The translations under genes were made by a program, and so were the position numbers. DNA of 64,000 nt. Origin: Patescibacteria group bacterium UBA6201. GTDB taxonomy: Bacteria > Patescibacteriota > Minisyncoccia > Phycocordibacterales > UBA918. Where the stretch lies: assembly GCA_002422025.1 (NCBI GenBank), contig DISV01000005.1, positions 290,948 through 354,947 on the forward strand. Reading direction: 5' to 3'. The notes below the pieces were generated by a model. It had not been told where the DNA came from and made no database searches. It saw only the letters and a list, made by a program, of their open reading frames with translations. Positions 1 through 64,000 of the stretch are shown piece after piece (the stretch's first letter is position 1; each line of letters starts with the position of its first letter).

Positions 1-504
1 CATTACACCATTAACAATAGCAACAAAGAGACACATCATACCTAGATAGGCTAGGAGGAACTGCATAAAGGTAAACGAAGTCAGTCCTAGTGATACCAAT
101 GCAAACATGATGCCTAAGGTGTACCATGATCCACCTTGGATACCTGGACCTAAGATAGAAGGGATCCAGTGCTTAGTCATTGCGAGAGCATTAACAAATA
201 ATACTGCGATTATAAGCCATAGGGCGAGAGTGAAAGTGTTCCAATACTGCTCCATGGCCATTCCTTGGAGATTAAGGATATACCAAACCATTGCCATATG
301 TGCGACTGTAGTAACAAGGATCAGACCCATCGCTACTCGCAATACTATGTATACAACTTCCATCATACGACGCTCAGCCTTATCAATTTTCCCGTCTGCA
401 ATTGCAATAAAAAATTGAGTAATGGCGATGGTCGAACTACCTACTCCTAAAGATACGCCGATTGATTGTAATACTGCGATTACGATAATTATTGCTGTTT
501 CCAT
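1..504 (-). CDS. Polytopic membrane protein, 3'-truncated by window edge (hypothetical)
   Basis: Manual minus-strand translation from the ATG at 504 (MET AIIIVIAVLQSIGVSLGVG...) runs open to position 1 and has several hydrophobic helices. The plus-strand ORFs 107..418 and 265..450 overlap it and look non-protein-like. Confidence 0.5.
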   Translation of the reverse strand, partial: METAIIIVIAVLQSIGVSLGVGSSTIAITQFFIAIADGKIDKAERRMMEVVYIVLRVAMGLILVTTVAHMAMVWYILNLQGMAMEQYWNTFTLALWLIIAVLFVNALAMTKHWIPSILGPGIQGGSWYTLGIMFALVSLGLTSFTFMQFLLAYLGMMCLFVAIVNGVM

Positions 505-648
505 ATACCTTACATCATAGCAATAGCTTCACCCTAGGAAAGCAGTAGCTGTGCACAATCCTAACTGACATTTGCTAACTCACAGCAATATCCATTCAAA
601 TGGATTATGAAAAAAATCTACTGATGATTAAATTTATCTCCACTTCTT

Positions 649-2323
<1,675 letters not shown>

Positions 2324-2367
2324 CTATAATTGACCAAGTTCAGAATGAAGTTGGTCAATTATAGCTT

Positions 2368-3273
2368 TCAAGAACCCATTGCCTCAACACCAGCGGTTAT
2401 TTCAGACACCTCTGCAGTAATGGCTGCTTGACGAGCCTTGTTGTATTTAATAGTCAGACTCTTAATCAATTCCTTGGACTTGTCAGTAGCGTTTTTCATC
2501 GCCACCATACGAGCTGAGTGTTCAGATGCCTTACTCTCAAGTAGTGCGTGATAAATAATAATCGCAACCAATTGAGGAATAAGTGTATTAAGTACCTCTT
2601 CAGAAGATGGTTCAACTAAATAATCAGTAGGTGTTCCAACACTATTTTCTATCTCACTCCACTTTCCTGACTTTGGTTTGATACCATCCATCATTAATTT
2701 AATTTCATCAGGATTGAGTGGTAACACTGTGCGCAAAGTCGGCACTTGCTCGAAAGTTGAAAGAAAGTTCTGGTAGATGATAGATACCTTTTGATACTTT
2801 GGTGACTCGTAGAGGGACAGGACCTTGTCGGCCATGCTAGTAACCTCCACTAAAGAGACGCCGTCAGCAACGTTTATATAATCACCAACTAAAGTAACAT
2901 TCTCTCTCACTGCGTACTCAACCGCCTTGCGGCCAATAGCTAATATCTCGACACTGTCTCCCGCAGCAATAATTTCATCCACTCTTTTCTGCACGGCACT
3001 ATTAACACTACCCGCTAAACCTTTGTCACTGGTCACCATCACTAACAGGTGTTTGCCTTCTGGTCGAACTTCCGCAAAAGGATGCGAGAGTCCGTCCTGT
3101 GAAGCACTGAGGCGTGACAGGATATTAAGTGCCGAGCGCACATAAGGGCGACCGACAAAGGCACGCTCCTGGCTCTTACGCATCTTAACCGCAGACACAG
3201 CCTCCATAGCCTTAGTTACTTGACCAGTTTTCTTGGTGGCAATTATTTTGTTTTTAACTTGTTTTAAGGCCAT
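2368..3273 (-). CDS. atpG: F1 ATP synthase gamma subunit (start placed at MALKQVKNKI, internal to the longest ORF)
   Basis: N-terminus MALKQVKNKIIATKKTGQVTKAMEAVSAVKMRK matches the gamma consensus; lies between atpA and atpD. Confidence 0.9.
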   Translation of the reverse strand: MALKQVKNKIIATKKTGQVTKAMEAVSAVKMRKSQERAFVGRPYVRSALNILSRLSASQDGLSHPFAEVRPEGKHLLVMVTSDKGLAGSVNSAVQKRVDEIIAAGDSVEILAIGRKAVEYAVRENVTLVGDYINVADGVSLVEVTSMADKVLSLYESPKYQKVSIIYQNFLSTFEQVPTLRTVLPLNPDEIKLMMDGIKPKSGKWSEIENSVGTPTDYLVEPSSEEVLNTLIPQLVAIIIYHALLESKASEHSARMVAMKNATDKSKELIKSLTIKYNKARQAAITAEVSEITAGVEAMGS

Positions 3274-3312
3274 GATTGATTTAGTACACGATACACAGCA
3301 GTTGCTTTGCAA

Positions 3313-4878
3313 CTAAGCTGCGTAAAACTGTGCATGTGATTCTTTATAGTCTTTAATTGCCTTATTAAGCTGATCTACTACTTCGTCGGTTAATTCACGA
3401 CCCTTCTCAATAGTGATCATCGTTTCCTTTCGGTCACGAGTGACAAAATCAATAAAGCTTTTTTCTATTTCTCGCACCTTCTCTGGAGTGGTACCTTCGA
3501 AGAGTCCGTTATTAGCACCATAGAGTGACACCACCTGTTCATAAAATGGCATCGGGTTACTTTGATTTTGCTTTAAGAGTTCTACATACTTACGACCAGA
3601 ATCAATACGTGACTTAGTGTCCTCATCTAGGTCACTAGCAAACTGCATAAAGGCTTCTAGTTCACGAAACTGTGCAAGTTCCAAGCGAATCTTTCCTGAC
3701 ACTTTCTTCATCGCCTTAGTTTGCGCCGCACTACCCACACGTGACACAGAAATACCGACGTTGAGAGCAGGACGGATACCCTTGTTAAAAAGATCCCCCT
3801 CCAAGAAAATCTGTCCGTCAGTAATAGAAATAACGTTAGTTGGAATATATGCTGAGACGTCACCTTCCTGAGTCTCAATAATTGGCAAGGCAGTTAATGA
3901 ACCTCCTCCAAGTTCTTTTGAGAGTTTGGCACTGCGTTCCAAAAGACGAGAGTGAAGGTAGAAAATATCTCCCGGATAGGCTTCTCGACCTGGTGGACGG
4001 CGGAGCAAGAGTGACATCTGACGATAGGCATTGGCGTGCTTAGAAAGGTCATCGAATACTACGAGAACGTCGCGACCCTGCTGCATAAAGTATTCACCAA
4101 TAGCAGCTCCTGCAAAAGGTGCTAGGAAAAGTAACGGAGAGGCTTCAGAAGCAGAGGTTGCAACAATGATGCTGTATTCCATTGCGCCAGCTGCTTCAAG
4201 CTTGGCCTTAAGGCTCGCGGTCTTTGAGCGTTTTTGTCCAATCGCTACATAAATACAAATTGGACGTTTGTCCTTCGGTTCATATTTCTGGTTAATTATT
4301 GTGTCGATAGCAATAGTCGTCTTACCAGTACCACGATCCCCGATGATGAGTTCACGCTGTCCACGACCGATTGGAATCATCGAGTCAATGGCTTTAATAC
4401 CGGTATGTAGTGGCTCGTTAACCGCGGATCGATCCATTACTCCGTAAGCAACGCGTTCAATCGGCATTTCTTTTTCAGCTTTTATATCTCCAAGCCCATC
4501 AATAGCTACTCCGAGAGGATTAACCACGCGACCGATAATATCTTCGCTTACTGGCACTGATAAAAGACGCCCAGTTTCCTTTACAACCATACCCTCTCGC
4601 ACTCGGCTTGAGTCACCCAAGATTACCGCCTTTACCGAATCCTCCTCTAGGTTGAGTACCAAACCGTAGAGTTCCGAAGTATCTTCGAGCGTATCCTTGA
4701 GGCTTTTACCTCCAGAAACATCAAAGGCCACCATCTCCATCATCTTGGCTCCCAAGAGACCTTCGATTTCCACGATACCATCAGATACCGCCGATACTAA
4801 ACCGACTCTTTCGGTTTTGGTTTCTGTGGAGAGACCAGCTATTTCTTGTTTTAGTTTTTCTACGATATTGGTACTCAT
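3313..4878 (-). CDS. atpA: F1 ATP synthase alpha subunit
   Basis: GDRGTGKT Walker A and alpha-type C-terminal domain; operon context. Confidence 0.95.
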
Positions 4879-4910
4879 AAATTTTGATCAATTAAAGTTC
4901 TAAGCTGTCG

Positions 4911-5282
4911 TTATTTGATTGAACGACGATACCACGTGAGCAGTTTAGTCTTATGACTATCGTCAATACGCTTCCAATCCTTGGTTAAAATGTGACCCCC
5001 AACAATACTTTTATCCACAATAACGCGAGTGTCTTGAGTCGCTTCAGTTTTTGTAAGAAAAGATTTGGCATCACTCTCCGAAGCTACCACTAGGACAGGG
5101 GCTCCGGTTACACGATCCTCTTCCAAACTACGCAAAAGCGAGCGCAGTATATTTGGATAAATCTTGCTATGGCCGTGCTTCTCAAGCGTTAATTTCAAAC
5201 CACTAAAAATTGACGCCGGAGTAGCTCCTTTCTTTATCAATGCTTTTGTAGCCAACAAATACTGTTTTTGTGTGCTATTCAT
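4911..5282 (-). CDS. atpH: F1 ATP synthase delta (OSCP) subunit, short form (~123 aa)
   Basis: C-terminal half matches the delta consensus (TRVIVDKSIVGGHILTKDWKRIDDSHKTKLL). The start is set at internal MNSTQKQ so the gene only slightly overlaps atpF; the N-terminal domain appears reduced. Confidence 0.7.
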   Translation of the reverse strand: MNSTQKQYLLATKALIKKGATPASIFSGLKLTLEKHGHSKIYPNILRSLLRSLEEDRVTGAPVLVVASESDAKSFLTKTEATQDTRVIVDKSIVGGHILTKDWKRIDDSHKTKLLTWYRRSIK

Positions 5283-5727
5283 TACTATGATTTTTAAGAA
5301 TTTCCTCTGCAGCCAAAACAGCAATTTTCGCCACCTCAGACTCACTCTTCTTTCGCGCTTCCTCTATCAAAGCCTCAGCGCGAGACTCAGCTTGCTGGAG
5401 CTTGGCAGCATTGGCAGCATCAGCCTCAGCTCTGAGTGCTTCAGCTTTTTCTTTAGCGTGTACTTCAGCACGCTTCTCAACCGCCTCAGCTTCTTGGTGA
5501 GCCAAAGAAAGTATTTCCTTCTTCTCACCCGCTGCTCCCTCTAGCGTTTTCTTGGCGTCTTCTGCGTCTTTCAAACCTTGCTTAATCTTACCTTCACGCT
5601 CATTAACCAATTTCAAGATTGGTTTGTACAGAAAATAAGTCAACAAAGAAGCCAATATTACGAAGTTAATTACCTGAATGGTAATTAGTCGTACGTCGAT
5701 GCCAAAGGCTTGAATAAGTGAGTCCAT
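5275..5727 (-). CDS. atpF: Fo ATP synthase b subunit
   Basis: Single N-terminal TM helix followed by a long Ala/Glu/Lys-rich coiled coil; operon position. Confidence 0.8.
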   Translation of the reverse strand: MDSLIQAFGIDVRLITIQVINFVILASLLTYFLYKPILKLVNEREGKIKQGLKDAEDAKKTLEGAAGEKKEILSLAHQEAEAVEKRAEVHAKEKAEALRAEADAANAAKLQQAESRAEALIEEARKKSESEVAKIAVLAAEEILKNHSNE

Positions 5728-5958
5728 TGTTAGTTTTTAGTTGTTAGTTGGCAGTTTTTAGTGTCAATCGAAGTGTTTTAAACTTAAGAAATTGGATGCA
5801 TATGTGCGGGTTGAAAAAATTTTTCGAGAGAGCGACCAAGAAAATAAAGAGTGTTCACACGACTATATTTTCTAAAGTACTCTCTGTGGTGCCTTAGATG
5901 ATCTAAAGTGACCGAAAAAAATTTTGAAACTCGTGCAAAAGCACCAATTTATAGAGTT

Positions 5959-6210
<252 letters not shown>

Positions 6211-6347
6211 TTAGTTTCTAGTAGTTAATGTCTGACACTATCAACTAATAACTAATAACTTACTACTGAATAATGTTCTGCTCACGGGCAGACAGGAACC
6301 AATCAAAATGACTGACTCCTGTCCGCCTGCGATTTCTGACCTCGTGG

Positions 6348-7136
6348 TTAATGAGGTTCCTCAATCGCTAGCTTAATGAAGAACAGTGTGAGAATAGCAA
6401 AAATGAAAGCCTGAATAAAGCCCACAAAAAGTTCATAAGCGATTAGCGGTACCGGTAGCACGTACGGTGTAGCCAGGAACATGACCACCAACAATAATGT
6501 CTTGCCGGCGAAAATATTTCCAAATAGACGGAAAGAGAAAGAGATTAAACGAGCCATCTCGGAAAGGAGTTCAATAATACCAATTACGAACGCCAGGGGT
6601 GACCTGAAGTTTATAAACTTCCCAACATATTTAAAGAAGCCAAGAATAGTTACTCCAGCCAATTCAATTGCAAAGAAGGCAACCAAAGCAAAAGCAATCG
6701 TGATGTTTAGATCTGTGGCTGGCGGGTGAAAGAAAGGAACTAATTTGGAAACCACTTCTTCATGAGATTCAACATCCTTATATATACCAATAGAATCAAC
6801 TCCAGGCAGAAGACCAACCCAATTCATCAGAAGAATGAAGATGAAGATGGTCATCACGAGCGGAAAGAAACGACGTGCTAAGCTGGTACTTTCTAACACC
6901 TCAGACATATAGTCAAAAACCGAGACAATCAAGAGTTCCACCACGTTTTGTAACTTTCCTGGAACTAAAGACAATCTAGTATTAACAACTAGAGCTACTA
7001 AGAGCAATATAGCCATCGTTAGCCAAACCGTCAAAAGTGTATTGGTAACTGGTATACCAAAAAGCGTGGCCACGGAATCCGGGGCTAGGTGTATAGATAA
7101 ACCTTCAGCAGCATGAGCTGTTTGGGCAAATAACAT
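6348..7136 (-). CDS. atpB: Fo ATP synthase a subunit
   Basis: Polytopic protein with the conserved C-terminal RLFGN motif (SFRLFGNIFAG). Confidence 0.85.
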   Translation of the reverse strand: MLFAQTAHAAEGLSIHLAPDSVATLFGIPVTNTLLTVWLTMAILLLVALVVNTRLSLVPGKLQNVVELLIVSVFDYMSEVLESTSLARRFFPLVMTIFIFILLMNWVGLLPGVDSIGIYKDVESHEEVVSKLVPFFHPPATDLNITIAFALVAFFAIELAGVTILGFFKYVGKFINFRSPLAFVIGIIELLSEMARLISFSFRLFGNIFAGKTLLLVVMFLATPYVLPVPLIAYELFVGFIQAFIFAILTLFFIKLAIEEPH

Positions 7137-7301
7137 AACAAATGCAAGCTATCTTAGCATAAATGCCACTATCTTTAAAGCAGACGTCTTGGGAAAAATA
7201 AGGACTTTAGATAGGAAAATAAGTCAGCTTTAAATTAAAATACTCTTGGACAAGATATCCAAGAGTATTTTAAAAGTGTTTATTTAGTGGATTAGTGTTA
7301 A

Positions 7302-8015
7302 CTATGCTACCGAATTTGGTGAAAAGGAAACCGAAGCTTCAGGCGTAGTCGCTGGAAGGGTTTTAACTTCCTTATAAAGTAGATACACGTACACTACAGC
7401 TATCGGAGTTAGTAATACTGTGAGTGCAGTTACCAATGCCTCAGTAACTACATGATTAGGCAAAAAGACAGAAATTGTAGAAATAAGCATACTAAGTAGC
7501 AAGACGAATACACTCATCGCTATTAGACGACCAAATATTGCCCACCATTTGCCACGTGTATATTCTCGACTTTTTTTCAAGGACTCCACAATTGCTCCAT
7601 TCTCAAGCACTAAAACAAAAGTGGCAAATGCGAACCAGACAGAAAGAATGATGCCAGGAATAATAAGTAGCAAGAAACCAACCATCATTATAATGGACAT
7701 TAGTAGTGATAGACCGATGTATCGCCAAAAATATGGCCATGCACGTCTATAGGCCTCCTTGGCCGTTATAGAATTATCATTAATAGCTAGAATCAGAGCG
7801 ACTGTCATCAAGACACTAAGGACAACATAAATAAACATCAACACTACATAGACTATAGACTCAGAAGTAATCATTATTCCCGTTGCCTTATTTGGGGCAA
7901 AAAGAGCAGTGAGAAATGAAACTACAATTGGTATAAACAAAATAGATAGGAACAAGAAAAAATTAGCACTCACTATCGCTAATGAATTCTTGAATAGTTG
8001 AATTGGTCCAGGCAT
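7302..8015 (-). CDS. Hypothetical polytopic membrane protein upstream of the atp operon
   Basis: 237-aa ORF with ~6 hydrophobic helices. It is not AtpI-like in size. Confidence 0.5.
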   Translation of the reverse strand: MPGPIQLFKNSLAIVSANFFLFLSILFIPIVVSFLTALFAPNKATGIMITSESIVYVVLMFIYVVLSVLMTVALILAINDNSITAKEAYRRAWPYFWRYIGLSLLMSIIMMVGFLLLIIPGIILSVWFAFATFVLVLENGAIVESLKKSREYTRGKWWAIFGRLIAMSVFVLLLSMLISTISVFLPNHVVTEALVTALTVLLTPIAVVYVYLLYKEVKTLPATTPEASVSFSPNSVA

Positions 8016-8090
8016 ATTTAATGCTTAATTAATATACTTGAATTATAGCACTTTAGGGGTGCGCGGTAGGAGTTTTGCACAGGGATGGAT

Positions 8091-8115
8091 TGGATGACCC
8101 GAGAGGATTCGGTCA
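8091..8115 (-). repeat. Degenerate copy of the tRNA-Ala 3' end (T-arm/acceptor fragment ending TCCA)
   Basis: The 16-mer gacccgagaggattcg (8096-8111) is a perfect direct repeat of 8273-8288 inside tRNA-Ala. The reverse complement reads ...GACCGAATCCTCTCGGGTCATCCA. Confidence 0.6.
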
Positions 8116-8270
8116 CAACTCTGGTGTTTACACACCAGGTCGCGACCTCGCCTCGCTTGCCTGCGGCATCGCTCCGGCCTTCGAATCCTCACGCAAGCAA
8201 AGCAGTTTGCTTGCTTCGGGTCCACATGAAAATCAAAAGCCACACTTGCGTGTGGCTAAGATTTTCTATG

Positions 8271-8343
8271 TGGACCCGAGAGGATTCGAACCCCCCGCCT
8301 CCTCAGTGCAAATGAGGCGCTCTACCAAATGAGCTACGGGCCC
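8271..8343 (-). tRNA. tRNA-Ala (anticodon UGC)
   Basis: The reverse complement reads GGGCCCGTAGCTCATTTGGTAGAGCGCCTCATTTGCACTGAGGAGGCGGGGGGTTCGAATCCTCTCGGGTCCA. It has a 7-bp acceptor stem with the G3:U70 alanine identity pair, D-stem GCTC/GAGC, an anticodon loop TTTGCAC (anticodon TGC), T-loop TTCGAAT and discriminator A. No CCA is encoded. Confidence 0.8.
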
Positions 8344-8351
8344 AGTTAAGT
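8332..8351 (-). repeat. Direct repeat copy 1 (tRNA-Ala 5' end plus 7 bp of 5' flank)
   Basis: agctacgggcccagttaagt occurs perfectly again at 8455-8474. Confidence 0.7.
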
Positions 8352-8389
8352 ACTGAACGAACTAGCTAGGCCACCCTGCTCAAGGTGTA

Positions 8390-8474
8390 GGGCTCATTTG
8401 CACTACGTGCAAATGATTCGAAAGCCTACTAGGCTTTCTCACCCCCACCACATAAGCTACGGGCCCAGTTAAGT
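8390..8474 (-). pseudogene. Decayed tRNA-Ala-derived fragments: inverted anticodon-arm hairpin and a second copy of the 5' end
   Basis: ctcatttgcac, the tRNA anticodon-arm sequence, occurs on the opposite strand inside a hairpin tcatttgcac-tac-gtgcaaatga (8395-8416). agctacgggcccagttaagt is repeated at 8455-8474. No complete cloverleaf can be folded. Confidence 0.45.
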
Positions 8475-8556
8475 GTTGGGCACTTTTATCAGCATTTACT
8501 CTGGTATAAAAGTTCAGATATATTACTGATTTATGCACCTAAAGTCAAAGGGTAAG

Positions 8557-9102
8557 CTACGGCATCAACCAAGGTGTGCTACTACTAAGTGACAAAACGC
8601 CTCCAATACTTAAAGTATTGTCTGGTAGCCAAAATGAAGATTTGGCGACAGCGTTGTCTGACATAACAAGATTTTCTTTGTTCTTAACTGGATAAACCAT
8701 GTCCTCACTAACCACATATATAAAGTGGTAGCAAGAATCGCTATCATCCATGCTAGCGCAATAATGAACCATTGTGCCATCGAGTGAGACCGAAGAGGAA
8801 ACCACCTCTCGATGAAAACCAAATTCAAGATCCTCTTCGGAGCCTTTGGCACTAATTATTCGCTGCCTTTCTCCATTTGTCACAAATAAACCTTCATCGG
8901 TAACAATTGTTTCTACAGCACCATATGCTGAGGCTTGTTGAACTACTCGACCTTCAGACTGACTATTGTCTTCCTCAAAATACTTTGGACTAACGTCATT
9001 TAATTCAAAAGCAATATAGGCAGTAGTGAATCCTATTAAATAAGCTAAACCGATCAATATAGCTTTAGTATGATCAGTTACAGGAACTGTCTTTTTCTTC
9101 AT
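8557..9102 (-). CDS. Hypothetical membrane-anchored/secreted protein
   Basis: 181-aa ORF with an N-terminal hydrophobic anchor (AILIGLAYLIGFTTAYIAF); no recognisable domain. Confidence 0.45.
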   Translation of the reverse strand: MKKKTVPVTDHTKAILIGLAYLIGFTTAYIAFELNDVSPKYFEEDNSQSEGRVVQQASAYGAVETIVTDEGLFVTNGERQRIISAKGSEEDLEFGFHREVVSSSVSLDGTMVHYCASMDDSDSCYHFIYVVSEDMVYPVKNKENLVMSDNAVAKSSFWLPDNTLSIGGVLSLSSSTPWLMP

Positions 9103-9155
9103 TATTATGATTATGCATTTGAACCAGCAAATAGTCTATATAAAACTGTGCATAA

Positions 9156-10118
9156 TTAGCTCGCACTAGCTACTAAATGCAAAACGAAATCATCGTAAGA
9201 GTGACCAACAGCAGATAATGCTTTAGGTAGGAGCGATTCATTAGTCAAGCCTGGTAATGTGTTGGTTTCCAAAAAATAAATACCATTCGGACTCACAATA
9301 AAATCACTGCGAGAGTACTGTGACAAACCTAAATGATGATGAGCTTTTAAAGCGGCATCGCTTAAGGCATCTTTTTCCTCACGAGAAAAACGACCCGGGC
9401 AAATTTCTTCGGTTGCTCCATTATATTTAACTTCATAATCAAAAAATCCGTTTGCAGGTGGTGGCACAATCTCAATAACTGGTAGACTATAGTGTTTTTG
9501 ACCTCGGAGGTTTTCCACGATACCAACAGTGGCTTCACGGCCATCGATACATTTTTCTACTAGTACCTCTTCCCTTTCTTTAAGGGCGCGAGTTAATGCA
9601 TTAACTAGCTCATGAATACCATGGGCCTTGTAGGTTGCAATGGAAGAACCGCCGTTTACTGGTTTAACAAAATATGTTGGCCCAAAGAGTGACTCGATAC
9701 CAGCAGCTACCCGACGTACATCGGTACTGGACCGAGTGACACGTAAGTGTGGTGCTGTCTTCACGCCAGCAGAGCGGAGAATGTCCTTGGTAAGAATTTT
9801 GTTCATAGTAAGTGCAGAAGGATAAGCACGACTGCCGGTATAACGTATACCAATGCGATCCAAAATCCTCTGCACAGTTCCGTCCTCACCATACGCTCCA
9901 TGCAATGCCACAAAGGCGACGTCTGATGTAGAAAGTGCTGCTGCCGGCTCTTTAGCAAAACCATGAACCATCCATTCACCCTGTTTGTTAATAATAACGT
10001 CCACAGTAGAAAGACCTTGCCGAGCCAAAGCAGACAACACCTCAGCTCCCGTCTTCATCGAGACGTCGTACTCCTCACTGGTTCCACCGCGCAAAACTGC
10101 AACTCGCAGATTTTTCAT
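9156..10118 (-). CDS. ddl: D-alanine--D-alanine ligase
   Basis: ATP-grasp Ddl signature regions (VFVALHGAYGEDGTVQ..., FVKPVNGGSS, ETNTLPGLT). Confidence 0.9.
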   Translation of the reverse strand: MKNLRVAVLRGGTSEEYDVSMKTGAEVLSALARQGLSTVDVIINKQGEWMVHGFAKEPAAALSTSDVAFVALHGAYGEDGTVQRILDRIGIRYTGSRAYPSALTMNKILTKDILRSAGVKTAPHLRVTRSSTDVRRVAAGIESLFGPTYFVKPVNGGSSIATYKAHGIHELVNALTRALKEREEVLVEKCIDGREATVGIVENLRGQKHYSLPVIEIVPPPANGFFDYEVKYNGATEEICPGRFSREEKDALSDAALKAHHHLGLSQYSRSDFIVSPNGIYFLETNTLPGLTNESLLPKALSAVGHSYDDFVLHLVASAS

Positions 10119-10122
10119 CCCG

Positions 10123-10341
10123 TTAGAAATTATTGATGGCTTTTAAACTTCCCGTAACGCGACCTTGAACTATCTCAGAGCAATACATATGGTATGTCTC
10201 TTCATAATTTCTAACGGGATTCATACCCTCATTATATAACAACTCTTTAGATAACTCTCTAGAAAAGAGAACGGTTTCTTCTTTGTCTATGGAAACCGAT
10301 GGAGAAACGATGAGCTTCTGCATTAGCCAGCAAAATTGCAT
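10123..10341 (-). pseudogene. Possible frameshifted remnant of the uvrC C-terminal (HhH) region
   Basis: 72-aa ORF in a different frame, overlapping the uvrC 3' end. It has weak resemblance to the UvrC HhH segment (SVSIDKEETVLFSRELSKELLY vs consensus S.LE.I.G.G.KR...LLK.F). Confidence 0.3.
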
Positions 10342-11488
10342 CGTGGTGTTTTTTAAGAATACTGGCAGGCCCTAAAACACGTACTGGACGGTGACGATCA
10401 TCTTTAACGACAGCCACTACCGGAATTGCTAAATTAAACTTTTTTAGGACAATTAAGGCTATGTTCTTCTGAGCAGTACTGCCATCAACAGCAATCACCT
10501 GCGGTAATGGCCACTCGTCGTGCCCGAGGCGTCTCTCTAACACTTCACGCAAGGCAGCGGTATCGTTAGCTTTATCGACCGAGTTAATCTTAAATTTTCG
10601 GTAGTCAGACCGCCGAATTTCCCCACCTTCAACTACAGTCATCACCCCCACCATATTCTGTCCAGAGAGGTGCGCTATATCGTAAGCTTCGATACGTACA
10701 AAATTTTCATCGCGGTAAATTCGAGAGTCGTCTTTTATTAAAGCAACGTCATGAATATGAGTAAGAGCAAAAATTTTCTTCTTGACTATATTGGCTTCTT
10801 CAAACTTTTGTTCCTTGGCAAAAACTTTCATTTCATTCTGCAGGTCTTTAATGATTTGTTGCTTCTTGCCTTCAAAGAAAAGTCTGATGTGTTTGATGGT
10901 ACGTAAATAATCCTTTTGATTACCTTCAGTTGGATACAAGCCAATTTGGCGATTAAAATCAATTTTGCCACGTGCCATTTTTGACTTCTCGTTTCCAAGT
11001 GGAATTTTGGTGTCATAGAACTGGAACAAACGTCGAACTATTTTCAAAGCTTCTCTAAATAGTTGTCCGCTCGGAAAAGGTCCAAAATGATAGAGAATTC
11101 CGTCCTCATTCATAGTGACCAAGTCTTTACCGCGCACCACCAATACTCGTGGCCACTCTTCGTCGGTAATAACAAGATGATTGTAGCTTTTGTCATCCTT
11201 GGCTAGAGTGTTGTACTTTGGCTTATGAGAACGAATGAGGTTAGTCTCGAGAATCATCGCCTCAAGCACGGAGTCGGTCACTGTTATATCCACCCCTTTT
11301 GCTTCCTTGACCATCTTTTCAATGAGAGCTGAGCGCTTCTCCTTAAGATCAGGAGCAAAATAACTCCGTACTCGGTTCTTAAGTGAAGTGGCCTTGCCGA
11401 TATATAACACTTCCTTGTTCCGCCCAAGGAAAAAATACACGCCAGGCGTATCAGGTAATTTCTTTTTTGCTAAAGCTTCCTTGGTCAT
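10259..11488 (-). CDS. uvrC: Excinuclease ABC subunit C with GIY-YIG, UvrBC-interaction and RNaseH-like domains; reading frame stops before the HhH domain
   Basis: GIY-YIG motif (GVYFFLGRNKEVLYIGKATSLKNRVRSYF). The C-terminal region EAHRFSIGFHRQRR matches the end of the UvrC endonuclease domain, and the stop follows immediately. Confidence 0.8.
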   Translation of the reverse strand: MTKEALAKKKLPDTPGVYFFLGRNKEVLYIGKATSLKNRVRSYFAPDLKEKRSALIEKMVKEAKGVDITVTDSVLEAMILETNLIRSHKPKYNTLAKDDKSYNHLVITDEEWPRVLVVRGKDLVTMNEDGILYHFGPFPSGQLFREALKIVRRLFQFYDTKIPLGNEKSKMARGKIDFNRQIGLYPTEGNQKDYLRTIKHIRLFFEGKKQQIIKDLQNEMKVFAKEQKFEEANIVKKKIFALTHIHDVALIKDDSRIYRDENFVRIEAYDIAHLSGQNMVGVMTVVEGGEIRRSDYRKFKINSVDKANDTAALREVLERRLGHDEWPLPQVIAVDGSTAQKNIALIVLKKFNLAIPVVAVVKDDRHRPVRVLGPASILKKHHDAILLANAEAHRFSIGFHRQRRNRSLF

Positions 11489-11578
11489 ATCACAAGAATA
11501 TACCTCGTGGAGGGTGACGATACAACATTGACGTAAATATTAAAGGCCACGCGACAAATGTCGCGTGGCCTTGGTTCT

Positions 11579-11803
11579 CTAGGTTGGAAGCTGAAGCCTT
11601 TCCTTTTCACGATTCACGACATCGAGAAAGGCTGCAGGTGCCATCCGAGCAGACATCGCCGAGTAGCGAAGGATATCTTCGTCATTAAAAGCATTTTCAT
11701 CTAAGCGCGTCAGATAGTCTTGCACGATCAATCTGAGTGATTGATACCTTTCTAACTCCCGACGCTCTTCTTCAAGATGCTCTTTCTCCTTGTCCACATT
11801 CAT
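11579..11803 (-). CDS. Small charged hypothetical protein (74 aa)
   Basis: ORF between uvrA and uvrC on the same strand; coiled-coil-like and highly charged; no homology recognised. Confidence 0.35.
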   Translation of the reverse strand: MNVDKEKEHLEEERRELERYQSLRLIVQDYLTRLDENAFNDEDILRYSAMSARMAPAAFLDVVNREKERLQLPT

Positions 11804-12013
11804 CCCCTTTTGTTGAGACTCTCTAAAAGTAAAGTATATAAGTCTTCCTCTATCTCTTCAATGCTTTCCAGAACCAATCTCAAACAGAATGACTAGAAAT
11901 CACACCCAAAATCCGAGAGAGAAATGTGCGACACGAGGATTCATAGATACATCTGGAGACGAGTGGCAAGCATTTCGTAGCCGGATTTTTGGTGTTAGTT
12001 CAGTCAAGCCTAT

Positions 12014-12055
12014 CGTCTTTTTAAATGAGTCTACTTAGACTCATTTAAAAAGACG
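12014..12055. repeat. Perfect 19-bp-stem palindrome (hairpin) 17 bp downstream of the uvrA stop
   Basis: cgtctttttaaatgagtct-actt-agactcatttaaaaagacg. No flanking U-tract, so it is not a canonical intrinsic terminator. Confidence 0.5.
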
Positions 12056-12071
12056 ACTCTGGTTGGGGATT

Positions 12072-14705
12072 CTATTTGAGATGGGTTCTAAGATATTGAC
12101 CAGTATATGACTTCTCATTACGTGCAACTTCCTCAGGAGTACCTTTGGCAACCAAGTTTCCTCCTCCCTTGCCACCCTCCGGGCCAATATCCAGTATATA
12201 GTCAGCACTCTTCACTAAATCAAGGTTGTGTTCAATTACCATAACGGTATTACCACGGTTCACAAGCTCTTGAAGAATTTCTATCAACTTCTTTACATCT
12301 TCATAATGGAGTCCAATGGTAGGCTCATCGAGTAAGTAAATAGTTTTTTGGGTATGTGGACGATAAAGTTCAGAGGCAATCTTCACACGCTGTGCTTCTC
12401 CACCAGATAAAGTAGTAGCACTCTGTCCCAACTCCAAGTAACTAAGTCCAACATCAAGTAAAGGCTTTAGACGTTCAGCAATGGCAGGGATGTCATTGAA
12501 AAACATATAAGCTTCCTCAATGGTCATATGAAGCACATCATGAATACTTTTCTTTCTGTAAGTCACCTCGAGTGTCTCTTTAGTAAAGCGCTTTCCATCA
12601 CAAACATCACAAGTCACATACACGGTCGGCAAGAAGTGCATCTCAACCGCTATCTCACCATTACCTTGACAAGCTTCACAACGCCCACCTTTCACATTGA
12701 ATGAAAACCTCCCAGGCTTCCAACCACGAGCACGTGCTTCGCTAGTAGAAGCAAACATATCGCGAATGTGCGTGAAGGCTCCAGTATAAGTAGCTGGATT
12801 AGACCGTGGAGTACGACCAATCGGTGATTGATCAATTAAAACTGTGCGTCCTAGATATTCAGTACCATCAAATGAAGTACAGTTGTGAATCTTGGCTGAA
12901 CGATACTGACGCTCCAAGCGAGCCCTTAGATTCTTGTGGAGAATCTCATACATAAATGTCGACTTGCCACTTCCAGACACACCAGTTAAAGCGATTAGTC
13001 TGCCTAGTGGTATATCTACATTCATGTTCTTTATGTTAAAGGCCTTTCCTCCTCTAATCTTTATTGAACCTTTCTCACTCTGCCGACGTTCTGGAATCAC
13101 AATTTTTTTGTCACCGCGCAAATAATCAAGTGTAATAGAACCAGACTCATTAGTCTTGGCTTCCAAAAGTTTTGGAAGATAATCAGCCACAACGACGTTG
13201 CCACCATGCACGCCAGCGCCAGGACCGATATCAATCAAATAGTCAGAGGCGTAAATAGTATCCTCATCATGTTCTACTACAATGATGGTATTACCGAGGT
13301 CACGAAGCGACGTTAGAGTTTTAATCAAACGGTCGTTGTCACGCTGATGAAGTCCAATAGTTGGTTCATCAAGTACATAAAGTGCTCCCACTAGGCCAGA
13401 ACCAAGCTGTGAAGCCAATCGAATACGCTGTGCTTCACCACCAGAGAGAGTGTTGGCGCGACGGTTAAGTGTCAGATATTCAATACCGACGTTCTGCATA
13501 AATTCCAAGCGCTCGATAATCTCGCGCAAGGCGGGCCAAGCAATCTCTTGATGTTTCTTAGAGAGTTTAAGTTGCGCAATAAAATCACTAGCCTCCTTTA
13601 CTGTCATATTAGTAAAGTCAACAATGTTTTTTCCAAGTGACTTCCCTTCACCGCCGAGATAAACACGAAGTGCTTCTGGTCGGAGGCGCGCCCCTTTACA
13701 TACCGGACACTCGTCATTCTGAAAGATACCCACAACCCCTAACCCGTTACACTCAGGACACGCACCGTATGGTGAGTTAAAGGAGAACAAGCGTGGTTCT
13801 ACTTCAGGAAATGATGAGCCATCAATTGGACAAATAAACTTTGCTGAGAGTGTACGTTCACTACCATCTGGACTTTCTACCTTTACCAAACCGTTAGACT
13901 CTTTTAGAGCCATTTCCACAGCCTCACTCAAACGCTCCTTTGAACCTTTAGGATCATCGGTGAATTCAGAAACGTAGATAGAATCAACCAACACGTCAAT
14001 ATCGTGTCTAGCTGTCTTCTTTAACTCAATACGTTCACGCAACTGTTTAATTTGTCCATCGATTTTAACGGTTTCGTATCCTTTATTTAAAAGGTCATAA
14101 AGAAGCTGGTAGTACTCTCCTTTTCTACCTACTATCAAAGGAGCAAAGATTCCTACCTTGCCCTTAGATAGTTCAATACCAAGTACCTTTTCTTTCTTAG
14201 CTTCAGTAACCTCCTTATCTTCAATTGATTTAAGAACAATACCGAGAATTTCGTCTTGCGAAAGCTTTTCAATCGGCACGTCAGTATCTAAACAGTATGG
14301 CTGACCAACGCGTGCATAGAGAATACGCAGATAATCATAAATCTCTGTAATAGTCGCAACAGTCGAACGTGGGTTACGACTGGCTGACTTTTGGTCAATG
14401 GAAATAGCTGGAGAGAGACCACTAATCTCATCTACATCTGGCTTCTGGAGTTTATTTAAAAATTGTCGAGCATAGGCAGAGAGCGACTCAATGTATCGCC
14501 GCTGACCTTCGGCGAAGATAGTATCGAAAGCAAGTGACGACTTACCACTTCCAGAAGGTCCAGTAATGGCAATTAGTTTACCGCGAGGCATTTCAACGGT
14601 AATGTTCTTTAGATTATGGGTACGAGCGCCCCGCACCACGATTTTATTACCGCTTTCACCTTCGCCTTTTACATCCCACTTGACTTTAGTTTTTTTCTTT
14701 TCCAT
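12072..14705 (-). CDS. uvrA: Excinuclease ABC subunit A
   Basis: Two ABC ATPase modules ([12 protein letters not shown] and GVSGSGKST Walker A; LSGGEAQR signatures twice) and zinc-finger cysteines. Confidence 0.95.
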
Positions 14706-14791
14706 ATAGCGACGCCTCCGGTTGGAGCCGAAGGTTTAATAATGACGAGTATAACTCAATCAGCAAAAAACGACAAAGTCGTATAGTAGCG

Positions 14792-16828
14792 CTATTTCTT
14801 CTTAGCTTTTTTTGCGACTGTTGCTTCTAAAATATTTATCTCGTCGCGAATAATAGCGGCAGTTTCGAAGTCGAGAATGGCTACCGCTTCATTCATCTGA
14901 CTCCTCTTTTCTTTCAAGACTTTCTTGGGATTCTTCTTAAACAACTCCATATCGACAGTAAGCAAGGTATGTACGGTTTCTTCATGCACACTACGAAGCT
15001 GATCAGCAATACTTTTAATCTCCTTCTTGATAGTGGCCGGAGTGATGTTATGTTCTTTGTTGTATGCCAATTGACGATCGCGGCGACGGTTCGTTTCACC
15101 AATTGCATATTCTAATGACTTAGTGATGACGTCAGCATATAGAATTACGCGTCCATTTACGTTACGGGCAGCGCGACCAATGGTCTGAATGAGCGCCGTC
15201 TCACTACGAAGGAAACCTTCTTTGTCAGCATCGAGGATGGCTACCAACTCCACTTCCGGCAAGTCGAGTCCTTCACGAAGCAAGTTAACTCCGACCAAAC
15301 AATCAAACACACCCTTTCTAAAGTCGGTCAAGATCTCAATACGCTCCAAGGTCTCCACATCACTATGGATGTACTTGGTTTTCATCCCCTTTCCTTCTAG
15401 GAACTCAGCTAGGTCTTCTGCCATTTGTTTAGTGAGCACAGTGGTGAGTACACGAGCTCCAGAAGCAATCACTTTTTCTGCCTCCAGGATAAAGTCTTTC
15501 ACCTGTCCTGGATAATCACCCTTCTCCACGATTGGACGAACCTCAATCAAAGGGTCAACTAGTCCGGTTGGGCGAATGATTTGTTCAACCATTTTAAAAG
15601 AAGTGGTCTCTGCCTTTTCATACTCATACTTACCTGGAGTGGCTGAAGTATAGATACGCTGTCCAACCCGCTTCTCAAATTCATCAAATTTTAGTGGGCG
15701 ATTATCCTTGGCACTTGGCAGACGGAAACCGTAATCAACCAGAGTTTCTTTGCGTGCTCGATCACCAGCATACATTCCCCCAATCTGTGGAATAGTGACA
15801 TGTGACTCATCAATCACTGTCAAAAAGTCAGCCGTACCATCAGCCTTATGTGGAAAGTAGTCGAGCAAACTATATGGTGGCTCACCGGCGGAGCGTCCGT
15901 CGAAGTGGCGTGAATAGTTTTCAATACCATTACAATAGCCAATCTCCCTAATCATCGCTAAGTCGTACTCAGTACGACGCTTGATTCGCTCACTCTCAAG
16001 TAGCTTTCCTTCCTTCTTAAACTTCTTGAGTTGTTCATCGAGCTCTTGTTTAATATCCACAATGGCGCGGGCACGCTCAGCCTCAGGTGTCACGAAGTGC
16101 TTAGCTGGGAACAAGTAGAAGGTATCCGGCTCTTCGATAATGGCGCGTGTAGTAGCATCAATCTTAGTGATAGCCGAAACAGTATCTCCTACGAAGTTAA
16201 GTCGAAAAATAACCTTCTCATTAGTTGGCATTATCTCCACAGTATTCCCAATCGCTCGGAAAGCGCCGGGGGTAAGATCAGCCGGTGTTCGTTCGAAGTA
16301 CATAGATACCAAAAGCCGAAGCATCTCTTTACGGTTGATTGTAAATCCTTTTTCTATTTTCTTATGGACTTTTTCGTACTCAATTGGAGAACCAAGACCG
16401 TAGATACAAGACACCGAAGCGACAATAATTACGTCACTGCGGGTCAAAAGAGCTTGAGTTGAGGCGTGGCGTAGACGATCAATTTCTTTGTTAATTTGTG
16501 CCTCCTTCTCGATGAAAGTATCAGAGACTGGCATATAGGCCTCCGGCTGGTAGTAGTCGTAGTATGAAACGAAGTAGTGAACTGCGTTATTAGGAAAGAA
16601 GTCTCGGTACTCCTGCGCCAACTGAGCTGCCAGAGTCTTATTGTGGGCAATCACCAAGGTCGGCTTCTGGATAGCATTAATGACATTAGCAACAGTGAAG
16701 GTCTTACCAGAGCCAGTCACACCTAAAAGCGTCTGATGCTCGGCACCAGCTTTAAGTCCCTCCAAAAGCTTTTTTATAGCCTCAGGCTGGTCTCCATCTG
16801 GAGTCTTATCTGTTGCTAACTTAAACAT
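14792..16828 (-). CDS. uvrB: Excinuclease ABC subunit B (start placed at MFKLATDK)
   Basis: Helicase motifs (GVTGSGKTFT, DESH) and a UvrB interaction domain. The N-terminus FKL..D..P.GDQP.AI matches the UvrB consensus. Confidence 0.95.
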   Translation of the reverse strand: MFKLATDKTPDGDQPEAIKKLLEGLKAGAEHQTLLGVTGSGKTFTVANVINAIQKPTLVIAHNKTLAAQLAQEYRDFFPNNAVHYFVSYYDYYQPEAYMPVSDTFIEKEAQINKEIDRLRHASTQALLTRSDVIIVASVSCIYGLGSPIEYEKVHKKIEKGFTINRKEMLRLLVSMYFERTPADLTPGAFRAIGNTVEIMPTNEKVIFRLNFVGDTVSAITKIDATTRAIIEEPDTFYLFPAKHFVTPEAERARAIVDIKQELDEQLKKFKKEGKLLESERIKRRTEYDLAMIREIGYCNGIENYSRHFDGRSAGEPPYSLLDYFPHKADGTADFLTVIDESHVTIPQIGGMYAGDRARKETLVDYGFRLPSAKDNRPLKFDEFEKRVGQRIYTSATPGKYEYEKAETTSFKMVEQIIRPTGLVDPLIEVRPIVEKGDYPGQVKDFILEAEKVIASGARVLTTVLTKQMAEDLAEFLEGKGMKTKYIHSDVETLERIEILTDFRKGVFDCLVGVNLLREGLDLPEVELVAILDADKEGFLRSETALIQTIGRAARNVNGRVILYADVITKSLEYAIGETNRRRDRQLAYNKEHNITPATIKKEIKSIADQLRSVHEETVHTLLTVDMELFKKNPKKVLKEKRSQMNEAVAILDFETAAIIRDEINILEATVAKKAKKK

Positions 16829-16950
16829 GGTCACAGTGTAGCTGAATAAGGGAAATAAAAAAAGTGTATGACACATTAAGATCACCCGAAATAGCCATGG
16901 TCGCACATTCAGGGCTGAACAACCGAAGACCCTGAACTAGTATTGGCCTA

Positions 16951-18165
16951 TTACAATATATGTCCTGTCAAAATACTCTCCCTCAACTTCTTTGTGAAAT
17001 TTACAATCGTATAAAGATTGTGTATTGAAGCAAGGTGTCCGCCAAGAATCTCGCCGGAACGTAGGAGGTGCGAGAGATATGCTTTGGTGTAGCGTTCACA
17101 CACAAAACAATCACAACCTTCATCAACACGAGAAAAGTCTCGTTGATACTCAGCATTACGTAAATTAGTTTTAACTATTCCCTCTCTCTTATGCTCATAG
17201 ATAGTACCGGTGCGTGCAATACGGGTCGGTGCTACACAATCAAAAGTATCACAGCCCAGTTGTACTCCTTCCATAATGTCTACAGGTTCTCCGATTCCGA
17301 GTAAGTGTCGTGGTTTTTCCTCTGGTAGATTTTCATTGACCACCTTAAGAGCATCCCCCAAATCTTTCTTAGAAAAACTACCACCAATACCAAAACCATC
17401 AAAATCCATCTCTGCCAAAGTTTGTGCGCTTTCTTTGCGCAAATCTAGGAAGCGTCCACCCTGTACCACACCGTAAAGCCCCTGCTTCTTTAAGGCTTCA
17501 TAGTTCTGCTTATGTGCCATTATTGAGCGCTTGGCCCAACGGTGAGTTCTGTCCATCGCCTCCCTCTGGTAATCGTAGTCAGCCGACGGACTGGTGCATT
17601 CATCAAAAGCTACAATGATATCAGCCCCAATAGCGTGCTGTATCTCAATCGAGCGCTCTGCAGTAAAGCGGTGCATCGAACCATCATGATGTGAGGTAAA
17701 AGTTACACCTTCCTCGTCAATCACACAGAGCTTGCCGTGGCTTTCAGCCAAGGTTTTTGAATAGACATTAAGACCGTGAACGATTGGCTTCGCGTCTTCC
17801 TCAACCTCACCGGCCGCAAACTTCGTAACACCTTTACCGAAAGCCGCACCGAGCGAAAAAACCTGAAACCCACCAGAATCGGTCATTAATGGTAGATCGA
17901 GATTGGCAAATTTATGTATCCCTCCGGCTTCTTTAATTGTCTCGTGCCCAGGCTGAAGATAGAGATGATAGGTATTAGCGATAGCCACCTGAGCCTCTAC
18001 TAGGTCTTTTAAGTCTTCTGACTTAAGACTCTTCACTGTGCCTTTGGTTCCCACTGTCACAAAAGCCGGAGTTTCAATGTCTCCGTGTGGAGTATGGATG
18101 ATACCCGCTCTAGCCATAGAGCCAGAGGCGCGTTTAACAACTTCAAAGGAAATAGGAGAGGACAC
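16951..18165 (-). CDS. tgt: Queuine tRNA-ribosyltransferase
   Basis: N-terminus ...ARAGIIHTPHGDIETPAFVTVGT and a C-terminal zinc site CDCFVC...H, typical of Tgt. Confidence 0.9.
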   Translation of the reverse strand: MSSPISFEVVKRASGSMARAGIIHTPHGDIETPAFVTVGTKGTVKSLKSEDLKDLVEAQVAIANTYHLYLQPGHETIKEAGGIHKFANLDLPLMTDSGGFQVFSLGAAFGKGVTKFAAGEVEEDAKPIVHGLNVYSKTLAESHGKLCVIDEEGVTFTSHHDGSMHRFTAERSIEIQHAIGADIIVAFDECTSPSADYDYQREAMDRTHRWAKRSIMAHKQNYEALKKQGLYGVVQGGRFLDLRKESAQTLAEMDFDGFGIGGSFSKKDLGDALKVVNENLPEEKPRHLLGIGEPVDIMEGVQLGCDTFDCVAPTRIARTGTIYEHKREGIVKTNLRNAEYQRDFSRVDEGCDCFVCERYTKAYLSHLLRSGEILGGHLASIHNLYTIVNFTKKLRESILTGHIL

Positions 18166-18257
18166 TGGTGAGATAATTTAAAATATAAATCTAAAAATCA
18201 AAATGAGAGTGTAGAAGTAAATTTATGTTTTTATTTCTAACTTTCTACTCTGAAATT

Positions 18258-18803
18258 TTATTTTTCAACTTGCAATAATTCAATAGCGTAAACGACGGTG
18301 GCATTACCTGGGATCGGGCCATAACCCTCACTTCCATAAGCCATATCAGATGGAATAATGATAATTCTTTGTCCACCCATCTTCATTCCTACCATTCCTT
18401 TATTCCAGCCTTCGATTATCTTGTCGTCACCAACCTTAAAAGAAAAACTAGTTCCCTTCTTGTAGCTATTATCAAACTCCTGACCATTCTGGAGAGTACC
18501 GATATAATTCACAGTTACAGTGTCTCCGACAGAGACTTCATCACCCTCACCAATTTGAACATCAGTCACAACCAGCTTATTGACTCTGTTTCCTACCAAA
18601 GCGTCCCCAATAGCATCTCCCACGCCCTCAACACCATCTTTAGCCATAATAACATTGGCTGCTTGGTCGTTCTGCTCAGCACTTCGAGCCAAGATGCTAC
18701 CTGCGTCAATAGAACCATCTAGGCGCATCAAGAAAAGAGCCAAGGCCATCGCTCCAACGCTTAGTCCCACACCAATTACTTCATATTTGTGAATCTTGAT
18801 CAT
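18258..18803 (-). CDS. FKBP-type peptidyl-prolyl cis-trans isomerase with N-terminal membrane anchor
   Basis: FKBP domain (VTVNYIGTLQNGQEFDNSYKKGTSFSFKVGDDKIIEGWNKGMVGMKMGGQRIIIIPSDMAYGSEG). Confidence 0.85.
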   Translation of the reverse strand: MIKIHKYEVIGVGLSVGAMALALFLMRLDGSIDAGSILARSAEQNDQAANVIMAKDGVEGVGDAIGDALVGNRVNKLVVTDVQIGEGDEVSVGDTVTVNYIGTLQNGQEFDNSYKKGTSFSFKVGDDKIIEGWNKGMVGMKMGGQRIIIIPSDMAYGSEGYGPIPGNATVVYAIELLQVEK

Positions 18804-18838
18804 AAGTCTTATGTGTCGCTTAGCATAGGCTAAACCCT

Positions 18839-19897
18839 CTAAAATTGCAACAATATTCTACCTTTAGCAATATCATTAAGGAGGTTTGCGGAACTACGAC
18901 TAGCTAAATCATCAAGAAAGGCTTGTCTCGCCTCTCCAAGCATCTCATGTGGCTGAACACGCACCGTAGCGCTTTCTACTGGTATGAGCTCCACTTTCCA
19001 GCCTAAGGCATCGACCATAAGCTTTAATACCAACCCTTCTTGCACCGTTGAAGTCCAATACTGGTCAAATATGAAGTTGCCAAGCGAGTAAAAGATGAGT
19101 CCATCTTTGTAGCTCTCTATATTCTGAACAACATGTGGATGATGTCCAACTACTAAATCAAAACCGCTGTCGATAAGATTGTGTGCTAGATTTTCTTGAG
19201 TCTCATCATTTAAAGGCTCATATTCTGTCCCCCAATGAATATATGCAACCTTCAGGTCTGCCGGACCAGCAGAATCCAGTATATCTTCTATCAAAGAAAC
19301 ATCTGGGCCACCATAAGTAGCATTGGCGTGAAGCACTAATACTCTCTGAGCTTTTTCTTCGATTATCGATAAGGAGGAGGTTGAAATTTGTGTTGCGTGA
19401 CCAAAAGTTTTAAAGCCTACATCCTCTAACACCTTAATGGTATTACGGTACCCCATTACACCATAGTCCAAAGAGTGATTATTTGCTAAAGATAGATATA
19501 CGGGACTTCTAAGTAAGAGCTCACTAACAAGATCGGGTTGCACTGAAAATCTCATTTCCATAAATTGTGTCTGTATATGACTCTCTGGTATTGATGCTTC
19601 GAAGTTCATCAACACCGCATCAGCAATCAACACATCCCTAAGCGCAGACAAGGCATATCCTTTTTCTTCTTGCAGTAGCCTCATCTCTACATCCCTAGCC
19701 AACATAACGTCACCGGTAAAAATGAGACTAAGTGGCTCCTCAACTTCTTCGGGAGACAAACCAGTCGGCTCATTTGCAGAGAGGATTGGGAGACTGATTA
19801 TTTGCTCACTACCAAAATGGAGAACAGCGTATGTAAAAGTCACTCCGCTAAAGACAGTGGCCAGAAATATAGATATCAACAAAACTCGTATATGCAT
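18839..19897 (-). CDS. CapA/PgsA-family metallophosphoesterase (poly-gamma-glutamate/capsule synthesis-like), membrane anchored
   Basis: Calcineurin-like motifs (LSLANNHSLDYG, GHHPHVVQ, YSLGNFIFDQ) typical of the CapA family. Confidence 0.8.
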   Translation of the reverse strand: MHIRVLLISIFLATVFSGVTFTYAVLHFGSEQIISLPILSANEPTGLSPEEVEEPLSLIFTGDVMLARDVEMRLLQEEKGYALSALRDVLIADAVLMNFEASIPESHIQTQFMEMRFSVQPDLVSELLLRSPVYLSLANNHSLDYGVMGYRNTIKVLEDVGFKTFGHATQISTSSLSIIEEKAQRVLVLHANATYGGPDVSLIEDILDSAGPADLKVAYIHWGTEYEPLNDETQENLAHNLIDSGFDLVVGHHPHVVQNIESYKDGLIFYSLGNFIFDQYWTSTVQEGLVLKLMVDALGWKVELIPVESATVRVQPHEMLGEARQAFLDDLASRSSANLLNDIAKGRILLQF

Positions 19898-19974
19898 GCG
19901 CTACTTATACCATCTCAAAATAATGCTTACCACTAACAGCGAGCAAAGTTTTGTTATTACAGAATGTGGTTAAT

Positions 19975-20397
19975 TTAGTATGGTCTTACGTACGAAGGAT
20001 GAAAAATACCAAATGCGCCCATATACATCATTCCCAGTATAAAAGTAATAGCAATTAAAATAGCAATTATAAAAATTGATAAAATTTGCCAACGAAAAAG
20101 GTTACGCCGACCAACACGGAGAGTCTCAAGTTCATCAGAGTTAACTTGGACGTCAATACCGAGTAGTGAATGAATCGCTTCAGGGCTCAGTTTTTTATCC
20201 GTCAAGAACACGTCATGTAGCGTATCTACTCGACTCTTGTGAGTATTAATATTCTCACGCAACACGGTAATTGCAGTCTCTACATCTTCTTTATTCCAAC
20301 GGGCCGAAATAAGCACAGAGCGAATCTCTTCATCAGCTGCAGTAGGGGCCAGACCATTTAATTTCAATATCTGCTCGATATGCGTTCGATCAATCAT
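19975..20397 (-). CDS. Hypothetical protein with C-terminal TM helix
   Basis: 140-aa ORF; no recognised domain. Confidence 0.4.
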   Translation of the reverse strand: MIDRTHIEQILKLNGLAPTAADEEIRSVLISARWNKEDVETAITVLRENINTHKSRVDTLHDVFLTDKKLSPEAIHSLLGIDVQVNSDELETLRVGRRNLFRWQILSIFIIAILIAITFILGMMYMGAFGIFHPSYVRPY

Positions 20398-20411
20398 ACT
20401 AATTTATATTA

Positions 20412-21446
20412 TCAAATCCTACCATCGGCGTTAGCTACATGTTGTGAGTATATTTCTAAAAGCACAATGAACACACTAGTAATAACTGGACCGACAATAA
20501 ATCCAATCGGACCAAATAGCGCCAGGCCTCCCAACACTGAAAGCAATATCAAAAACGGATGCATTGGATGAGAACGACTCATCAAGTATGGTCCAAGGAT
20601 ATTGTCCAGTAATGAGACTGCTACCAAATACCAAACTAGAATACCGACACCAGTTACATAATCACCAAATACAAACGAGTAGACAGCAGCTGGTACGAAG
20701 ACTACGGAAGGGCCAACACCTGGCACTAAGGCAGTAATAGCTACTATGGTACCGAACAAAATTGCTCGGTCGAATCCGAAAATAGAAAAACCAATCGCCG
20801 CAGAGACACCTTGAATAATTGCTACTAGTACCGTCCCAGTGGCCACACCTCTCACAGCAGAGGCCATCCGTCGCAATATCAAGCCATCTTCAATGTCTGC
20901 CAAAGGACTAATTTCAATTAGTTTATTAGTAAACTTTTCTCCATCTCTAAAGAAGTAAAAACAACCAAATACAGCAATAAAGAAGGAAAATAGTGTCGAG
21001 GCAGTACCAACAAAAATGGCACCAAGGTTTCCGGCAAACCACTGTGCACCTTGCCTTAGGTAACTTGCTAGATCTATTTGCAAACCAGGAATTAGGTTCT
21101 GTAGCAAGTTTTCAAAATTATTTAGTGTATCTGCAAGAGAAAACTGATTACTATCAAGTATACGATAAATAGAGATGGCTTCACTGACGAGCATTGATGT
21201 AATCCAAAAAAGTGGGATGACAAAAATGATGATTACAAGCACAGTTGAAATGAGCGCCGCAGTGGTTGGATTATGTCTTGGGGTATAAGCCAACACCTTT
21301 CCGTAAATAGGATAAGAAATAGTGACAATGACGGCCGATAAAGCTAAAGCTGTGATAAACGGAGACATCATCTGCCACAACAAGTATCCTACGATACCCA
21401 TTAGGCCGAAAAAGAATACGTACTCAACAACTCTATTCAGTAACAT
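20412..21446 (-). CDS. AI-2E family (PerM/UPF0118) transporter
   Basis: 8-TM topology and sequence pattern typical of AI-2E family permeases. Confidence 0.75.
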   Translation of the reverse strand: MLLNRVVEYVFFFGLMGIVGYLLWQMMSPFITALALSAVIVTISYPIYGKVLAYTPRHNPTTAALISTVLVIIIFVIPLFWITSMLVSEAISIYRILDSNQFSLADTLNNFENLLQNLIPGLQIDLASYLRQGAQWFAGNLGAIFVGTASTLFSFFIAVFGCFYFFRDGEKFTNKLIEISPLADIEDGLILRRMASAVRGVATGTVLVAIIQGVSAAIGFSIFGFDRAILFGTIVAITALVPGVGPSVVFVPAAVYSFVFGDYVTGVGILVWYLVAVSLLDNILGPYLMSRSHPMHPFLILLSVLGGLALFGPIGFIVGPVITSVFIVLLEIYSQHVANADGRI

Positions 21447-21495
21447 ATATCGATATTATCACATTTTTGAACTTGCACCCCACACAGGGGTGCTC

Positions 21496-22521
21496 CTACT
21501 TTAACAAACTCTTTACATCCTTAATCTCCTTTTTTAGTAGTTGTTCGGACACATTGAGGGCCTTATTTAGACCATCAACTGCCTCCTTCTCCTTTTTGGT
21601 CAAGCGAGTTTTGCGATTAATTGCACCGATTTGGTCATATATTTCTTCTCGAAGAGCTGTAAATATCTTGAGCATCTGTGACTGAATTTCATCAGCCTCA
21701 CGGCGCAAATCGGTCACAGCAGTAGCATAACGCTGGCGTTCGTAGACTAGGTAACCAAAGATTAGAAGCATCAAAGCAGCCATAATTGCAACCAGTAATG
21801 AAGCAGGTTCGCTCGCCACATATCCGATTGGGTCCATACTGGGATTGATACTTTCTGGCGGAAGTGACAAGACGGGAGTGGTTTCAGATCGCATATTTCC
21901 AGCCTTGTCATAGGCTGTCACTTTTATGCTGTGTGTACCCTCACCATTTACGTGCATGAAATAACCTCGACGTGCCTCCTCGATACTCAATTTTTGTGGA
22001 GTATCTCCATTTACCGACAATTCAAAATGAGACAAACCGGAAAGCTCATCAGTAGTTTCTGCGGTAATTATTATTCCTCTTTGATCGCCTTGATGCGGGG
22101 TAACCTGAACACTGAAAGGGGCTGGGGCAGTATTATCAATCATCACCTTGTGAGCAGTGAAAGGTCCCCATTTATCAGCGTTCTTAAATTGAACAGTTAA
22201 GTACTGAATTCCCTCCTCCCATTTATCTACCTCAATACTTAGAGAACTAACCGGTGGGCGATAAGTTTTCATCGGCTCAGTTTTTGAATCACTCGTTAAT
22301 TCAGCTGCTACTGCCACCACCTCCTCAGGAAGAGACCAAGAGAAAGATGCACTATCTGCTTTGTACCACTGTTCTGGATTTGGATAATCTACAGAAAGAA
22401 TAGTGGGAGCCTCTGGACCACCCGCATAAAGCTCAGCGGGAATTGGCTCACTAATTTGTGCCGAAACAATAATCGGCATCACCACGTAAGAAATTAAAAA
22501 TACAAATGCAAGAACACGCAT
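21496..22521 (-). CDS. Secreted Ig-like-domain protein with C-terminal TM helix and coiled-coil tail
   Basis: Signal peptide and a GEGTHSIKVTAYDKAGN Big-like motif (also present in the giant protein at 27689..31525). A TM segment is followed by a charged coiled coil. Confidence 0.5.
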   Translation of the reverse strand: MRVLAFVFLISYVVMPIIVSAQISEPIPAELYAGGPEAPTILSVDYPNPEQWYKADSASFSWSLPEEVVAVAAELTSDSKTEPMKTYRPPVSSLSIEVDKWEEGIQYLTVQFKNADKWGPFTAHKVMIDNTAPAPFSVQVTPHQGDQRGIIITAETTDELSGLSHFELSVNGDTPQKLSIEEARRGYFMHVNGEGTHSIKVTAYDKAGNMRSETTPVLSLPPESINPSMDPIGYVASEPASLLVAIMAALMLLIFGYLVYERQRYATAVTDLRREADEIQSQMLKIFTALREEIYDQIGAINRKTRLTKKEKEAVDGLNKALNVSEQLLKKEIKDVKSLLK

Positions 22522-22580
22522 GAATTTATAATTTAATTATCACACACTTCACACGCAAAACTAAAAGTGAAGTGGATAAA

Positions 22581-23828
22581 TTATCGCAGTCTCATTATTT
22601 CACTCCAACTTGTTGTGTATCGTGACGACTGAAAATTATGATTACTACCCCAAGACTCTTTGTAGCGTGCGCGCCCAATAGTGATACTATCCTTACCTAA
22701 ATTTTTGTTTACCGTGTCGATGACTGACATTAGTTTATTATCACTAACTTGCTGTGAGCCAAATAAATCTAATTGTAGGTGGTCATCAGCGGTTATCTGA
22801 CTCAAGACCACCCCAGCCTTCTTGTAAGGTACATCTTTCACAAATATAGCGCGTGCCAATCTTTCCACCTCTCTTAACAACACGATAGTATCGTTGGTTG
22901 GATAAGGAAGTACGGACTCGGAAGTAGCACCTTGGAGCACCCATTCACTATGGCGATTAGTACCGAGCATTATGGAAAGCTTTCCGGCTTTAGAGTGACT
23001 AGATCGGAGTTCCTCCGAGGCGCGAGCCGTATGATAAGCGAGCGCCTCCTCCAAAACGGCTAGAGAGGTGGTGGTTTTAGAGAAAGAGCGTGTGCTCATA
23101 ATGCTCTTTTGTTGTGCCTCATCATTCTCTGGCATTTTGGCAGGTATACCTCTAAGCTCAGAGCCTAATCGCGTTCCATTAACACCAAAAATTTTTTCTA
23201 TTCTTGAATTGTCGGCAGAAAGGAAGTCAGCCACAGTGATTAGATTATGCTCACGCATTTTTTGAGTCGTGGCGCCGCCCACTCCCCATATTTCAGACAA
23301 AGAAACCGTGTCTCTCTGTACCTCCCAATCTTTCATAGTTAATACTGACACTCCACTACCTCGCTTTTCTAGTTCACTGGCATACTTCGCTAGTGTCATT
23401 GTGGGTGCTAAACCAAAAGACAACGGTACACCTACATTCTTTTGTATCAGTGTTTTCAAACGAGCAAGTTCAATTTTGGCCTCCTTCACACTCTTCACCT
23501 CCATTGTGAAGAAAGCTTCGTCTACGGAATACTGATAAATCACGCCGAGCTCCTCATGCAGGGTATCCATCACTCTTTTTGAAATGTCGCTATATAAATC
23601 AAAGTTAGATGAAAAAACTTTGGCACCGGCCTTTTCTAATTCATCGCGCACCTTAAAGTACGGCACACCCATCGGCACACCGAGCTTTTTAACCTCCTCA
23701 CTTCTAGCTACAATAGCGCCGTCATTAGAAGACAAAACCACTACTGGGCGACCCCAAAGATCGGGTCGAAACACCCTCTCACAGGAAACAAAAAAGTTAT
23801 TACAATCTGCCAAACCGATGTATTTCAC
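22581..23828 (-). CDS. Y-family DNA polymerase (UmuC/DinB-like)
   Basis: N-terminal MKYIGLADCNNFFVSCERVFRPDLWGRPVVVLSSNDGAIVARSEEVKKLGV and SVDEAFF motifs of the UmuC/ImpB family. Confidence 0.85.
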   Translation of the reverse strand: MKYIGLADCNNFFVSCERVFRPDLWGRPVVVLSSNDGAIVARSEEVKKLGVPMGVPYFKVRDELEKAGAKVFSSNFDLYSDISKRVMDTLHEELGVIYQYSVDEAFFTMEVKSVKEAKIELARLKTLIQKNVGVPLSFGLAPTMTLAKYASELEKRGSGVSVLTMKDWEVQRDTVSLSEIWGVGGATTQKMREHNLITVADFLSADNSRIEKIFGVNGTRLGSELRGIPAKMPENDEAQQKSIMSTRSFSKTTTSLAVLEEALAYHTARASEELRSSHSKAGKLSIMLGTNRHSEWVLQGATSESVLPYPTNDTIVLLREVERLARAIFVKDVPYKKAGVVLSQITADDHLQLDLFGSQQVSDNKLMSVIDTVNKNLGKDSITIGRARYKESWGSNHNFQSSRYTTSWSEIMRLR

Positions 23829-24313
23829 CGTTATATTATACGCTTCCTCTCAACTGTATTGATATATATACATTTGTATGTCAATGTGCAGCACAAGAGA
23901 TATCCACTATGTCGAATAAACATTCAAGGTCGGGTGGAAAATTTAACGGTAACCACACTACCCTTATACCGGCTGCTTGCTGCGTGGCTGATATCGCAGA
24001 GTCTTGCACCGCGGTTACGAAAATTTCACCAGGATTCATAAAAGCAGGCCTGAAGTCAGTCAACGGCATAAGGCGAGTCAAAATAACTGACGACAAATTG
24101 TGTCTATTGCTCTCCGTGCGAGACAATACTTCACACCAAGAAATTCGTATTTACGTTAATGATATACAGGCAGCCAAGCGTACAATCATAAAGGGTGCAA
24201 AGTCAGCAGGACTCAACGTATCATTTGGTGGTGAAAAAATACAAAGGTCACACAATTAAATATGAACACGGTCTCAACAATACCTTTCTACAAAACGTGC
24301 TACCGGTCCTACT

Positions 24314-24811
24314 TTAAAATGTCTGTATTGAAAGATAAGTCACCATCGGAATCACCCAAGTGAGCCAGTCAACTACTCCTTTCTGTCTAGATTGCCCATA
24401 CCGCTTTGGATGCAAATGGAACTCTTGAATAAACAAGACAACAATCGCCGTGGCCATCAGTACGTAAAGCGCTCTGTCACTTCCGAATAATTTTTGTGAC
24501 AGGAGTGTAGCAAATATAATGAACAAGACTGCACCAAGGAGATGGAAGGAAGCTCGATAGAAAGTCAGCTTATAGCCAAGACGTTGCGGACCATAGGTCA
24601 GAAAAGCATTATTAAGCGCGTTCAAGTAAGAACGCCTGCCTCTGACCCAACGTCCCTCAATCTCGTTAGCAAAAGGATAAAGGCGATCTGGTATTGTTTC
24701 TATAAACTCGTAGATTTGGGAAAATAGTTGTCGCATATCACTCTCAATATTATAGATAATTGTATTTTTATTATTGGTACTGGATATAGATCGGTGACGG
24801 TGTGAGGTCAA
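24314..24811 (-). CDS. Hypothetical membrane protein
   Basis: 165-aa ORF with hydrophobic helices; no homology recognised. Confidence 0.4.
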   Translation of the reverse strand: MTSHRHRSISSTNNKNTIIYNIESDMRQLFSQIYEFIETIPDRLYPFANEIEGRWVRGRRSYLNALNNAFLTYGPQRLGYKLTFYRASFHLLGAVLFIIFATLLSQKLFGSDRALYVLMATAIVVLFIQEFHLHPKRYGQSRQKGVVDWLTWVIPMVTYLSIQTF

Positions 24812-25877
24812 GTACTTCCTTTGGAGTCATAAGGCGAGTACTTGGCGCACGGAGGTCATTTTTATAGAATAATTTAAATCCCGTGAATTGAACTGGTTCA
24901 GGAGTAATTACGCGGGCATAGGTGTTTACTTTTTTGGCTGGCTCACCCCAACCATCCATATCGATTACCATTTGCACCTCGGGAAGTAGCTTAATATCAT
25001 CGTAGTTAGTGAGCATATTTTGTGTAAAGCGGTGGAGGAGTAGGATCTTCGGTGGCAGATTATGTTCCTTCACAATCCCTGCAAGATATTCTGCTGCCCA
25101 GTTCACGTCCTGTGCATCCATACTTCCCATGTACTCTCCTGGTGCCTGTCCCGCCCTCATATAAAATTCTGGATCAATCGCAAGATGTACCTCAGGCATC
25201 GCCAAATACTTCTCCAGGAGTGGAGCTTCAGTACGAATATTGCTGAGCCCAACCTGTAGGTCTATGAATACTATACCGTCAACCTGCTTAGCAAGTTCAA
25301 GGGCATAATCTATCTGACTATCTGGCATACGGAGACGATACTTACCATCATCTCCAGCGCTACCCTGAGCAGTCACCGCTATGTAGTGGATAGCGGGAAT
25401 TACTGGAGTATCAGGGTCTGCAGCCTCCCATTTTGCTACTTCAGCCTTAAGCATTGAGAGCATTTCTCTCTCTGAATACTCACCCAATACCCCCATGCCT
25501 TTAGAATAAAAGTTTCCGTAATATGCGACGATGCGGTTAAACGGCAATAGCGCTCCTGGTAACGGGTATGATGCATTGCTATTCGCCCAACGCTCCTGTA
25601 ATGATGTCATCTCTGTACTACTTCCGACGCTGGTCTTATCAACTACAGAAAGGTGTGCCAATCGTCGCATCCGCAAATCATAGTCAGCCTTATCTAGTTC
25701 TGGTTGTAGCTTTTCCGAGATTTGAGAATCAACTCCCGCCTCCACCTCGAGCACACGCTCATATGTCACAGTTGAGAGTTGTGTCAAAAATTGAAAGATG
25801 AGTATCATTCCGACAAATAAAGCGATTGTCGAGACTGCTATTACTGTGTATTTTTTACCGCTCAAATAACGCCACAT
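24771..25877 (-). CDS. Hypothetical membrane-anchored extracytoplasmic protein (possibly TIM-barrel hydrolase-like)
   Basis: 368-aa ORF with an N-terminal TM anchor. The domain assignment is a guess. Confidence 0.45.
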   Translation of the reverse strand: MWRYLSGKKYTVIAVSTIALFVGMILIFQFLTQLSTVTYERVLEVEAGVDSQISEKLQPELDKADYDLRMRRLAHLSVVDKTSVGSSTEMTSLQERWANSNASYPLPGALLPFNRIVAYYGNFYSKGMGVLGEYSEREMLSMLKAEVAKWEAADPDTPVIPAIHYIAVTAQGSAGDDGKYRLRMPDSQIDYALELAKQVDGIVFIDLQVGLSNIRTEAPLLEKYLAMPEVHLAIDPEFYMRAGQAPGEYMGSMDAQDVNWAAEYLAGIVKEHNLPPKILLLHRFTQNMLTNYDDIKLLPEVQMVIDMDGWGEPAKKVNTYARVITPEPVQFTGFKLFYKNDLRAPSTRLMTPKEVLDLTPSPIYIQYQ

Positions 25878-25970
25878 GATTACCTAGTGTATCCTATGTA
25901 CTCACGTAAAGCCAAAACAACTTGTTTGTTATCCTAATTTTAGGAATTTCCGTATAGAGAATCGAAATAA

Positions 25971-26279
25971 CTAACACAAGTGTCGAAGCAAGCCCGTTAT
26001 CACGCCCCATAAGGTGACATCTTCTTCCAAGTTACTCCCTACGGAGTGTCTCTGGACCTTAAGTTCCCCGTCTTCTGCGACCACCAGAATACTGCCACGC
26101 TTAGGACTAAGTGAGCGATCTACTACTAAGGTATCTCCAGCTTTTATATCCGTACCCTCAGGACCATCCGACTCCATCTTCATAAAAAAAGTAGAGCTAG
26201 GGTGCTTGACCATCAAATCGTGGATGTCGAGTGGTCTTTCTTCCCCACTATTTTTCATTACATCAAAAACTTTTCCCAT
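25971..26279 (-). CDS. Stand-alone S24 peptidase-like domain protein (UmuD/LexA C-terminal-like, no HTH)
   Basis: MKMESDGPEGTDIKAGDTLVVDRSLSPKRGSILVVAEDGELKVQRH aligns with the LexA/UmuD GMSM...DGDLL.V...G.IVVA..DGE.TVKRL core. A Ser and a Lys sit in the expected positions. At 102 aa it is UmuD'-sized. Confidence 0.6.
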   Translation of the reverse strand: MGKVFDVMKNSGEERPLDIHDLMVKHPSSTFFMKMESDGPEGTDIKAGDTLVVDRSLSPKRGSILVVAEDGELKVQRHSVGSNLEEDVTLWGVITGLLRHLC

Positions 26280-26333
26280 ACTTTATTCTAGTTTAAAGTT
26301 TTTAGACTCAGAGTGAACTTCACTAAATTTTTT

Positions 26334-26447
26334 AAATCGAATGCAGTTCTGATGGTTGGAGAAAATTTTATGAGGGAGACGTATACGACATACGATGACT
26401 GAATAAAATTTTTGAAACCACAGAAATGCATCGATTTTAGAAGTTTT
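26334..26447. repeat. Copy A of a ~105-115 bp intergenic element with terminal inverted repeats (MITE-like or structured regulatory RNA)
   Basis: About 85% identical to 54873-54985. Its ends form an inverted repeat (aaatcgaatgcagttctg ... cagaaatgcatcgattt). It starts right at the stop of the CAP-domain gene and lies immediately upstream of the UmuD-like gene. Confidence 0.6.
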
Positions 26448-27492
26448 AGGCTATGAGAGCGCCAGAAGAGGCAAGCAAATGAACCTGAAACAACACAATC
26501 ATCATCAAAAGCATAACTGTCGCATAAGCAATCTGTATCGGATGATGCCTTCTCCACTCAATAATGATGGAAGCTAGTAAAGCCCCAATTATAAACAAAC
26601 CGAGAATAGAATAAATGATCTGGAGCAACAGGCGCGGAGAGGTCAAAATACGCCAAAAGGTTGAAGGCCTTGAAGTGATATTGTCAGTCGGTGCAGAAAT
26701 TATCTCTTCAACATTCTCTACTGCCGTGGCAGCAAAACTTTCATAGACCACGGTTCCATCACTGGTTACACTCGCATTTATCTCGCTGTCTTCTGTAACA
26801 CCGGCGACCTGTGCAGGGATAACAGGCTCTGTTTCCTCTACAATTACTTGCTCAGGTTCAGTCAGCACAAGTTCAGTTTCTGTAATTTCAGGAACCACCT
26901 CAGACACTGTTGCTGGTGCTGCTACCGCAACCGCTGGAGTACCAAACATCTGTACAACAAAAACTGTGTCAAAACCTTCGTATTCACCCTTTGCTGTTCC
27001 GATACCAATCTCAGTATACTTGGTGTTCATAATATTCTCGCGGTGTGTGGGAGACTTAAGCCAAGCATCAACCACTACAGTTGAGTCAGTGAAGTGTACA
27101 GCCAAGTTTTCACCAGCGTGAATGTAGGAATAACCAGCTTCGGTAAACCAATGCCACGGAGAGACACCAGCGGGACTCCAGTGGGCAAAGTAGCCATTCT
27201 TCGCCATATCTTCGGCCTTAAGGCGTGCTGCCTCGTCGAGAACTGGGTTTCTAACTAGTGGAGACTTACCCTCTTCAACACGAGCAGAGTTGGTGGCGTC
27301 GGTCACAACAGCTGGCAAAATTGTAGAGACCAACCATTCAGAACTGACCCAAAGAATTGATTGCAGATTAGCAATGGAAAAGGAGATGAGGACCAAGCCC
27401 ATCATACCAACCAAAGCCGCCCGTTGAAGGACGTGCGGCTTAAAGTCGTTCTCAGCATTCGGAACAAAAAACTTTTTCAGCCAGTTTTTCAC
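26446..27492 (-). CDS. CAP/SCP/PR1-like domain protein with N-terminal TM anchor and C-terminal TM helix
   Basis: CAP domain motifs (GYFAHWSPAG, HAGENLA, VVDAWLKSPTHRENIMNTKYTEIGIG). Confidence 0.75.
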   Translation of the reverse strand: MKNWLKKFFVPNAENDFKPHVLQRAALVGMMGLVLISFSIANLQSILWVSSEWLVSTILPAVVTDATNSARVEEGKSPLVRNPVLDEAARLKAEDMAKNGYFAHWSPAGVSPWHWFTEAGYSYIHAGENLAVHFTDSTVVVDAWLKSPTHRENIMNTKYTEIGIGTAKGEYEGFDTVFVVQMFGTPAVAVAAPATVSEVVPEITETELVLTEPEQVIVEETEPVIPAQVAGVTEDSEINASVTSDGTVVYESFAATAVENVEEIISAPTDNITSRPSTFWRILTSPRLLLQIIYSILGLFIIGALLASIIIEWRRHHPIQIAYATVMLLMMIVLFQVHLLASSGALIA

Positions 27493-27688
27493 CTGGTCAT
27501 TATAACACTACAAAATCGGAAACGAGAGTCCGCTAGATAGTGGTTATTTCTATCGTCAAAGCTAAATAAGCTTTTAATTATTTTAGATTATGGTGACGGT
27601 TTGTCGAATAAGTAGCAGTGACATAAGTACATAAGAAAAGGCGCAGGTCTCAGACCTGCGCCTTTTCTTAAGCTAGTTGCTTACCTCC

Positions 27689-30600
27689 TTATTCAAGACT
27701 CCAGAAGTAGGCAGTAATAGCTCCAATGGTCACTATTAGTGACGGCCAGAAAGCTCCTACCAGTCCGAAGAATACTGCACCAGCTAATAGTAGCAAGGCG
27801 ACAGCCATAAATGTGCTCTGTACTGCCCTCATAGCCATAGTCTCAGGATATTCGTTTCTTCTCCAGAGTGCTACAGCAGAAGCTAGTAACCAGAGAAGCA
27901 CTAGTAGCCAGTAATAATTCTGCCACGAGCTAAGTATGGCTCCTTCAGAATCTTCATCTTCTTCGTTTACAGTCATCTCGGTAATCTCATTCTCTTCTTG
28001 TCCTTCAGCATCTTTTGCTTCTTGTACGAGCTGCAAGTCAGCTTGTGTGATTGAATCACCCAATACAACACCTGATGACTGACCTGCTGGACTTTGAGCC
28101 GAGACATAGGAAGCAAGTAGGAACTCAGCTAGACGATTCTTAATTTGTTCAAGCAAATCGTATATTTCTCCGTCCGTGCTAGCACCAAGTACTCGAGGAG
28201 TAGCACTTCTATTTGTTCCTCCACCTCCTCCACCCCCACCTCCGTCAGTATCAGTGTTAGTTTCAGGGATAACTGTGTTAGTAGTTGGTTCGAAGTCATA
28301 TGCCTCAGTATGAGTATTATTGCCAGTCTTAATACCGATTACAAAGTTATCAATATTACCTGTAAACCCACCTGGATAAGGCTCTCCTACTCGAACACCA
28401 AGGAATGAGTCAGTTGTACGAGTACCTGCGTTAGGGAATGCGGCCTTAATTTGATTCCATGTCTTTGTTACTGAACCAGAGTCACCACCAAGCTCTGCTG
28501 GCCAATTAGCTCCGGAATACTTCCAAAGAGCATTGCCTCCATTTATAGCATCCCACTCTTGCCAAGTATCTGCCAATACAGTGCCATTGTCTCTTGGTAC
28601 ATAAATAAGTCGTCGTTGCCAAGTATCAGTGCCATTAAAGTCAACATTGAAGTGCAAATAAGGTGCTGCATTTACACCAGCGCCGTTTCCAGCCGACTGA
28701 GAGTAGGTTGAGAATTTAAGGTCAGTAATATCAGCCAACTTTACGTTACTGAACTGATAAGTGGCCAAGTTGCGTCGTGCATTGGTACTAGACGCAACCT
28801 CTACAGGCACACTGATTTCAACACTACCTAGACCTAGTAGCACTCCAGCAGGACCAGTCACAAATGAGCCCAAACTGTTGTTGACTCCTTCAGCTCCATC
28901 AATACTTCCTGTCTGATCATTATAGAAGAACCAATTAGTTGATGAGAGATCTTCAGCTTCAACTGTAGTAGTGCCAGAAGTAAATGATGGTGGAGTAGAT
29001 GGAGTGGTTTTGTAGACAATAGTGAATTCATCGCTGCACTCTGATTCATGACCGCCGTTATCGACAGCAATAATACAGAAGTAGTGAGTCCCCTCTCCTT
29101 GGTTAAAGGAACCTGAGCGTGAGTTTGCAGAACCATTGTTCACCGTCCAAGCAGTAGATGTACTGTTGAAAGCAGAGGTAGAAATGTTGTTCCAGTACTT
29201 GTATATGTAGTGACTAAAGTCTGGTTCGGTATTAGCGTCCCAAACTGCGGTACCAGAAACCAACTCGGTTGTGCCACCGTCAGCCACAGGGTTACTGTTT
29301 GAGTCGTTCCATCCTAGACCGGTTGGGACAGCTGGAGTGCCGTTCATTGGGCCTGAACCATCTACATCGTAGTAGTAGTGAACAGGGTCACTCCAACCAC
29401 TAACGTTGCCGGCATTATCAAAGGCACGAACCCAGATGGTCACACCACCTTGTTCAGAAGTTGAAGGAATATGATTGCGAGAAGTGCCGTCTACGTCACG
29501 ACAACCTACCCAATCTCCATCAATAGTTACGTCTGGACAGGTAGAAGCGCTAAACGTATGTCCATCGTCATAACGGTAAGCGATTTGGTAATAGTCGATA
29601 CCGCTAGCATCAGTGACTACAGTCCATTCATTTAGAATCGGAGCAGTTGTAAAGATTTGTTCAGGATTTGGAAAAGTTATTTCTGGTACAGATGGTCCAG
29701 TAGCATCATAAGTAACTACAAAAGGATCAGAGTAGTTAGAACAATCATCAGAGGAATTACAGGCACTGAATGCAAAATAATGAGTCCCCTCACCTTGAGT
29801 GAAATTGTCGTTATACACTCCAAGACTAGATGAGTGAAGTGCTAAGTTGGTTGGATTCCAAGGAGTAGCCTCTTTAAAGACTGACCCGACGATATCATTC
29901 CAATACTTAAGTTGATAACGATTAACATCAAGTGAGGACGAGAGGTCAAAGGTAAAGTATTGCTCTTGAGTATACCCGCCATTAGACACGACTGTATTGC
30001 TCGGAGTTGCAGTGAAGATTGCTGTTGGAATTGTGGGAGTCTCTGTAACTTCACCAAGTTCAAGGTCAGACCAGATAGTTGTGTAACTTTGCCCACCATT
30101 GAAACTATTAAATATAGTCTCATTAAACTGATTGAAATTATGTCCATCAATTATAGAACTGTACGAATGAACAAGACTTCCATCAACAAAAAATTCAAAT
30201 TGATTAGTATATGGGTTTTGTAACACTTCAAGACTTACACTTGTACCATAGGTACTTGATGCCACATCAGTCCAGCCACCATTTGCTGTATCCCATACTC
30301 GAATCCGAGGATTCGCTTCAAGATTTGTAAACTCAATGATTGGCCAAGCCAAAGAACCAGTGGTTGTGGCAGACAAAACGCCCCATAAACCAGCACGCAC
30401 ATCTGTTACAGAACTCCATGAACTGTCGATATACAGATTTGCTTTGACGCTATTATTGCCACTTGGGAGAGTCGCCTTTACTCCTTCCGTTTTATAGTAA
30501 CCTTCAGGACTTGCAGAAGGACCATGTACATTAATAACTAACTGATCGGGTGTAGCAGTCCATCCACCAGTTGGGTTAGTACGGTCAGGCGACCAAGTTA

Positions 30601-31525
30601 ATCCGCCGAATTCTTGTGGTGTATGCACTACCACGAAAATCGTAAAGTGATTAAGTTCAGAAATCGTTACAGTATCTTCTGATGCTTGAACCTGAACACT
30701 ATCATCAGAAATGATATCAGCGTTGGAGAGTTGATCTACACTTTCAGCATACACAATACTTGGGACTTCATTTGCACTAGACGGCAAAGGTAATTCGAGA
30801 TCATAAGCAAACATACCATTCTCCATCGAAGAAGTAATATCGTAAGCAACATTACTTATAGCCCCCAATGAAGCCACCTGTTCGTCAGTCAAAATAACCT
30901 CCTCAATAGATAGACTGCCAGCAACTTCTGGGAGGCTAGTGAAAGTAACTTTTACTTGGGAGTTTTGTGGAGCAACATACGCCACACCTAATTTAACGTT
31001 ATCGACTGTAGCAACACCATTCTCGCCGAGCTGAAGGGTTACTTCTTTATTCCCAGAAAAAAGATCAACTGCTTCTTTTACTATTGCAGAAGCTGCTTCA
31101 ATCACTGTCGAAACAATACCTTTATTTTCCTCATCAACTACATCATCTGAACTAGATGCAACTTCTTCCGAACTAGATGCCACATCTTCTGTAGTAGTTG
31201 CACTTTCGTTTTCATCAGAAATAGTTGGAATATTCTCCACTTCATCAACCCCACTTTCTTCGTTATCAATAATTTCTGTGGCCTCTTGTTGTTCTGCGAC
31301 TTCTTCAGAAGCTTCAACCTCCTCAACAAGTTCCTCAGAATCTTCAACTTGCTCAGAACTTTCCGATACAACTTCTGGAGTTGAAATTTCTGTCGGCTCT
31401 GCATTAACTTCCTCAGCGTAAGTAGTTAACACACCAATCGGCAAAGATGTTACCAAGAGTGAGGCTATAGCTAATAAAGCGGCGGTCTTTCGTAGTGAAT
31501 TTGGGATTCTGTGTGTGTAGTTCAT
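27689..31525 (-). CDS. Giant cell-surface protein (1278 aa): signal peptide, acidic N-terminal region, repeated Ig-like modules, poly-Gly linker, C-terminal TM domain
   Basis: Signal peptide. Internal paralogous repeats (YWNDIVGSVF...GEGTHYFAFSACNSSDDCS / YKYWNNISTSAF...GEGTHYFCIIAVDNGGHESECS). A ~200-aa module shared with the 32969..34984 protein. A GGGGGGGG tract followed by TPRVLGASTD. Three C-terminal TM helices. Confidence 0.7.
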   Translation of the reverse strand: MNYTHRIPNSLRKTAALLAIASLLVTSLPIGVLTTYAEEVNAEPTEISTPEVVSESSEQVEDSEELVEEVEASEEVAEQQEATEIIDNEESGVDEVENIPTISDENESATTTEDVASSSEEVASSSDDVVDEENKGIVSTVIEAASAIVKEAVDLFSGNKEVTLQLGENGVATVDNVKLGVAYVAPQNSQVKVTFTSLPEVAGSLSIEEVILTDEQVASLGAISNVAYDITSSMENGMFAYDLELPLPSSANEVPSIVYAESVDQLSNADIISDDSVQVQASEDTVTISELNHFTIFVVVHTPQEFGGLTWSPDRTNPTGGWTATPDQLVINVHGPSASPEGYYKTEGVKATLPSGNNSVKANLYIDSSWSSVTDVRAGLWGVLSATTTGSLAWPIIEFTNLEANPRIRVWDTANGGWTDVASSTYGTSVSLEVLQNPYTNQFEFFVDGSLVHSYSSIIDGHNFNQFNETIFNSFNGGQSYTTIWSDLELGEVTETPTIPTAIFTATPSNTVVSNGGYTQEQYFTFDLSSSLDVNRYQLKYWNDIVGSVFKEATPWNPTNLALHSSSLGVYNDNFTQGEGTHYFAFSACNSSDDCSNYSDPFVVTYDATGPSVPEITFPNPEQIFTTAPILNEWTVVTDASGIDYYQIAYRYDDGHTFSASTCPDVTIDGDWVGCRDVDGTSRNHIPSTSEQGGVTIWVRAFDNAGNVSGWSDPVHYYYDVDGSGPMNGTPAVPTGLGWNDSNSNPVADGGTTELVSGTAVWDANTEPDFSHYIYKYWNNISTSAFNSTSTAWTVNNGSANSRSGSFNQGEGTHYFCIIAVDNGGHESECSDEFTIVYKTTPSTPPSFTSGTTTVEAEDLSSTNWFFYNDQTGSIDGAEGVNNSLGSFVTGPAGVLLGLGSVEISVPVEVASSTNARRNLATYQFSNVKLADITDLKFSTYSQSAGNGAGVNAAPYLHFNVDFNGTDTWQRRLIYVPRDNGTVLADTWQEWDAINGGNALWKYSGANWPAELGGDSGSVTKTWNQIKAAFPNAGTRTTDSFLGVRVGEPYPGGFTGNIDNFVIGIKTGNNTHTEAYDFEPTTNTVIPETNTDTDGGGGGGGGGTNRSATPRVLGASTDGEIYDLLEQIKNRLAEFLLASYVSAQSPAGQSSGVVLGDSITQADLQLVQEAKDAEGQEENEITEMTVNEEDEDSEGAILSSWQNYYWLLVLLWLLASAVALWRRNEYPETMAMRAVQSTFMAVALLLLAGAVFFGLVGAFWPSLIVTIGAITAYFWSLE

Positions 31526-31839
31526 AAAATTTCTAATATTCTGAATAAAACCAAATTATTTATGCTGAAATAAGATCAAGATATAAAAAACGGGCCACAC
31601 ACGAAATCGTATGCGGCTTTAAACCGTCCCCCTCCAATATCCTACCCCTTTACAGTCAGCATTCATTAGTATTTTTAACACTACACTCTTTTTTCCTCTT
31701 ATGCCAATTGACACCAAGAATTAATTATGTGATATGTTGCTCCTATAAAGATTCAGTGCCTAAAGTAAACTTACTGTTTTGTTGTCTAACCCTCCGTTTT
31801 TGTAGTAATTAAGGTGCTCTTACTCTCTTGGACCCTACT

Positions 31840-32964
31840 TTATCTAGAAAATATACCCTTGAACCAATTCCATACACTACCGAAGAAGCTAGTTCCTGCC
31901 GAGACAGCAGAAGCGGTCTGCTCTTTAACGGTAGTGGCAGCCTTTTGACCCATACCTACAACCTCTTCGACTGTACTAGTCACCCCTTCCACTATTTCTT
32001 TACCGCTGGAAAATGGATCAGAAGTAGATTGACCACTAGAGCTACTTTGACGATAGGTTATACCCTGATTACGATACCAGGCTATCTCGGACTGCTGATC
32101 AGTGGTTAAAGGAAATTCTTGAGCAAATTCGCAGTATATCTCATTCACCATCTTGCGGGTTGTATAGTAGACGAACCGAGTTGGCAGAGGCAATCCCCAG
32201 GGTGTCAGTACTCTATCCGAGTACTTTTGCTGGAACTCATACACTGCCTGCTGAGTCGCTGCGTCGTACACTCCATTGACCTCCAAATCAAAGTGGCCCT
32301 CGAGATCACGAAGGAAAGTCTGCAGCTTGATTACCTCAGACACATCGTTCTGACGATTAGGATGGATATAGCTATAAAGCAGCTGTTCACAAGTATCAGT
32401 TGTTTCTCCAAGCACCTGCGGAGTGGCTTCTACGACAGCTCGAGATCGAGTCGAACGACTACCACCCCCACCACCGCCACCAGTATCATTTGTCACCACT
32501 GGAACAATTACGGTTGAACCTTCTTCAAACCCAACAATTAAGTCAAAGCCAAAGTTTTTCCCCATCAAGGGGTCCTGTGGAGCATCTGTTTTGAGCGTAA
32601 GAGTGATGGTGTAGTTGTGTGTTCCGCCATCAGGAATAGTGGATAGCTCAAAAGGATTAATTAACTCACCTAGCTCTCCACTGGCTGAGAAGTCTCCAGT
32701 AATCGTAAAGGTCATCTGATCAGCAAACAGAAGGAAGTCGCCAGTCGTGGACGCTACTTGTATTCCCGCCTTTTGCGTAAAGCCAGTAGTGTTTTCGACT
32801 GCAAAGCTACCACTCGCTGATGAGTTAGGCACCATATTAGTAGCTGTGATCGGCATATCAGAAGTGGTAACAAATGCCTCAACAATAGCCGGCATAACCA
32901 AAGCAGCCATAACTAACAGAGTCAAAGCATAACGTGTAGTAAAGTTTTTAAGAGATACGTTCAT
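31840..32964 (-). CDS. Secreted protein with poly-Gly linker and C-terminal peptidoglycan-binding (PG_binding_1-like) domain
   Basis: Signal peptide. A GGGGGGG tract followed by TPQVLGETTD, the same motif as in the giant protein. The PG-binding consensus is VIKLQTFLRDLEGHFDLEVNGVYDAATQQAVYEFQQKY. Confidence 0.65.
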   Translation of the reverse strand: MNVSLKNFTTRYALTLLVMAALVMPAIVEAFVTTSDMPITATNMVPNSSASGSFAVENTTGFTQKAGIQVASTTGDFLLFADQMTFTITGDFSASGELGELINPFELSTIPDGGTHNYTITLTLKTDAPQDPLMGKNFGFDLIVGFEEGSTVIVPVVTNDTGGGGGGGSRSTRSRAVVEATPQVLGETTDTCEQLLYSYIHPNRQNDVSEVIKLQTFLRDLEGHFDLEVNGVYDAATQQAVYEFQQKYSDRVLTPWGLPLPTRFVYYTTRKMVNEIYCEFAQEFPLTTDQQSEIAWYRNQGITYRQSSSSGQSTSDPFSSGKEIVEGVTSTVEEVVGMGQKAATTVKEQTASAVSAGTSFFGSVWNWFKGIFSR

Positions 32965-32968
32965 AAAC

Positions 32969-34984
32969 TTATTCGGTTTCAGTTACTGATTCTGGTTCCG
33001 GAGCTGGCTCTGGCTCTGGTTCTGGTTCAGGTTCTGGTTCAGTATCAGTTTCTGGAGTTGTTTCTGGTTCTGACTCAGTAGTTTCCTCGGTCTCTGGTTT
33101 TTCTACCAACGCATCCCCGCTTCCATCCTCTGGATCAATTACTTCTACCTCCTCTTCCTTCTTACCATCACCTTCAGGATCAATCACTCCCTCATCCACA
33201 CCCTCCCCATCTTCCTTCACAGGTTCATCACCCTCTATACCCTCTTCCGTAACGGATTCAATTGGAATTTCACCAGGATCAGTAACAGCAGCTTCGTCAG
33301 TCGGTTCAATTACTGTATCACCTCCGCCTCCATCTGCTCCTGCTCCTTCTTCATCAATCTTCTCCTCGTCTGCTTCCTCTATGGCCTCAACAGTCTCCAC
33401 AATCTCAACTGGAGGAGTTTCAACCACTAGCTCTACCTCCTCTTGAGACTCTTCACCTATTAGATACTCTCCGCGTGAGGTTAGTAATGCCACCATTCCT
33501 TCTATCATTTCATCGGAAAATCCAGAATCAATCAAATCTTGACGAGAAAAGCGGTTTTCCTCACCTGGAGTTGGTTCTGGATCTACCCAAGGACCAATAC
33601 CGTCAATAAACCGCGCAAATGATTTACCCTCAGGAACGTTACTGGCATTACATACACCCACTGTATCATTAGTGTTTGGATTGTCTGGTGTAGGGTCATT
33701 TTCACAAGCAGTTGAGTCTTCGCCATACTCGTACTCATCTTTAATTTGATCTAATGAGTTGTATAACTTCACGGTATCGCCTGTGTTGTTGAGTATAGGT
33801 TTATTCATATAAACCACCATAAATCCGTTGGCTGGAATAGTTGTAGTACCTGATGATATATGAGTAACAGCTGTCACAGAATTTATTTCTATGGTGTTAC
33901 CAGTACCACCGCTATAATCAGTAACATACCAGTCAGTCAAGTCTACTTCAAAATCCTCATTGTTATATATCTCAACCCACTCTCCATCTGGCATGTTGGC
34001 ACTATCATCGTCACTGTTCGGTAAGAACTCGTTTAAGACCACATCACCATCGGTAGGTACAGACACTTCACTTTCTGCGGTTGGCTCAAAGTCGAAGGTA
34101 CGGGTATGAGTAGAAGCACCAGAATCAATACCAATAGTGAACGAGTCAATATTCTCAATATAACCATCTACATAAGGCTCGCCCACCCGAAGACCCAACC
34201 ATGAGTCGGTAGCTCTTGTTTGTATGCTTGGGTAGGCTGCAAGAATATCACTCCATTTTTGAAATTGAGCAGTTGGGTCAACAAATGGTGTACCTGTCTC
34301 CGCAGGCCATGAGGTAGCAGCCCCTCCGCAACCAGACATACCAGACCAGCACCAGAGAGCCTCTCCTCCCGCTATTGCATCCCATTCTTGCCAGCTATCT
34401 TGGATAACAGTTCCATTTTGATTCGGCACAAAAGCCAATCGTTTCTGCCAAGTGTCAGTACCATCAAAGCTGACGTTGAAATTTATATAGGCAGAACGGT
34501 CAAGACTACCGCCATTTCCGGCTGACGGATTATAAGTAACGTAAGACATCTCAGTAATGTCTGCGAGCGCAACATCTCTAAACATATATGTTGCTATATT
34601 GCGTCGCTCAGTACCACTCACACCAATTTGAGCGCTACCTGAACCATAGAAAGGTGTGCCGGGACCATCGACGAAAGAACCTAGAGAATTATTAATTGTA
34701 TCTGTCTCATCATTGTAGAAAAACCAAGAAGTAGGATTGAGTAATTCTGTTAACTTATCGGTTCCTAAGTCTTCAGCCATAACTACGATTGTTTCTTCTG
34801 TGTCAGAAGACCAAACACCTGTAGACACACTATTACCTTCAATGGAGGTGCTGGCTTGCCAAGCGGCAAAGGTGGTTTGAATTGCTAGACCACTCGAGTT
34901 CATAAACATAGAGCAAACTAAAAGTACCTTTGCCCAAAACGGCAAATGTTTGCTACTAATTCTGAATAATGAGTGTTTTTGCAT
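32969..34984 (-). CDS. Large secreted protein (671 aa) with SipW-cognate-type signal peptide, shared surface module, lamin-tail domain and acidic EPEP C-terminal tail
   Basis: The N-terminal TFAAWQASTSIEGNSVSTGVWS resembles the TasA-type signal region. The LTD motif is NEFLPNS...EWVEIYNNEDFEVDLTDWYVTDY...GDTVKLYN. A ~200-aa module is paralogous to one in 27689..31525. The tail is PEPEPEPEPEP. Confidence 0.7.
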   Translation of the reverse strand: MQKHSLFRISSKHLPFWAKVLLVCSMFMNSSGLAIQTTFAAWQASTSIEGNSVSTGVWSSDTEETIVVMAEDLGTDKLTELLNPTSWFFYNDETDTINNSLGSFVDGPGTPFYGSGSAQIGVSGTERRNIATYMFRDVALADITEMSYVTYNPSAGNGGSLDRSAYINFNVSFDGTDTWQKRLAFVPNQNGTVIQDSWQEWDAIAGGEALWCWSGMSGCGGAATSWPAETGTPFVDPTAQFQKWSDILAAYPSIQTRATDSWLGLRVGEPYVDGYIENIDSFTIGIDSGASTHTRTFDFEPTAESEVSVPTDGDVVLNEFLPNSDDDSANMPDGEWVEIYNNEDFEVDLTDWYVTDYSGGTGNTIEINSVTAVTHISSGTTTIPANGFMVVYMNKPILNNTGDTVKLYNSLDQIKDEYEYGEDSTACENDPTPDNPNTNDTVGVCNASNVPEGKSFARFIDGIGPWVDPEPTPGEENRFSRQDLIDSGFSDEMIEGMVALLTSRGEYLIGEESQEEVELVVETPPVEIVETVEAIEEADEEKIDEEGAGADGGGGDTVIEPTDEAAVTDPGEIPIESVTEEGIEGDEPVKEDGEGVDEGVIDPEGDGKKEEEVEVIDPEDGSGDALVEKPETEETTESEPETTPETDTEPEPEPEPEPEPAPEPESVTETE

Positions 34985-34991
34985 AAAAATT

Positions 34992-35540
34992 TTAATCTTG
35001 TCTTTCGGTTTCGTTTTCTTTAACTCCTTCTCTACTCGTTCTTATCGATACCATTATCTTCTTAACCTCATCCACTATGACCAGAAACGCAGGAATGATA
35101 ATAATGGCAAGAAACCCCCAGGGTGTCTTGGCTACATCGAGTAGGTAGCCAATAAATGGTAAGTGAAAAATCACTTTGCCATAAATCTCGCTTTCGAGGA
35201 CAGGATTGCGATCCGCATAGTCATTGGCGTCGCCTTTAGTGGTGAACTCGCGTTCGTCTCCGTCACCTTCGGCAGCTGCAACAATTCGGTGCGTAATTGG
35301 CACCTCCAAGCTACTCTCTATTCTTTTGAAGGTGACTATATCACCCTCAGCATAATCGGCTTTTGGATAAATGAAGACTACGCTCCCAGTAGGGATAGCT
35401 GGCTCCATTGAACCAGTCAAAACCGTACGGGAATCAAGAGGAAAACTGGGAATGGAAAGGATAGATATGAGAAGCAGGGTCGCGACAGCCAAAAAGACCG
35501 TCACAACGATATAAAGAAGGATGTTAAAGAACAATTTCAT
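34992..35540 (-). CDS. Signal peptidase I, archaeal/eukaryotic-like S26B type (SipW-like)
   Basis: N-terminal TM helix, then LTGSMEPAIPTGSVVFI (Ser box), a His in PITHRIV, and a TKGDANDYAD box. It is 182 aa with a C-terminal TM helix, as in SipW. Confidence 0.75.
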   Translation of the reverse strand: MKLFFNILLYIVVTVFLAVATLLLISILSIPSFPLDSRTVLTGSMEPAIPTGSVVFIYPKADYAEGDIVTFKRIESSLEVPITHRIVAAAEGDGDEREFTTKGDANDYADRNPVLESEIYGKVIFHLPFIGYLLDVAKTPWGFLAIIIIPAFLVIVDEVKKIMVSIRTSREGVKENETERQD

Positions 35541-35617
35541 AACGCTTTATGCCAAAAGGTCTCTAGACCTTTATCCTCAAGCCCACCGAAGTGGTGAGCT
35601 TGAGAAAAAGGTTTGGA

Positions 35618-36286
35618 TTAGGAAGGAAGTTCGTCAGGCAGAGTTCCTACAAATACTTCAGTCCATGCACATTCACCATTATGAAGACCGTAATCAGCAT
35701 CTTCTGCAAATCCGCCCATTTGACGCATCGCAATCACCTCACCAGGACCAAAACCATTAGATCCATCGGCAATCTTAACTGCATTTGCTGCACCATAGAA
35801 TGCACTTACAAGTGTGAAGGTACCATTGTCAGGATCACCAGCATCACCGACATTTCCTACGCTAGAACCTGTTTCATATGTTGTGTTATCTATTGCTGTG
35901 CCATAACCCATCCAGTTTGATCCATCACCTGGGGTACTAGCACGCCAGGCAATCTTTGTTGCATCACAGGCCCCTGGATTACCTGATACAGGATCAATAT
36001 AGAACCATAGATCAAGTTCCATTGAGCTGTCGTTTGTAACCTCTGCTCGTTCCGCCGGAGAACTCTTGAAGCCAGGAAGGACCTCAGTTTCTATAATCGG
36101 CTTTGACTCAGAACCATACGCTGCCACTCCTTCAGCTGTAATCCCAAGTACAGCGGTACTGATTGTATTACCTTCAATACCATCAGTTGCTTGCCACGCA
36201 GCGTATGTAGCACCTAGGACAAGGGCTGTCATTGCTACTATCACGCTTGCTGCGAGCAGTACCTTTTTGTTTAAAATTGCTGTCAT
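35618..36286 (-). CDS. Secreted protein with SipW-cognate (TasA/camelysin-class) signal peptide
   Basis: N-terminus ...ALVLGATYAAWQATDGIEGNTISTAVLGI matches the A-[FYW]-x-D/A...N-x-[FI]-S-[ST]-[GA]-x-L pattern of SipW substrates. It is nearly identical in pattern to the N-terminus of 32969..34984 and lies directly upstream of the SipW-like gene. Confidence 0.6.
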   Translation of the reverse strand: MTAILNKKVLLAASVIVAMTALVLGATYAAWQATDGIEGNTISTAVLGITAEGVAAYGSESKPIIETEVLPGFKSSPAERAEVTNDSSMELDLWFYIDPVSGNPGACDATKIAWRASTPGDGSNWMGYGTAIDNTTYETGSSVGNVGDAGDPDNGTFTLVSAFYGAANAVKIADGSNGFGPGEVIAMRQMGGFAEDADYGLHNGECAWTEVFVGTLPDELPS

Positions 36287-36365
36287 AAAAATTTTTATTT
36301 TTACTTAATTTAATAAATTACTAATCCAGCAATGCTGGCTGTGAGTACTGTGAAAACATAGTAAT

Positions 36366-36403
36366 TAAAAAAGACACCGCACAAAATTGCGCGGTGTCTT
36401 TTA
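36366..36403. terminator. Hairpin with flanking A/T runs (bidirectional terminator candidate) between anti-sigma gene and surface-protein operon
   Basis: taaaaa-agacaccgc-acaaaattgc-gcggtgtct-ttt. Confidence 0.5.
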
Positions 36404-36530
36404 AGACTGTATCTACCGGAATGGTTTCACCATTCATTACACAGACTGCATTCATGGTTTCTTCATTGTACGCTCATGTATTTCGACAGCAACGTTGACA
36501 TGTGAATTACTATGTATCGGGATAATGACT

Positions 36531-37487
36531 TTATCTTACACCTCTGAAGATTGGGTGGTTGGCACAGAGAGATTTTTTTGCCACCTCAATTACAGTTTCA
36601 GGTGTTGTGGTGGAGAGGTTCGGACGCGATGACAAAACTACGTCGTCATCCTCCACCACCTCCTTGATATCTTCTAATAGATCCAATAATTTCGCTCTAC
36701 GTTCTTCAACCTCCTCCACAAAATTGTTGCGCTCCTCACGCCATTTAGTCACACCTGGTGCATCATCTAGTATCCACGGGAATACTGCGCAAGCTACCAT
36801 TCCATCACGCACATCTTCGGTTGTGGTAGCGACCAACATACGCACCTTACGTCCAGAAAGTAGTAACTCAGAATCTTTTGGACGTAACTCGGTTATGGTG
36901 ATATTCCACTCTTCGTTCTTAACATCAATAAAGCGTACCTGCTCTTGATCTCCATACTCCAATCTTTTAACTGCACCTAACATGCGTCCAGCCAATGGAT
37001 TTTGCCACATTTGTGCCTCAAATTCTGCTCGAGATTGATAGCTTTCTAACTGCTCTCCCATATATTGATCAAGATAGAAGCCTGCTCCAATTGAATGAAG
37101 CATCATCGCACCCACCACACTAAAACCAAAGCTACTGCCAACCACAAGGTATAAAGGATATTTATATCCTCTCTTAGTGTTGCGAAGGTTGAAATAGGCG
37201 ACCAAGGTGAGCGAGCCAAAAGCCAAAAGCCACAGATAGGGCAACGTATCGAGGAAGAAGGTTAAGAAACTTTGGTGGGTCGCCTCGTAAAGCGAGTAGC
37301 CGATATATAGGGAAGTAAAGGATAATATTGCTAAAGCCACAGCTCCCAGAATCACTGACAAGACCCAGGCGGCCCAAAAAGCGTATTCATAAGATAGCCA
37401 ATACAGCCGAGAATGAGGGGTGATTCCCTCCCTTTCCAGACGGTCTAAGACACTCTGCTTTATTTTGTTATTCATAGATTCACTCAT
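36531..37487 (-). CDS. Membrane protein co-transcribed with the ECF sigma factor (putative anti-sigma factor)
   Basis: Start overlaps the sigma-factor stop (ATGA). It has a short cytoplasmic N-terminus, TM helices, and an extracytoplasmic domain with an acidic C-terminal end. The anti-sigma assignment rests on position only. Confidence 0.4.
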   Translation of the reverse strand: MSESMNNKIKQSVLDRLEREGITPHSRLYWLSYEYAFWAAWVLSVILGAVALAILSFTSLYIGYSLYEATHQSFLTFFLDTLPYLWLLAFGSLTLVAYFNLRNTKRGYKYPLYLVVGSSFGFSVVGAMMLHSIGAGFYLDQYMGEQLESYQSRAEFEAQMWQNPLAGRMLGAVKRLEYGDQEQVRFIDVKNEEWNITITELRPKDSELLLSGRKVRMLVATTTEDVRDGMVACAVFPWILDDAPGVTKWREERNNFVEEVEERRAKLLDLLEDIKEVVEDDDVVLSSRPNLSTTTPETVIEVAKKSLCANHPIFRGVR

Positions 37488-38056
37488 ATATCTAATGACT
37501 CAAGCTTTTGCTTTAATTGCTTCTTAGCGCGGTGTACCAAGGTACCTACCGTACCAGTCGGTACATGAAGGACATCAGAAATATCTTCATACTCAAGATG
37601 TTCAAAGTAACGCAAAATTAGCACTTCACGGTACTTGTCGTCGAGTTGTTCTAGTGCACGCAGGAGTAGTTTATTACTCACCTGTTGGTCAAAAATGGCT
37701 TCCGGATCAACATTATCAGCTGCGATTAACTTCACAATATCATCTCCTTCAGATACAAGATAACCTTCCGGACGTGACTGAAGTTTACGATACCAGCTAA
37801 TAGCTTCGTTGTGCGCAATGCGATATATCCATGCGGAAAAAGAAAGACTTTGGTCGAAGCTGTTTAGATTACGATACACTTTGATAAAAATTTCCTGCAG
37901 CACATCAGCTCTATCGTCTGGATTACGAACACCGAGACGGGTGATGTACCGTTCGAGACGTGCTTCATAACGCTCCACCAGATTCCCAAAAAACGCTCGG
38001 TCGCGTAGCGAATGTGTCACCAGTTCATTGTCGGTTGGGGCCGAAGATTCGGGCAT
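37484..38056 (-). CDS. ECF-type RNA polymerase sigma factor (sigma-70 family, regions 2 and 4)
   Basis: Region 2 (LQEIFIKVYRNLNSFDQSLSFSAWIYRIAHNEAISWYRK) and region 4 HTH (LEYEDISDVLHVPTGTVGTLVHRAKKQL). Confidence 0.85.
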   Translation of the reverse strand: MPESSAPTDNELVTHSLRDRAFFGNLVERYEARLERYITRLGVRNPDDRADVLQEIFIKVYRNLNSFDQSLSFSAWIYRIAHNEAISWYRKLQSRPEGYLVSEGDDIVKLIAADNVDPEAIFDQQVSNKLLLRALEQLDDKYREVLILRYFEHLEYEDISDVLHVPTGTVGTLVHRAKKQLKQKLESLDI

Positions 38057-38116
38057 ACCCAGACATTATACGCTTTATAGGCTTATTTGTTTCAAGTCGG
38101 TGATATAATCGAGGTA

Positions 38117-38824
38117 ATGACAGTTCGTTTAAACAAATACTTAGCAGACAGAAAAATTGCCTCTAGGCGCGAGGCGGACGTACTGATTGCTGAAGGTAAA
38201 GTACTCATAAATGGCAAAAAAGCCATAATTGGACAAAAAGTGACTGATGACGATATTGTTCGTCTATCACCGAACGCCACAAAGGCCAAGACCTATCTCG
38301 CCTATTATAAAGGTGCTGGCATCATCACTCATTCACCAGACAAGGAAAAGGGCGAGGTTGATATCGCCACCAGAATGAAGAAGGATTATGGAATCAAGGA
38401 CGTTTATCCAATCGGTCGTCTTGATAAAGCCTCAGAGGGGCTCATTATCCTCACCAATGACGGTCGAGTGACTAGTGCCCTCCTGGACTCAGAGAACGAT
38501 ATAGAAAAAGAATACGAAGTTACTGTGGACAAACCAGTCACTGGAAGACTTTTGAAAAAGATGGCCGAAGGAGTGAATATAGAAGGTTATGTAACTAAGC
38601 CAGCCCTCACTGCTCCCAAGTCTGGAAAATCGTTCAAGATTATTTTAACCGAAGGGAAAAAACACCAGATTCGTCGCATGTGTATGGCTCTTGGTTGGCA
38701 AGTAAAGATATTGAAACGTGTGCGAGTGGTAACTATAAAACTCGACAAACTAAAGCCTAATCAATATCGAAAGATAGTTGGTAAGGAACTACAGACGTTT
38801 TTGCAGGAACTGGGTTTGAGTTGA
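38117..38824 (+). CDS. 16S/23S rRNA pseudouridine synthase, RsuA/RluB family (S4 domain + catalytic domain); longest ORF starts at 38087
   Basis: S4 motif LNKYLADRKIASRREADVLIAEGKVLING and the catalytic aspartate motif YPIGRLDKASEGLIILTNDG. Confidence 0.85.
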   Translation: MTVRLNKYLADRKIASRREADVLIAEGKVLINGKKAIIGQKVTDDDIVRLSPNATKAKTYLAYYKGAGIITHSPDKEKGEVDIATRMKKDYGIKDVYPIGRLDKASEGLIILTNDGRVTSALLDSENDIEKEYEVTVDKPVTGRLLKKMAEGVNIEGYVTKPALTAPKSGKSFKIILTEGKKHQIRRMCMALGWQVKILKRVRVVTIKLDKLKPNQYRKIVGKELQTFLQELGLS

Positions 38825-38860
38825 GGTATATCAATTGAGCAGACAGTATATGGTAAATAG

Positions 38861-38889
38861 AAACGGCCGGCGCTATGCGCCGGCCGTTT
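38861..38889. terminator. Bidirectional intrinsic terminator between convergent pseudouridine synthase and typA genes
   Basis: aaacggccggcgc-tatg-cgccggccgttt followed by tctattt. Confidence 0.6.
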
Positions 38890-38932
38890 CTATTTACTAG
38901 TAGCTAAGTGCCAAGAAGCCAAGAGCTATAAA

Positions 38933-40720
38933 CTACTTCCCTCCCTTCTTTCGATCAGATTCCTTCAACAAGGCCTTACGTAAACGCACACTGTTTGGAG
39001 TTACCTCCAAGTACTCATCATCAGCCATGATTTCAAGTCCTAACTCAATCGTAAGTGGACGATAAGGTACCAAATCAATAGCCTCATCAGAGCCAGAGGC
39101 ACGAACGTTAGTGAGAGCCTTTCCCTTAGTAGGGTTTACCATCATTTCCTCACCCTTTGAAGTATTACCAATCACCATTCCCTCATAAACTTCAGCAGCT
39201 GGACCGATGTATAAAACACCACGATCTTGCAGGTTCCAAAGAGAGAAACCAAGCGCCTTACCAGTCGCCATCGAAATCATACTACCAACCTGACGCTTCT
39301 TGATTTCACCCACATGTGGCTGGAAGCCAATGAAGTGTGAAGCCAAAATACCCTCTCCTCTAGTATCAATAATAAACTGGCCTTTGTATCCGAGGAGTCC
39401 ACGAGTCGGACCAACGAAAGTCAAACGCACTTGCGTAGCGTGCATGACCATATTCTGCATAATGAAGCCACGATTAGAAAGCTTCTCAATCACTGCTCCC
39501 TGGAATTCAGAAGGAACATCAGCAATTACTTCTTCGAATGGTTCAAGCTTCTTACCACCTTCCTCCTTAATGATTACTTGTGGCTGAGACACGGCCAATT
39601 CGTAACCCTCACGTCGCATGTTCTCAAGCAATATAGAAATATGCATCTCTCCACGACCAAACACTTCGAAACTATCTCCTTGAGAGAAGTCCACTTTTAG
39701 ACCAACGTTAATTTCTAGTTCTTTTTCAAGACGCTCCTTAATCTGACGGCTCGTTACATACTTACCCTCTCGACCTGCAAATGGTGAGGAGTTGGGCATA
39801 AAGCGCAAACCAATGGTTGGTTCATCTACTTTAATTGCAGAAAGTGGTGGAGTGTTCTCATTGTCGGTCAAAGTCTCTCCAATATCGATATCAGCAAACC
39901 CAGCGATAAGTGCAATGTCCCCCGCGTATACAGTTTCAGCCTCTACTTGAGCAGTTCCTTTAAAGGTGGAGATTTTAACAACCTTCCCCTTCTTAGTTTC
40001 CTGACCTTCATGAGTAATGAAAAGGTTCTGCCCCTTACTTAGCTTTCCACTATATACACGAGCTACTGCTAGACGACCCAGGAAGTTGTCGTAACCGAGG
40101 TTGAATACCTGTGCAGCGAGTGGGTCACCCTCTTTGAAGACAGCAGCTGGCTGAACCTGCTCCAAGATAACGTCAAGAAGCGGAGAAAGGTCTTTAAACT
40201 CATCTTCCAACTTGCGTTTTGCCACTCCTTCACGACCAATGGCGTAGACAGAGGTGAAGTTAGACTGTTCATCAGAAGCCCCCAGCTCTAAGAAAAGTTC
40301 CAAAACCTGTTCTTCAGTACGGTGTGGATCAGCCGCAGGCTTGTCCACCTTATTAATGACTACAATCGGCTTAAGACCGAGCTCTAGTGACTTTTTTAGT
40401 ACGAAACGTGTCTGAGGCATCGGACCTTCCTGTGCGTCAACCACTAAGAGCACTGAATCGATAGAACGAAGCACACGCTCCACCTCACTACCGAAATCGG
40501 CGTGACCTGGAGTATCCACAATGTTTATCTTGGTATCCTTATACTCGATAGAGGTATTCTTGGCATAAATAGTAATACCACGCTCTTGTTCAAGAGCGTT
40601 ACTGTCCATTGACTGACCCTCAGCACGAGAGCCGGTCTGCTCCATCAAAGCATCGGTAAGAGTGGTCTTACCATGGTCCACGTGGGCAATAATGGCGATG
40701 TTTCGGATTTCTTTGGACAT
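38933..40720 (-). CDS. typA: Translational GTPase TypA/BipA
   Basis: G1-G4 motifs (AHVDHGKTT, DTPGHADF, NKVD) and EF-G-like domains. The length, 595 aa, is typical. Confidence 0.95.
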   Translation of the reverse strand: MSKEIRNIAIIAHVDHGKTTLTDALMEQTGSRAEGQSMDSNALEQERGITIYAKNTSIEYKDTKINIVDTPGHADFGSEVERVLRSIDSVLLVVDAQEGPMPQTRFVLKKSLELGLKPIVVINKVDKPAADPHRTEEQVLELFLELGASDEQSNFTSVYAIGREGVAKRKLEDEFKDLSPLLDVILEQVQPAAVFKEGDPLAAQVFNLGYDNFLGRLAVARVYSGKLSKGQNLFITHEGQETKKGKVVKISTFKGTAQVEAETVYAGDIALIAGFADIDIGETLTDNENTPPLSAIKVDEPTIGLRFMPNSSPFAGREGKYVTSRQIKERLEKELEINVGLKVDFSQGDSFEVFGRGEMHISILLENMRREGYELAVSQPQVIIKEEGGKKLEPFEEVIADVPSEFQGAVIEKLSNRGFIMQNMVMHATQVRLTFVGPTRGLLGYKGQFIIDTRGEGILASHFIGFQPHVGEIKKRQVGSMISMATGKALGFSLWNLQDRGVLYIGPAAEVYEGMVIGNTSKGEEMMVNPTKGKALTNVRASGSDEAIDLVPYRPLTIELGLEIMADDEYLEVTPNSVRLRKALLKESDRKKGGK

Positions 40721-40961
40721 AATTTAAAAATAGAAAATGCGCTCACGCGCTTTAGGTTTAGAGTTCAAAGTGCGCTGTAGAATACCTCAGATTGAACTGT
40801 TTGTAAACCCACAACACCACCTTCTTATGGTGTTGCTTTGCCTTTAATAAGCGTTTCTTCGTTCAAATATTACTATTATCAGCAATTTGACCCTCCCCTT
40901 TGGTCTATTTATACGTAAAACTACGATGGAACTAATGTCTGGGAGAACTAGACTGACACAA

Positions 40962-40998
40962 AAAGCCGGTGGGCAAGATGACCTACCGGCTTTTTAAG
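40962..40998. terminator. Hairpin terminator candidate downstream of the 41025..41705 gene
   Basis: aaaaagccggtggg-caagatga-cctaccggcttttt (one mismatch in the stem). Confidence 0.4.
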
Positions 40999-41024
40999 CT
41001 TGTAATTTATCTTTCCACTACCTT

Positions 41025-41705
41025 CTAGTCTCTCTCCTCCCACTCTTTATCTTTTAAATGTCCAAATCCCTTTTCATCACCCATACCTTCATCGTGACCC
41101 CCTCCACGATGTTTGAACTCAAAACCAGATTCAACTCCTGCTTCATCTAATATTTCTCGTACACGCTCGCGGTCCTTATTCTCCATTGCCTCCCGAAGCG
41201 CTTCCTTTTGTTCAGTATTTAGAAGACTCATAAAGTTTGGTCTCATATTGTCTTTGGAATTATCCATTCCAAAACCAGTCAAACCAAGTTCGTCAAAAAT
41301 GTCCTTAGCACCTTCTCTATCGCCGTCCCTCATCAACTCGTAGGCTTCAACTAATCTATCAAACTCTGCTTCACTATCAATCATGTCAGCGAAGGCAGAG
41401 CCCTCAATCGCTTCTTTAAAGGCCTCATAGTCTCGGGTGGCAATGGCGCTATGGATATCATTTTTATGCTCGCGCATGGCTTCACGAACTTGCTTAATAA
41501 CATCTTCGTCGACTCCGGCAGCTAAGAGAACATCTCGTGCAGCCTCTTTATCACCAGATTCTCTTAGTTCCTTAGCAGTCTCGAAGGCGGCAATCTGGTC
41601 ATCATTTAGGCCAGCTCGTTTAAGCATATCGCCACTAAAGGCACTTGCTCCTGTCACCGTGACCGCGAAAGCGGCCAAGGGAATAAGCAGAGTTTTCATA
41701 AGCAT
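41025..41705 (-). CDS. Secreted acidic hypothetical protein with His/Gly-rich C-terminus
   Basis: Signal peptide (MLMKTLLIPLAAFAVTVTGASAF); charged helical repeats; C-terminal HRGGGHDEGMGDEKGFGH. Confidence 0.5.
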   Translation of the reverse strand: MLMKTLLIPLAAFAVTVTGASAFSGDMLKRAGLNDDQIAAFETAKELRESGDKEAARDVLLAAGVDEDVIKQVREAMREHKNDIHSAIATRDYEAFKEAIEGSAFADMIDSEAEFDRLVEAYELMRDGDREGAKDIFDELGLTGFGMDNSKDNMRPNFMSLLNTEQKEALREAMENKDRERVREILDEAGVESGFEFKHRGGGHDEGMGDEKGFGHLKDKEWEERD

Positions 41706-41767
41706 AATTTTTTAATACAAATTTAAAGTAAATAAACGTCTTCAAAACGAAGTGTGGTTAAATAAGG

Positions 41768-41797
41768 AACAGCAAAGCCGCCCGCGAAGGCGGCTTC
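41768..41797 (-). terminator. Terminator hairpin downstream of the 41922..42536 gene
   Basis: gccgcc-cgcgaa-ggcggc with a T-rich tail on the minus strand. Confidence 0.4.
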
Positions 41798-41921
41798 ACT
41801 TTAGGGCCAGTAACATTTCTTTCTGGAACTAACCCTTTATGTACTCCGTTCCATTTTTTATTACGTGGCGGAGTTATAAATATTTCACACTTAATGAACC
41901 TTCAGTTCACTGAGCGAAATA

Positions 41922-42536
41922 CTAATTCGCACCAATCCTTTCATGTAACCAATTCTCAGCCCAATCAGAAAAGTTACCCACGGGTCTTCCACCACCTTCT
42001 AGTTCTGACCAAACCTCTCGTAGCAACACTGCCAGTTCACTACTCTGCCCAAGTGCTGTCTCGCAAGTATCCAAAAGATAAACTGTATTATCAACTGTGA
42101 AGCGATACTCATAATCATACCCGCCCTGAATTGAAGGACAGTCTGGCGCTAAGGGCGCATAAGTATAGGCAACCAATTCATCATCATACTCACGTAAGTC
42201 ACGCATCAGGCCTACTGAGAGCTTACCTTCAATCGGAGATAAAGCTGAGTCACTGTTCCCACCTGGCAGGTATATATAATTTCTGTCTGACAAGACTCTA
42301 AACGACGGTTCTACATAGCGAGAACTGCCGTCACTATAACGCTTCGCGACCAAACTCCACTCACCTGCCTCAGCTTCGGTGTCATTTAAACTGTCCGGCA
42401 CGTAAATAGGTTTAAAAGCCATCAAGTAGACATACATACCGATAGCCAAACCAGTTAGGAAAGTTAGGGAAAGCAACATCCAATCATCGCGTTTCATTCT
42501 CTCAATTATACACGGCTCTATCATCAGCTTAAACAT
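41922..42536 (-). CDS. Hypothetical membrane-anchored protein
   Basis: 204-aa ORF with an N-terminal TM helix; no homology recognised. Confidence 0.45.
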   Translation of the reverse strand: MFKLMIEPCIIERMKRDDWMLLSLTFLTGLAIGMYVYLMAFKPIYVPDSLNDTEAEAGEWSLVAKRYSDGSSRYVEPSFRVLSDRNYIYLPGGNSDSALSPIEGKLSVGLMRDLREYDDELVAYTYAPLAPDCPSIQGGYDYEYRFTVDNTVYLLDTCETALGQSSELAVLLREVWSELEGGGRPVGNFSDWAENWLHERIGAN

Positions 42537-42615
42537 AAGAATGGTGAGATCAAATCATTCATCGCTTGTTCCAAGAATTACCTTCAAGCGACTTAGGGCG
42601 TGTTAAAATTTCCAG

Positions 42616-44700
42616 ATGGAGTTATTTTCATATCTTGGATTACACACCGCATACCTCTTTGTGTTTTCTGTTAGTTTAGGTTTAGGTATTGGTACATCTG
42701 TATTGAGTCATAGTCTTTTTTTACTTGCTGCTAAAGACAAAAAAGTGTCACGCGATGAGTTTAAATTACTAAACCTATCACGCAAAGTGAGTTGGGTGGC
42801 AATCCTTATGTATGGTTTCAGCGGTATCGGTCTTTTTACCCTTGCCTACGAATCTATGATTGAGCTTGGAATATTCTATGCCAGCATGACGGTCGCTGTA
42901 ATTCTAGTCACAAATGAAGTGCTGTTTTCGTTTTGGCATTTGCCACGTATACAAAACACCAAAAATGGTGTGGCTGTAGTTGATGCTTTTGTTTTAGTAA
43001 GCGGTGCTGTCTCTGCCGTGTCATGGATATTTTTAATGTTCCACCATGTCATTTATCGAACCGATATTGGATACTTTCCATTCATGACCCTATACACAAT
43101 AGCGGTCATTTTGGCACTACTACTCACTTGGTTTATATTCAGAAATTCCGTACACAAACATGACGGCCTTATACTCAAACGCTCTTTATTGACTGCAGTT
43201 TTGCTAACAATTATTTTTATTGGCGCTTGTTATTCCGATATTAATCTAATAACCAAAACGATTAAGGTTGAGGAAGTGGTGCCTCCAATATCAAGTGATG
43301 CAACATACACTATTGATGATGTGGCCCTCCATAACAATTCTGAGGATTGTTGGCTAATTATAGATAAGAAAGTATTCAATGCCACCGAAGCGTCACGCCT
43401 ACATCCAGCCATGTTCAACTGCGGTGAGGATGTGAGTGAGAACTATCATATAAATCATGGCGAGACTATTCGTGACAAGATGATGAAGTTTTATATAGGA
43501 GAACTTAGTGACGGGAAAGGTATCACAAATGTCGATGTACCATTTACAAAAAACCTTACCCTGGAACCATATCGTGAACTATATGTAGATGAAGGATCCT
43601 GGAATCCACATAACCTGATGTTAGTGGTGGAAAAGGACGCTGAGAAGCTTCTAGCAATTGACGGAACTACACACGAAGTAATTGGACGTGTCCACAATGT
43701 TGGTTTTCAGCCACATACATCAGTCTTTTCTTCAGATGCGAAGTTTATGTACATCATCTCGCGCGATGGTTGGCTAACAAAAATAAGCCTTGAAACACTT
43801 GAACCAATTAAATCAGTGTTGGTAGGTGAGAATTCTCGCGGTACTGCGCTGACCGATAATGACAAATACATTGCGATTGGCAATTACGCACCGGGAAATC
43901 TAGTGATTCTCGATACTGATACGATGGAAATCCTCAAGACTATTGCACTTAATGTCACAATAGATGGTAAAGAGATTGAGTCGCGAGCAGGTGCAGTAGT
44001 CGAAGATGGTAACAGAATTATCGTAGCCTTAAAGGATGCAAATAGCGTATGGGCCATTGATACTGACCAGTCGGATTTTCCAGTCACTGATAAATTTGAA
44101 AACATTGGCGAGAATGTACCTGCACTACATGACGCCTTCCTTACTCCCAATGGAGAATACTACATAGTCGCATCCCAAGGTTCAAAGACTGCCTGGGTAC
44201 TTGATTTAACAACAATGAAACCAATCGCTGAGATAGAGACGGGAGAAACACCTCACACCGGCCCTGGAGCTGCCTGGGGCGACTACATCTACGTTCCAGC
44301 TCTCGGAGAAGGTTTAATAACAGTTATTGATACTAAAACCTGGAAGCCGGCGAAGTACATAAAAACAGGTGGGCCAGGACTATTTGTGCGCAGTTACAGC
44401 AAAGATCCATCGTATCCATATGTCTGGGCCGATACTGCCTTTGGCGATTATAAAGATGAAATATATGTGATTGATGCAAGGATTAACGAAATCGTTGAAA
44501 CAATTGTCCCAGTCGAAGGCGAAAGCTCATGGCACCCTGAATTTACCTACGATGGTAAGTCTGTCTACATCGTTTCTCAAACAGCCAACGAAGTAGAAGT
44601 ATACGATGCCTACACCTTCGAAATAGTTAAAAGAATTGAAGCTAATACTCCATCAGCAATATCTAATGTTGGTCTTCGAATCGAGGAGCCTGGACTCTAA
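42616..44700 (+). CDS. Membrane protein with N-terminal polytopic domain, cytochrome b5-like heme-binding domain and C-terminal YVTN-type beta-propeller
   Basis: About 6 TM helices (1-230). A cyt b5-like core (DVALHNNSEDCWLIIDKKVFNATEASRLHPAMFNCGEDVSENYHINHGE). Repeated beta-propeller blades of cd1-nitrite-reductase/YVTN type (KYIAIGNYAPGNLVILDTDTMEILKTI...). Confidence 0.6.
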   Translation: MELFSYLGLHTAYLFVFSVSLGLGIGTSVLSHSLFLLAAKDKKVSRDEFKLLNLSRKVSWVAILMYGFSGIGLFTLAYESMIELGIFYASMTVAVILVTNEVLFSFWHLPRIQNTKNGVAVVDAFVLVSGAVSAVSWIFLMFHHVIYRTDIGYFPFMTLYTIAVILALLLTWFIFRNSVHKHDGLILKRSLLTAVLLTIIFIGACYSDINLITKTIKVEEVVPPISSDATYTIDDVALHNNSEDCWLIIDKKVFNATEASRLHPAMFNCGEDVSENYHINHGETIRDKMMKFYIGELSDGKGITNVDVPFTKNLTLEPYRELYVDEGSWNPHNLMLVVEKDAEKLLAIDGTTHEVIGRVHNVGFQPHTSVFSSDAKFMYIISRDGWLTKISLETLEPIKSVLVGENSRGTALTDNDKYIAIGNYAPGNLVILDTDTMEILKTIALNVTIDGKEIESRAGAVVEDGNRIIVALKDANSVWAIDTDQSDFPVTDKFENIGENVPALHDAFLTPNGEYYIVASQGSKTAWVLDLTTMKPIAEIETGETPHTGPGAAWGDYIYVPALGEGLITVIDTKTWKPAKYIKTGGPGLFVRSYSKDPSYPYVWADTAFGDYKDEIYVIDARINEIVETIVPVEGESSWHPEFTYDGKSVYIVSQTANEVEVYDAYTFEIVKRIEANTPSAISNVGLRIEEPGL

Positions 44701-44710
44701 TTAAATATAT

Positions 44711-45253
44711 TTAAGCTGTTTTAGTTGAAAGAATCCTTACCCCACTAAGGACAAAGGCGATTTCAATGGCACCCACAAGAACCAAGGTGTAAGCAATATC
44801 ACCAAGTAGCATATTCCTCAAAAATGGTAGGCCAAGCTCATAAGCATAGAGGAGTCCAAAAATAGATTTCTCATACCATGGAGAGAACAACCAGACTGCA
44901 GCATTGGTAAACAAAAAGAAGACTAGCGAACTGGCAACAACAGTGACCCCAACCGAAGAGAAGGAGTTATACTTTCGACAAACCCAACTAAGGAAACCAA
45001 TTAGGATAAACGAGCCGTAGACTGAAAGCATTATTCTCCAATCGTAAAACCCTATAAGCAAATCAGACAGTAGGAGGGCCACAAGCGGAAGAATAATTGA
45101 CCACCTTCTTCCGAGATACAAACTACCCACAAACGCTAAGGCGGCAATCGGTGTTGCGTTCGGAGCGTGTGGCATAAGCCTTATCATTATCCCGAAAGAA
45201 ATTAGTGCGCACGCTATTAAAATAATCTGATTTCTATTCAAATTCATAATCAA
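44711..45253 (-). CDS. Small polytopic membrane protein, ECF-transporter S-component-like (by context possibly cobalamin-related)
   Basis: 180 aa, ~5-6 TM. The N-terminal motif LMPHAPNATPIAALAFVGSLYLG resembles S-component signatures. It is adjacent to B12-related genes. The functional assignment is speculative. Confidence 0.4.
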   Translation of the reverse strand: MIMNLNRNQIILIACALISFGIMIRLMPHAPNATPIAALAFVGSLYLGRRWSIILPLVALLLSDLLIGFYDWRIMLSVYGSFILIGFLSWVCRKYNSFSSVGVTVVASSLVFFLFTNAAVWLFSPWYEKSIFGLLYAYELGLPFLRNMLLGDIAYTLVLVGAIEIAFVLSGVRILSTKTA

Positions 45254-45681
45254 AATTGTGATTTTTCATAGCGCCATTCTACAGAGTCTCTGTCTTTAAG
45301 CTCTAGTTTATCGGCTCCGACTTGTGGCATAGTGTCGTTAACAAAATACTGCCAATATTTGTCCTCCACTCCATTTACCTTTCCATTTATACCCTCAACC
45401 AATATTCCAAGCCCTGGATACTCTTTGGTGATTAAGAGAAACTCTGGGTCTTCTTGATTTAGTGCCTCTAGAGCATCATAGACAGTATCACCCACTGCTA
45501 CAGTTACTGATTTATTTGTATAAACACCTTCAACACTTAGGGAAATGTTGATGACTTCTTGAACATCTTCAGTCGGTACATTTTGTAGATTGGTCTGTCT
45601 GTCTGTATACGCAGACAGACCAAAGATTAATGCCAATACAACAGTACCTAACCCTAATATTTGCAAGACTTTATTATTCAT
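45250..45681 (-). CDS. DUF4430-like exported protein (family frequently linked to cobalamin uptake loci)
   Basis: N-terminal anchor. The conserved pattern is TVYDALEAL...GILVEGINGKVNGVEDKYWQYFVNDTMPQVGADKLELKDRDSVEWRY. The family assignment is from memory. Confidence 0.5.
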   Translation of the reverse strand: MNNKVLQILGLGTVVLALIFGLSAYTDRQTNLQNVPTEDVQEVINISLSVEGVYTNKSVTVAVGDTVYDALEALNQEDPEFLLITKEYPGLGILVEGINGKVNGVEDKYWQYFVNDTMPQVGADKLELKDRDSVEWRYEKSQF

Positions 45682-46226
45682 ACACTTTTTAAATTATCTT
45701 TATACGAAGGCGATAGTTCTCTTATATTCTTCCTGACCGCTACATATCGTGCAAGTACGTATAGAAGACTTGAGAGTCGATTGAGATACGCTAGAGTCTC
45801 GGGCGACACTGCCCTATCTGACAAAGCAGCGATGACTGTACGCTCTGCTCGACGCGACACTGCTCTAGCAAAATCAAATAGTGCTGAGTGTTCTGTCACC
45901 CCTGGTACCACAAAGGAATGAGGGTTTGTTATTTCACTCTCAAAATCTTCAATCGTCTGTTCAAGACTGTCTATATGACTTTGTTCAAGTGTTTCGGTGA
46001 CTCCCGCCAACTCTGCCTGCACAATAAAAAGACTTTCTTGCGCCTTTAGTATCTCATTACTAATTCGTTTGTCTTTTTTAGCAAAACGAGCCCTGCAAAT
46101 ACCGAGTAATGAGTTGAGCTCATCAACCGTACCAAGTGCTTCAAAGACAAGACTATCTTTAGATAAACGCTCTTTAGTCCCAAAGAGTCCTGAAGTGCCA
46201 CCATCCCCTTTACGCGTATATAGCAT
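45678..46226 (-). CDS. ATP:cob(I)alamin adenosyltransferase, PduO type
   Basis: N-terminal LYTRKGDGGTSGLFG (TRTGDxGxT-like motif) and the PduO-type helical bundle. Confidence 0.85.
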   Translation of the reverse strand: MLYTRKGDGGTSGLFGTKERLSKDSLVFEALGTVDELNSLLGICRARFAKKDKRISNEILKAQESLFIVQAELAGVTETLEQSHIDSLEQTIEDFESEITNPHSFVVPGVTEHSALFDFARAVSRRAERTVIAALSDRAVSPETLAYLNRLSSLLYVLARYVAVRKNIRELSPSYKDNLKSV

Positions 46227-46231
46227 AGAAT

Positions 46232-48556
46232 TTACGCAGTAGTTACATCAGAGGGTACCAACATATCAATATCACAAGTACCACCCACACAAGCCAACTC
46301 CTTCTTCTGCTCCGTCTCATCAGTATGCTCATAGGTGACCAACTTTGAGTAGTCGATTGAAGGAAAGCCAGCTAATAGTTCATCATATCGTTTTTTATCA
46401 ATTGTCTCATAAGGAGCCAGACGGTAAACATGATCAAAGCGTGGCAAGAATGATAAACCGCCGATAATACTCCAATTTTTCTGCACCCAATCTACAACAC
46501 TAATCCACTCATTTTCGCCGACTGATATCGTGGCCGATGGATTATGTTCCGTATAGTTAAGCTTTACTGTCTTCCAATATTCTAATTGTTCCAGTGCAGA
46601 AAAATCATCTTTAAAAACAGAATCACTTGGTGCCTCGACTGGAAACTCCAAAACATAAGTACTAGCGCTTTCGAGAGATTGCCCAACTTCAGGGTAGTAT
46701 GGTACGCCTTGGTCCTTCAACATCTTGAAGAGTGAGTCAGTGGCAGAGATTCGGACACGACGGATATAGTATTTTGAGTGACGAGGATGTATACCAGAGG
46801 AACAATTGAAGGTTTGTGACACAGTACCAGACGGTTTAACTGCTGTTACTGATAGTGATTGCTTTATTCCTAGTCGTTTGGCGTACAGAGCGTTTGTCTC
46901 TATTGCCATATCACGCATCGCACGTAAAGTTTCTGGTTCGCGCGCAACGTCACTATCCCACTGACCAGTCACTGAAACACCAAGCAAATGCTCATCTTCA
47001 CAATGCTTCTGCCAGTCTTTCGAGATGTAGTTAAATTTCGTCAAGGAAGATTGATAAGTTCCAAGGAGAGAAGCAAGACGCGCCTTACGCACCAAACTCT
47101 CTTTAGTGTCATCCGCTCGCGCTATAACTTCAGAGAGGTTACAAAATTGTTTTGATTGGAGGATTATCTCTCCACACGGATTCGTACCAATTGGACCCTC
47201 TACTACCCCATCTTCTCCTAGGAAGCCTACCTTCTTAAAATACTTAGCACGACGCTCCGGTAAAGTGTTGGCCAATGCTCCACGGTTAAATATACCTCTC
47301 TCTCCTGACCCACTTTTCATAAGTGCCACCCACTCTTCCATTAATTCCGTATTTGATGGAGTTGTTTCGTATACGGCAGAGTTATTAGCAACTGACCGAT
47401 GTGGTTCTGTTAAATAAAACTGTCCCTTTTTAGCATCACGTAGGTCAGCGTCATCAAGATCAGACAGACTTATCATTGCGGTCCGACGTACTCCTCCTGA
47501 GACCACACACTCACCAATCTTGCAGATAATATCGTGAACATCGAGTGGTCTCAGGCGACGACCTTGTCGTTTCTGTATCTTTTCTTTAGCAAAATCCAGT
47601 AGCGAACGTAGTGGCTCAGGACCAGAGGCTTTGCCACCCATAGTCATCAAGCGGGCACCCGCTGGCCGAATAAGAGAGTAATCAAACTGAATATCCTCTC
47701 CGGCATACCAAGTCTTTAGCCCTAAAGTGAGCGCATCACACCACCCTTCTTTAGAATCTTTAACTCTGTGTGTGGGCTTCACTTTTTTAGTTAGTTTTTT
47801 AATCTGTGGCATCTGCTCAACATTCTGACTCTCAACAGAAAATCCGACACCACACCCTTGCATTGAGAGGTACATAATTTCGGCATAATCTTCAAGTGAA
47901 GCTGGAGCAATAAATGTGCAGTTATATGCACAGGTGTTGCAACGGCGAGCTGGGTCACCAGCAAATTGCATCAGTCTCATAGAAGGCATCACTTCTTGCT
48001 TAAGAATTGCTTCACGAAGTTCAGAATACTCCTCTTGTGAGAGCTTATTGCCAAGATTTTCTCTCATAAATGAAATATAACGATCAACCGTCTCAATCCA
48101 TGTCTCACGTCGATTTTCCTCCTCAATCCATCGTGCGTAGGTCCTCAGATATACGAATTCGCCAAGAGCATTATCTTTAAAATACTTTTTGCTTTTTTCC
48201 GCCAGGACCCGCACATGTTCTGGCACCTCACCTCTTTCCAAGCGTCTCTCTGTTCGCTCCGCTCGGTAGAGGATGTATGATTTGGCAGATTCAAGGAACC
48301 CCAAAAGCATAAGTTCTTTTTCCACCTCATCTTGCACCTCCTCAACAGTGGGAGTAAATGCTGAATTAGTTTTTTTATTTGCCGCCAACTTCTTTTCTAC
48401 TGCATTAGCAACCATCTTTGCTGCTCCATCACTAAATTCTCCAACGGCCTTCATTGCTTTGTTTACAGCAACGATAATTTTGTTTTTATCAAAATCAACG
48501 GACGAACCGTCTCGTTTAATGATGGTAGTTAGCAATGGTGATTTGGTTTTTGGCAT
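46232..48556 (-). CDS. nrdJ: Adenosylcobalamin-dependent (class II) ribonucleotide reductase (start placed at ATG 48556; longest ORF uses TTG 48565)
   Basis: N-terminal ATP-cone-like region (KRDGSSVDFDKNKI) and the RNR active-site motif NPCGEIIL. The large catalytic-domain size (~775 aa) fits monomeric or large class II enzymes. A neighbouring adenosyltransferase supports the B12 dependence. Confidence 0.85.
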   Translation of the reverse strand: MPKTKSPLLTTIIKRDGSSVDFDKNKIIVAVNKAMKAVGEFSDGAAKMVANAVEKKLAANKKTNSAFTPTVEEVQDEVEKELMLLGFLESAKSYILYRAERTERRLERGEVPEHVRVLAEKSKKYFKDNALGEFVYLRTYARWIEEENRRETWIETVDRYISFMRENLGNKLSQEEYSELREAILKQEVMPSMRLMQFAGDPARRCNTCAYNCTFIAPASLEDYAEIMYLSMQGCGVGFSVESQNVEQMPQIKKLTKKVKPTHRVKDSKEGWCDALTLGLKTWYAGEDIQFDYSLIRPAGARLMTMGGKASGPEPLRSLLDFAKEKIQKRQGRRLRPLDVHDIICKIGECVVSGGVRRTAMISLSDLDDADLRDAKKGQFYLTEPHRSVANNSAVYETTPSNTELMEEWVALMKSGSGERGIFNRGALANTLPERRAKYFKKVGFLGEDGVVEGPIGTNPCGEIILQSKQFCNLSEVIARADDTKESLVRKARLASLLGTYQSSLTKFNYISKDWQKHCEDEHLLGVSVTGQWDSDVAREPETLRAMRDMAIETNALYAKRLGIKQSLSVTAVKPSGTVSQTFNCSSGIHPRHSKYYIRRVRISATDSLFKMLKDQGVPYYPEVGQSLESASTYVLEFPVEAPSDSVFKDDFSALEQLEYWKTVKLNYTEHNPSATISVGENEWISVVDWVQKNWSIIGGLSFLPRFDHVYRLAPYETIDKKRYDELLAGFPSIDYSKLVTYEHTDETEQKKELACVGGTCDIDMLVPSDVTTA

Positions 48557-48572
48557 AGTCGGCAAAGATTAC

Positions 48573-48614
48573 ATAGATAATGGTCTATCTATAGTAATAT
48601 AGATAATTATCTAT
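48573..48614. promoter_or_regulatory. Two adjacent palindromic sites sharing the half-site ATAGATA, 17-58 bp upstream of the nrdJ start
   Basis: atagata-atggtc-tatctat (48573-48592) and the perfect 16-bp palindrome atagataattatctat (48599-48614). Confidence 0.35.
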
Positions 48615-48797
48615 GTATAAGAAAATGATGTGGAGAAGAGATACGGACACGAAAGATAGGCCCTGACAAGTACACATTGCCCCACCTAGTTGAAGAGACT
48701 AGTTAAGATAGGGCATTTTTTTCCAAATTGACCTAGTTTATTGCCACACCTGCGTTGGTATTCAACATACATATACGTTATGATAACGACCGCATAC

Positions 48798-48872
48798 GGA
48801 GGGTTCGCATAGTGGATGAGTAGCAAAACATTTTGCTACTCATCCGGTCCCGAGTGAAGCGAGGGATTGTCC
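48798..48872 (+). pseudogene. Decayed tRNA-Ser copy: 18-nt 5' end identical to tRNA-Ser, 28-nt perfect hairpin inserted after the D-loop GG, degenerate T-arm, no 3' acceptor
   Basis: tacggagggttcgcatagtgg (48795-48815) is a perfect direct repeat of 48964-48984. A hairpin atgagtagcaaaa-ca-ttttgctactcat occupies 48816-48843. cgagggattgtcc resembles the tRNA-Ser T-arm cgagggttcaaatcc. Confidence 0.45.
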
Positions 48873-48966
48873 GATGTTTTAGACGAGGACAAAGGTGGAC
48901 TAGTGCTAGGCATTTCTATCACTTAGTTTGTAACTGGACCGAGAAGTCATTAAACTAGGAATTTAC

Positions 48967-49053
48967 GGAGGGTTCGCATAGTGGCCTAGTGCGCCGCCTT
49001 GGAAAGGCGGTATCGGGGAAACTCGATCGAGGGTTCAAATCCCTCACCCTCCG
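48967..49053 (+). tRNA. tRNA-Ser (anticodon GGA), class II with long variable arm
   Basis: GGAGGGT-TC-GCAT-AGTGGCCTA-GTGC-G-CCGCC-TTGGAAA-GGCGG-TATCGGGGAAACTCGATC-GAGGG-TTCAAAT-CCCTC-ACCCTCC-G. It has a 7-bp acceptor stem, a GG in the D-loop, anticodon GGA and T-loop TTCAAAT. No CCA is encoded. Confidence 0.8.
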
Positions 49054-49387
49054 CAGATGAACGAAGTGAGACAAGGTGGGTGAAAGAAACAGTCTGGGTG
49101 AGTAAGTGTTGCACACTTCCACAAGACTCATTGAGATAGTTATGACCAACGGGAATAAATATCCAATGAGTAGACAGCTCCTGTAAGGAGACTGTTTCTT
49201 GGGATTTGAAAAGGTTGCCCGTTGTTTTGGGAATACTTGGACTAATATAACTATAATCTGTATTGAAACTATAAGTTTCAAATCTCTCAACTACTTATAC
49301 ACACCCCACCTTTACACACCTCAAAAAATGTTTCGAGAAGAGTACAATATAGATAGCACGAAGTTATTAACATTAACTTAATGAATT

Positions 49388-49780
49388 ATGGAAAGTACTA
49401 CTATGTTCCTCGCCAGTCTGTGGGGACCGGCCATTCTGGCTGTTGGTGCAGGGTTTTTTGTGAGTCGTGAACACTACCTCCGAATATACAGAGATATCCA
49501 AAGAGAACCGTTTGCTTTATTAGTATTTGGAATGGCTGGTATTGCCGCTGCCATTGTCCACATCAACACTCATAATGTTTGGGGGAATCTACCGGAGATG
49601 ATTATCAGCTTCTTAGGCTGGGCATTACTCCTTAAGTCACTAACCTTGATGATAATGCCAAATATCACGGACAAATTAGCTGGCCGTATAGCCACCAATT
49701 CAACTCTGATTACCATCGTTGGAATCACGATGTTACTGGTCGGTGGATATCTATCATGGTTGTCCTACTTTGTTAATTAG
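49388..49780 (+). CDS. Hypothetical small membrane protein (4 TM)
   Basis: 130-aa ORF with a good start context and hydrophobic helices. It is followed by a strong terminator. Confidence 0.45.
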   Translation: MESTTMFLASLWGPAILAVGAGFFVSREHYLRIYRDIQREPFALLVFGMAGIAAAIVHINTHNVWGNLPEMIISFLGWALLLKSLTLMIMPNITDKLAGRIATNSTLITIVGITMLLVGGYLSWLSYFVN

Positions 49781-49795
49781 TATGTAGGGAGAATC

Positions 49796-49826
49796 AAAAA
49801 CGGCGCGTCACGGACGCGCCGTTTTT
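49796..49826. terminator. Bidirectional intrinsic terminator
   Basis: aaaaa-cggcgcgtc-acg-gacgcgccg-ttttt: a perfect 9-bp GC stem flanked by an A5 and a T5 run. It lies between convergent genes. Confidence 0.7.
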
Positions 49827-49843
49827 GATTATCTGTTTTGTTT

Positions 49844-50197
49844 CTAGTGCTTACACTTCCCTCGCACAGTTAACTCTAAAGATTCGGGAGTAAAACCTGG
49901 AACCTTAATCGATTTCATAATCTCAGCATCCGATACATTAAAGTGGATTACCTTATTGCAATCAGTGCAGATGGCATGATGATGATTTGCTTCTTTATAT
50001 TCATACATCGCCTCGTCTTTATCAAGGTCAAGTTTTTTTATCAAACCATCCGACACAAAGAGTTCTAAGTTCCGATATATGGTAGTCAGGTCAATCTCCG
50101 GAATTTTCTTATGAATTTCAGCCGCAGACAAAGCACAGTGCGCGTCTTTCAGCACTTTAAATATTTTTTCACGCTTTGGACTGTGGCGACGATTCAT
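49844..50197 (-). CDS. Fur-family metalloregulator (Fur/Zur/PerR)
   Basis: Winged-helix N-terminus (REKIFKVLKDAHCALSAAEIHKKI...TIYRNLELF) and a metal site HHHAICTDCNKV...CKH. Confidence 0.85.
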   Translation of the reverse strand: MNRRHSPKREKIFKVLKDAHCALSAAEIHKKIPEIDLTTIYRNLELFVSDGLIKKLDLDKDEAMYEYKEANHHHAICTDCNKVIHFNVSDAEIMKSIKVPGFTPESLELTVRGKCKH

Positions 50198-50205
50198 AAT
50201 TGAAT

Positions 50206-51138
50206 CTATTTACTCATGTCCCTTAATATCCTGATTCTTTCCGCTGCAGGTGGGTGAGTTTGGAAAAGATTAGAAATTTTCTGCCCAAGCGTACGTTTTT
50301 CAGAACCAAATGGATCGGCAATGAAAAGGTGTGCAGTAGCGTTATTAGCTCGCTTCATCGGCTGACTATAATGACTAATTTTTTCGAGCGCAGAAGCTAG
50401 ACCCTCCGGATAGCGAGTAAGTAAAGCGCCAGAGGCGTCAGCTAAATATTCACGTTTCCTAGAGATGGCTAATTGAATCATCTGCGCAGCAATCGGAGCT
50501 AATATAATGCCAACGATACCAAGTACCAAGAAGATTACTCCTGCCTTACTATCGCGATCATCACCTCCACCCCACAGCATTGAGCGCATAAAGAGGTCAG
50601 CAATAATGGCAATGAATCCTGCAAGGACAACAGCGACAGTTGAGACCAACATATCGCGGTTTCCGACATGAGAAAGCTCGTGTGCCATAACACCCTCGAG
50701 TTCAGTACGATCTAAAACCGCTAAAAGGCCAGTTGTAGCGGCCACTACAGCGTTCTCAGGATTGCGACCAGTAGCAAAAGCATTCGGAGCCGAATCATTC
50801 ACGACATACACTTTAGGCATTGGTAGACCAGCGGTAATAGAGAGGTTCTCCACGATCTGAATCAGGTCTCGGTATTCACGTGGGTCAGCCGGTTTCGCTC
50901 CCGTCATTGCAACAACAAGCTTATCACTCCACCAGTAACTGCCGACATTCATAAACAGCGCAAATGCGATGGCAACATACATTATTGAAGGATTACTGTA
51001 GTACCAGTTAAGGAAGTACCCAATAGCGATAACCAAGGCAAAGAACATCGCCATCAAAAACCAGGTCTTACGAATATTTTCAGATTGATGTGTATACAGG
51101 GTCATAATTAGTTGCTTAGTACACAGTACGCAGTACAC
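50206..51138 (-). CDS. htpX: Zinc metalloprotease HtpX (M48 family)
   Basis: HELSHVGNRD zinc-binding motif and 4 TM helices; the size is typical. Confidence 0.9.
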   Translation of the reverse strand: MYCVLCTKQLIMTLYTHQSENIRKTWFLMAMFFALVIAIGYFLNWYYSNPSIMYVAIAFALFMNVGSYWWSDKLVVAMTGAKPADPREYRDLIQIVENLSITAGLPMPKVYVVNDSAPNAFATGRNPENAVVAATTGLLAVLDRTELEGVMAHELSHVGNRDMLVSTVAVVLAGFIAIIADLFMRSMLWGGGDDRDSKAGVIFLVLGIVGIILAPIAAQMIQLAISRKREYLADASGALLTRYPEGLASALEKISHYSQPMKRANNATAHLFIADPFGSEKRTLGQKISNLFQTHPPAAERIRILRDMSK

Positions 51139-51141
51139 AGC
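51118..51141. repeat. Left inverted repeat flanking the four-helix-bundle gene (heptamer-built: agtacac/agtacgc units)
   Basis: agtacacagtacgcagtacacagcac. Its reverse complement matches 51546-51569 at about 22 of 24 positions. Confidence 0.55.
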
Positions 51142-51153
51142 ACGTCATTCTTA

Positions 51154-51507
51154 CTATACTGAGAGACTAGTTATCAGCTTATTAAGCATTTTCCGTACTA
51201 CAGTTGTCTGCTCCTGTATTCTATCAAATTCTGCGCCTCCTACTAAACTTAACTTTTTAGAGATAATAAGCTGCGTTTCTAATTCAGCACTGGACCCATA
51301 CGAAATACGAAGGAAGCGAACAAAATCTCCACTACTCTTCCTGGCATGACCCTCAGCAATATTCGATGGTATTGATACAGCACTTCTTCTCATTTGGTTA
51401 ACTAGACCGAATTTTTCACTATCAGGAAAATCGGCAGTTACTGTATATATCAATGTAACTAATTCAATACTTCTCTGCCAAACTAGAAGGTCTTGATAAA
51501 TTTCCAT
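51154..51507 (-). CDS. Four-helix-bundle protein of the rRNA intervening-sequence (IVS)-associated family (start placed at MEIYQDLLVWQ)
   Basis: MEIYQDLLVWQRSIELVTLIYTVTADFPDSEKFGLVNQMRRSAVSIPSNIAEGHARKSSGDFVRFLRISYGSSAELETQL matches the TIGR02436-type four-helix-bundle family. Confidence 0.7.
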   Translation of the reverse strand: MEIYQDLLVWQRSIELVTLIYTVTADFPDSEKFGLVNQMRRSAVSIPSNIAEGHARKSSGDFVRFLRISYGSSAELETQLIISKKLSLVGGAEFDRIQEQTTVVRKMLNKLITSLSV

Positions 51508-51545
51508 AAATTTTGTTACGTACTGCGTCCCAACGTGCTGCGTAC

Positions 51546-51569
51546 TGTGTACTGCGTCCTGTGTACTAA
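51546..51569. repeat. Right inverted repeat flanking the four-helix-bundle gene (tandem gtactgc/gtactgt heptamers)
   Basis: The block ttacgtactgcgtcccaacgtgctgcgtactgtgtactgcgtcctgtgtact contains 4-5 heptamer units. It pairs with the left repeat. Confidence 0.55.
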
Positions 51570-53267
51570 CTACCAACTTCCCCCACCACCACCCCCTGCG
51601 CCACCGCCCGAAGAACCTCCACCAGAAGAAGCTGAGACAGATGCTCCGGTAGAAGCTACTGACGAAGAAAATGTTCCCAAGCTGTTGGTCAAATAAAGCG
51701 CGGAGAAAGTAGAGCCATTCTTATCTTCGTACCAGGAAGGATTTGGGATAGTAATTCCTTCAAAAACTTTAGCCCATTCCTTCTCAACCTTAAAAGCAAT
51801 AGCATAGGGAAGATATTCCATGAATTGTTCCGGGCTTTTCTTCGGCGCATTATGGAAAGCAAAACGCTCCTTATCAGTGACCGAAAGAAATGTTTTGAAG
51901 CCTTTAAGGTAATCAAGAGCCTCATATCCCTTGCGTGTCCGGCGGCGGTAGAAGAAGGTCGCAATCACGGAACTCACCACAAAAGTAATTACGGCAATTG
52001 CAGTTGGCGTAACCATTTCTGCACCAACAATAAAGGTAGCGCCGAGCAACAACAGTAATGTAATAAGGAGAGAGGACGACAACTTAAGTGGCATTTTCCA
52101 CTTATGCTCAAAGAAACCTTGCAGAATTAAATCTGACTCGGCCGCAGACTTTAACTCTGTTAGTAATTTGTGGTTTTTTGTCACCTTACTTGTATCCTTA
52201 GCAATCTCACTTAACACGATAGTACTACCCACTGTCGCATCTTCAGCAAACAGTAAGGTAAATATTTTCTTTTGTAACTCAGTCGGAAGCTCCTCGTAGG
52301 GACGCAAAAGGGTTATCTCGTAATCATCAGTCTCTATAAAAAAGAACACCTTTCGGCCAATGTGTTTGATTTTCAGGAAACCTTGTTCAGCCAAGTAGAC
52401 AATACCAGCAGTGATATCGTGTGGGTCAATACGACCATCAAACAAGAGTCCGGTGTACATCGGCTTGAAATCTTCATATGGCTCATACTGCGCAATTATA
52501 GAAGCATCCGTTCTGTGTGCTACGTAGTACCTATATAAGAACCAAGTAAGCCAAATGAACCACAAGAATGCACCTATGAGCCACAATGGCCAAAGTGACA
52601 ACCGCTCCATAATTAATCTATCCACTAAGGTTGGATCAAGTGACAGAGCGACCGTTAGTCCCTCACCAGAATCAAGAGCCACTGGACCAAAATCAAACGC
52701 ACCCTTACCAAGTATCGAAGGACACTCGTCTGTCGAACCAGTAGGGCCGAAGTAACAGTGGTATTCGGACAAGACAAGACCTTCCTGGTCGTATACCCTC
52801 ACTAAAGCATTTTCGATTGGAACTTCCCAACCGTTACCAGTCGCATTCCAGTACAAATCCACCCCTCCCTGGTCGTAGTAAGTGAGACCACCTTCAACTG
52901 TGTAGTTAATGATATAAGTATGCTCACCACTAATGGTCTGGCTCGGGTCACCAATCTTTATTTCCAACTCTCCAATATTCTCGCTCCGCTCAAATATAGC
53001 AGTCTCACCATCTACTGACACCGAGAAGTTCACTATCTCCAGATACCGCTCTTTGAACCATTCCTCGCTTTCTTGAAAATGTTTTGTCGGTATAAAGCGA
53101 AATATTCCGTGTTTATCTTCAGACTCAAAATCGTAAACAATAGTTTCACTTACAGAGAAAGAACCATCACTTTCTAGAGTAATCTCTGAAATAAACGAAT
53201 GTATAGTCTCTGCCCTGACCGATATCGGTACTAGAATGAGGACCAATAACAGGATAAGTTTTTTCAT
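51570..53267 (-). CDS. DUF2207-family membrane protein with Gly-rich C-terminal tail
   Basis: Signal peptide, a large extracytoplasmic domain, TM helices, and a tail SSGGGSSGGGAGGGGGGSW. It is adjacent to LemA, the typical pairing. Confidence 0.65.
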   Translation of the reverse strand: MKKLILLLVLILVPISVRAETIHSFISEITLESDGSFSVSETIVYDFESEDKHGIFRFIPTKHFQESEEWFKERYLEIVNFSVSVDGETAIFERSENIGELEIKIGDPSQTISGEHTYIINYTVEGGLTYYDQGGVDLYWNATGNGWEVPIENALVRVYDQEGLVLSEYHCYFGPTGSTDECPSILGKGAFDFGPVALDSGEGLTVALSLDPTLVDRLIMERLSLWPLWLIGAFLWFIWLTWFLYRYYVAHRTDASIIAQYEPYEDFKPMYTGLLFDGRIDPHDITAGIVYLAEQGFLKIKHIGRKVFFFIETDDYEITLLRPYEELPTELQKKIFTLLFAEDATVGSTIVLSEIAKDTSKVTKNHKLLTELKSAAESDLILQGFFEHKWKMPLKLSSSLLITLLLLLGATFIVGAEMVTPTAIAVITFVVSSVIATFFYRRRTRKGYEALDYLKGFKTFLSVTDKERFAFHNAPKKSPEQFMEYLPYAIAFKVEKEWAKVFEGITIPNPSWYEDKNGSTFSALYLTNSLGTFSSSVASTGASVSASSGGGSSGGGAGGGGGGSW

Positions 53268-53359
53268 AACTTGCTACCTTGATGACTATTCATCAACAAA
53301 GCCACTTCTTCTAGGGCCGAGTCAAATATTGATCCGACCGTGTCAGCTTTCGTGGTGGA

Positions 53360-53947
53360 TTAGAATTGAACTTTCACTGGCTCTTTAGCTGCCTGTTCAT
53401 TTTCACCTAACTCAAAGTACTCACGTTCCTTGAAGTTGAACATACTACCAATTAAGTTTGATGGGAAAGATTGTAGCGCAATACCAAGGTCGCGTACGTT
53501 GCCGTTATAGAAACGACGTGCGGCTTGAATTTTGTTTTCAGTGTCAGTGAGTTCTCTTTGTAGTTCAATAAAGTTCTGGTTAGCCTTTAGATCAGGGTAA
53601 TTTTCAGCAATTGCCAAAAGTTTACCTAGTGAGTTAGTCAAAGCACCCTCAGCAGCAGCCATAGCCTGAATCTGCTCTGGAGTGATATTAGATGGGTCCA
53701 CGTGCACCGCGGTAGCCTTGGCACGCGCCTCGGTCACAGATTCAAGTGTACCTCGCTCGTGAGAAACATAACCTTTGACACTCTCAATTAAGTTTGGAAT
53801 AAGATCATAGCGACGCTTAAGTTGCACATCAATGTCCGCCCAAGCCTCCATAGCTCTTTGAGTGAGCGAAACGAAACGGTTGTATGCCCAAATAGCCCAA
53901 ACAACCACAACGGCCGCCACAATCAATAAAATAGTCATTAGTTCCAT
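53360..53947 (-). CDS. lemA: LemA family protein
   Basis: N-terminal TM helix followed by the conserved LemA region (YNRFVSLTQRAMEAWADIDVQLKRRYDLIPNLIESVKGY). Confidence 0.85.
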   Translation of the reverse strand: MELMTILLIVAAVVVVWAIWAYNRFVSLTQRAMEAWADIDVQLKRRYDLIPNLIESVKGYVSHERGTLESVTEARAKATAVHVDPSNITPEQIQAMAAAEGALTNSLGKLLAIAENYPDLKANQNFIELQRELTDTENKIQAARRFYNGNVRDLGIALQSFPSNLIGSMFNFKEREYFELGENEQAAKEPVKVQF

Positions 53948-53990
53948 AACACAATGTGTATTAACTGATACACGAAAATTCTACCATAAG

Positions 53991-54018
53991 TTGACAGCCT
54001 CTGGAAATGTTATACTAT
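53991..54018 (+). promoter_or_regulatory. Sigma-70-like promoter for the 54047 gene (-35 TTGACA, -10 TACTAT), followed by SD aaggagg
   Basis: ttgaca-N16-tactat at 53991-54018. The RBS aaggagg lies at 54035-54041, 5 nt before the ATG. An inverted repeat gtgtat-taactg-atacac lies just upstream (53954-53973). Confidence 0.4.
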
Positions 54019-54046
54019 TCGTCTCTGGATCAACAAGGAGGTTTTA

Positions 54047-54445
54047 ATGCCCTTAGTAGTGTATATAGGTGATGAGAAGGATGCTGAGAAATTAGCGACC
54101 GAACTCGGCCGAGGTGAATGCCAAGTGGGCTATTTCAGCACCAATCTGGAAAAAATGGACTGGCTCTTGTCTTTCGAGCCACCCGGCATCATGATCTGCG
54201 AATTGGATGCCGTAGAAAAGGCATTCCAGAATGACTCTGAAATCGCAGGGTACATCCAGGACGTCTCTCAAACAGATGTCCCTATCGTGCTTCTCGTGAA
54301 TGAAGGAGATTTTTCAAACACGACACCGCGCTTTACCGGTACCAGTAACGCTCGTATCAACCTTTGCATCAAAGGCGACGGGGACACAACCAGGCTCGTG
54401 AACCACGTTCATGCAGTACTTGGCCAGAAATGCCAAACGCATTAA
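54047..54445 (+). CDS. Stand-alone receiver (CheY-like) domain protein with atypical acceptor pocket
   Basis: (beta-alpha)5 pattern: LVVYIGDE... PGIMICELD ... VPIVLLVNEGD. Confidence 0.4.
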   Translation: MPLVVYIGDEKDAEKLATELGRGECQVGYFSTNLEKMDWLLSFEPPGIMICELDAVEKAFQNDSEIAGYIQDVSQTDVPIVLLVNEGDFSNTTPRFTGTSNARINLCIKGDGDTTRLVNHVHAVLGQKCQTH

Positions 54446-54448
54446 GAA

Positions 54449-54487
54449 CAGCCGGAGGCGCTAGCGCCTCCGGCTGAATTTTTATTT
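54449..54487 (+). terminator. Rho-independent terminator
   Basis: cagccggaggcgc-tag-cgcctccggctg followed by aatttttattt. Confidence 0.7.
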
Positions 54488-54540
54488 GGACCAAGCCTTT
54501 TGAATCTAAGATCGTTACTGATAAGTTTTTATACAGTAGT

Positions 54541-54825
54541 TTACTTTGAACCCTCACCTTCACTATTCATCTTTAACGGACTAATCACAGGCTCATCAGA
54601 AAGCCCTAAGTCTCTAATCTCTTGGCCAGTTTTTTGCTCAATCTCCTGAATTTGTTTAGTCAGAGCACGAGCAAATGTCTTCGAGGCAGATAACGGTAAA
54701 GCAAACCTAAATTCTTCTTCGCCAGAACCAAAAGAAATGACATGCAGACCATTCAGTATGCGACAGTGAAAACTCTCTACCAAAACTTTCATCGGTCCCT
54801 TTCCTGGTCTAATAGGCTCATCCAT
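54541..54825 (-). CDS. Small hypothetical protein (94 aa)
   Basis: ORF directly downstream of repeat copy B; no homology recognised. Confidence 0.4.
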   Translation of the reverse strand: MDEPIRPGKGPMKVLVESFHCRILNGLHVISFGSGEEEFRFALPLSASKTFARALTKQIQEIEQKTGQEIRDLGLSDEPVISPLKMNSEGEGSK

Positions 54826-54872
54826 AAATTAATTGTGATAGTTATTAGTTGTTTTAGTAGCCTTAGTAAGGT

Positions 54873-54985
54873 TAAAACTTTAAAATCGAATGCAGTTCTA
54901 CGAGTCGGAAAAAATTTTACGAAGGAGGCGTATAACGAAATACGATGACTGAGGAAAATTTTTGAAACCACAGAAATGCGTCGAT
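54873..54985. repeat. Copy B of the ~105-115 bp element with terminal inverted repeats
   Basis: About 85% identical to 26334-26447. It sits 17 bp downstream of the groEL stop and about 50 bp upstream of the 94-aa gene. Confidence 0.6.
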
Positions 54986-54995
54986 TTTGGAGGTT

Positions 54996-56636
54996 TTAGT
55001 ACATTCCCCCCATATCTGGCATCATCGCTGGAGACTTAGAATCTTCAGGCTCATCAGCTACAGCGGCTTCGGTGGTCAACAATATTGCAGCTGCCGACAC
55101 CGCATGCTGCACACAAGCTCTCTCTACCTTAACTGGATCAATGATACCGGCCTTAATCATATCGTCGACAAACTCACCCTTGAAAGCGTCATAACCTGCA
55201 TTACCTTCAGAGCTCTTCACCTTATCAACAACCACCGCACCATCTATCTTGCCAGTATTGTCAGCAATCTGTCGTAGAGGTACCTCAAGGGCCTTCAATA
55301 CTATATTATAGCCAACCAGCTCCTCACGTCCTAGATCTTTCTTACCCAAAAGATTCTTCTCGACAACAGCAGCCGCGCGAGTGAGTGAAGTCCCTCCACC
55401 TGGAACAATTCCTTCCTCAATGGCGGCTTTAGTAGCGTTGACAGCGTCTTCTATCTTCAATTTTAGATACTTCATCTCCATCTCTGTTGCAGCACCAACA
55501 CGCAACACAGCCACTCCACCCCCAAGCTTAGCGATTCGTTCCTCTAACTTTTCCTTGTCATATTTAGAAGTAGTGTTCTCTAGCTGGCTCTTCAAGGCAG
55601 ACACTCGATTCTCAATTTCAGTCTTTTCGCCTGCGCCTCCAACAATAACAGTCTTGTCCTTTGTAGACATCACGCGGCTAGCCTTACCTAATTGAGAAAT
55701 TTCAGTATTTTCCAACTTCAATCCAAGTTCTTCAGTAATAACCTGACCACCCACCATAACGGCGATGTCATTTAATACCTCCTTCTTTCGGTCACCAAAG
55801 CCAGGAGCCTTGATAGCTAACACTGAGAATCCACCCTTTAATTTATTGATGACAAAAGTGGTGAGCGCCTCGCCGTCAATATCATCAGCGATAATAACGA
55901 GTTCCTTACGACCAGTTTGAGCGATTTTCTCAAGCAGTGGAAGAATCTCCTTTACTGAAGACACCTTTGCGTCCGTAATAAGAATTTGTGCATCCTTGTA
56001 CTCAGCCTCCATTCGTTCACCATTCGTTACCATATAAGGAGATACGTAACCCTTATCGAATTCCATACCTTCAGTAAACTCTGTTTCAATACCGAAAGAT
56101 TGACCTTCTTCCACAGTCACGACACCATCCTTACCGACCTTCTCTATAGTTTCAGCAATTTTTTCACCAATTTCAACATTCTCGGCAGAGATGGTAGCAA
56201 CTTGCTTGATTTCATCAGTCGACTTTATCTTAGTCGACATCGAGCGTAAGGCCTCCACCACATCTACAGCAGCATGCTCCATTCCGGTCCGCACAGCCAT
56301 TGAGTTTAGACCCATTGAAGTTTGACGTAGACCTTCATTGACCAAAGCTTGCATCAACACGGTCGCAGTAGTCGTACCATCTCCAGCTAGTTCATTGGTC
56401 TTGTTTGCTACCTCTTTCACCATCTCAGCACCCATATTCTCAAACTTGTCCTTAAGGGTGATTTCCTTAGCGATAGAAACGCCATCGTTGGTAATGGTTG
56501 GTCCTCCATAACCCTTATCGAGAATTACATTCCGTCCTCGCGGACCAAGAGTAACCTTTACAGCATTAGCTACAGTATCAACACCTTTTTTCAACTTCTT
56601 CTTTACTTCTTCATCAAAAATTACTTGTTTGGCCAT
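54996..56636 (-). CDS. groL: Chaperonin GroEL (60 kDa)
   Basis: [41 protein letters not shown]..., the ATP-binding motifs, and a C-terminal GGM-type tail (MMPDMGGMY). Confidence 0.95.
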
Positions 56637-56713
56637 AAATTAGCGCTTAGTTATTAGCTCTTGGCACTTAGTTTAGAAACGAGCCCTAAGGACTAAGTAC
56701 TACGAGCTATGTG

Positions 56714-57022
56714 CTAGTTAATAATCGCGAGTATGTCACCCTCTGACAATATCCAATATTCCTTCTCATCAAGCTTGGTTGGGTCACCCCAGGTACGAAA
56801 TATTACCTTGTCTCCTTCCTTAACTTCCATAGGAATTCTCTTTTCTCCATCCTCATCCCATTTTCCAACACCAACCGCCACCACAATTCCTTGCTCTGGC
56901 TTATCTTTCTTTGCAGTATCCGGAATAATAATGCCTGAAGCGGACACATTTCCCGCCTCTTCATCACTCAGTGAACGAACCACGACGCGATCTGCGAGGG
57001 GCTTTATATTGATCTCTGACAT
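56714..57022 (-). CDS. groS: Co-chaperonin GroES (start placed at MSEINIKPLADRVVV)
   Basis: GroES consensus (IKPLADRVVV...GIIIPDTAKKDKPEQGIVVAVG...GDKVIF); the longest ORF is extended upstream. Confidence 0.9.
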   Translation of the reverse strand: MSEINIKPLADRVVVRSLSDEEAGNVSASGIIIPDTAKKDKPEQGIVVAVGVGKWDEDGEKRIPMEVKEGDKVIFRTWGDPTKLDEKEYWILSEGDILAIIN

Positions 57023-57192
57023 AGACAAAAAAGCTAAATTAATTAAACAACTTCGGATTAGACCACTCCCTACTAACCATTGGACACTTATCTCGAAATC
57101 TCGAAATCTGCTCCTTTCAATCACGTTAATCGGGGTCGGTCTTAGAGTAACATTTTCGTGACAGATAACCCAATTATCCGAAAGTTGCGGTG

Positions 57193-57221
57193 ATTATAAT
57201 AATTAGACTTTGCGTTTTCAA
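57193..57221 (-). promoter_or_regulatory. Sigma-70-like promoter on the minus strand upstream of groES (TTGAAA-17-TATAAT)
   Basis: The reverse complement reads ttgaaa-acgcaaagtctaattat-tataat. The ~160-nt leader contains the tandem repeat atctcgaaatctcgaaatct (about 57080-57100). No CIRCE element was found. Confidence 0.4.
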
Positions 57222-57247
57222 GTCTACATGCTATCATCTTCCGTGAC

Positions 57248-57490
57248 ATGGAATTCGTCAGATCAGTCGTGATTCCGATACTGCCCTACATACAGATAGT
57301 CCTCTCCATTCTCTTGGTAGCAGCAATCTTGCTCCAACAGAGAGGTTCTAGTCTTGGTGGCGCCTTCGGAGGTGATAACTTTAGTGCAGCCTTTCACAAA
57401 CGTCGTGGTGGGGAGCTTTTCCTATTTCGCCTTTCAATCATACTAGCAGTTTTGTTTGTACTCTCTGCTTTGATTCACATCATTGTCTAA
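57248..57490 (+). CDS. secG: Preprotein translocase subunit SecG
   Basis: Two TM helices with the conserved ILLQQRGSSLGGAFGG loop motif. Confidence 0.7.
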   Translation: MEFVRSVVIPILPYIQIVLSILLVAAILLQQRGSSLGGAFGGDNFSAAFHKRRGGELFLFRLSIILAVLFVLSALIHIIV

Positions 57491-57549
57491 ATCAACTAAC
57501 CGCCAACTGACTTCGCGGTTCCACGCTTTTAAAAGCCTATAATTATTGT

Positions 57550-59295
57550 ATGAACTTACGCTCTCCGAAACTCTTCGGAACTTCCCTTTTTGACAAATTC
57601 TTTTCCTACCTAGACTCACTACAACCAGTGGACCGTATTATTTTTGGTACCTTATTGCTGATTTTCTTCGTTGCTACAACATATAATTTTTATGTTTTTG
57701 CCAGCGGATTTCTAGTAAAAGTACCAGTATCTGGTGGGACCTTAGTGGAAGGCACTGTTGGAAGTCCGCGTTTTATCAATCCAGTCTTAGCTATTACACG
57801 GGCTGATAACGACCTAGTTGCATTAACCCATAGTGGTCTTCTTCGTCTTGGAGAGGACGGCGTACTAGAAAACGATTTAGCTGAAAGTATTACTGTCTCT
57901 GAAGATGGTCTGGTCTATAACATCATCATGCATAATGACCGTTATTTCCACGATGGTGTCAAAGTCACAGCCGATGACGTAGCATTCACTATAGGCCTAA
58001 TTCAGAAGGCGTCTTTAAAATCACCCTTACGGGGAAACTGGAGCGGTGTAACTGTTGAAGTAATAAACAGTCAGGAACTTAATCTAGTATTAGAAAATCC
58101 ATACACCCCCTTTCGAGAGAATCTAACTCTAGGAATCCTACCTAAACACATCTGGCAAACTTTGAGTGACGAGGAATTTCCTTTTAGTCAACATAATGTT
58201 GAGCCAATTGCGAGTGGACCTTACAAAATCTCCGCCATCGCTCGTAATTCGGCAGGTTTAGCTTCAGAATATCAACTTGAACTTTCTGAAGGTTATCGCC
58301 AGGAGGGTCATATTGAAAATATTACCTTTCGCTTTTATCAAAACGAAGAAGAAATTATTGCCGCTTTAAACGCTGGCGAAATAACTAGTGCAGCCTCACT
58401 TAGTGAACGTTGGCTCACAGAGTTGGACCGAGAAAAATTTAACTTTATTTCCGAACCACTACCGCGCGTTTTCTCTATTTTCTTTAATCAAAATCGTAAC
58501 CCCGTTTTGCGAGATGAATCAGCAAGAAAGGCACTGAATTTAGCCATCGATCGCGACGAACTCGTCTCACGTGCTGTCAGTGGTTTTGGGAAACCAACAG
58601 ACACACCAATACCAGCCGGCTGGGTAGAATTAGAGACTGAAGAAAAACCACACAAGACAAAGGAAGAAAGGATGGCTGAGGCGGCACAGGCACTGTCAGA
58701 TGGAGGTTGGGTACAAAACCAAAACGGCCGTTGGGAAAAAGAGATCGATGGTGCTTCTATGCCATTAGTTATAACAGTACGTTCCGCTAACGGTATACTA
58801 TTTGAAAGAATGGCTAGTTATCTAAGTGAGACCTGGCAATCATTAGGTGCTGAAGTGACCTTTGAATTTTACGAACAGAGCGACCTAGTACAAACAATCA
58901 TTCGTCCCCGCGATTACCAGGCACTTTTATTCGGGATGGATATCGGACGTTCTCTCGACCTCTATCCTTTCTGGCACTCAGCCAGTCGGGAAGATCCAGG
59001 ACTAAACGTCTCACTATATGCAAACATTACTGTAGATAGGCTTGTGAACGAAATGCGTATTGCTACATCGACAGAGGCACGAGATGGGATTATCCAAAAG
59101 TTTGTAACTGAGATAGAGAGTGAACAACCAGCCATCTTTCTTTTTACTCCCTCATTTGAGTACGTCACCACCAAGAACATAATCGTTGCGCCAATGAAAA
59201 AAATTCAGAAGCCAAGCGAACGATTCAGTAATGTGAGAGACTGGTACATAAATCAAAGTGGTGTTTGGCCAATATTTGTAAAAAATAATAATTAA
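57550..59295 (+). CDS. ABC transporter substrate-binding protein, family 5 (peptide/nickel-type), membrane anchored
   Basis: N-terminal TM/signal region and the SBP_bac_5 pattern (GGTLVEGTVGSPRFINPVLAITRADNDLVALTHSGLLRL...). No permease genes are adjacent. Confidence 0.75.
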   Translation: MNLRSPKLFGTSLFDKFFSYLDSLQPVDRIIFGTLLLIFFVATTYNFYVFASGFLVKVPVSGGTLVEGTVGSPRFINPVLAITRADNDLVALTHSGLLRLGEDGVLENDLAESITVSEDGLVYNIIMHNDRYFHDGVKVTADDVAFTIGLIQKASLKSPLRGNWSGVTVEVINSQELNLVLENPYTPFRENLTLGILPKHIWQTLSDEEFPFSQHNVEPIASGPYKISAIARNSAGLASEYQLELSEGYRQEGHIENITFRFYQNEEEIIAALNAGEITSAASLSERWLTELDREKFNFISEPLPRVFSIFFNQNRNPVLRDESARKALNLAIDRDELVSRAVSGFGKPTDTPIPAGWVELETEEKPHKTKEERMAEAAQALSDGGWVQNQNGRWEKEIDGASMPLVITVRSANGILFERMASYLSETWQSLGAEVTFEFYEQSDLVQTIIRPRDYQALLFGMDIGRSLDLYPFWHSASREDPGLNVSLYANITVDRLVNEMRIATSTEARDGIIQKFVTEIESEQPAIFLFTPSFEYVTTKNIIVAPMKKIQKPSERFSNVRDWYINQSGVWPIFVKNNN

Positions 59296-59313
59296 AAAAT
59301 TAACAATAATAAT

Positions 59314-61353
59314 ATGAACGATACTAATACCAATAACACTGGGTCTACGAATGCTGGGGGCCGACGCCGAAGCTTTGCTTACCGAGGGAGAAACCAACAC
59401 GGTTCTGCCCCACGCAGTTCCCGTCCACAAGCCACCAGAGGAGCTACTGCACACAGTAGCAATGCAGTTCAGGGCACTGGACCTAAACCTACCGGAGGCA
59501 GCAGGTTAGGTGGCTCAAACCGTGGTGGCTCAAATCGCCCTGGCGAAAGAGGTGGTTCTGCTCGCAAGTCATCACCTCGCTTTAACAACAAGCGCCGTTC
59601 AACAAAAGCTCCAGCTCTACAACACCGCATCAGCACCACTGATGAACGTTCTCCTAAACTGCCAGAGATATTAGATGACGACACTGTTCGCATCATTCCG
59701 ATTTCTGGAGTAGAAGAAATCGGTCGAAATATGACTGTCATTGAGACTAAAGACGATTTGATTATCTTCGACATCGGTTTCCAGTTCGTGTCTGAAGAAT
59801 CAAACGCTCCCGGTATCAACTACATATTGCCTAACACGCAATATGTAGAAGAAAGAAAGCACAAGATTCGAGGACTTGTAGTGACTCACGGCCACCTTGA
59901 CCACATCGGTGGTATTCCTTTTGTAATGGAGCGTATCGGTAACCCACCAATCTACACTCAATACCTGACTTCATTAATGATCAAAAAGCGACAAGAGGAG
60001 TTTCCTCACCTTGATCCAGTGGACATTCATGTCGTCAAAGAAGGAGATTCTTTCACACTTGGAAAAATTAAGATTAAGACCTTCCCGGTTACCCACTCTA
60101 TACCTGACGCCATGGGTGTGTCTGTAGAGACTAAACACGGAGATATCGTACTCACGGGTGACATCCGTCTTACTCAAGAGAGCAACGGAGAAGTAGCTGA
60201 TGATGAGAAGGCAGACTGGGAGAAGGTCGGACAAAACAAGAATCTTGCTCTTATTTGCGACTCAACTAATGCTGACAAAGAGGGTTTTTCAGCTCCTGAA
60301 GCAGAGGTATTAAATACTCTCGAGAGTATTATTAAAAATTCTACTGGCCGATTAATTGTAGGTACTTTTGCCTCACAATTTGAGCGTCTCACTGCCATCA
60401 TTAAATCCTGTGAGAAGTACGGCAAAAAAGTAGTACTTGAGGGACGTAGTATAAAAACCAACATCGACATAGCGCGCACCGCTAAGTTAATGGAGGTAGA
60501 CGATAAGACATTTATAAACGCTCAGGATATGGGAGATTACCCATCTGACCGGATTGTAATCCTTTCAACCGGTGCTCAAGGAGAAGAGTTTGCCGCCTTG
60601 ATGCGCATGGCAACCGATAAGCACAAATCTATCACTCTTAATGAGCGTGACACACTCGTACTTTCTTCTTCAGTAATTCCAGGAAATGAGATTGCAGTTC
60701 AGAAGCTTAAGGACAATATTTATCGCAAGAACGTACGAGTTATCAATTATCGCACTACAGCTGTTCACTCCTCAGGACACGGTAATGCTGGTGAATTGAC
60801 CTGGGTCCGCCAAACAGTCAAGCCAAAGTTCTTGATTCCGGTACATGGTCACCACTATCACTTAAAGAGTCATATGTACTCAGCGATTGAGAATGGTTTT
60901 CCTCGTGAAAACATTGTGGTGCCAGACAATGGTTCTTTGATTGATATCAAGAACGGTACTGAAATAATTGTACACAAAGAAAAGGCGCCGACTGAATTAG
61001 TGATGGTGGACGGCTTTACCGTTGGTACTAAACAGGAAGTTGTATTACGTGATCGTCAAAGCTTGTCTGAAGACGGAATGTTTGTCATTATCGCTACAGT
61101 TAACACCAAGACTGGAAAATTACGTAAGTCCCCTGACATTATTTCTCGTGGCTTCGTCTATCTTCGAGAAAACCAACAGCTTTTATCTGAAGCTCGTACA
61201 CTTATTAAGCGCACCGTGGAGAAACACACCGAGAAGATGAATCCAGTTGATCTCGACTACGTCAAAGACGAACTCTCAAAGACTGTCAGCGGATTCTTGA
61301 TGCAGAGAACCAACAAGACACCGATGGTGATACCAGTATTAATCGGTATCTAA
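59314..61353 (+). CDS. rnj: Ribonuclease J (beta-CASP metallo-beta-lactamase) with ~110-aa Arg/Gly/Ser-rich N-terminal extension
   Basis: HxHxDH motif (VVTHGHLDHIGGIPFV), the beta-CASP domain and the RNase J C-terminal domain. The N-terminal extension has the sequence ...GGRRRSFAYRGRNQHGSAPRSSRPQATRG...GGSNRGGSNRPGERGGSARK. Confidence 0.85.
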   Translation: MNDTNTNNTGSTNAGGRRRSFAYRGRNQHGSAPRSSRPQATRGATAHSSNAVQGTGPKPTGGSRLGGSNRGGSNRPGERGGSARKSSPRFNNKRRSTKAPALQHRISTTDERSPKLPEILDDDTVRIIPISGVEEIGRNMTVIETKDDLIIFDIGFQFVSEESNAPGINYILPNTQYVEERKHKIRGLVVTHGHLDHIGGIPFVMERIGNPPIYTQYLTSLMIKKRQEEFPHLDPVDIHVVKEGDSFTLGKIKIKTFPVTHSIPDAMGVSVETKHGDIVLTGDIRLTQESNGEVADDEKADWEKVGQNKNLALICDSTNADKEGFSAPEAEVLNTLESIIKNSTGRLIVGTFASQFERLTAIIKSCEKYGKKVVLEGRSIKTNIDIARTAKLMEVDDKTFINAQDMGDYPSDRIVILSTGAQGEEFAALMRMATDKHKSITLNERDTLVLSSSVIPGNEIAVQKLKDNIYRKNVRVINYRTTAVHSSGHGNAGELTWVRQTVKPKFLIPVHGHHYHLKSHMYSAIENGFPRENIVVPDNGSLIDIKNGTEIIVHKEKAPTELVMVDGFTVGTKQEVVLRDRQSLSEDGMFVIIATVNTKTGKLRKSPDIISRGFVYLRENQQLLSEARTLIKRTVEKHTEKMNPVDLDYVKDELSKTVSGFLMQRTNKTPMVIPVLIGI

Positions 61354-61391
61354 AAAAATATTCTATTTTAAAAGAATGATACAAGGACAAG

Positions 61392-61424
61392 AAAAAGGCC
61401 GGCGCAAGAGCGCCGGCCTTTTTC
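61392..61424. terminator. Bidirectional intrinsic terminator between rnj and the convergent MFS-like gene
   Basis: aaaaa-ggccggcgc-aaga-gcgccggcc-ttttt. Confidence 0.7.
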
Positions 61425-61430
61425 GTTAAA

Positions 61431-62066
61431 CTATTTCCCCCCTTTCAAATACCCGCGTAACATCAAAGGCAACAAACTTCCAAATACCATCACTACACCT
61501 CCCGTCATCAGTACCCATTGATAACCAAACTTCTCAGCGGCGAAGCCTCCAACAGCGAGAAATAAGCCAATACCGAATGAGTAAAGCATTTGATAAACTC
61601 CGACCGTCTGTCCAAGCTGTCCTTTTTCAATGTTGCTATAGAAAAGTATTCTCCATGAAGCGTAATTCATAACGGCGATAATACCGAGGAAAAACATTGC
61701 TGTATACAGCTGCCAAATCTGCGTTGAAAAACTAAGTAGTATGTATACAAAACCGGCAGCCATAGAGGCTAACGAGAGACCATATACTTCGTCTATGAAA
61801 CCCTTGTGCTTATCGAACCATCTACCAATCGGCACAGAAGCCATAGCACCCACCACACGATGAATCATTAAGGCGATACCGACATTCAATACTGTTGCAC
61901 CCTCAATTGAAGAAACAACAAAGAGTGCTAAGGCTACAGAAATGAAGGCATCAGCACCCCACACAGTAACGTCATTGGCGGTTAATATCTTGATGATGCT
62001 GGTACGCTTACCAACCGCGCTTAGGGCGGAACCAGCAATATTTAATTCATTTTTTTCTATTTCCAT
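61431..62066 (-). CDS. MFS-like 6-TM membrane protein (half-size; possibly truncated transporter)
   Basis: 211 aa and 6 hydrophobic helices resembling one MFS half. There is no ORF for the other half in the 140-bp upstream region. Confidence 0.4.
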   Translation of the reverse strand: MEIEKNELNIAGSALSAVGKRTSIIKILTANDVTVWGADAFISVALALFVVSSIEGATVLNVGIALMIHRVVGAMASVPIGRWFDKHKGFIDEVYGLSLASMAAGFVYILLSFSTQIWQLYTAMFFLGIIAVMNYASWRILFYSNIEKGQLGQTVGVYQMLYSFGIGLFLAVGGFAAEKFGYQWVLMTGGVVMVFGSLLPLMLRGYLKGGK

Positions 62067-62202
62067 ATTTTATTCCAGTTTTTAGTTTTAAGATTAAATT
62101 ACTAAAATATTTCCAAGTGAGGTGCAGATGCGCACCATAAGGGTATTTCTATTTTATAGTCGCTATCGCTCCTTGAAAATTGGTCACTAGTTTAAATAAA
62201 AT

Positions 62203-62391
62203 CTACTGGGGCAGTAGGATCCAAGCAATTAGATACATCAATAATCCCGGCATTAGTCCAGTAATGAGTAGGAAGAAAACAAACCCTAGTCTCCATATTG
62301 TAGGGTCCTGATCAAAGTACTCGGCCATACCTGCACAAATACCAGCTACCAGTACATTATCGCGACTTCTCATCAATCTTTTTGTAGACAT
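62203..62391 (-). CDS. PspC-domain small membrane protein
   Basis: VLVAGICAGMAEYFDQDPTIWRLGFVFFLLITGLMPGLLMYLIAWILLP matches the PspC domain. Confidence 0.7.
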   Translation of the reverse strand: MSTKRLMRSRDNVLVAGICAGMAEYFDQDPTIWRLGFVFFLLITGLMPGLLMYLIAWILLPQ

Positions 62392-62409
62392 AATTTAACT
62401 ATAGTATAT

Positions 62410-63096
62410 CTATAATTCATAAATAACATCCTTTCTTTCCACAACTACTGGCCAGTCCAATCGCTTTGCATGATTAAACAATGCCAGATTTGGATTAAAA
62501 CAAATTGGACGCTCTACACTTTCTAGGAGAGGAATGTCTCCCTCAGTATCACCAACACCAATCGACCTTTTACTAGTTAAAGACACATCCTCTAAAACTC
62601 TAGCAATGATATTTGCCTTATTGGCAATCAAATGTTCATCCGTCACTTCACCTGTAAAGCGGTCTTGTGGACCCAGTTCATACATCCGACCATAGACCTT
62701 ATCGAAACCGTACTGACGACAGAAGTCATCAAGAATCGTTTTAGGAGATTGTGAGATAGCTACCAGAAAATAGCCCTCGGCTTTTAAGTCTTGAATCAAA
62801 TCACGAGTATAGCGATAGACTCGCTTATTTCTTTCAGCAACTACTTCACGACCAATGTCAGCTAGGTCGCCATAAAAAACACCTTTCAGGTTTTGCCGAA
62901 ATACTTTAACAACAGCATTTATATAACTGTCGTATTCTCCTTCCCTATCTTGCCAACGACGTTTCAATTCAGCAAACTCCTCTTCAGCTCCTTTAGGAAA
63001 CACTCCCGCGTCTAACAACCTATCTACCAACTCTATTAAAAGACTGGACCGAAAAAGGGTCCCATCGATATCAAAAAAAGCCACTGGTTTCTGCAT
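62410..63096 (-). CDS. HAD-superfamily hydrolase (HAD-IB/SerB-like)
   Basis: Motif I FDIDGTL, motif II and motif III GDTEGD. Confidence 0.8.
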   Translation of the reverse strand: MQKPVAFFDIDGTLFRSSLLIELVDRLLDAGVFPKGAEEEFAELKRRWQDREGEYDSYINAVVKVFRQNLKGVFYGDLADIGREVVAERNKRVYRYTRDLIQDLKAEGYFLVAISQSPKTILDDFCRQYGFDKVYGRMYELGPQDRFTGEVTDEHLIANKANIIARVLEDVSLTSKRSIGVGDTEGDIPLLESVERPICFNPNLALFNHAKRLDWPVVVERKDVIYEL

Positions 63097-63103
63097 GCCT
63101 ATA

Positions 63104-63174
63104 TTTTACCCCCACACCAATATTTTCATAGTGCCTTACACGGGAATGAATTCCCAATGAAAATATAGGTGTGG
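63104..63174. repeat. Nested inverted-repeat structure between HAD hydrolase gene and the GC-rich ORF
   Basis: cccacaccaatattttcat ... atgaaaatataggtgtggg are 19-bp arms with one mismatch. They enclose gggaat-ga-attccc. Confidence 0.45.
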
Positions 63175-63238
63175 GGGTGTAGCAGAAACTCTTGTGGCTT
63201 GTGGGGGCATCGCCGTGACACCCCCAAAGAACTGTTGT

Positions 63239-63619
63239 TCAGAAGCACCGTCCATCATACATTGATGACTTGCCGAACGTCATCTGCCTCTGATTCGGCA
63301 GTACCACGACCACCGAGTCATGGTCGTCGCCCCGTCCTGATATTTTGGACGGGGCGAAAGAACGGCTCAGTCCCAGACTGACAACTTCATCATTGACGCT
63401 TTCGTAAGCAGGGGAGAACCCCATCTCAATACACTGCTGTCCCGGCACCCGAGCTTCCCAGGCCAGGATTTCTTTCCTGGTGAAAGCACGGACACCCAAA
63501 TCCGCTCCTTTGTGATTGATGACTCGGCCCTGGGGACAATCATCAACCGCGGATAGACCGCTGAAAATCACCCGTTTGGTAATTTTCCCATAGGCACGAT
63601 ATATAAGTTCAATCGGCAT
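63239..63619 (-). CDS. Hypothetical protein encoded in a GC-rich (foreign-looking) segment
   Basis: 126-aa ORF, Arg/Gly/Ala-rich. Local GC content is visibly much higher than in neighbouring genes. No homology recognised. Confidence 0.35.
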   Translation of the reverse strand: MPIELIYRAYGKITKRVIFSGLSAVDDCPQGRVINHKGADLGVRAFTRKEILAWEARVPGQQCIEMGFSPAYESVNDEVVSLGLSRSFAPSKISGRGDDHDSVVVVLPNQRQMTFGKSSMYDGRCF

Positions 63620-63693
63620 TTCGCTCTCCTTTTTTCACAAAAACGCCTGAGGGTTCCGCCCTGAAGAGACGATAACTTTAATTAGGACGAATG

Positions 63694-63999
63694 TCAAGAC
63701 AGCGTCCGAAATACAAGATAAAGTTTCTGTAGCAGGACACCGATGACCAATATGAGGCCAAGGAATATTATTAGACCACCAAAAAATGGTATATATGAAA
63801 GGAAGATTACTGCAAACACTCCTAACATAACTGAAAGTAAATCAATTCTTCTGTCTTTGACAAAGTAAGACACAATGTACGCACCGAGCAGAATTGGCAG
63901 GATAATAAAGGCGCACAGGAACAGAAGCATAGTCAAAAGAAGAGAAATTATTCCCAGCCAAGCACCAAGTACGGTAGCGAGTAATATGAAACTAAGCAC
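63694..63999 (-). CDS. Hypothetical polytopic membrane protein (may extend beyond the window)
   Basis: 101-aa highly hydrophobic ORF running to the window edge. Confidence 0.4.
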   Translation of the reverse strand: MLSFILLATVLGAWLGIISLLLTMLLFLCAFIILPILLGAYIVSYFVKDRRIDLLSVMLGVFAVIFLSYIPFFGGLIIFLGLILVIGVLLQKLYLVFRTLS

Positions 64000-64000
64000 T

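Follow-up and report, generated by a model that had tools for sequence, protein, structure and literature searches.

The tRNA-Ala(UGC) gene in the window, by which we mean the whole stretch of 64,000 nucleotides analysed here, is surrounded by repeats copied from the tRNA itself, and these repeats are real and beyond chance. The module on its downstream side is a member of a conserved family of folded elements, called type A here, which are located just after tRNA genes in Patescibacteria and were not described before. Type A is linked to tRNA genes by strand and position. Among relatives the modules at the tRNA are present or absent, and they are replaced at the strain level exactly at the tRNA 3' end.

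The window comes from the chromosome of a Patescibacteria (CPR) bacterium whose GC content is about 38%. It contains housekeeping genes, including an F-type ATP synthase operon, ddl, uvrA/B/C, groES/EL, the gene for RNase J and similar others. The nearest genomes, as judged from Ddl, are Paceibacteria/Parcubacteria-type MAGs with at most 58% identity. Eighty loci were fetched via ddl synteny, and tRNA-Ala is therefore over-represented among them. Nearer relatives were reached through the neighboring 181-aa protein and one locus, L086, through a pattern scan of metagenomes.

The region around the tRNA-Ala gene is base-for-base the same in four contigs, which come from different samples and different assemblers; an assembly artefact is ruled out by this identity. 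All matching contigs terminate inside the downstream module, and in one assembly two adjoining contigs overlap exactly at 8101-8225. Strain variation and unit arrays at the tRNA may explain the assembly breaks in this region.

Repeats and folds around the tRNA-Ala gene

The analysis started from a sequence-only reading, which had described an intact tRNA-Ala(UGC) gene within direct and inverted fragments of itself. The gene was confirmed by ARAGORN and the Rfam tRNA model (Table 1). It has the G3:U70 pair, CCA is not encoded, and the sequence is identical in L006, L010, L087 and L095. The two perfect direct repeats are exact. The 16-nt repeat of the tRNA 3' end (8096-8111 and 8273-8288) corresponds to tRNA positions 56-71. 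The 20-nt repeat of the 5' end plus flank (8332-8351 and 8455-8474) is even longer than was thought; it can be extended to 28 nt with 2 mismatches (8324-8351 and 8447-8474) and then covers 8 nt of leader and tRNA positions 1-20. Each of the two repeats occurs exactly twice in the 64 kb, even when 2 mismatches are allowed; the chance expectation is 0.00 (100 shuffles).

The inverted fragments were recovered as well. The anticodon arm (8305-8316) has a 12-nt, 100% complementary copy at 8393-8404, which lies in a hairpin (8394-8403/8407-8416), and the T-arm-like sequence at 8180-8193 is complementary over 14 nt (93%) to the T-loop and T-stem at 8277-8290. A further inverted repeat was not listed in the sequence-only reading. 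Its 30-nt arms (8216-8245 and 8250-8279) oppose the tRNA 3' end and trailer to downstream sequence, and it carries the terminator hairpin (8238-8257) at its tip. The description of the spacers as GC-rich and dense in hairpins was also borne out: the GC content is 0.51-0.61 over 8050-8400 and 0.29-0.42 in the flanks, and the folds are better than those of shuffled sequence, with a z score of -9.0 on the minus strand (8040-8270) and of -4.7 on the plus strand.

Table 1. Coordinates of the features around the two tRNA genes of the window
Feature	Positions	Strand	Evidence
Gene for UPF0259-family membrane protein (neighbor)	7302-8015	minus	
Junction with conserved chromosomal DNA (CTGTGCAAAACTCC...TATAAT, upstream of the UPF0259 gene)	8040-8095	minus	homology to L091, L093 and L095 resumes
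Direct copy of tRNA positions 56-71; 3' strands of P3 and P1; att-like distal repeat	8096-8111	minus	exact repeat
Type A core: P4 (8150-8178, conserved GGA/GA internal loop) and P5 (8111-8147)	8111-8182	minus	model R1; covariation
P3 5' strand (GAGGAUUC), antisense to T-stem 3' strand and T-loop	8183-8190	minus	inverted repeats; P3 pairs covary
P2 hairpin, 9 bp stem, 4-nt loop	8193-8214	minus	predicted folds
P1 5' strand (GACCCGA), antisense to tRNA acceptor 3' strand	8216-8222	minus	30-nt inverted repeat; folds
Trailer and intrinsic-terminator-like hairpin (stem 8238-8257, U-rich tail)	8228-8270	minus	terminator scan; orthologous hairpin in L093
Intact tRNA-Ala(UGC)	8271-8343	minus	ARAGORN; Rfam RF00005, 64.1 bits
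Second 8-nt leader copy, directly 5' of the tRNA	8344-8351	minus	part of the 20/28-nt direct repeat
Module X body: hairpin a (8420-8438), hairpin b (8394-8416)	8352-8446	minus	repeats; fold z -3.6
Displaced copy of tRNA 5' end: 8 nt leader and positions 1-20	8447-8474	minus	26/28 nt match 8324-8351, 20-nt core exact
Promoter-like site (TTGACT, 17 nt, TAATAT), putative driver of upstream module and tRNA	8520-8548	minus	consensus scan
Gene for 181-aa protein (neighbor)	8557-9102	minus	
tRNA-Ser(GGA), the only other tRNA of the window	48967-49054	plus	
Type B unit after tRNA-Ser	49197-49291		model R2, 75.3 bits

The downstream module (8096-8223, minus strand) has a multi-branched fold of about 128 nt. 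On the tRNA strand the order is tRNA, trailer, terminator-like hairpin, P1 5' strand, P2 hairpin, P3 5' strand, core and sense copy. The closing helices consist of the tRNA's own T-loop-to-3' end in two copies, one inverted and one direct, which are paired to each other; the direct copy at the end of the unit is one continuous strand, which supplies the 3' strands of P3 and P1. P1 contains A3:U70 rather than the G3:U70 of the tRNA, and the discriminator base is often paired too. Together with the preceding 5 nt (8223-8227), the P1 5' strand has an alternative pairing with the tRNA 3' end and trailer. This antisense segment matches each species' own tRNA end and trailer, often running into the trailer, and the distal direct copy is found in many relatives, built on the tRNA sequence of the respective species. 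The P2 hairpin is kept despite differing sequence in L009, L010, L013, L014, L015, L033, L035, L043 and L093. The unit alone folds on the minus strand with an energy of -74.1 kcal/mol (z -7.5 versus shuffled sequences). We do not claim a K-turn for the tandem G-A loops of P4 and P5, because the 3-nt bulge is missing.

The insert around the tRNA-Ala gene has no real ORF. Small ORFs across the region (8043-8243, 8075-8332 and others) overlap the tRNA and the covarying helices and are considered spurious; no conserved peptide follows the GGAG-N3-AUG within P4. There is no recombinase gene within the element, and no recombinase, reverse transcriptase, transposase or Nop-domain gene is encoded in the 64 kb window.

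On the upstream side, hairpin b of module X consists of sense and antisense copies of the anticodon arm. The body of this module is about 86% identical in L087/L088; L091-L094 have a shorter insert in its place and L095 has none. The promoter-like TTGACT...TAATAT site is also present before the tRNA in L087, L091, L093 and L095.

A family of folded elements after tRNA genes

A scan for self-copies of every tRNA in the 80 Ddl-derived loci revealed three features that recur downstream of the genes: at about 43 nt there is an antisense copy of tRNA positions 65-76, at about 80 nt another one of positions 54-64, and at about 150-190 nt a sense copy of positions 56-74. The copies represent the species' own tRNA sequence in L008, L009, L010, L013, L014, L015, L021, L035 and L043, and the same layout is also found after Ala-GGC, Pro, Trp and Thr tRNAs.

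An alignment of 13 type A units showed compensatory changes at 20 of the 24 consensus pairs. Common to the family are P4 with its GGA/GA internal loop and P5 with a conserved G:U pair; the P5 tip GAGCGNAGYGA is conserved in most members and absent from the copy in the window. The covariance model R1 was built from this alignment and used in a search of 1.02 Mb of Patescibacteria DNA. It resulted in 33 matches with scores up to 99 bits, among them the unit in the window (8098-8192, 74.8 bits, E 4e-16). The orientation is that of the tRNA in 30/33 matches, which lie 33-290 nt downstream of Ala-UGC, Ala-GGC, Pro, Gly or Arg tRNA genes, and two of the three exceptions (L054 and L010) adjoin decayed tRNA 3' ends. 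Double changes were observed at all 24 modelled pairs. In the 33 matches 89.3% of the cells are paired versus 62.3% in shuffles and 29-50% with slid partners, with the caveat that model-fitted alignments lean towards the structure of the model. The arms of units in L006 and L087 have drifted from their own tRNA, yet they are still mutually paired.

The cores are not tied to one tRNA or one genome. The Ala unit of the window and the Pro unit of L086 share an identical 28-nt stretch within P4, and the cores differ between loci of one genome (L014). No Rfam family matches the flanking modules or the units, and no prior description of such units was found in the literature searched.

The helices of type A contain 49 G:U against 12 A:C combinations. 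This asymmetry favors a single strand of tRNA sense as the folded strand; a reading of the type A unit on the opposite strand, convergent with the tRNA and with a shared terminator, was rejected on the same numbers. In the window, and in about 26/33 cases, the tRNA and its first unit are separated by a good terminator-like hairpin, and the promoter scan gave no visible promoter for the unit. With the terminator in between and no promoter of its own, transcription of the unit would need read-through. Five units have no terminator between the tRNA and the unit (L011-Pro, L040-Pro, L006-Pro, L043-Ala and L030-Pro), and some units are followed by a terminator of their own. The strand bias, these five units and the terminators after units speak for an RNA, the intervening hairpin and the missing promoter against it; the fold is probably transcribed, through read-through or together with the tRNA as one transcript.

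The flanks of tRNA-Ser(GGA) repeat the layout of tRNA-Ala. A perfect 21-nt copy of the leader and positions 1-18 is present 169 nt upstream, and copies of the T-loop, both antisense and sense, are present downstream. The unit after this tRNA is of a different type, type B, for which model R2 gave 14 matches. In its core a long helix is accompanied by a conserved joint (UGUACUG) and by a short hairpin whose loop is GUA. The type B helices have no G:U bias (12 G:U versus 12 A:C), and type B may be read on the opposite strand, convergent with the tRNA and sharing the terminator.

Variable tRNA flanks among relatives

In the relatives that were reached through the 181-aa protein the synteny is constant while the flanks of the tRNA vary. 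L095 has the identical tRNA with neither an upstream module nor a downstream unit, and no more than 18 nt separate its promoter -10 element from the tRNA. The upstream module and three downstream units are present in L087, where genes for DUF5343 and HEPN_Swt1 proteins follow the units; the core of one of these units is about 84% identical to that of the window, and its arms are unlike its own tRNA but still mutually paired. L091 and L093 encode an identical 181-aa protein, and their sequences agree to 98.8% over 3288 nt, an agreement that ends precisely at the tRNA 3' end. Beyond this point they are unrelated for 733 and 223 nt respectively and then 100% identical again. Empty and filled alleles, as they are known from att sites, thus occur at this tRNA (L095; L091 and L093).

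Direct repeats of tRNA segments bound the inserted DNA on both sides in the window (16 nt at the 3' side, 20/28 nt at the 5' side). Behind the last copy of the tRNA 3' end, L091 has the same trailer and terminator that L095 has directly after the tRNA, and for this reason this copy looks like the displaced original 3' end. The distal repeat of the window is not followed by the ancestral trailer; the att-like reading of this repeat therefore rests on the relatives.

Several loci contain arrays of up to three units, each of which closes with the same tRNA 3' repeat (L086, L087, L012, L014). The array in L086 reads tRNA-Pro, terminator, type B unit, repeat, terminator, type A unit, repeat, terminator. 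The 3' end of tRNA-Ala in L054 is directly adjoined by a large serine recombinase, and the tRNA is cut off from its former trailer, terminator, type A unit and repeat by an island of about 6 kb; a serine recombinase island at the same tRNA was found in this locus only. A pattern of the conserved core had 18 matches in IMG/VR. A true unit array was present at one locus only (L098), where it lies among host-type genes, and a link of the units to phages was rejected.

Copies of the tRNA 5' end are present upstream of 9/108 tRNAs and always end in the D-loop at positions 16-22. The outer 5' copy in L087 is located behind a promoter-proximal leader that matches the empty site in L095; an original 5' end that had been displaced would have this position. 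An older tRNA gene is represented in L030 and L040 by complementary outer fragments, which are nested about the intact tRNA. The 5'-side insert in L054 contains a small GIY-YIG gene.

Explanations and related systems

We propose that two non-coding insertions, both accessory and strain-variable, flank the tRNA-Ala gene, and that each of them was joined to it through a short tRNA-derived repeat, which would leave the gene intact. The downstream cassette (8096-8270) would bring a new trailer and terminator, then the structured RNA of about 128 nt on the tRNA strand, in which a core of P4 and P5 is closed by P3 and P1. The 5' strands of P3 and P1 are antisense to the T-loop-to-3' end, and the 3' strand is a sense copy that doubles as the att-like distal repeat. 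The upstream insertion (8344-8474) would be the mirror case at the D-loop, with the displaced 5' copy (positions 1-20) and then a small fold. Cassettes would come and go by recombination at the repeated tRNA segment. Taken as a whole, this explanation, namely accessory cassettes that are joined at an att-like tRNA repeat, regenerate the gene and encode a folded RNA, has in our view an even chance of being correct. A more far-reaching version is tentative and rather doubtful. It holds that the cassettes are mobile, gene-less structured elements homing to tRNA genes, each with a replacement tRNA end and a closing helix copied from the target, and that their RNA or single-stranded DNA mimics the T-loop-to-3' end for a recombinase or reverse transcriptase in trans.

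The units could instead be host non-coding RNA genes, which arose from tandem tRNA duplication and now encode a much-derived tRNA-like RNA. P1 and P3 would then be stacked like the acceptor and T stems with P2 as the D arm, tRNA-processing enzymes would carry out the maturation, and gene conversion would keep the repeats alike. The helix topology indeed mimics the top half of a tRNA, with a continuous 3' strand and a 5' strand broken by a hairpin; the stretch GAGGCG-GGGUCG in the core is similar to the tRNA-Ala variable loop and T-stem; some units abut the tRNA without a terminator; and many units are followed by a terminator of their own. We nevertheless consider this origin unlikely. The tRNA covariance model fails to match the unit even at E up to 10, A3:U70 replaces G3:U70 in P1, where the discriminator base is often paired, and the T-loop bases are paired and not looped. 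Moreover, the shared 28-nt P4 stretch (window Ala versus L086 Pro) places one core subfamily after different tRNA species in different organisms, and empty sites and strain-level replacement are seen. In the form of decaying tandem tRNA duplicates, as suggested in the sequence-only reading, duplication also leaves the perfect antisense copies and the conserved non-tRNA core unexplained. The suggestion of a tRNA-like structured RNA cluster is right in that the region is structured, but there is no tRNA, tmRNA or other Rfam match to the flanking modules.

Another alternative is that the fold acts as single-stranded DNA, that is as an attC-like recombination site, with cassettes arrayed at the tRNA as they are at attI, and with antisense and sense copies that re-create the duplex of the T-loop-to-3' end of the tRNA gene. 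The arrays (up to three units, each closed by the same tRNA 3' repeat, in L086, L087, L012 and L014), the inverted copy at a roughly fixed distance upstream of each repeat, a structure that is better conserved than the sequence and a terminator that often blocks transcription into the unit are in line with this idea; the strand bias fits too, because DNA hairpins tolerate G:T wobbles. However, an integron-type integrase was not found in the window, and the array-adjacent proteins that were checked are the serine recombinase, GIY-YIG, DUF5343 and HEPN_Swt1. Of the T arm, the duplex restores no more than the loop and a single half-site; attC does not resemble the large, conserved and branched core with its tandem G-A loops; genes are missing from the cassettes; and five units are positioned so that co-transcription with the tRNA is obligatory. 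Together this makes an attC-like site improbable. The least probable alternative, for which we see very little chance, is scar tissue of deleted integrase-bearing islands at the tRNA with chance hairpins; it is already strongly disfavored by the covariation. Neutral scars would not keep 24/24 covarying pairs across genomes whose Ddl is 35-58% identical to that of the window, would not turn up behind many different tRNAs with one and the same core and would not hold arms complementary after their drift from the tRNA. This stands against the fact that the T-loop-to-3' and 5'-end-to-D-loop repeats have the form expected from integration into tRNA genes, that partial tRNA genes are documented products of integration (PMC9897764), and that real islands exist at this tRNA (the serine recombinase in L054; DUF5343 and HEPN_Swt1 after the unit array in L087). 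The interpretation given in the sequence-only reading is supported in part. Of its three options, residual att sites come nearest for the direct repeats. They agree with these repeats, given the displaced 3' end in L091 and the serine recombinase island at the same tRNA in L054, but not with the spacers, since the downstream one is a conserved fold with compensatory changes at 24/24 pairs, found after Ala, Pro, Gly and Arg tRNAs.

Known systems share some features with these cassettes. In integrons, each unit of an array closes with the same short repeat, an inverted copy upstream allows a hairpin, and structure is conserved above sequence; the core sites of attC are RYYYAAC and GTTRRRY, and IntI is nearby. 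The units described here likewise end in repeats, have an inverted copy upstream and are conserved in structure more than in sequence. Unlike integrons, they are anchored at a tRNA gene and not at attI, no IntI was found, the cassettes have no ORF, and the hairpin contains a large branched core. An attC cassette array was rejected because the arms are derived from tRNA and differ per tRNA, and there is no tyrosine recombinase in the window. The tRNA gene fragments and att repeats of integrative elements and CIMEs offer another parallel: the far side of the insert carries a direct repeat of the tRNA 3' part, the gene is regenerated, the site varies among strains, and real islands occur at the same tRNA. 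CIMEs, which are gene-less cis-mobilizable elements, are counted among integrated elements in one source (PMC5704250). In contrast to these, the insert here is only about 100-200 nt long, gene-less and a covarying conserved fold rather than decaying DNA, and it includes perfect antisense tRNA copies as well as mirror-image 5' (D-loop) insertions.

Non-coding RNAs downstream of tRNAs, such as plant tRNA-snoRNA, bacterial sRNAs from 3' external transcribed spacers and the tRNA-like ends of MALAT1/mascRNA, resemble the units in being on the same strand without a promoter of their own. Here strand and position agree in 30/33 cases, with no terminator in 5 relatives and a terminator-like hairpin in about 26/33. 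A precedent for dicistronic tRNA-snoRNA in plants is given through references 66-67 of PMC12045711. The units differ from such RNAs in that the closing helix is made from copies of the neighboring tRNA, a terminator is usually in between, and the units are swapped among strains. TIGR arrays of CPR bacteria consist of units of about 36 nt or simple stem-loops adjoining a Tas (Nop-domain) gene, and their spacers A and B, which are not complementary to one another, are directed at adjacent and not at identical target positions (PMC12045711). The likeness lies in the CPR hosts, the small structured RNA units, G-A motifs reminiscent of box C/D and segments that match both DNA strands; the difference is that there is no true box C or box D here and no Tas (Nop) gene in the window. 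A TIGR-Tas array was rejected also because the unit arms pair with each other.

Further candidates were tried and rejected. A known non-coding RNA that would account for the region, for which the sequence-only reading had proposed a covariance-model search of Rfam, did not emerge, as none matched the flanking modules. A second tRNA in the flanks was excluded since RF00005 matches only 8271-8343 within 7900-8700 even at E up to 10, and ARAGORN found none. ARAGORN also found no tmRNA, either standard or permuted (RF00023/RF04321); the only match, to permuted tmRNA, has 14.2 bits at a gathering threshold of 47 and overlies the tRNA's own T arm. SRP, RNase P, 6S, Y-RNA-like RNAs and known ribozymes gave no Rfam match. 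Group I introns occur in the anticodon loops of Patescibacteria tRNAs, e.g. at 35/36 (PMC13011429); here the tRNA is uninterrupted, and the group I model gave no match with E values up to 10. A MITE or IS derivative, for which many near-identical copies, terminal inverted repeats of its own and a short target duplication would be expected, was rejected because the 64 kb contain one type A and one type B copy, and the arms are derived from the target and are not element-specific.

If confirmed, types A and B would be two structured RNA families that are not in Rfam, in a major and poorly understood group of bacteria. The results suggest that the tRNA flanks in the streamlined genomes of Patescibacteria are occupied by non-coding cassettes with a fast turnover rather than by junk, and this may account for the fact that metagenome assemblies of these organisms break at tRNA genes. 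The arms, copied in sense and antisense from the neighboring tRNA, raise the question of how a gene-less element recognizes or regenerates its target; the answer could reveal a new mechanism of recombination or RNA processing. Should the cassettes indeed home to tRNA genes, they would constitute an integron-like or SINE-like system, which is anchored on tRNAs in ultra-small symbiotic bacteria.

The tRNA-Ser locus of the window

The layout found at tRNA-Ala(UGC) is matched at the window's other tRNA, tRNA-Ser-GGA, which is followed by an AT-rich unit of type B, the second of the two families of structured non-coding units sited downstream of tRNAs. The leader of the tRNA-Ser together with its positions 1-18 recurs as a 21-nt perfect copy at 48795-48815 (+). 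After this copy comes a 150-nt structured spacer, which contains a perfect 15-bp hairpin (48814-48845). The loop motif GAACGAAGUGA occurs directly after the tRNA-Ser end, within 49055-49196.

Features at the tRNA-Ser locus of the window and at the tRNA-Ala of L054, a contig from a relative
Feature	Sequence	Position	Strand	Remark
tRNA-Ser-GGA	window	48967-49054	+	layout as at tRNA-Ala
Type B unit, AT-rich	window	49197-49291	+	covariance model R2, 75.3 bits
Large serine recombinase gene (Resolvase, Recombinase and Zn ribbon domains)	L054	16082-17641	+	abuts tRNA-Ala 3' end
Small GIY-YIG nuclease gene	L054	17638-17886	-	between displaced 5' tRNA fragment and intact tRNA
Type A unit	L054	11527-11676	-	with tRNA 3' repeat, ~6 kb away, beyond the island

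Islands and insertions at the tRNAs of relatives

Genes also occupy the tRNA loci of relatives, as in L054 (see table). In L087, a closer relative, the unit array and the UPF0259 membrane-protein gene are separated by an insertion of two genes (3850-5108, +), one for a DUF5343 protein and one for a Swt1-like HEPN protein, which may form a defence or toxin pair; the pair is missing from the window and from the other closer relatives L091, L093 and L095.

Old tRNA fragments and units carry smaller additions at several sites, namely the GC-rich palindrome CCTGCCTGCCGGCAGGCAGG and a ~48-nt hairpin element, CCCGATTTTCC...GGATCCGCGA, in the contigs L030 (~11030-11520, +) and L011 (~10965-10985, -). 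Both look like separate small insertion sequences.

Other proteins of the window

A 694-aa protein (42616-44700, +) combines a cytochrome d1 (NirS-like) haem domain with a cytochrome b5-like domain, which is surprising for a small Patescibacteria genome. A 140-aa protein (51154-51576, -) belongs to the 23S rRNA intervening-sequence protein family and is weakly similar to bAvd; no reverse transcriptase lies near it. The 1278-aa ORF at 27689-31525 (-) had no Pfam match.

Type A units in other assemblies

At least three type A units are arrayed at the end of L098 (2844-3319, -), a contig classed as viral in IMG/VR. Because the array adjoins ordinary host-type genes (epimerase, cytidine deaminase and GDSL lipase), L098 is probably host DNA and not a virus. 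In several independent metagenome assemblies (loci L001-L005), contigs end at 8196, 8139 and 8101, all inside the type A unit downstream of tRNA-Ala. Furthermore, two adjoining contigs of one assembly, 233 kb and 126 kb long, share precisely the stretch 8101-8225 of the window at their overlap, which suggests that the unit is present in more than one context within that sample.

What the first reader, a model, noticed from the sequence alone, without database searches (positions are those of the whole stretch)
26334..26447. A ~105-bp element with terminal inverted repeats in two copies, each just upstream of a small gene (copy A)
nt 26334-26447 and nt 54873-54985 are about 85% identical over ~110 bp. 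Example aligned blocks are ttggagaaaattttatgagggagacgtatacgacatacgatgactgaataaaatttttgaaaccacagaaatgcatcgatttt and tcggaaaaaattttacgaaggaggcgtataacgaaatacgatgactgaggaaaatttttgaaaccacagaaatgcgtcgatttt. Each copy is bounded by an imperfect inverted repeat (AAATCGAATGCAGTTCTG ... CAGAAATGC(A/G)TCGATTT). Each begins within about 0-17 bp of the stop codon of an upstream minus-strand gene (the CAP-domain gene; groEL). Each ends about 50 bp before the start of a small minus-strand gene (the UmuD-like S24 protein; a 94-aa hypothetical). The element could be a MITE-like mobile element, a shared promoter/operator cassette creating a small regulon, or a conserved structured 5' leader RNA. The spurious ORFs the track calls inside both copies share a short peptide (TIRTAFDLKNL/TRRTAFDFKVL), which simply reflects the nucleotide repeat.
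Basis: seen in the sequence. Interest (0 to 1): 0.65.

Follow-up and report, generated by a model that had tools for sequence, protein, structure and literature searches.

The report
Small palindromic mobile repeat in Kaiserbacteria
The two look-alike 120-base stretches are copies of a small hairpin-forming "jumping" DNA element without a gene of its own. It has inserted exactly into the stop codons of genes in an uncultivated Kaiserbacteria genome, which makes it a fairly ordinary kind of element in an unusual host, and not a shared gene switch.

Summary
Copy A (26326-26446) and copy B (54875-54996) are 86% identical over 117 nt, and each is one long imperfect hairpin. I found a third, diverged copy C (5781-5959) between atpE and atpF. 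It has an orthologue (C') and a distant relative (D) in a related Kaiserbacteria genome.

A and B are insertions. Five related lineages have the same gene pairs (CAP/UmuD-like, groEL/94-aa gene) only 4-48 nt apart, with no element. A sixth lineage has an unrelated 181-nt spacer. Removing A plus one TA restores "GCC TAG TGA...", collinear with the relatives' "GCT TAG TGA...". So the element entered the TA of the stop codon, duplicated TA, and its own first base rebuilt a TAA stop.

Stems keep pairing through compensatory changes. Copy C is more conserved than neutral sites. No promoter, terminator, Rfam family, plasmid or phage match was found.

Best reading: a non-autonomous MITE-like element with TA duplication (IS630/Correia style), co-transcribed inside operons as an mRNA hairpin.

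One feature is unexplained. The strand antisense to all flanking genes folds much better: G.T 17 against A.C 5, purine-purine 43 against pyrimidine-pyrimidine 3, and conserved tandem G.A pairs. The shared promoter/regulon and 5' leader ideas are not supported.

The parts
26326..26446 (+). Copy A of the palindromic element (121 nt). The strand given is the better-folding, purine-rich strand, which is antisense to the flanking genes.
   Evidence: Covariance model R1 scores 147 bits. Fold energy is -45 kcal/mol on + against -32.7 on -. Homology with B stops at the flanking TA on both sides.
26447..26448 (.). TA at the junction of copy A nearest the CAP gene. Together with the element's terminal base (26446) it forms the present TAA stop of the CAP-domain gene.
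   Evidence: ORF 26446-27492 (-) ends here. Sequence.
26323..26325 (-). Second TA copy plus G. This is the displaced original TAG stop codon of the CAP gene, followed by TGAAG...
   Evidence: With the element and one TA removed, the window reads GCC TAG TGAAGTTCAC. This is collinear with the empty sites L065 (GCT TAG TGACGGACAC) and L047 (GCC TAA TGACGGACAC).
54875..54996 (+). Copy B of the element (122 nt), flanked by TA at 54873-54874 and 54997-54998. The latter TA plus base 54996 forms the groEL TAA stop.
   Evidence: R1 scores 131 bits. Fold energy is -34.0 on + against -26.8 on -. groEL ORF is 54996-56636. Sequence.
5781..5959 (+). Copy C, a diverged family member between atpE and atpF, flanked by TA at 5779-5780 and 5960-5961. 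The atpE TAA stop is 5959-5961.
   Evidence: Found by the repeat finder family D1. R1 scores 54.9 bits, E = 8e-10. Fold energy over 5765-5975 is -63.4 on + against -48.4 on -. An orthologue C' in L028/L025 scores 141.9 bits.
5833..5891 (+). 59-nt extra hairpin nested in the apical part of copy C. It is absent from the orthologue C'.
   Evidence: Alignment of the window spacer against L028. The 59-mer is found only at this locus among all fetched DNA.
26446..27492 (-). CAP-domain gene upstream of copy A.
   Evidence: ORF list. Pfam PF00188 in the gene table.
25971..26279 (-). UmuD-like S24 gene (102 aa) downstream of copy A.
   Evidence: PF00717 (weak). Homologues.
54996..56636 (-). groEL, upstream of copy B.
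54541..54825 (-). 94-aa hypothetical gene downstream of copy B.
5959..6186 (-). atpE (ATP synthase c subunit), upstream of copy C.
   Evidence: PF00137.
5275..5727 (-). atpF (ATP synthase b subunit), downstream of copy C.
   Evidence: PF00430.

Best explanation
A, B and C are copies of a roughly 120-nt non-autonomous palindromic transposable element (MITE-like) in a Candidatus Kaiserbacteria (CPR/Paceibacterota) genome.

The unit runs from AAAC... to ...GTTT. Its terminal inverted repeats continue inward into an almost full-length hairpin. It is bounded by TA on both sides.

It integrates at a TA, and in every case seen this is the TA of the stop codon of the upstream gene inside a tightly packed operon. 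The TA is duplicated. The element's first base (A) rebuilds a TAA stop, and the original stop codon is pushed to the far side of the element.

The element has no coding capacity. It must therefore be moved in trans, most plausibly by an IS630/Tc1-mariner-type DDE transposase encoded elsewhere. This step is inferred; no transposase was seen.

Once inserted, the element is transcribed as part of the polycistronic mRNA, where it forms a stable hairpin directly after the stop codon. All copies lie in the orientation that gives the mRNA the weaker version of the hairpin, with pyrimidine-rich loops and no U-tract. The likely reason is that the opposite orientation would terminate transcription or expose Shine-Dalgarno-like GGAGG motifs inside operons (inferred).

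Most copies are probably near-neutral passengers. The atpE-atpF copy has been kept under purifying selection, plausibly as an intercistronic mRNA-stabilising or processing hairpin (inferred).

The element is not a promoter or operator shared by the two small downstream genes.
For: Repeat family:
- A and B are 86% identical.
- Model R1 finds exactly three copies in the window, at 147, 131 and 55 bits, with nothing else above 21 bits.
- It also finds C' (142 bits) and D (29.6 bits, E = 0.002) in a related genome.

Insertions rather than conserved regulators:
- The groEL to 94-aa-gene spacer is 170 nt here. It is 20 nt in L041/L042/L043 and L060 (GroEL 96-97% identical) and 37 nt by the gene caller's start in L045/L046 (90% identical); an in-frame ATG lies only 4 nt after the stop in L045.
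- The CAP to UmuD-like spacer is 166 nt here. It is 48 nt in L047-L052, 45 nt in L065 and 15 nt in L053.
- D fills the atpD-atpC spacer in L028 (131 nt), while the window has 22 nt there.

Insertion site and TA duplication:
- Homology between A and B ends exactly at TA on both sides.
- Deleting A plus one TA gives GCC TAG TGAAG..., collinear with the empty sites GCT TAG TGACG... (L065) and GCC TAA TGACG... (L047).
- In A, B, C and C' the distal TA is followed by A or G, so it reads as a former TAA or TAG stop.

Structure:
- 96.5% of cells pair.
- 8 of 36 pairs show double changes.
- 0 of 500 shuffles reach the observed covariation score.

Constraint on C:
- The hairpin is about 86% identical to C' (84- and 55-nt blastn segments).
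- By comparison, the atp coding sequences are 81-82% identical and atpE third codon positions 59%.

Other points:
- Not a promoter or terminator cassette: no consensus sites in or next to any copy.
- All insertion sites lie between genes that are 4-48 nt apart in relatives, so they are inside operons.
- Size, terminal inverted repeats, AT-richness, intergenic location, flanking direct repeat and hairpin-forming transcript match the published definition of prokaryotic MITEs (PMC10969869; PMC3184786).
Against: - No cognate transposase or full-length parent element was found in about 74 kb of this genome or about 200 kb of relatives. The Pfam tables show none.
- Copy number is low: 3 in 74 kb here, and C' plus the distant relative D in the related genome.
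- A 2-bp duplication is weak evidence taken alone. It is directly reconstructed only for copy A.
- A plain double-stranded-DNA MITE does not predict the strong strand asymmetry of the hairpin. On the strand antisense to the genes, G.T outnumbers A.C 17 to 5 and purine-purine outnumbers pyrimidine-pyrimidine 43 to 3. Tandem G.A pairs are conserved there, and the fold is 6-20 kcal/mol more stable. This runs against the local GC skew.
- That all three independent insertions in this genome hit the stop-codon TA, rather than other TAs in the spacers, is also not explained by a simple TA target.
Confidence: 0.7

Rival explanations
1. The element is a gene for a small structured RNA of about 120-130 nt, transcribed from the window + strand (antisense to the flanking genes). 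The RNA gene itself has spread. Its hairpin with tandem G.A pairs would be a protein-binding module.
For: - In all five copies the + strand folds better by 6-20 kcal/mol.
- A strand-neutral alignment of the two arms gives G.T 17 against A.C 5, and purine-purine 43 against pyrimidine-pyrimidine 3, on +.
- A motif next to the apical hairpin (G.U, A.G, G.A) is conserved in A, B, C, C' and D on + only (sequences).
- On +, the hairpin is followed by UUUU...UUUU.
- The asymmetry is opposite to the local GC skew, so mutation bias does not explain it.
Against: - No sigma-70-like promoter was found upstream on +.
- The sequence upstream of the hairpin on + is not conserved between A and B.
- No Rfam family matches.
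- A and B are absent from close relatives, so any RNA is dispensable.
- An RNA gene would not need to land exactly on a stop-codon TA with TA duplication.
Confidence: 0.13
2. The element is a shared promoter/operator or 5' leader cassette. It would place the UmuD-like gene and the 94-aa gene under common control, for example by DNA damage or heat.
For: Both A and B lie about 50 nt upstream of a small gene. One neighbour is groEL and the other is an S24/UmuD-like gene, which suggested stress control.
Against: - Orthologues of both downstream genes in five related lineages lack the element and sit 4-48 nt behind the upstream gene.
- No promoter-like sites were found.
- The third copy lies between atpE and atpF, and D lies between atpD and atpC.
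- The element is anchored to the upstream stop codon, not to the downstream start. The sequence between the element and the start codon is unrelated in A and B.
Confidence: 0.04
3. The element is a single-strand DNA recombination or transposition site. It would resemble an integron attC site or an IS200/IS605-type palindrome-associated element, whose folded strand is recognised by a tyrosine recombinase or HUH enzyme.
For: - The structure is strand-specific, with G.T pairs and conserved bulged bases.
- It lies immediately after or overlapping a stop codon, with the folding strand complementary to the coding strand, as attC sites do.
- The outer helix reads ...AAC/GTT....
- All copies have a uniform orientation.
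Against: - The ends do not fit the attC core sites: CTAAAAC/GTTTTAG against RYYYAAC/GTTRRRY.
- The flanking genes are core genes (groEL, atp operon) that stay adjacent in relatives, so they are not cassettes.
- No integrase, HUH or TnpA gene lies within +/-10 kb.
- The better-folding strand is the leading-strand template by GC skew, not the lagging-strand template used by IS200/IS605.
- TA duplication is not a feature of either system.
Confidence: 0.06
4. The copies are native transcription terminators or attenuators of the upstream genes that merely resemble each other.
For: Each is a hairpin directly after a stop codon. Other lineage-specific hairpins also follow stop codons in this clade.
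Against: - 86% identity over 117 nt between unrelated loci cannot be convergence.
- The stem base is AU-rich and no U-tract follows on the sense strand. The terminator scan finds nothing.
- C and D lie inside the atp operon, where termination would be harmful.
Confidence: 0.03

Closest known systems
Correia elements (NEMIS) of Neisseria, and other TA-duplicating MITEs mobilised by IS630/Tc1-mariner-type transposases
   Same: - About 100-150 nt long, AT-rich and non-coding.
- Terminal inverted repeats.
- Insertion at TA with TA duplication. This is shown here for copy A. That Correia and IS630 duplicate TA is from my own knowledge.
- Frequently co-transcribed with neighbouring genes as a long RNA hairpin (PMC10969869).
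   Different: - No sequence similarity.
- Copy number is very low.
- The whole unit is one hairpin, rather than terminal repeats around a core.
- Every insertion seen uses the TA of a stop codon.
- The hairpin shows a strong strand asymmetry.
- No IS630-like partner was found.
- The host is a CPR bacterium with a tiny genome.
ERIC/IRU and RUP elements (enterobacterial and pneumococcal palindromic intergenic repeats)
   Same: - Imperfect palindromes of about 107-127 nt in transcribed intergenic regions, often at the 3' ends of genes.
- The RNA hairpin can change the stability of the upstream mRNA in an orientation-dependent way (PMC10969869; PMC2267715 and PMC3049150 listed).
   Different: Unrelated sequence, different phylum, tens to hundreds of copies in those hosts. 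Insertion within a stop codon is not described as their rule.
REP/BIME elements
   Same: Extragenic palindromes placed after stop codons inside operons. They can stabilise upstream mRNA segments (own knowledge; PMC3733652 listed).
   Different: REPs are 20-40 nt, GC-rich and carry a GTAG or CGTC head, and they are linked to RAYT transposases. This element is 120 nt, AT-rich, has no such tag and has a TA duplication.
Integron attC sites
   Same: An imperfect palindrome of similar length that starts at or in the stop codon of the upstream ORF. The functional fold lies on the strand complementary to the coding strand, with conserved unpaired bases.
   Different: The core-site consensus is not met, there is no integrase, the neighbours are core genes and not cassettes, and TA is duplicated.

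Membership tests
Prokaryotic MITE | Short (<500 bp), non-coding, AT-rich (PMC10969869) | tested here: met
   121-122 nt (179 nt for C). GC 0.32-0.37. Only spurious ORFs are present.
Prokaryotic MITE | Terminal inverted repeats | tested here: met
   Ends read AAACYTNNWAAATYGR... / ...YCRATTTWNNARGTTT. The arms pair over nearly the full length.
Prokaryotic MITE | Flanking direct repeat from target-site duplication | tested here: met
   TA flanks A, B, C and C'. For A, the empty sites in L065 and L047 confirm that one TA is extra. The duplication is only 2 bp and is directly reconstructed at one site only. A longer 9-bp repeat seen around B (TACTAAAAC) was rejected.
Prokaryotic MITE | Multiple dispersed copies with presence/absence polymorphism between related genomes | tested here: met
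   Three copies in the window. A and B are absent in relatives, and D is absent here. Whole-genome copy number is not known.
Prokaryotic MITE | Related autonomous IS or transposase with matching terminal repeats | tested here: inconclusive
   None in the about 74 kb of this genome or in the relatives' loci (Pfam tables; motif scan). The rest of the genome could not be searched.
Correia / ERIC / RUP (specific named families) | Sequence similarity to the family consensus | not tested
Indirect negative results only: no Rfam match, no blastn match in plasmids or phages, and no genuine family member among the 17 hits in the scan of species-representative genomes. Host phylum and termini differ.
REP / BIME | 20-40 nt GC-rich palindrome with a GTAG or CGTC head | tested here: not met
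   120 nt, 32-37% GC, termini AAAC/GTTT.
Integron attC | Core sites R'' = RYYYAAC and R' = GTTRRRY at the ends | tested here: not met
   The ends read (C/T)TAAAAC and GTTTTA(G/A). Only AAC/GTT fits.
Integron attC | Array of cassettes next to an intI integrase | tested here: not met
   The neighbours are groEL, atp genes, and CAP and UmuD-like genes, which stay adjacent in relatives. There is no integrase within +/-10 kb.
Intrinsic (Rho-independent) terminator | GC-rich stem followed directly by a U-tract on the transcribed strand | tested here: not met
   The terminator scan finds nothing at any copy. The stem base is AAAUCGA/UCGAUUU, followed by A-rich sequence on the sense strand.
Sigma-70 promoter cassette | -35 and -10 hexamers at 16-18 nt spacing inside or next to the element | tested here: not met
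   0 sites at A and B. The one site at C lies outside the element, inside atpF.
Any Rfam RNA family | Covariance-model score at or above the gathering threshold | tested here: not met
   Only two tRNAs are found in the window. The best sub-threshold hits are plant miRNA hairpins at 16-20 bits, against thresholds of 87-94.

The most novel reading that the evidence does not exclude
The element may not be a passive DNA transposon remnant. It may be a mobile module whose active form is the folded strand antisense to the host genes. That form would be either a small structured RNA with two tandem G.A motifs that recruits a protein, or a single-stranded DNA hairpin recognised by an unknown recombinase. 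It would be targeted specifically to stop codons of operon genes in CPR bacteria. This would be a strand-specific, stop-codon-seeking mobile hairpin of a kind not described before.
Probability: 0.15. Interest if true: 0.7.

Novelty: new member of a known kind. Interest (0 to 1): 0.4.

Why it matters
CPR/Patescibacteria genomes are tiny and tightly packed, and my library searches found no paper describing MITEs in CPR bacteria. This element shows recent transposition in a Kaiserbacteria lineage. The elements slip in at the one place that costs nothing: the TA of a stop codon, which the element itself rebuilds.

It also gives a concrete case where one copy (atpE-atpF) has been retained under selection. 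That copy is a candidate intercistronic RNA element for ATP synthase subunit stoichiometry.

For annotation, it explains the spurious ORFs and the unusually long spacers at these loci. It also removes a tempting but wrong inference of an SOS or heat regulon.

The unexplained strand asymmetry is the only part that could lead to something new.

Tried and rejected
1. Wider distribution by DNA pattern. I scanned for TGACYGAN{1,3}AAAAWTTTTGAAAC. Viral contigs gave 0 hits. Species-representative genomes gave 17 hits, all single chance matches in unrelated phyla; two were checked by eye and all by blastn and the covariance model. Metagenomes gave 18 hits, of which only L025/L028 (C') are real. A second viral scan with the terminal repeat gave 4 chance hits.

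2. Finding further copies through spurious ORFs. A search with the 45-aa translation of copy A found no candidate.

3. blastn of copy A against plasmids and phages: no match.

4. Rfam at permissive E-value on A and C: only noise.

5. Extending the genome. The 10 kb beyond the window's end holds no copy. The look-up at the other end returned only a 2.4-kb contig.

6. A longer target duplication. The 9-nt direct repeat TACTAAAAC around B and CTAAAACTT/CTAAAAACTT around A looked promising. I rejected it for three reasons. The 23-28 nt it would add to the element are unrelated between A and B. CTAAAAC-like words are common in the A/C-rich leaders here. And the TA model reproduces the relatives' empty site exactly.

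7. The 181-nt groEL spacer of L044. It is not a family member: no significant fold (z = -0.7), and no covariance-model or blastn hit. Its ends faintly resemble the family termini.

8. A sliding RNAfold scan for other long hairpins. It found other structured regions but no new family member.

9. A regex scan for paired terminal repeats 0.7-2 kb apart, which would indicate a parent IS: nothing.

10. Mutation bias as the cause of the strand asymmetry. I rejected this because the local GC skew, and the expected excess of C-to-T changes on the sense/leading strand, both predict the opposite sign.

Full report
**Observation**

The two stretches exist as described. blastn aligns 26334-26449 with 54883-54999 at 86.3% identity over 117 nt, E = 2e-22 (MAFFT). 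A 25-mer is shared exactly, with none expected in shuffles.

Each copy is one long imperfect hairpin. For A the dinucleotide-shuffle z-scores are -7.7 and -8.1 on the two strands. For B they are -3.7 and -3.6.

All flanking genes are on the minus strand: the CAP-domain gene 26446-27492, the UmuD-like S24 gene 25971-26279, groEL 54996-56636 and a 94-aa gene 54541-54825. The spurious ORFs and their shared peptide are present.

**Organism**

The best GroEL hits are Candidatus Kaiserbacteria/Paceibacterota MAGs, at 97% identity to Kaiserbacteria CG10_big_fil_rev_8_21_14_0_10_44_10. The window belongs to a population seen in several metagenomes.

**More copies**

The repeat finder pointed to a third, diverged copy. 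It lies between atpE (5959-6186) and atpF (5275-5727), inside the atp operon. It has the same architecture plus a 59-nt extra hairpin at 5833-5891 nested near the apex.

A pattern built from the blocks conserved in all three copies was scanned against three collections:
- Viral contigs: nothing.
- Species-representative genomes: only chance hits.
- Metagenomes: two contigs (L025/L028) carry the orthologous atpE-atpF element C', without the 59-nt insert.

A covariance model built from A, B, C (insert removed) and C' gave these results:
- In the window with filters off, it finds only A (147 bits), B (131) and C (55). Nothing else exceeds 21 bits.
- In L028 it finds a distant member D (29.6 bits, E = 0.002) between atpD and atpC.
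- It finds no copy in the next 10 kb of this genome, nor in about 260 kb of other fetched loci, mostly relatives of this genome.

**The copies are insertions**

| Site | This window | Relatives |
|---|---|---|
| groEL to 94-aa gene | 170 nt, with B | 20 nt in L041/L042/L043 and L060 (GroEL 96-97% identical); 37 nt by the gene caller's start in L045/L046 (90%), where an in-frame ATG lies 4 nt after the stop in L045; unrelated, unstructured 181-nt spacer in L044 |
| CAP to UmuD-like gene | 166 nt, with A | 48 nt in L047-L052; 45 nt in L065; 15 nt in L053 |
| atpD to atpC | 22 nt, no element | 131 nt in L028, occupied by D |

So three of four sites are polymorphic between lineages whose coding DNA is about 81% identical. 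The atpE-atpF site is shared.

**Boundaries and target**

Similarity between A and B stops at a TA on each side. In gene-sense orientation the unit reads TA|AAAC...(G/A)(T/A)TT|TA. The proximal TA plus the element's first A forms the present TAA stop of the upstream gene in A, B, C and C'. The distal TA is followed by G or A, so it reads as a former TAG or TAA stop.

For copy A this can be checked. Removing the element and one TA gives ...ATA GCC TAG TGAAGTTCAC.... This aligns collinearly with the empty sites ...ATA GCT TAG TGACGGACAC... (L065) and ...ATT GCC TAA TGACGGACAC... (L047).

The element therefore entered the TA of the stop codon, duplicated TA and regenerated a stop. By my own knowledge, TA duplication at NTAN is the signature of IS630/Tc1-mariner-type transposition and of Correia elements. 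The target of A is CTAG. I first considered a 9-nt direct repeat around B and rejected it (see the list of things tried and rejected).

**Structure**

RNAalifold on the four aligned copies predicts five stacked helices. Counting on that structure gives:
- 96.5% of cells paired.
- 8 of 36 pairs with changes on both sides.
- 0 of 500 shuffles reaching the observed covariation score or percentage paired.
- 27-56% paired in the slid controls.

With only two deep lineages (A/B and C/C') this is modest, but it is consistent. D keeps the same plan with different outer stems.

**Constraint**

Between the window and L028 the identities are:
- atpB, atpE and atpF coding sequences: 81-82%.
- atpE third codon positions: 59%.
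- The C/C' hairpin: about 86% (84- and 55-nt blastn segments).
- The spacer beyond the hairpin: visibly poorer.

So the atp copy is under purifying selection.

**Not a promoter, terminator or known RNA**

The consensus scans find no sigma-70-like promoter and no intrinsic terminator in or next to any copy on either strand. Rfam finds nothing at gathering thresholds and only noise at permissive thresholds. There is no match in plasmids or phages. No transposase, integrase or HUH gene lies within 10 kb of A or B.

**Unexplained strand asymmetry**

In all five copies the strand antisense to the flanking genes folds better.

| Copy | Window + orientation (kcal/mol) | Gene-sense orientation (kcal/mol) |
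|---|---|---|
| A | -45.0 | -32.7 |
| B | -34.0 | -26.8 |
| C | -54.0 | -48.4 |
| C' | -55.1 | -35.5 |
| D | -56.5 | -39.2 |

(All.)

A strand-neutral alignment of each 5' arm with the reverse complement of its 3' arm gives, on the + orientation:
- 221 Watson-Crick positions.
- 17 G.T against 5 A.C.
- 43 purine-purine against 3 pyrimidine-pyrimidine.

On the RNAfold structures the count is 30 G.U pairs against 2 A.C single mismatches.

Next to the apical hairpin, the series G.U, A.G, G.A is conserved in all five copies. It occurs twice in A, B, C and C'. This means GAG on the 5' arm facing UGA on the 3' arm, on that strand only (sequences).

The window's + strand as a whole has negative GC skew. 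So the known replication and transcription mutation biases predict the opposite sign. Many of the G.U positions differ between copies, so simple inheritance from one founder does not explain the pattern either.

All four independent insertions (A, B, C/C', D) have the same orientation relative to their operons.

My preferred reading has two parts. First, the element is intrinsically asymmetric. Second, only insertions that put the weaker version into the mRNA survive inside operons; that version has pyrimidine-rich loops and no U-tract. On this view the other orientation would expose AAGGAGG-type motifs and a hairpin followed by U runs. This is inference. It leaves open why the element is asymmetric in the first place. 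For that reason I keep an antisense RNA gene and a single-strand DNA substrate as rivals.

**Comparison with known elements**

Size, AT-richness, terminal inverted repeats, flanking direct repeat, intergenic location, hairpin-forming transcript and variable presence match the published definition of prokaryotic MITEs (PMC10969869; PMC3184786).

The closest analogues are Correia elements (TA duplication, co-transcribed hairpins cleaved by RNase III) and ERIC elements (3'-end insertions that alter mRNA stability).

It fails the tests for:
- REP elements: wrong size, wrong GC content, no GTAG or CGTC tag.
- attC sites: core consensus not met, no integrase, no cassettes.
- Intrinsic terminators.

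My library searches found no paper describing MITEs in CPR bacteria.

**Verdict**

The regulon and leader ideas are not.

This is a new member of a known kind of element, in an unusual host. It has two features worth a follow-up: exclusive use of stop-codon TAs, and a strong strand-specific structure. Interest is moderate.

Noticed in passing
window 2314-2374: A near-perfect 29-bp-stem hairpin (93% complementary, one mismatch; TTTTTGAAAGCTATAATTGACCAAGTTCA / TGAAGTTGGTCAATTATAGCTTTCAAGAA). Its arm contains the TGA stop of atpG (2368-2370). The spacer to atpD is 86 nt here but only 29 nt in the relative L028, so this is another lineage-specific palindromic insertion at a stop codon in the atp operon.
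   Followed up: partly
window 51116-51569: A 454-bp cassette bounded by 29-nt inverted repeats (93% complementary). It carries a 140-aa gene of the '23S rRNA intervening sequence protein' family (PF05635) and starts directly after the TAG stop of the DUF2207 gene. Relatives L041, L044, L045 and L060 have no such gene at this position. It looks like a second kind of small mobile or IVS-like insertion.
   Followed up: partly
window 63050-63400; L044 3480-3670; L045 3280-3830: A very strongly folding stretch (-144 kcal/mol over 350 nt) that partly overlaps called ORFs in the window (62410-63096; 63239-63619). It carries a shared motif GGGGGCA.CG..G.GATGCCCCCAC...AGTTTCTGCTA in three lineages. In L045 the stretch lies in a gap of about 545 nt (3282-3828) with no called gene. 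This is probably an unannotated structured RNA. Rfam finds nothing at gathering thresholds.
   Followed up: no
window 8140-8474: Nested, very stable hairpins (-84 to -89 kcal/mol over 160 nt) abut the tRNA at 8271-8343 (-). A 28-nt near-copy of the tRNA 5' part lies at 8447-8474. One public assembly also breaks here (contig end at about window 8225). This may be an integration scar or a repeat.
   Followed up: no
L041 about 12010-12130 and 15885-16000: The related Kaiserbacteria genome carries two copies of a different structured intergenic unit of about 110 nt (AACCWGGCGTTTT(T)GCTAGCTA...GTCGGCC.CCGCCGAC...GTCGCATTC...GCGACATTGCTAGTAA). Each is preceded by a separate perfect GC-rich hairpin directly after a stop codon.
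   Followed up: no
window 6187-6347 (atpB-atpE spacer): A hairpin-containing core (GACAGGAGTCA...TGATTGGTTCCTGTCTGCCCGTGAGCAGAACATTATTCAGTAGTAA) is about 95% conserved between the window and L028. That is far above the 59% seen at third codon positions, so it is likely a functional leader of atpE.
   Followed up: no
L044 11645-11785: In a lineage with 94% GroEL identity, the groEL to 94-aa-gene spacer is 181 nt of unrelated sequence without a significant fold. Its ends (ATCGATGAG... / ...CTCATCTTGAAAGTTTTAG) faintly resemble the termini of the family. It may be a decayed or replaced copy at the same site as B.
   Followed up: partly
window 26308-26320; L047 9953-9980; L065 1551-1575; L053 9990-10000: Each lineage has its own small palindrome right after the CAP gene stop: AGTGAAGTTCACT, TGACGGAC...GTCCATCA, TGACGGA...TCCGTCA and CTTGCAGCAAG. 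The position is conserved but the sequence is not.
   Followed up: no

Follow-up and report, generated by a model that had tools for sequence, protein, structure and literature searches.

A four-gene SipW-type peptidase cassette that probably builds a TasA-like surface fibre in Patescibacteria

Dedicated peptidases can accompany the fibre subunits that they process. In the Bacillus subtilis tapA-sipW-tasA operon, a gene for a dedicated S26B SipW-type peptidase sits between the substrate genes. The major subunit, TasA, carries a TasA beta-sandwich and an N-terminal donor-strand region, and the mature N-terminus of the accessory protein TapA mimics the subunit donor strand, a precedent for a donor-strand nucleator (PMC9674648, PMC10151520). 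The AbpA/AbpB bundling pili of Pyrobaculum calidifontis consist of a TasA-homologous subunit joined by donor-strand complementation; a TapA-like accessory protein encoded next to it is the proposed initiator and adhesin (PMC9245690). Each of these traits has an observed or proposed counterpart in the locus described here. The initial annotation of this locus considered such a system uncharacterised in AT-rich small-genome lineages, a claim that needs tempering given that TasA homologues in Patescibacteria had already been noted in a Pfam survey (PMC9245690).

The locus lies in a 64-kb stretch of Patescibacterial DNA, referred to here as the window. The host is an ultrasmall, uncultivated bacterium, and the 90 % cluster to which its TypA belongs has 'Ca. 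Nomurabacteria' among its members. Its lineage had been called AT-rich; with a G+C of 40-45 %, the window is only mildly so. Seven ORFs occupy the minus strand at the coordinates first given for them, and every peptide string quoted from them was found again in the translations. They had been taken as one module; they form at least three transcription units instead. The features are as follows.

37484-38056, minus strand: ECF-type sigma factor, 190 aa (TIGR02937, 115 bits; Sigma70_r2 and r4_2)
36531-37487, minus strand: multi-pass membrane protein, 318 aa, with a 4-nt overlap with the sigma gene
36368-36500, minus strand: leader element, copy 1, upstream of p222 (covariance model, covariation)
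35618-36286, minus strand: p222, TasA/camelysin-fold secreted protein, 222 aa (Foldseek, hhalign, AF2)
35541-35617, minus strand: strong stem-loop, weaker second hairpin and short T-run, directly 3' of the p222 stop codon
34992-35540, minus strand: SipW-like archaeal/ER-type (S26B) signal peptidase I, 182 aa (TIGR02228)
32969-34984, minus strand: p671, lamin-tail-domain (LTD) protein, 671 aa (PF00932, shared N-terminus)
31840-32964, minus strand: p374, 374 aa (PG_binding_1, hhalign, fold matches)
31585-31713, minus strand: leader element, copy 2, upstream of p1278 (covariance model, terminator scan)
27689-31525, minus strand: p1278, giant surface protein, 1278 aa (module match, TM scan, leader copy)

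Judged by gene order in relatives, located in Patescibacteria MAGs, the conserved unit is p222, the SipW-like peptidase, the LTD protein and p374, kept in that order across divergent Patescibacteria. Specifically, about 14 distinct loci show the order TasA-like, SipW, LTD, anchor, as the proposed co-occurrence of the SipW-like gene with its substrates predicted. It is seen wherever the contig extends far enough: all four genes are present in the window, L004, L007, L008, L009, L010, L014-L016 and L019/L020, and on the shorter contigs L011-L013 and L021 the first two or three of them are found. L020 also has a pair of bona fide PF12389 genes immediately 5' of the cassette.

The 34992-35540 product is an intact S26B enzyme, with the catalytic Ser and His whose lack, according to the initial annotation, would have spoken against this assignment. 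Its TIGR02228 score of 108 bits clears the cut-off of 51.85; NF046067, the Bacillus SipW equivalog, gives 111 bits and stays under its cut-off of 190. Alignment to human SEC11A/C places the retained motifs GSMEP (Ser44), THR (His84) and GDAN (Asp104), and a hydropathy scan finds N-terminal and C-terminal TM segments.

The first presumptive substrate, p222, belongs to the TasA superfamily as a divergent beta-sandwich protein and begins with a SipW-type signal. Its signal peptide is followed by a donor-strand-like segment, AWQATDGIEGNTISTAVLGITA, and then by the beta-sandwich core; SipW cleavage is predicted between GATYA and AWQAT. The AF2 model (pLDDT 78.8) leaves residues 1-43 unplaced, as expected of a strand needing a partner. 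When the predicted structure was compared with TasA and pilins, as had been proposed, the top PDB match in Foldseek was the TasA fibre 8aur_A (E 2e-5, probability 1.0); other donor-strand fibres came next, and the archaeal bundling pilus 7ueg was among the matches. PF12389 does not match p222 directly at E<=0.1, but hhalign joins p222 to a reference set in which 7 of 8 sequences pass PF12389 (99.3 %, E 4e-20, 198 columns), so that the expected camelysin/TasA relationship holds through its homologues. The same alignment pairs the N-terminal segment shared with p671 with the TasA donor-strand region. The TasA-class signal claimed for p222 finds support across its family, with TIGR04088 matching 19 of 23 members at E<=0.1, although both p222 and p671 of the window score below its cut-off of 19 (15.7 and 15.6 bits). 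We presume that p222 is the major fibre subunit.

The LTD protein, p671, is otherwise unrelated to p222, yet it shares the signal and the first ~18 residues of the predicted mature protein. Residues 8-46 of p222 and 19-57 of p671 are 49 % identical over 39 aa. The resemblance of the signal regions had been recognized earlier; what had been missed is that it reaches into the donor-strand-like segment, in p671 an A before the predicted cut and AWQASTSIEGNSVSTGVW after it. The motif W.A(S/T)..I..N.(V/I)(S/T).G.W occurs in the LTD protein at 9/9 loci compared, and no ORF of the window besides p222 and p671 has an AAWQA-type motif. Beyond its N-terminus, p671 has a 250-aa module of unknown fold (residues 60-307), the LTD (PF00932, 58 bits; residues 310-421) and an acidic Glu/Pro-rich tail (residues 510-671, Glu 31 %). 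Presumably, it is a TapA-like nucleator or tip.

The fourth cassette protein, p374, had been described as a secreted peptidoglycan-binding protein. PG_binding_1 is indeed present (28 bits, cut-off 23); the TasA-core-like N-domain had escaped notice. An ordinary signal peptide (cut between VEA and F) precedes this beta-sandwich N-domain, a poly-Gly linker, PG_binding_1 and a hydrophobic/amphipathic, membrane-associating C-terminal tail, which in Parcubacteria homologues is a true TM helix. The N-domain aligns to the TasA core C-terminal to the donor segment (hhalign 88.6 %, confined to that core), and the TasA fibre is among its best structural matches. It resembles a TasA-type core from which the donor segment is missing, and we presume that p374 is the cell-proximal acceptor and anchor.

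One further element concerns dosage. A hairpin of 10-14 bp follows the p222 stop codon in 11/11 loci examined, including those of Parcubacteria, and its stem sequences differ between loci. In the window, the stem-loop has a folding z-score of -5.1. Presumably, it either stabilises the mRNA or acts as a partial terminator, so that p222 would be made in a higher dose than the products of the downstream genes.

We propose, with a probability of roughly 0.6, that the cassette is the Patescibacterial version of the TasA/SipW donor-strand fibre, with an LTD tip/nucleator, a p222 shaft and p374 as wall-anchored acceptor. The notion is that SipW would cut p222 after ...TYA and p671 after ...TFA, baring an AW(Q)A...I.GN.(V/I)ST strand at each new N-terminus. 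The donor-only LTD protein would insert its strand into the first p222 and nucleate polymerisation, as proposed for TapA in Bacillus; each p222 would then pass its N-terminal strand to the next. At the chain end, the last free strand would enter the acceptor-only domain of p374, tying the fibre to peptidoglycan and membrane. The product would be a polar fibre with p374 at the base, p222 in the shaft and, at the tip, the LTD together with the 250-aa module as a presumed adhesin, and the stem-loop 3' of p222 would raise the ratio of shaft to minor subunits.

Alternatively, the peptidase could simply mature secreted or surface proteins that remain monomeric or form a coat and build no fibre. These would be a camelysin-like protein of the cell surface, an adhesin with an LTD and a protein bound to the wall, and the shared N-terminus would serve only as the recognition element of the peptidase. 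The TasA family also takes in camelysin-type cell-surface proteins (its Pfam name is Peptidase_M73), the fold match of p374 is generic, and the N-termini of p222 and the LTD protein show no within-locus co-variation, same-locus pairs being no more alike than cross-locus pairs (permutation p = 0.14). We nonetheless consider this alternative doubtful. The shared conserved segment runs ~18 residues beyond the predicted cleavage site, more than a peptidase needs, which counts against a pure recognition element, and it coincides with the TasA donor-strand region. Moreover, the structures that match p222 best come from assembled donor-strand fibres, p222 lacks an HExxH motif, and the conserved hairpin after its gene is typical of an abundant structural subunit. 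The probable product of the cassette is a surface fibre in which tip, shaft and cell-wall anchor are different proteins. The earlier proposal of a dedicated secretion/processing system analogous to tapA-sipW-tasA is borne out by the intact catalytic motifs, the TasA fold and PF12389-profile homology of p222 and the co-conservation of the genes; none of the contrary findings that it named, concerning catalytic residues, signal class and co-conservation, was made.

A link between the cassette and p1278 comes from a leader element preceding both. In copy 1, a box, TGTCAACGTTG (36490-36500), is followed by sigma-70-like -35/-10 hexamers and an invariant CCATGAATGC, which opens a mini-ORF whose ATG is at 36455. 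An intrinsic terminator hairpin with a T-run then occupies about 36398-36373, and another 86 nt separate the leader from the p222 start codon. In copy 2, the box is TGTCAATTGG, the -10 is TAAAAAT, ATGAATGC opens the mini-ORF MNADCKGVGYWRGTV (stop codon following), and a terminator scan finds a hairpin at 31617-31594 with a T-run. Covariance-model matches are 76.6 bits for copy 1 and 60.9 bits (E 3e-9) for copy 2, with folding z-scores of -6.1 and -3.4, and 9 of 13 hairpin pairs covary. No Rfam family matches the leader at its gathering score; weak matches to Leu/Thr leaders are terminator-driven.

We read the leader as a translation-coupled attenuator co-regulating the operon and p1278: both would lie behind the same sigma-70-like promoter, near-leaderless mini-ORF and intrinsic terminator. 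A possible alternative, to which we give less credence, is that the leader is a small sRNA gene or the terminator of the upstream gene, with p222 and p1278 expressed from promoters further downstream. A unit of about 90 nt that is complete from promoter to terminator has the look of an sRNA gene, the AT-rich gap of 65-86 nt separating terminator and start codons may conceal a promoter, and conservation of the mini-ORF peptide ends after MN(A/T). In the p222 leader of the window, the mini-ORF reads through the terminator with no stop ahead of it. However, 7 distinct loci have the leader conserved 5' of their p222 homologue regardless of the upstream gene, and a second copy precedes p1278. A consensus scan of the stretch from terminator to ATG reveals no promoter, and the mini-ORF stop lies 2-10 nt 5' of the main terminator stem in 6/8 copies.

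p1278 itself comprises a signal peptide, an acidic region, Ig-like repeats, a 250-aa module (847-1086; 49 % identical to p671 residues 60-307), a poly-Gly/VLG junction and three C-terminal TM helices (hydropathy scan). It has the leader and the 250-aa module in common with the operon, but it is not syntenic: relatives do not keep it, and all that remains in L004 is a 191-aa protein containing the TM part. By this comparison, p1278 is an accessory, lineage-specific protein.

The initial annotation also suggested that the locus may be under the control of the ECF sigma factor. In such a scheme, the sigma factor, held by an overlapping membrane anti-sigma factor, would drive the fibre operon and p1278 upon an envelope or contact signal. 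In relatives, the membrane protein (34-47 % identity) is always paired with the sigma gene. The pair directly precedes the cassette in the window, L004 and L014, while L011 and L015 have it close by; a box, TGTCAAYRTTG, is conserved 5' of the p222 and p1278 promoters, and CGTA appears at the -10 in 5/8 copies. Yet the box-to--10 distance varies from about 7 to 35 nt, making the box unfit as a -35 element, and the conserved hexamers, TTGnnn-N16/17-TAnAAT, are sigma-70-like. The sigma gene, whose product has Sigma70_r2 and r4 domains only, has a housekeeping-type promoter of its own (TTGAAA-N17-TATAAT, ending 8 nt 5' of the ATG) without a shared ECF motif. Its membrane partner (TM segments 34-64 and 112-130 by hydropathy scan), a candidate anti-sigma factor by position only, matches no Pfam or NCBIfam family, anti-sigma families included. 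Finally, the pair adjoins the cassette in one subclade only, is not adjacent in L009 and L010, and is missing from the Parcubacteria loci. We therefore judge ECF control improbable and regard the pair as a clade-specific neighbour with a possible but unsupported role in fibre operon control. From the overall reading first offered, the SipW-type peptidase, its two cognate substrates and the TasA-like subunit stand, whereas ECF control is unsupported and p1278 is not conserved in synteny.

Compared with known systems, the leader resembles trp/leu/thr-type leader-peptide attenuators in placing a short ORF between a promoter and an intrinsic terminator 5' of the regulated genes. It differs in lacking regulatory codon runs, a recognisable antiterminator alternative and Rfam membership; its mini-ORF appears nearly leaderless, with a stop that abuts the terminator. 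The fibre proposed here shares with sortase-assembled Gram-positive pili a tip-shaft-base logic and a base subunit tied to peptidoglycan. Here, however, linkage would be by non-covalent strand complementation and attachment through PG_binding_1; profile searches match none of the seven proteins to a sortase family, and LPXTG motifs are absent from all of them.

Chaperone-usher (type 1 and P) pili, whose pilins are among the Foldseek fold matches, offer a polar tip-rod-terminator/anchor fibre formed by donor-strand exchange, as proposed here, and a dosage-setting hairpin after the major subunit gene. The two are evolutionarily unrelated, chaperone and usher are absent here, and the polarity is inverted: chaperone-usher pili have an acceptor-only adhesin at the tip, whereas the tip presumed here would only donate a strand and the presumed base only accept one. 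The Pyrobaculum calidifontis operon has no dedicated signal peptidase, and neither the LTD protein nor p374 is related to its accessory proteins. In comparison with the Bacillus subtilis operon, the subunit gene comes first, and the subunit goes undetected by PF12389. p671 is no TapA homologue and bears instead the LTD, the unknown 250-aa module and the acidic tail. A fourth protein is added, combining a TasA-like core lacking the donor segment with a PG-binding domain and anchor. A leader/terminator element stands where Bacillus uses SinR, and the host is a Patescibacterium.

Seven consecutive minus-strand ORFs occupy positions 27689-38056 of the window, exactly as the initial annotation described them. 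The G+C content of the window is 40-45%, and the host is a Patescibacterium whose TypA protein falls in a 90% cluster with 'Ca. Nomurabacteria' proteins. The seven genes are:

37484-38056, minus strand, ECF sigma factor
36531-37487, minus strand, 318-aa membrane protein, candidate anti-sigma factor
35618-36286, minus strand, 222-aa TasA-like protein (p222)
34992-35540, minus strand, 182-aa SipW-like peptidase
32969-34984, minus strand, lamin-tail-domain (LTD) protein (p671)
31840-32964, minus strand, PG-binding protein (p374)
27689-31525, minus strand, giant surface protein (p1278)

All seven genes had been proposed to form a single coherent module. A BLASTP comparison of the window proteins with every fetched related locus, combined with gene tables, upholds this idea for four of them. 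Specifically, the order TasA-like, SipW-like, LTD protein, p374-like is kept in every locus that extends far enough: the window, L004, L007, L008, L009, L010, L014-L016, and L019/L020. By contrast, p1278 has no counterpart in the fetched loci (a 191-aa protein in L004 matches its TM end only), and L009 and L010 carry aminoacyl-tRNA synthetase and TatD genes upstream of the cassette in place of the sigma pair, which occupies that position in the window, L004, L011, L014, and L015. The core module thus consists of four genes, not seven. The relatives come from Patescibacteria, Saccharibacteria, Parcubacteria, and Paceibacterota MAGs. L001-L003 duplicate the window's sequence, the third cassette ORF is broken in L014, and L011-L013 and L021 are shorter contigs in which the first two or three cassette genes are visible. 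L009 and L010 are paralogous cassettes from one Parcubacteria genome. Scans with degenerate patterns brought up only 7 loci from metagenomes and 5 from genomes.

The surroundings of the cassette supply further observations. The gene lying 3' of p1278 (window 26446-27492, minus strand) encodes a CAP/SCP-domain protein that has three TM segments, one N-terminal and two C-terminal, and a CAP-domain gene lies 3' of the cassette in one subclade (L004 15629-16666, L008 5565-6629, L014 14873-16060, L016 6279-7466). It is followed by a 102-aa fragment of an S24 (UmuD/LexA-like) peptidase (window 25971-26279, minus strand; L004 16675-16980), and in L004 an ImpB/DinB-type polymerase gene (19506-20627) lies 2.5 kb further downstream. 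The S24 fragment is probably unrelated to the fibre cassette. Both Parcubacteria cassettes are followed by genes whose products have type IV pilin-like N-termini (GFTLFEILIV..., GFTLVELLIY...; L009 13690-14808 and 17697-19310, L010 14019-15134 and 16781-18238), one of which has a Laminin_G_3 domain. Two tRNA genes, 8271-8343 (minus strand) and 48967-49053 (plus strand), are the only gathering-level Rfam matches in the 64-kb window.

The TIGR02228 search (archaeal-type signal peptidase I, S26B) that the initial annotation called for places the 182-aa peptidase well above the cut-off, at 108 bits versus 51.85. Absence of the catalytic Ser or His had been named as grounds for discarding the S26B assignment; both residues are present. 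In alignment with human SEC11A and SEC11C, the motifs LxGSMEPA (Ser44), PI(T/V)HR (His84), and TKGD(A/N)N (Asp104) are conserved, with GSMEP at position 43, THR at 83, and GDAN at 103, and hydrophobic segments lie at the N- and C-terminus. The Bacillus SipW equivalog model NF046067 gives 111 bits, under its cut-off of 190, so by NCBI's criterion the peptidase is not an orthologue and is only SipW-like. In all loci examined, its gene comes directly 3' of the one for the p222 homologue.

The p222 family is small, with 24 clusters in a search of 5.8 billion proteins, and rare, with 187 representatives at E<=1e-3 among 1.8 billion. Its N-terminus is extremely conserved (MTAILNKKVLLA...LGATYAAWQA..I.GNTVSTA.L.I.A), and two cysteines are invariant. 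The expected membership in the TasA/camelysin family was borne out by fold and by profile, but not by the family model itself: a Pfam scan found no match to PF12389 (Peptidase_M73) in p222 at E<=0.1. The AF2 model (pLDDT 78.8) is a beta-sandwich, confident from about residue 45, with residues 1-43 unplaced. Foldseek returns the cryo-EM TasA fibre 8aur_A as the top PDB match (E 2e-5, probability 1.0, TM 0.49), with the Pyrobaculum bundling pilus and chaperone-usher pilins further down the ranking. Remote members reached by the p222 profile search show the canonical N-terminus GGTFAYFSD...GNTFSTG. In hhalign, the p222 family matches a set of these remote members with 99.3% probability (E 4e-20, 198 columns), a set that was drawn from the hits of that same profile search and of which 7/8 pass PF12389. 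A PDB sequence search with p222 yielded noise only. A weak fold match, TLP-1a (9ikj), is an unrelated environmental donor-strand fibril. A metalloprotease role for p222 is ruled out, as the protein has no HExxH motif.

The signal regions of p222 and p671 had been read as SipW-cognate (TIGR04088). Taken singly, both proteins fall below the cut-off of 19 (15.7 bits for p222, 15.6 bits for p671), but across the family the model matches 19 of 23 p222 homologues (E<=0.1, best 4.7e-5), and eight also match TIGR04089. In TasA, the donor strand consists of the first 11 mature residues, and SipW cuts immediately before them (PMC9674648). The N-terminal segment of p222 aligns with this donor region in hhalign, and the equivalent SipW cleavage would fall between GATYA and AWQAT. 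We regard it as very probable that the peptidase and p222 are of the TasA/SipW type. In L020, the p222-family gene of the cassette is a distant one and is immediately preceded by two bona fide PF12389 genes (111-848 and 864-1439); thus, some Patescibacteria combine several TasA-like paralogues.

The LTD protein p671 shares the beginning of p222. The near-identity of their signal regions was noticed at the outset, and the likeness in fact extends past the signal peptide, through about 18 mature residues. Residues 8-46 of p222 and 19-57 of p671 are 49% identical, and 11 of the first 22 mature residues are the same. In all nine loci in which both genes are readable, the LTD protein has a hydrophobic segment followed by (A)W.(A/S)(S/T)..I..N.(V/I)(S/T).G.W, which mirrors the start of the mature local p222 homologue over ~18 residues (6-12 of 22 identical across loci); the remainder of the LTD proteins is variable and unrelated to the p222 homologues. 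No AAWQA-type motif was found in other ORFs of the 64-kb window. Within-locus co-variation of the two N-termini is not significant (p = 0.14), so the shared segment seems to be a family-wide constant and not a co-evolving pair. A C-terminal '...VTETE', present in several loci, was dropped as an LTD-protein motif, as L015 and L019 do not have it. The relationship between the LTD protein and p222 is the one described for TapA and TasA in Bacillus, where the N-terminus of TapA imitates the donor strand of TasA and so starts polymerisation (PMC9674648, PMC10151520). The only Pfam match in p671 is LTD (PF00932, 58 bits), the TIGR04088 match is the only NCBIfam one, and neither database finds a TapA domain. 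Judged by its sequence, p671 is an analogue of TapA, not a member of the TapA family.

The fourth cassette protein, p374, has a PG_binding_1 domain (28 bits versus a cut-off of 23). Its signal peptide is of the ordinary A-x-A type, and the start of the mature protein, F(V/I)TT.D.P, is strictly conserved. Its N-domain (residues 31-147) is modelled as a beta-sandwich (AF2 pLDDT 74-89). A direct profile comparison of this domain with the p222 family fails (0.8% probability); against the PF12389-positive set, hhalign gives 88.6% (E 2.6e-6), confined to template columns 61-211. The aligned stretch opens with the 'PGD' strand and closes with the terminal 'QG..F.F.F' strand; it covers the TasA core but neither the signal nor the donor segment. 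The N-domain is probably a donor-less, TasA-core-like fold. Homologues were recovered with the full-length query; the N-terminal 165 aa alone found none. Beyond the N-domain, the protein continues with a poly-Gly linker and PG_binding_1 and ends in a hydrophobic/amphipathic tail. Parcubacteria homologues have a TM helix plus basic residues instead of the tail, and in two homologues a p1278-type three-TM anchor replaces it. We note a junction motif, poly-Gly(5-9), basic residues, then P.(V/I)LG(A/E)(S/T)T, at p374 residues 162-190 and p1278 residues 1095-1120, and also in the p374 homologues P0170-P0183 and L019 4206-5288. In several Patescibacterial surface proteins it is placed between the extracellular domains and the wall- or membrane-proximal part, and may act as a linker or mark a processing site.

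These parts suggest an assembly scheme. SipW would cut p222 and p671, exposing the donor strand in each. p671, being donor-only, could cap only one end and would start the chain, as proposed for TapA. p222 subunits would then concatenate, each by strand donation, until p374, which as the acceptor-only part, bound to PG and membrane, could cap only the other end, closes the chain. The product would be a polar fibre with tip, shaft, and base. On balance, we think it more likely than not that p222 forms fibres; the tripartite, polar arrangement of donor-only, donor-plus-acceptor, and acceptor-only parts is a good deal more tentative, at less than even odds.

The giant protein p1278 has no family match in Pfam or NCBIfam, and it is connected to p671 by sequence. 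Residues 60-307 of p671 (34064-34807) and 847-1086 of p1278 (28268-28987) share 49% identity over an aromatic-rich 250-aa module (WFFYND...WQEWDA...RVGEPY...FDFEP). The module is also present in the L004 and L007 LTD proteins, and those of more distant loci do not have it. No relative of the module was found in Pfam, NCBIfam, or a PDB sequence search with the module profile. Since the presumed tip and the membrane-anchored p1278 both carry it, the module is an obvious candidate for a binding function.

Several features bear on expression. Directly after the p222 stop codon, the 77-nt spacer before the peptidase gene (35541-35617, minus strand) contains a very stable stem-loop (z -5.1), and the next three genes follow at spacings of 7 and 4 nt. 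An equivalent stem-loop exists in 11 of 11 loci examined (window, L004, L007-L015), with differing stem sequences and no clear U-run. Such hairpins are typical of operons in which an abundant major subunit is differentially expressed. The stem-loop probably sets the stoichiometry of the subunits, either by stabilising the mRNA or as a partial terminator. A second element, a leader in the 244-nt spacer upstream of p222, recurs upstream of p1278 and of p222 homologues:

36368-36500, minus strand, window copy 1, upstream of p222
31585-31713, minus strand, window copy 2, upstream of p1278, with its own mini-ORF and a terminator at 31617-31594
9834-9923 in L004, upstream of the p222 homologue
955-1071 in L008, upstream of the p222 homologue
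5325-5401 in L011, upstream of the p222 homologue
785-865 in L012, upstream of the p222 homologue
9863-9938 in L014, upstream of the p222 homologue
9862-9937 in L015, upstream of the p222 homologue

Each copy has a box, TGTCAAYRTTG, a sigma-70-like promoter, TTGnnn-N16/17-TAnAAT, and, 4-11 nt later, an invariant CCATGAATGC that starts a near-leaderless mini-ORF, MN(A/T)..., of 11-24 codons. The TGTCAA box lies at a varying distance from the -10 element and is therefore better read as an operator than as a -35 element; it is not enriched in the window (5 matches versus 5.6 expected). Next comes a GC-rich terminator hairpin with a T-run (9 of 13 pairs covary; z -6.1 for the window copy upstream of p222), and the start codon lies 65-86 nt further on. 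The mini-ORF stops 2-10 nt before the main terminator stem in six of eight copies and in the loop in one; in the window copy upstream of p222 it runs through the hairpin. A covariance model recovers both window copies and a single copy in each related locus, and no others in either. Rfam assigns the leader to no family, with only sub-threshold, terminator-driven matches. A promoter, a short transcript, and a terminator could also make up an independent sRNA gene, or the hairpin could be a mere upstream terminator, and both are live alternatives. The reading we prefer, with somewhat less than even confidence, is that the leader is a shared attenuator that places the operon and p1278 in one regulon.

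Control of the locus by its ECF sigma factor, as first proposed, found little in its favour. The sigma factor itself is confirmed (TIGR02937, 115 bits; PF04542 and PF08281, regions 2 and 4 only). Its membrane partner is a more equivocal anti-sigma factor: the 4-nt overlap with the sigma gene, the TM segments, and the conserved pairing speak for that role, but the 318-aa protein has no Pfam or NCBIfam match and no recognisable anti-sigma domain. Inspected by eye, p222, p1278, and the sigma gene are each preceded by a promoter that reads TTGnnn-N16/17-TAnAAT, and no ECF-type promoter (AAC-N16/17-CGT) was seen upstream of the three genes. Direct ECF control of the operon is unlikely. The sigma gene has a near-consensus promoter, TTGAAA-N17-TATAAT (38057-38086), that ends 8 nt before the ATG (38056), so its mRNA would be almost leaderless. 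The mini-ORFs of the leader have the same promoter-to-ATG geometry.

Taken together, these features may define an unrecognised class of polar, chaperone-free donor-strand pilus with three dedicated parts. Its tip, a donor-only adhesin that nucleates assembly, would carry a SipW signal, a donor strand, and LTD plus variable modules, its shaft would be TasA-like, and its base, which terminates and tethers the fibre, would be a TasA-core domain fused to a PG-binding membrane anchor. The pilus would be co-regulated with a giant adhesin by a leaderless mini-ORF/terminator attenuator and would serve episymbionts as a second adhesive fibre, besides type IV pili, for attachment to hosts. We give this whole reading a probability of about one in three. 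To our knowledge, all cultivated Patescibacteria are attached to other microbes. In the literature found on this attachment, the surface fibre studied is the type IV pilus, and a conserved cassette of the TasA/SipW type would bring in another candidate fibre with a different mechanism. The donor-strand principle of TasA would reach a third major group, after Firmicutes and Archaea. Moreover, the split into donor-only, donor-plus-acceptor, and acceptor-only proteins is a directly testable assembly model that could clarify the disputed nucleator or anchor role of TapA in Bacillus, and the leader is a candidate cis-regulatory element of a kind little documented in this phylum.

In the literature found, TasA homologues in Patescibacteria are mentioned only as a phyletic pattern of PF12389 (PMC9245690), and none of the 20 best-ranked of 772 papers pairs TasA or camelysin with Patescibacteria. 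Earlier phyletic surveys used the Pfam model, which misses the p222 family, and may therefore have under-counted TasA-like systems. New here are a TasA-like family invisible to that model, an LTD protein as TapA-analogue, a donor-less, PG-binding fourth component, a shared leader, and a four-gene order strictly conserved across divergent Patescibacteria. No sortase, LPXTG motif, chaperone, or usher was found among the seven proteins by Pfam, NCBIfam, and an LPXTG motif scan, and the system is clearly of the TasA/SipW kind. In chaperone-usher pili, the tip adhesin is acceptor-only; the polarity proposed for the Patescibacterial fibre would be inverted, with a tip that is donor-only.
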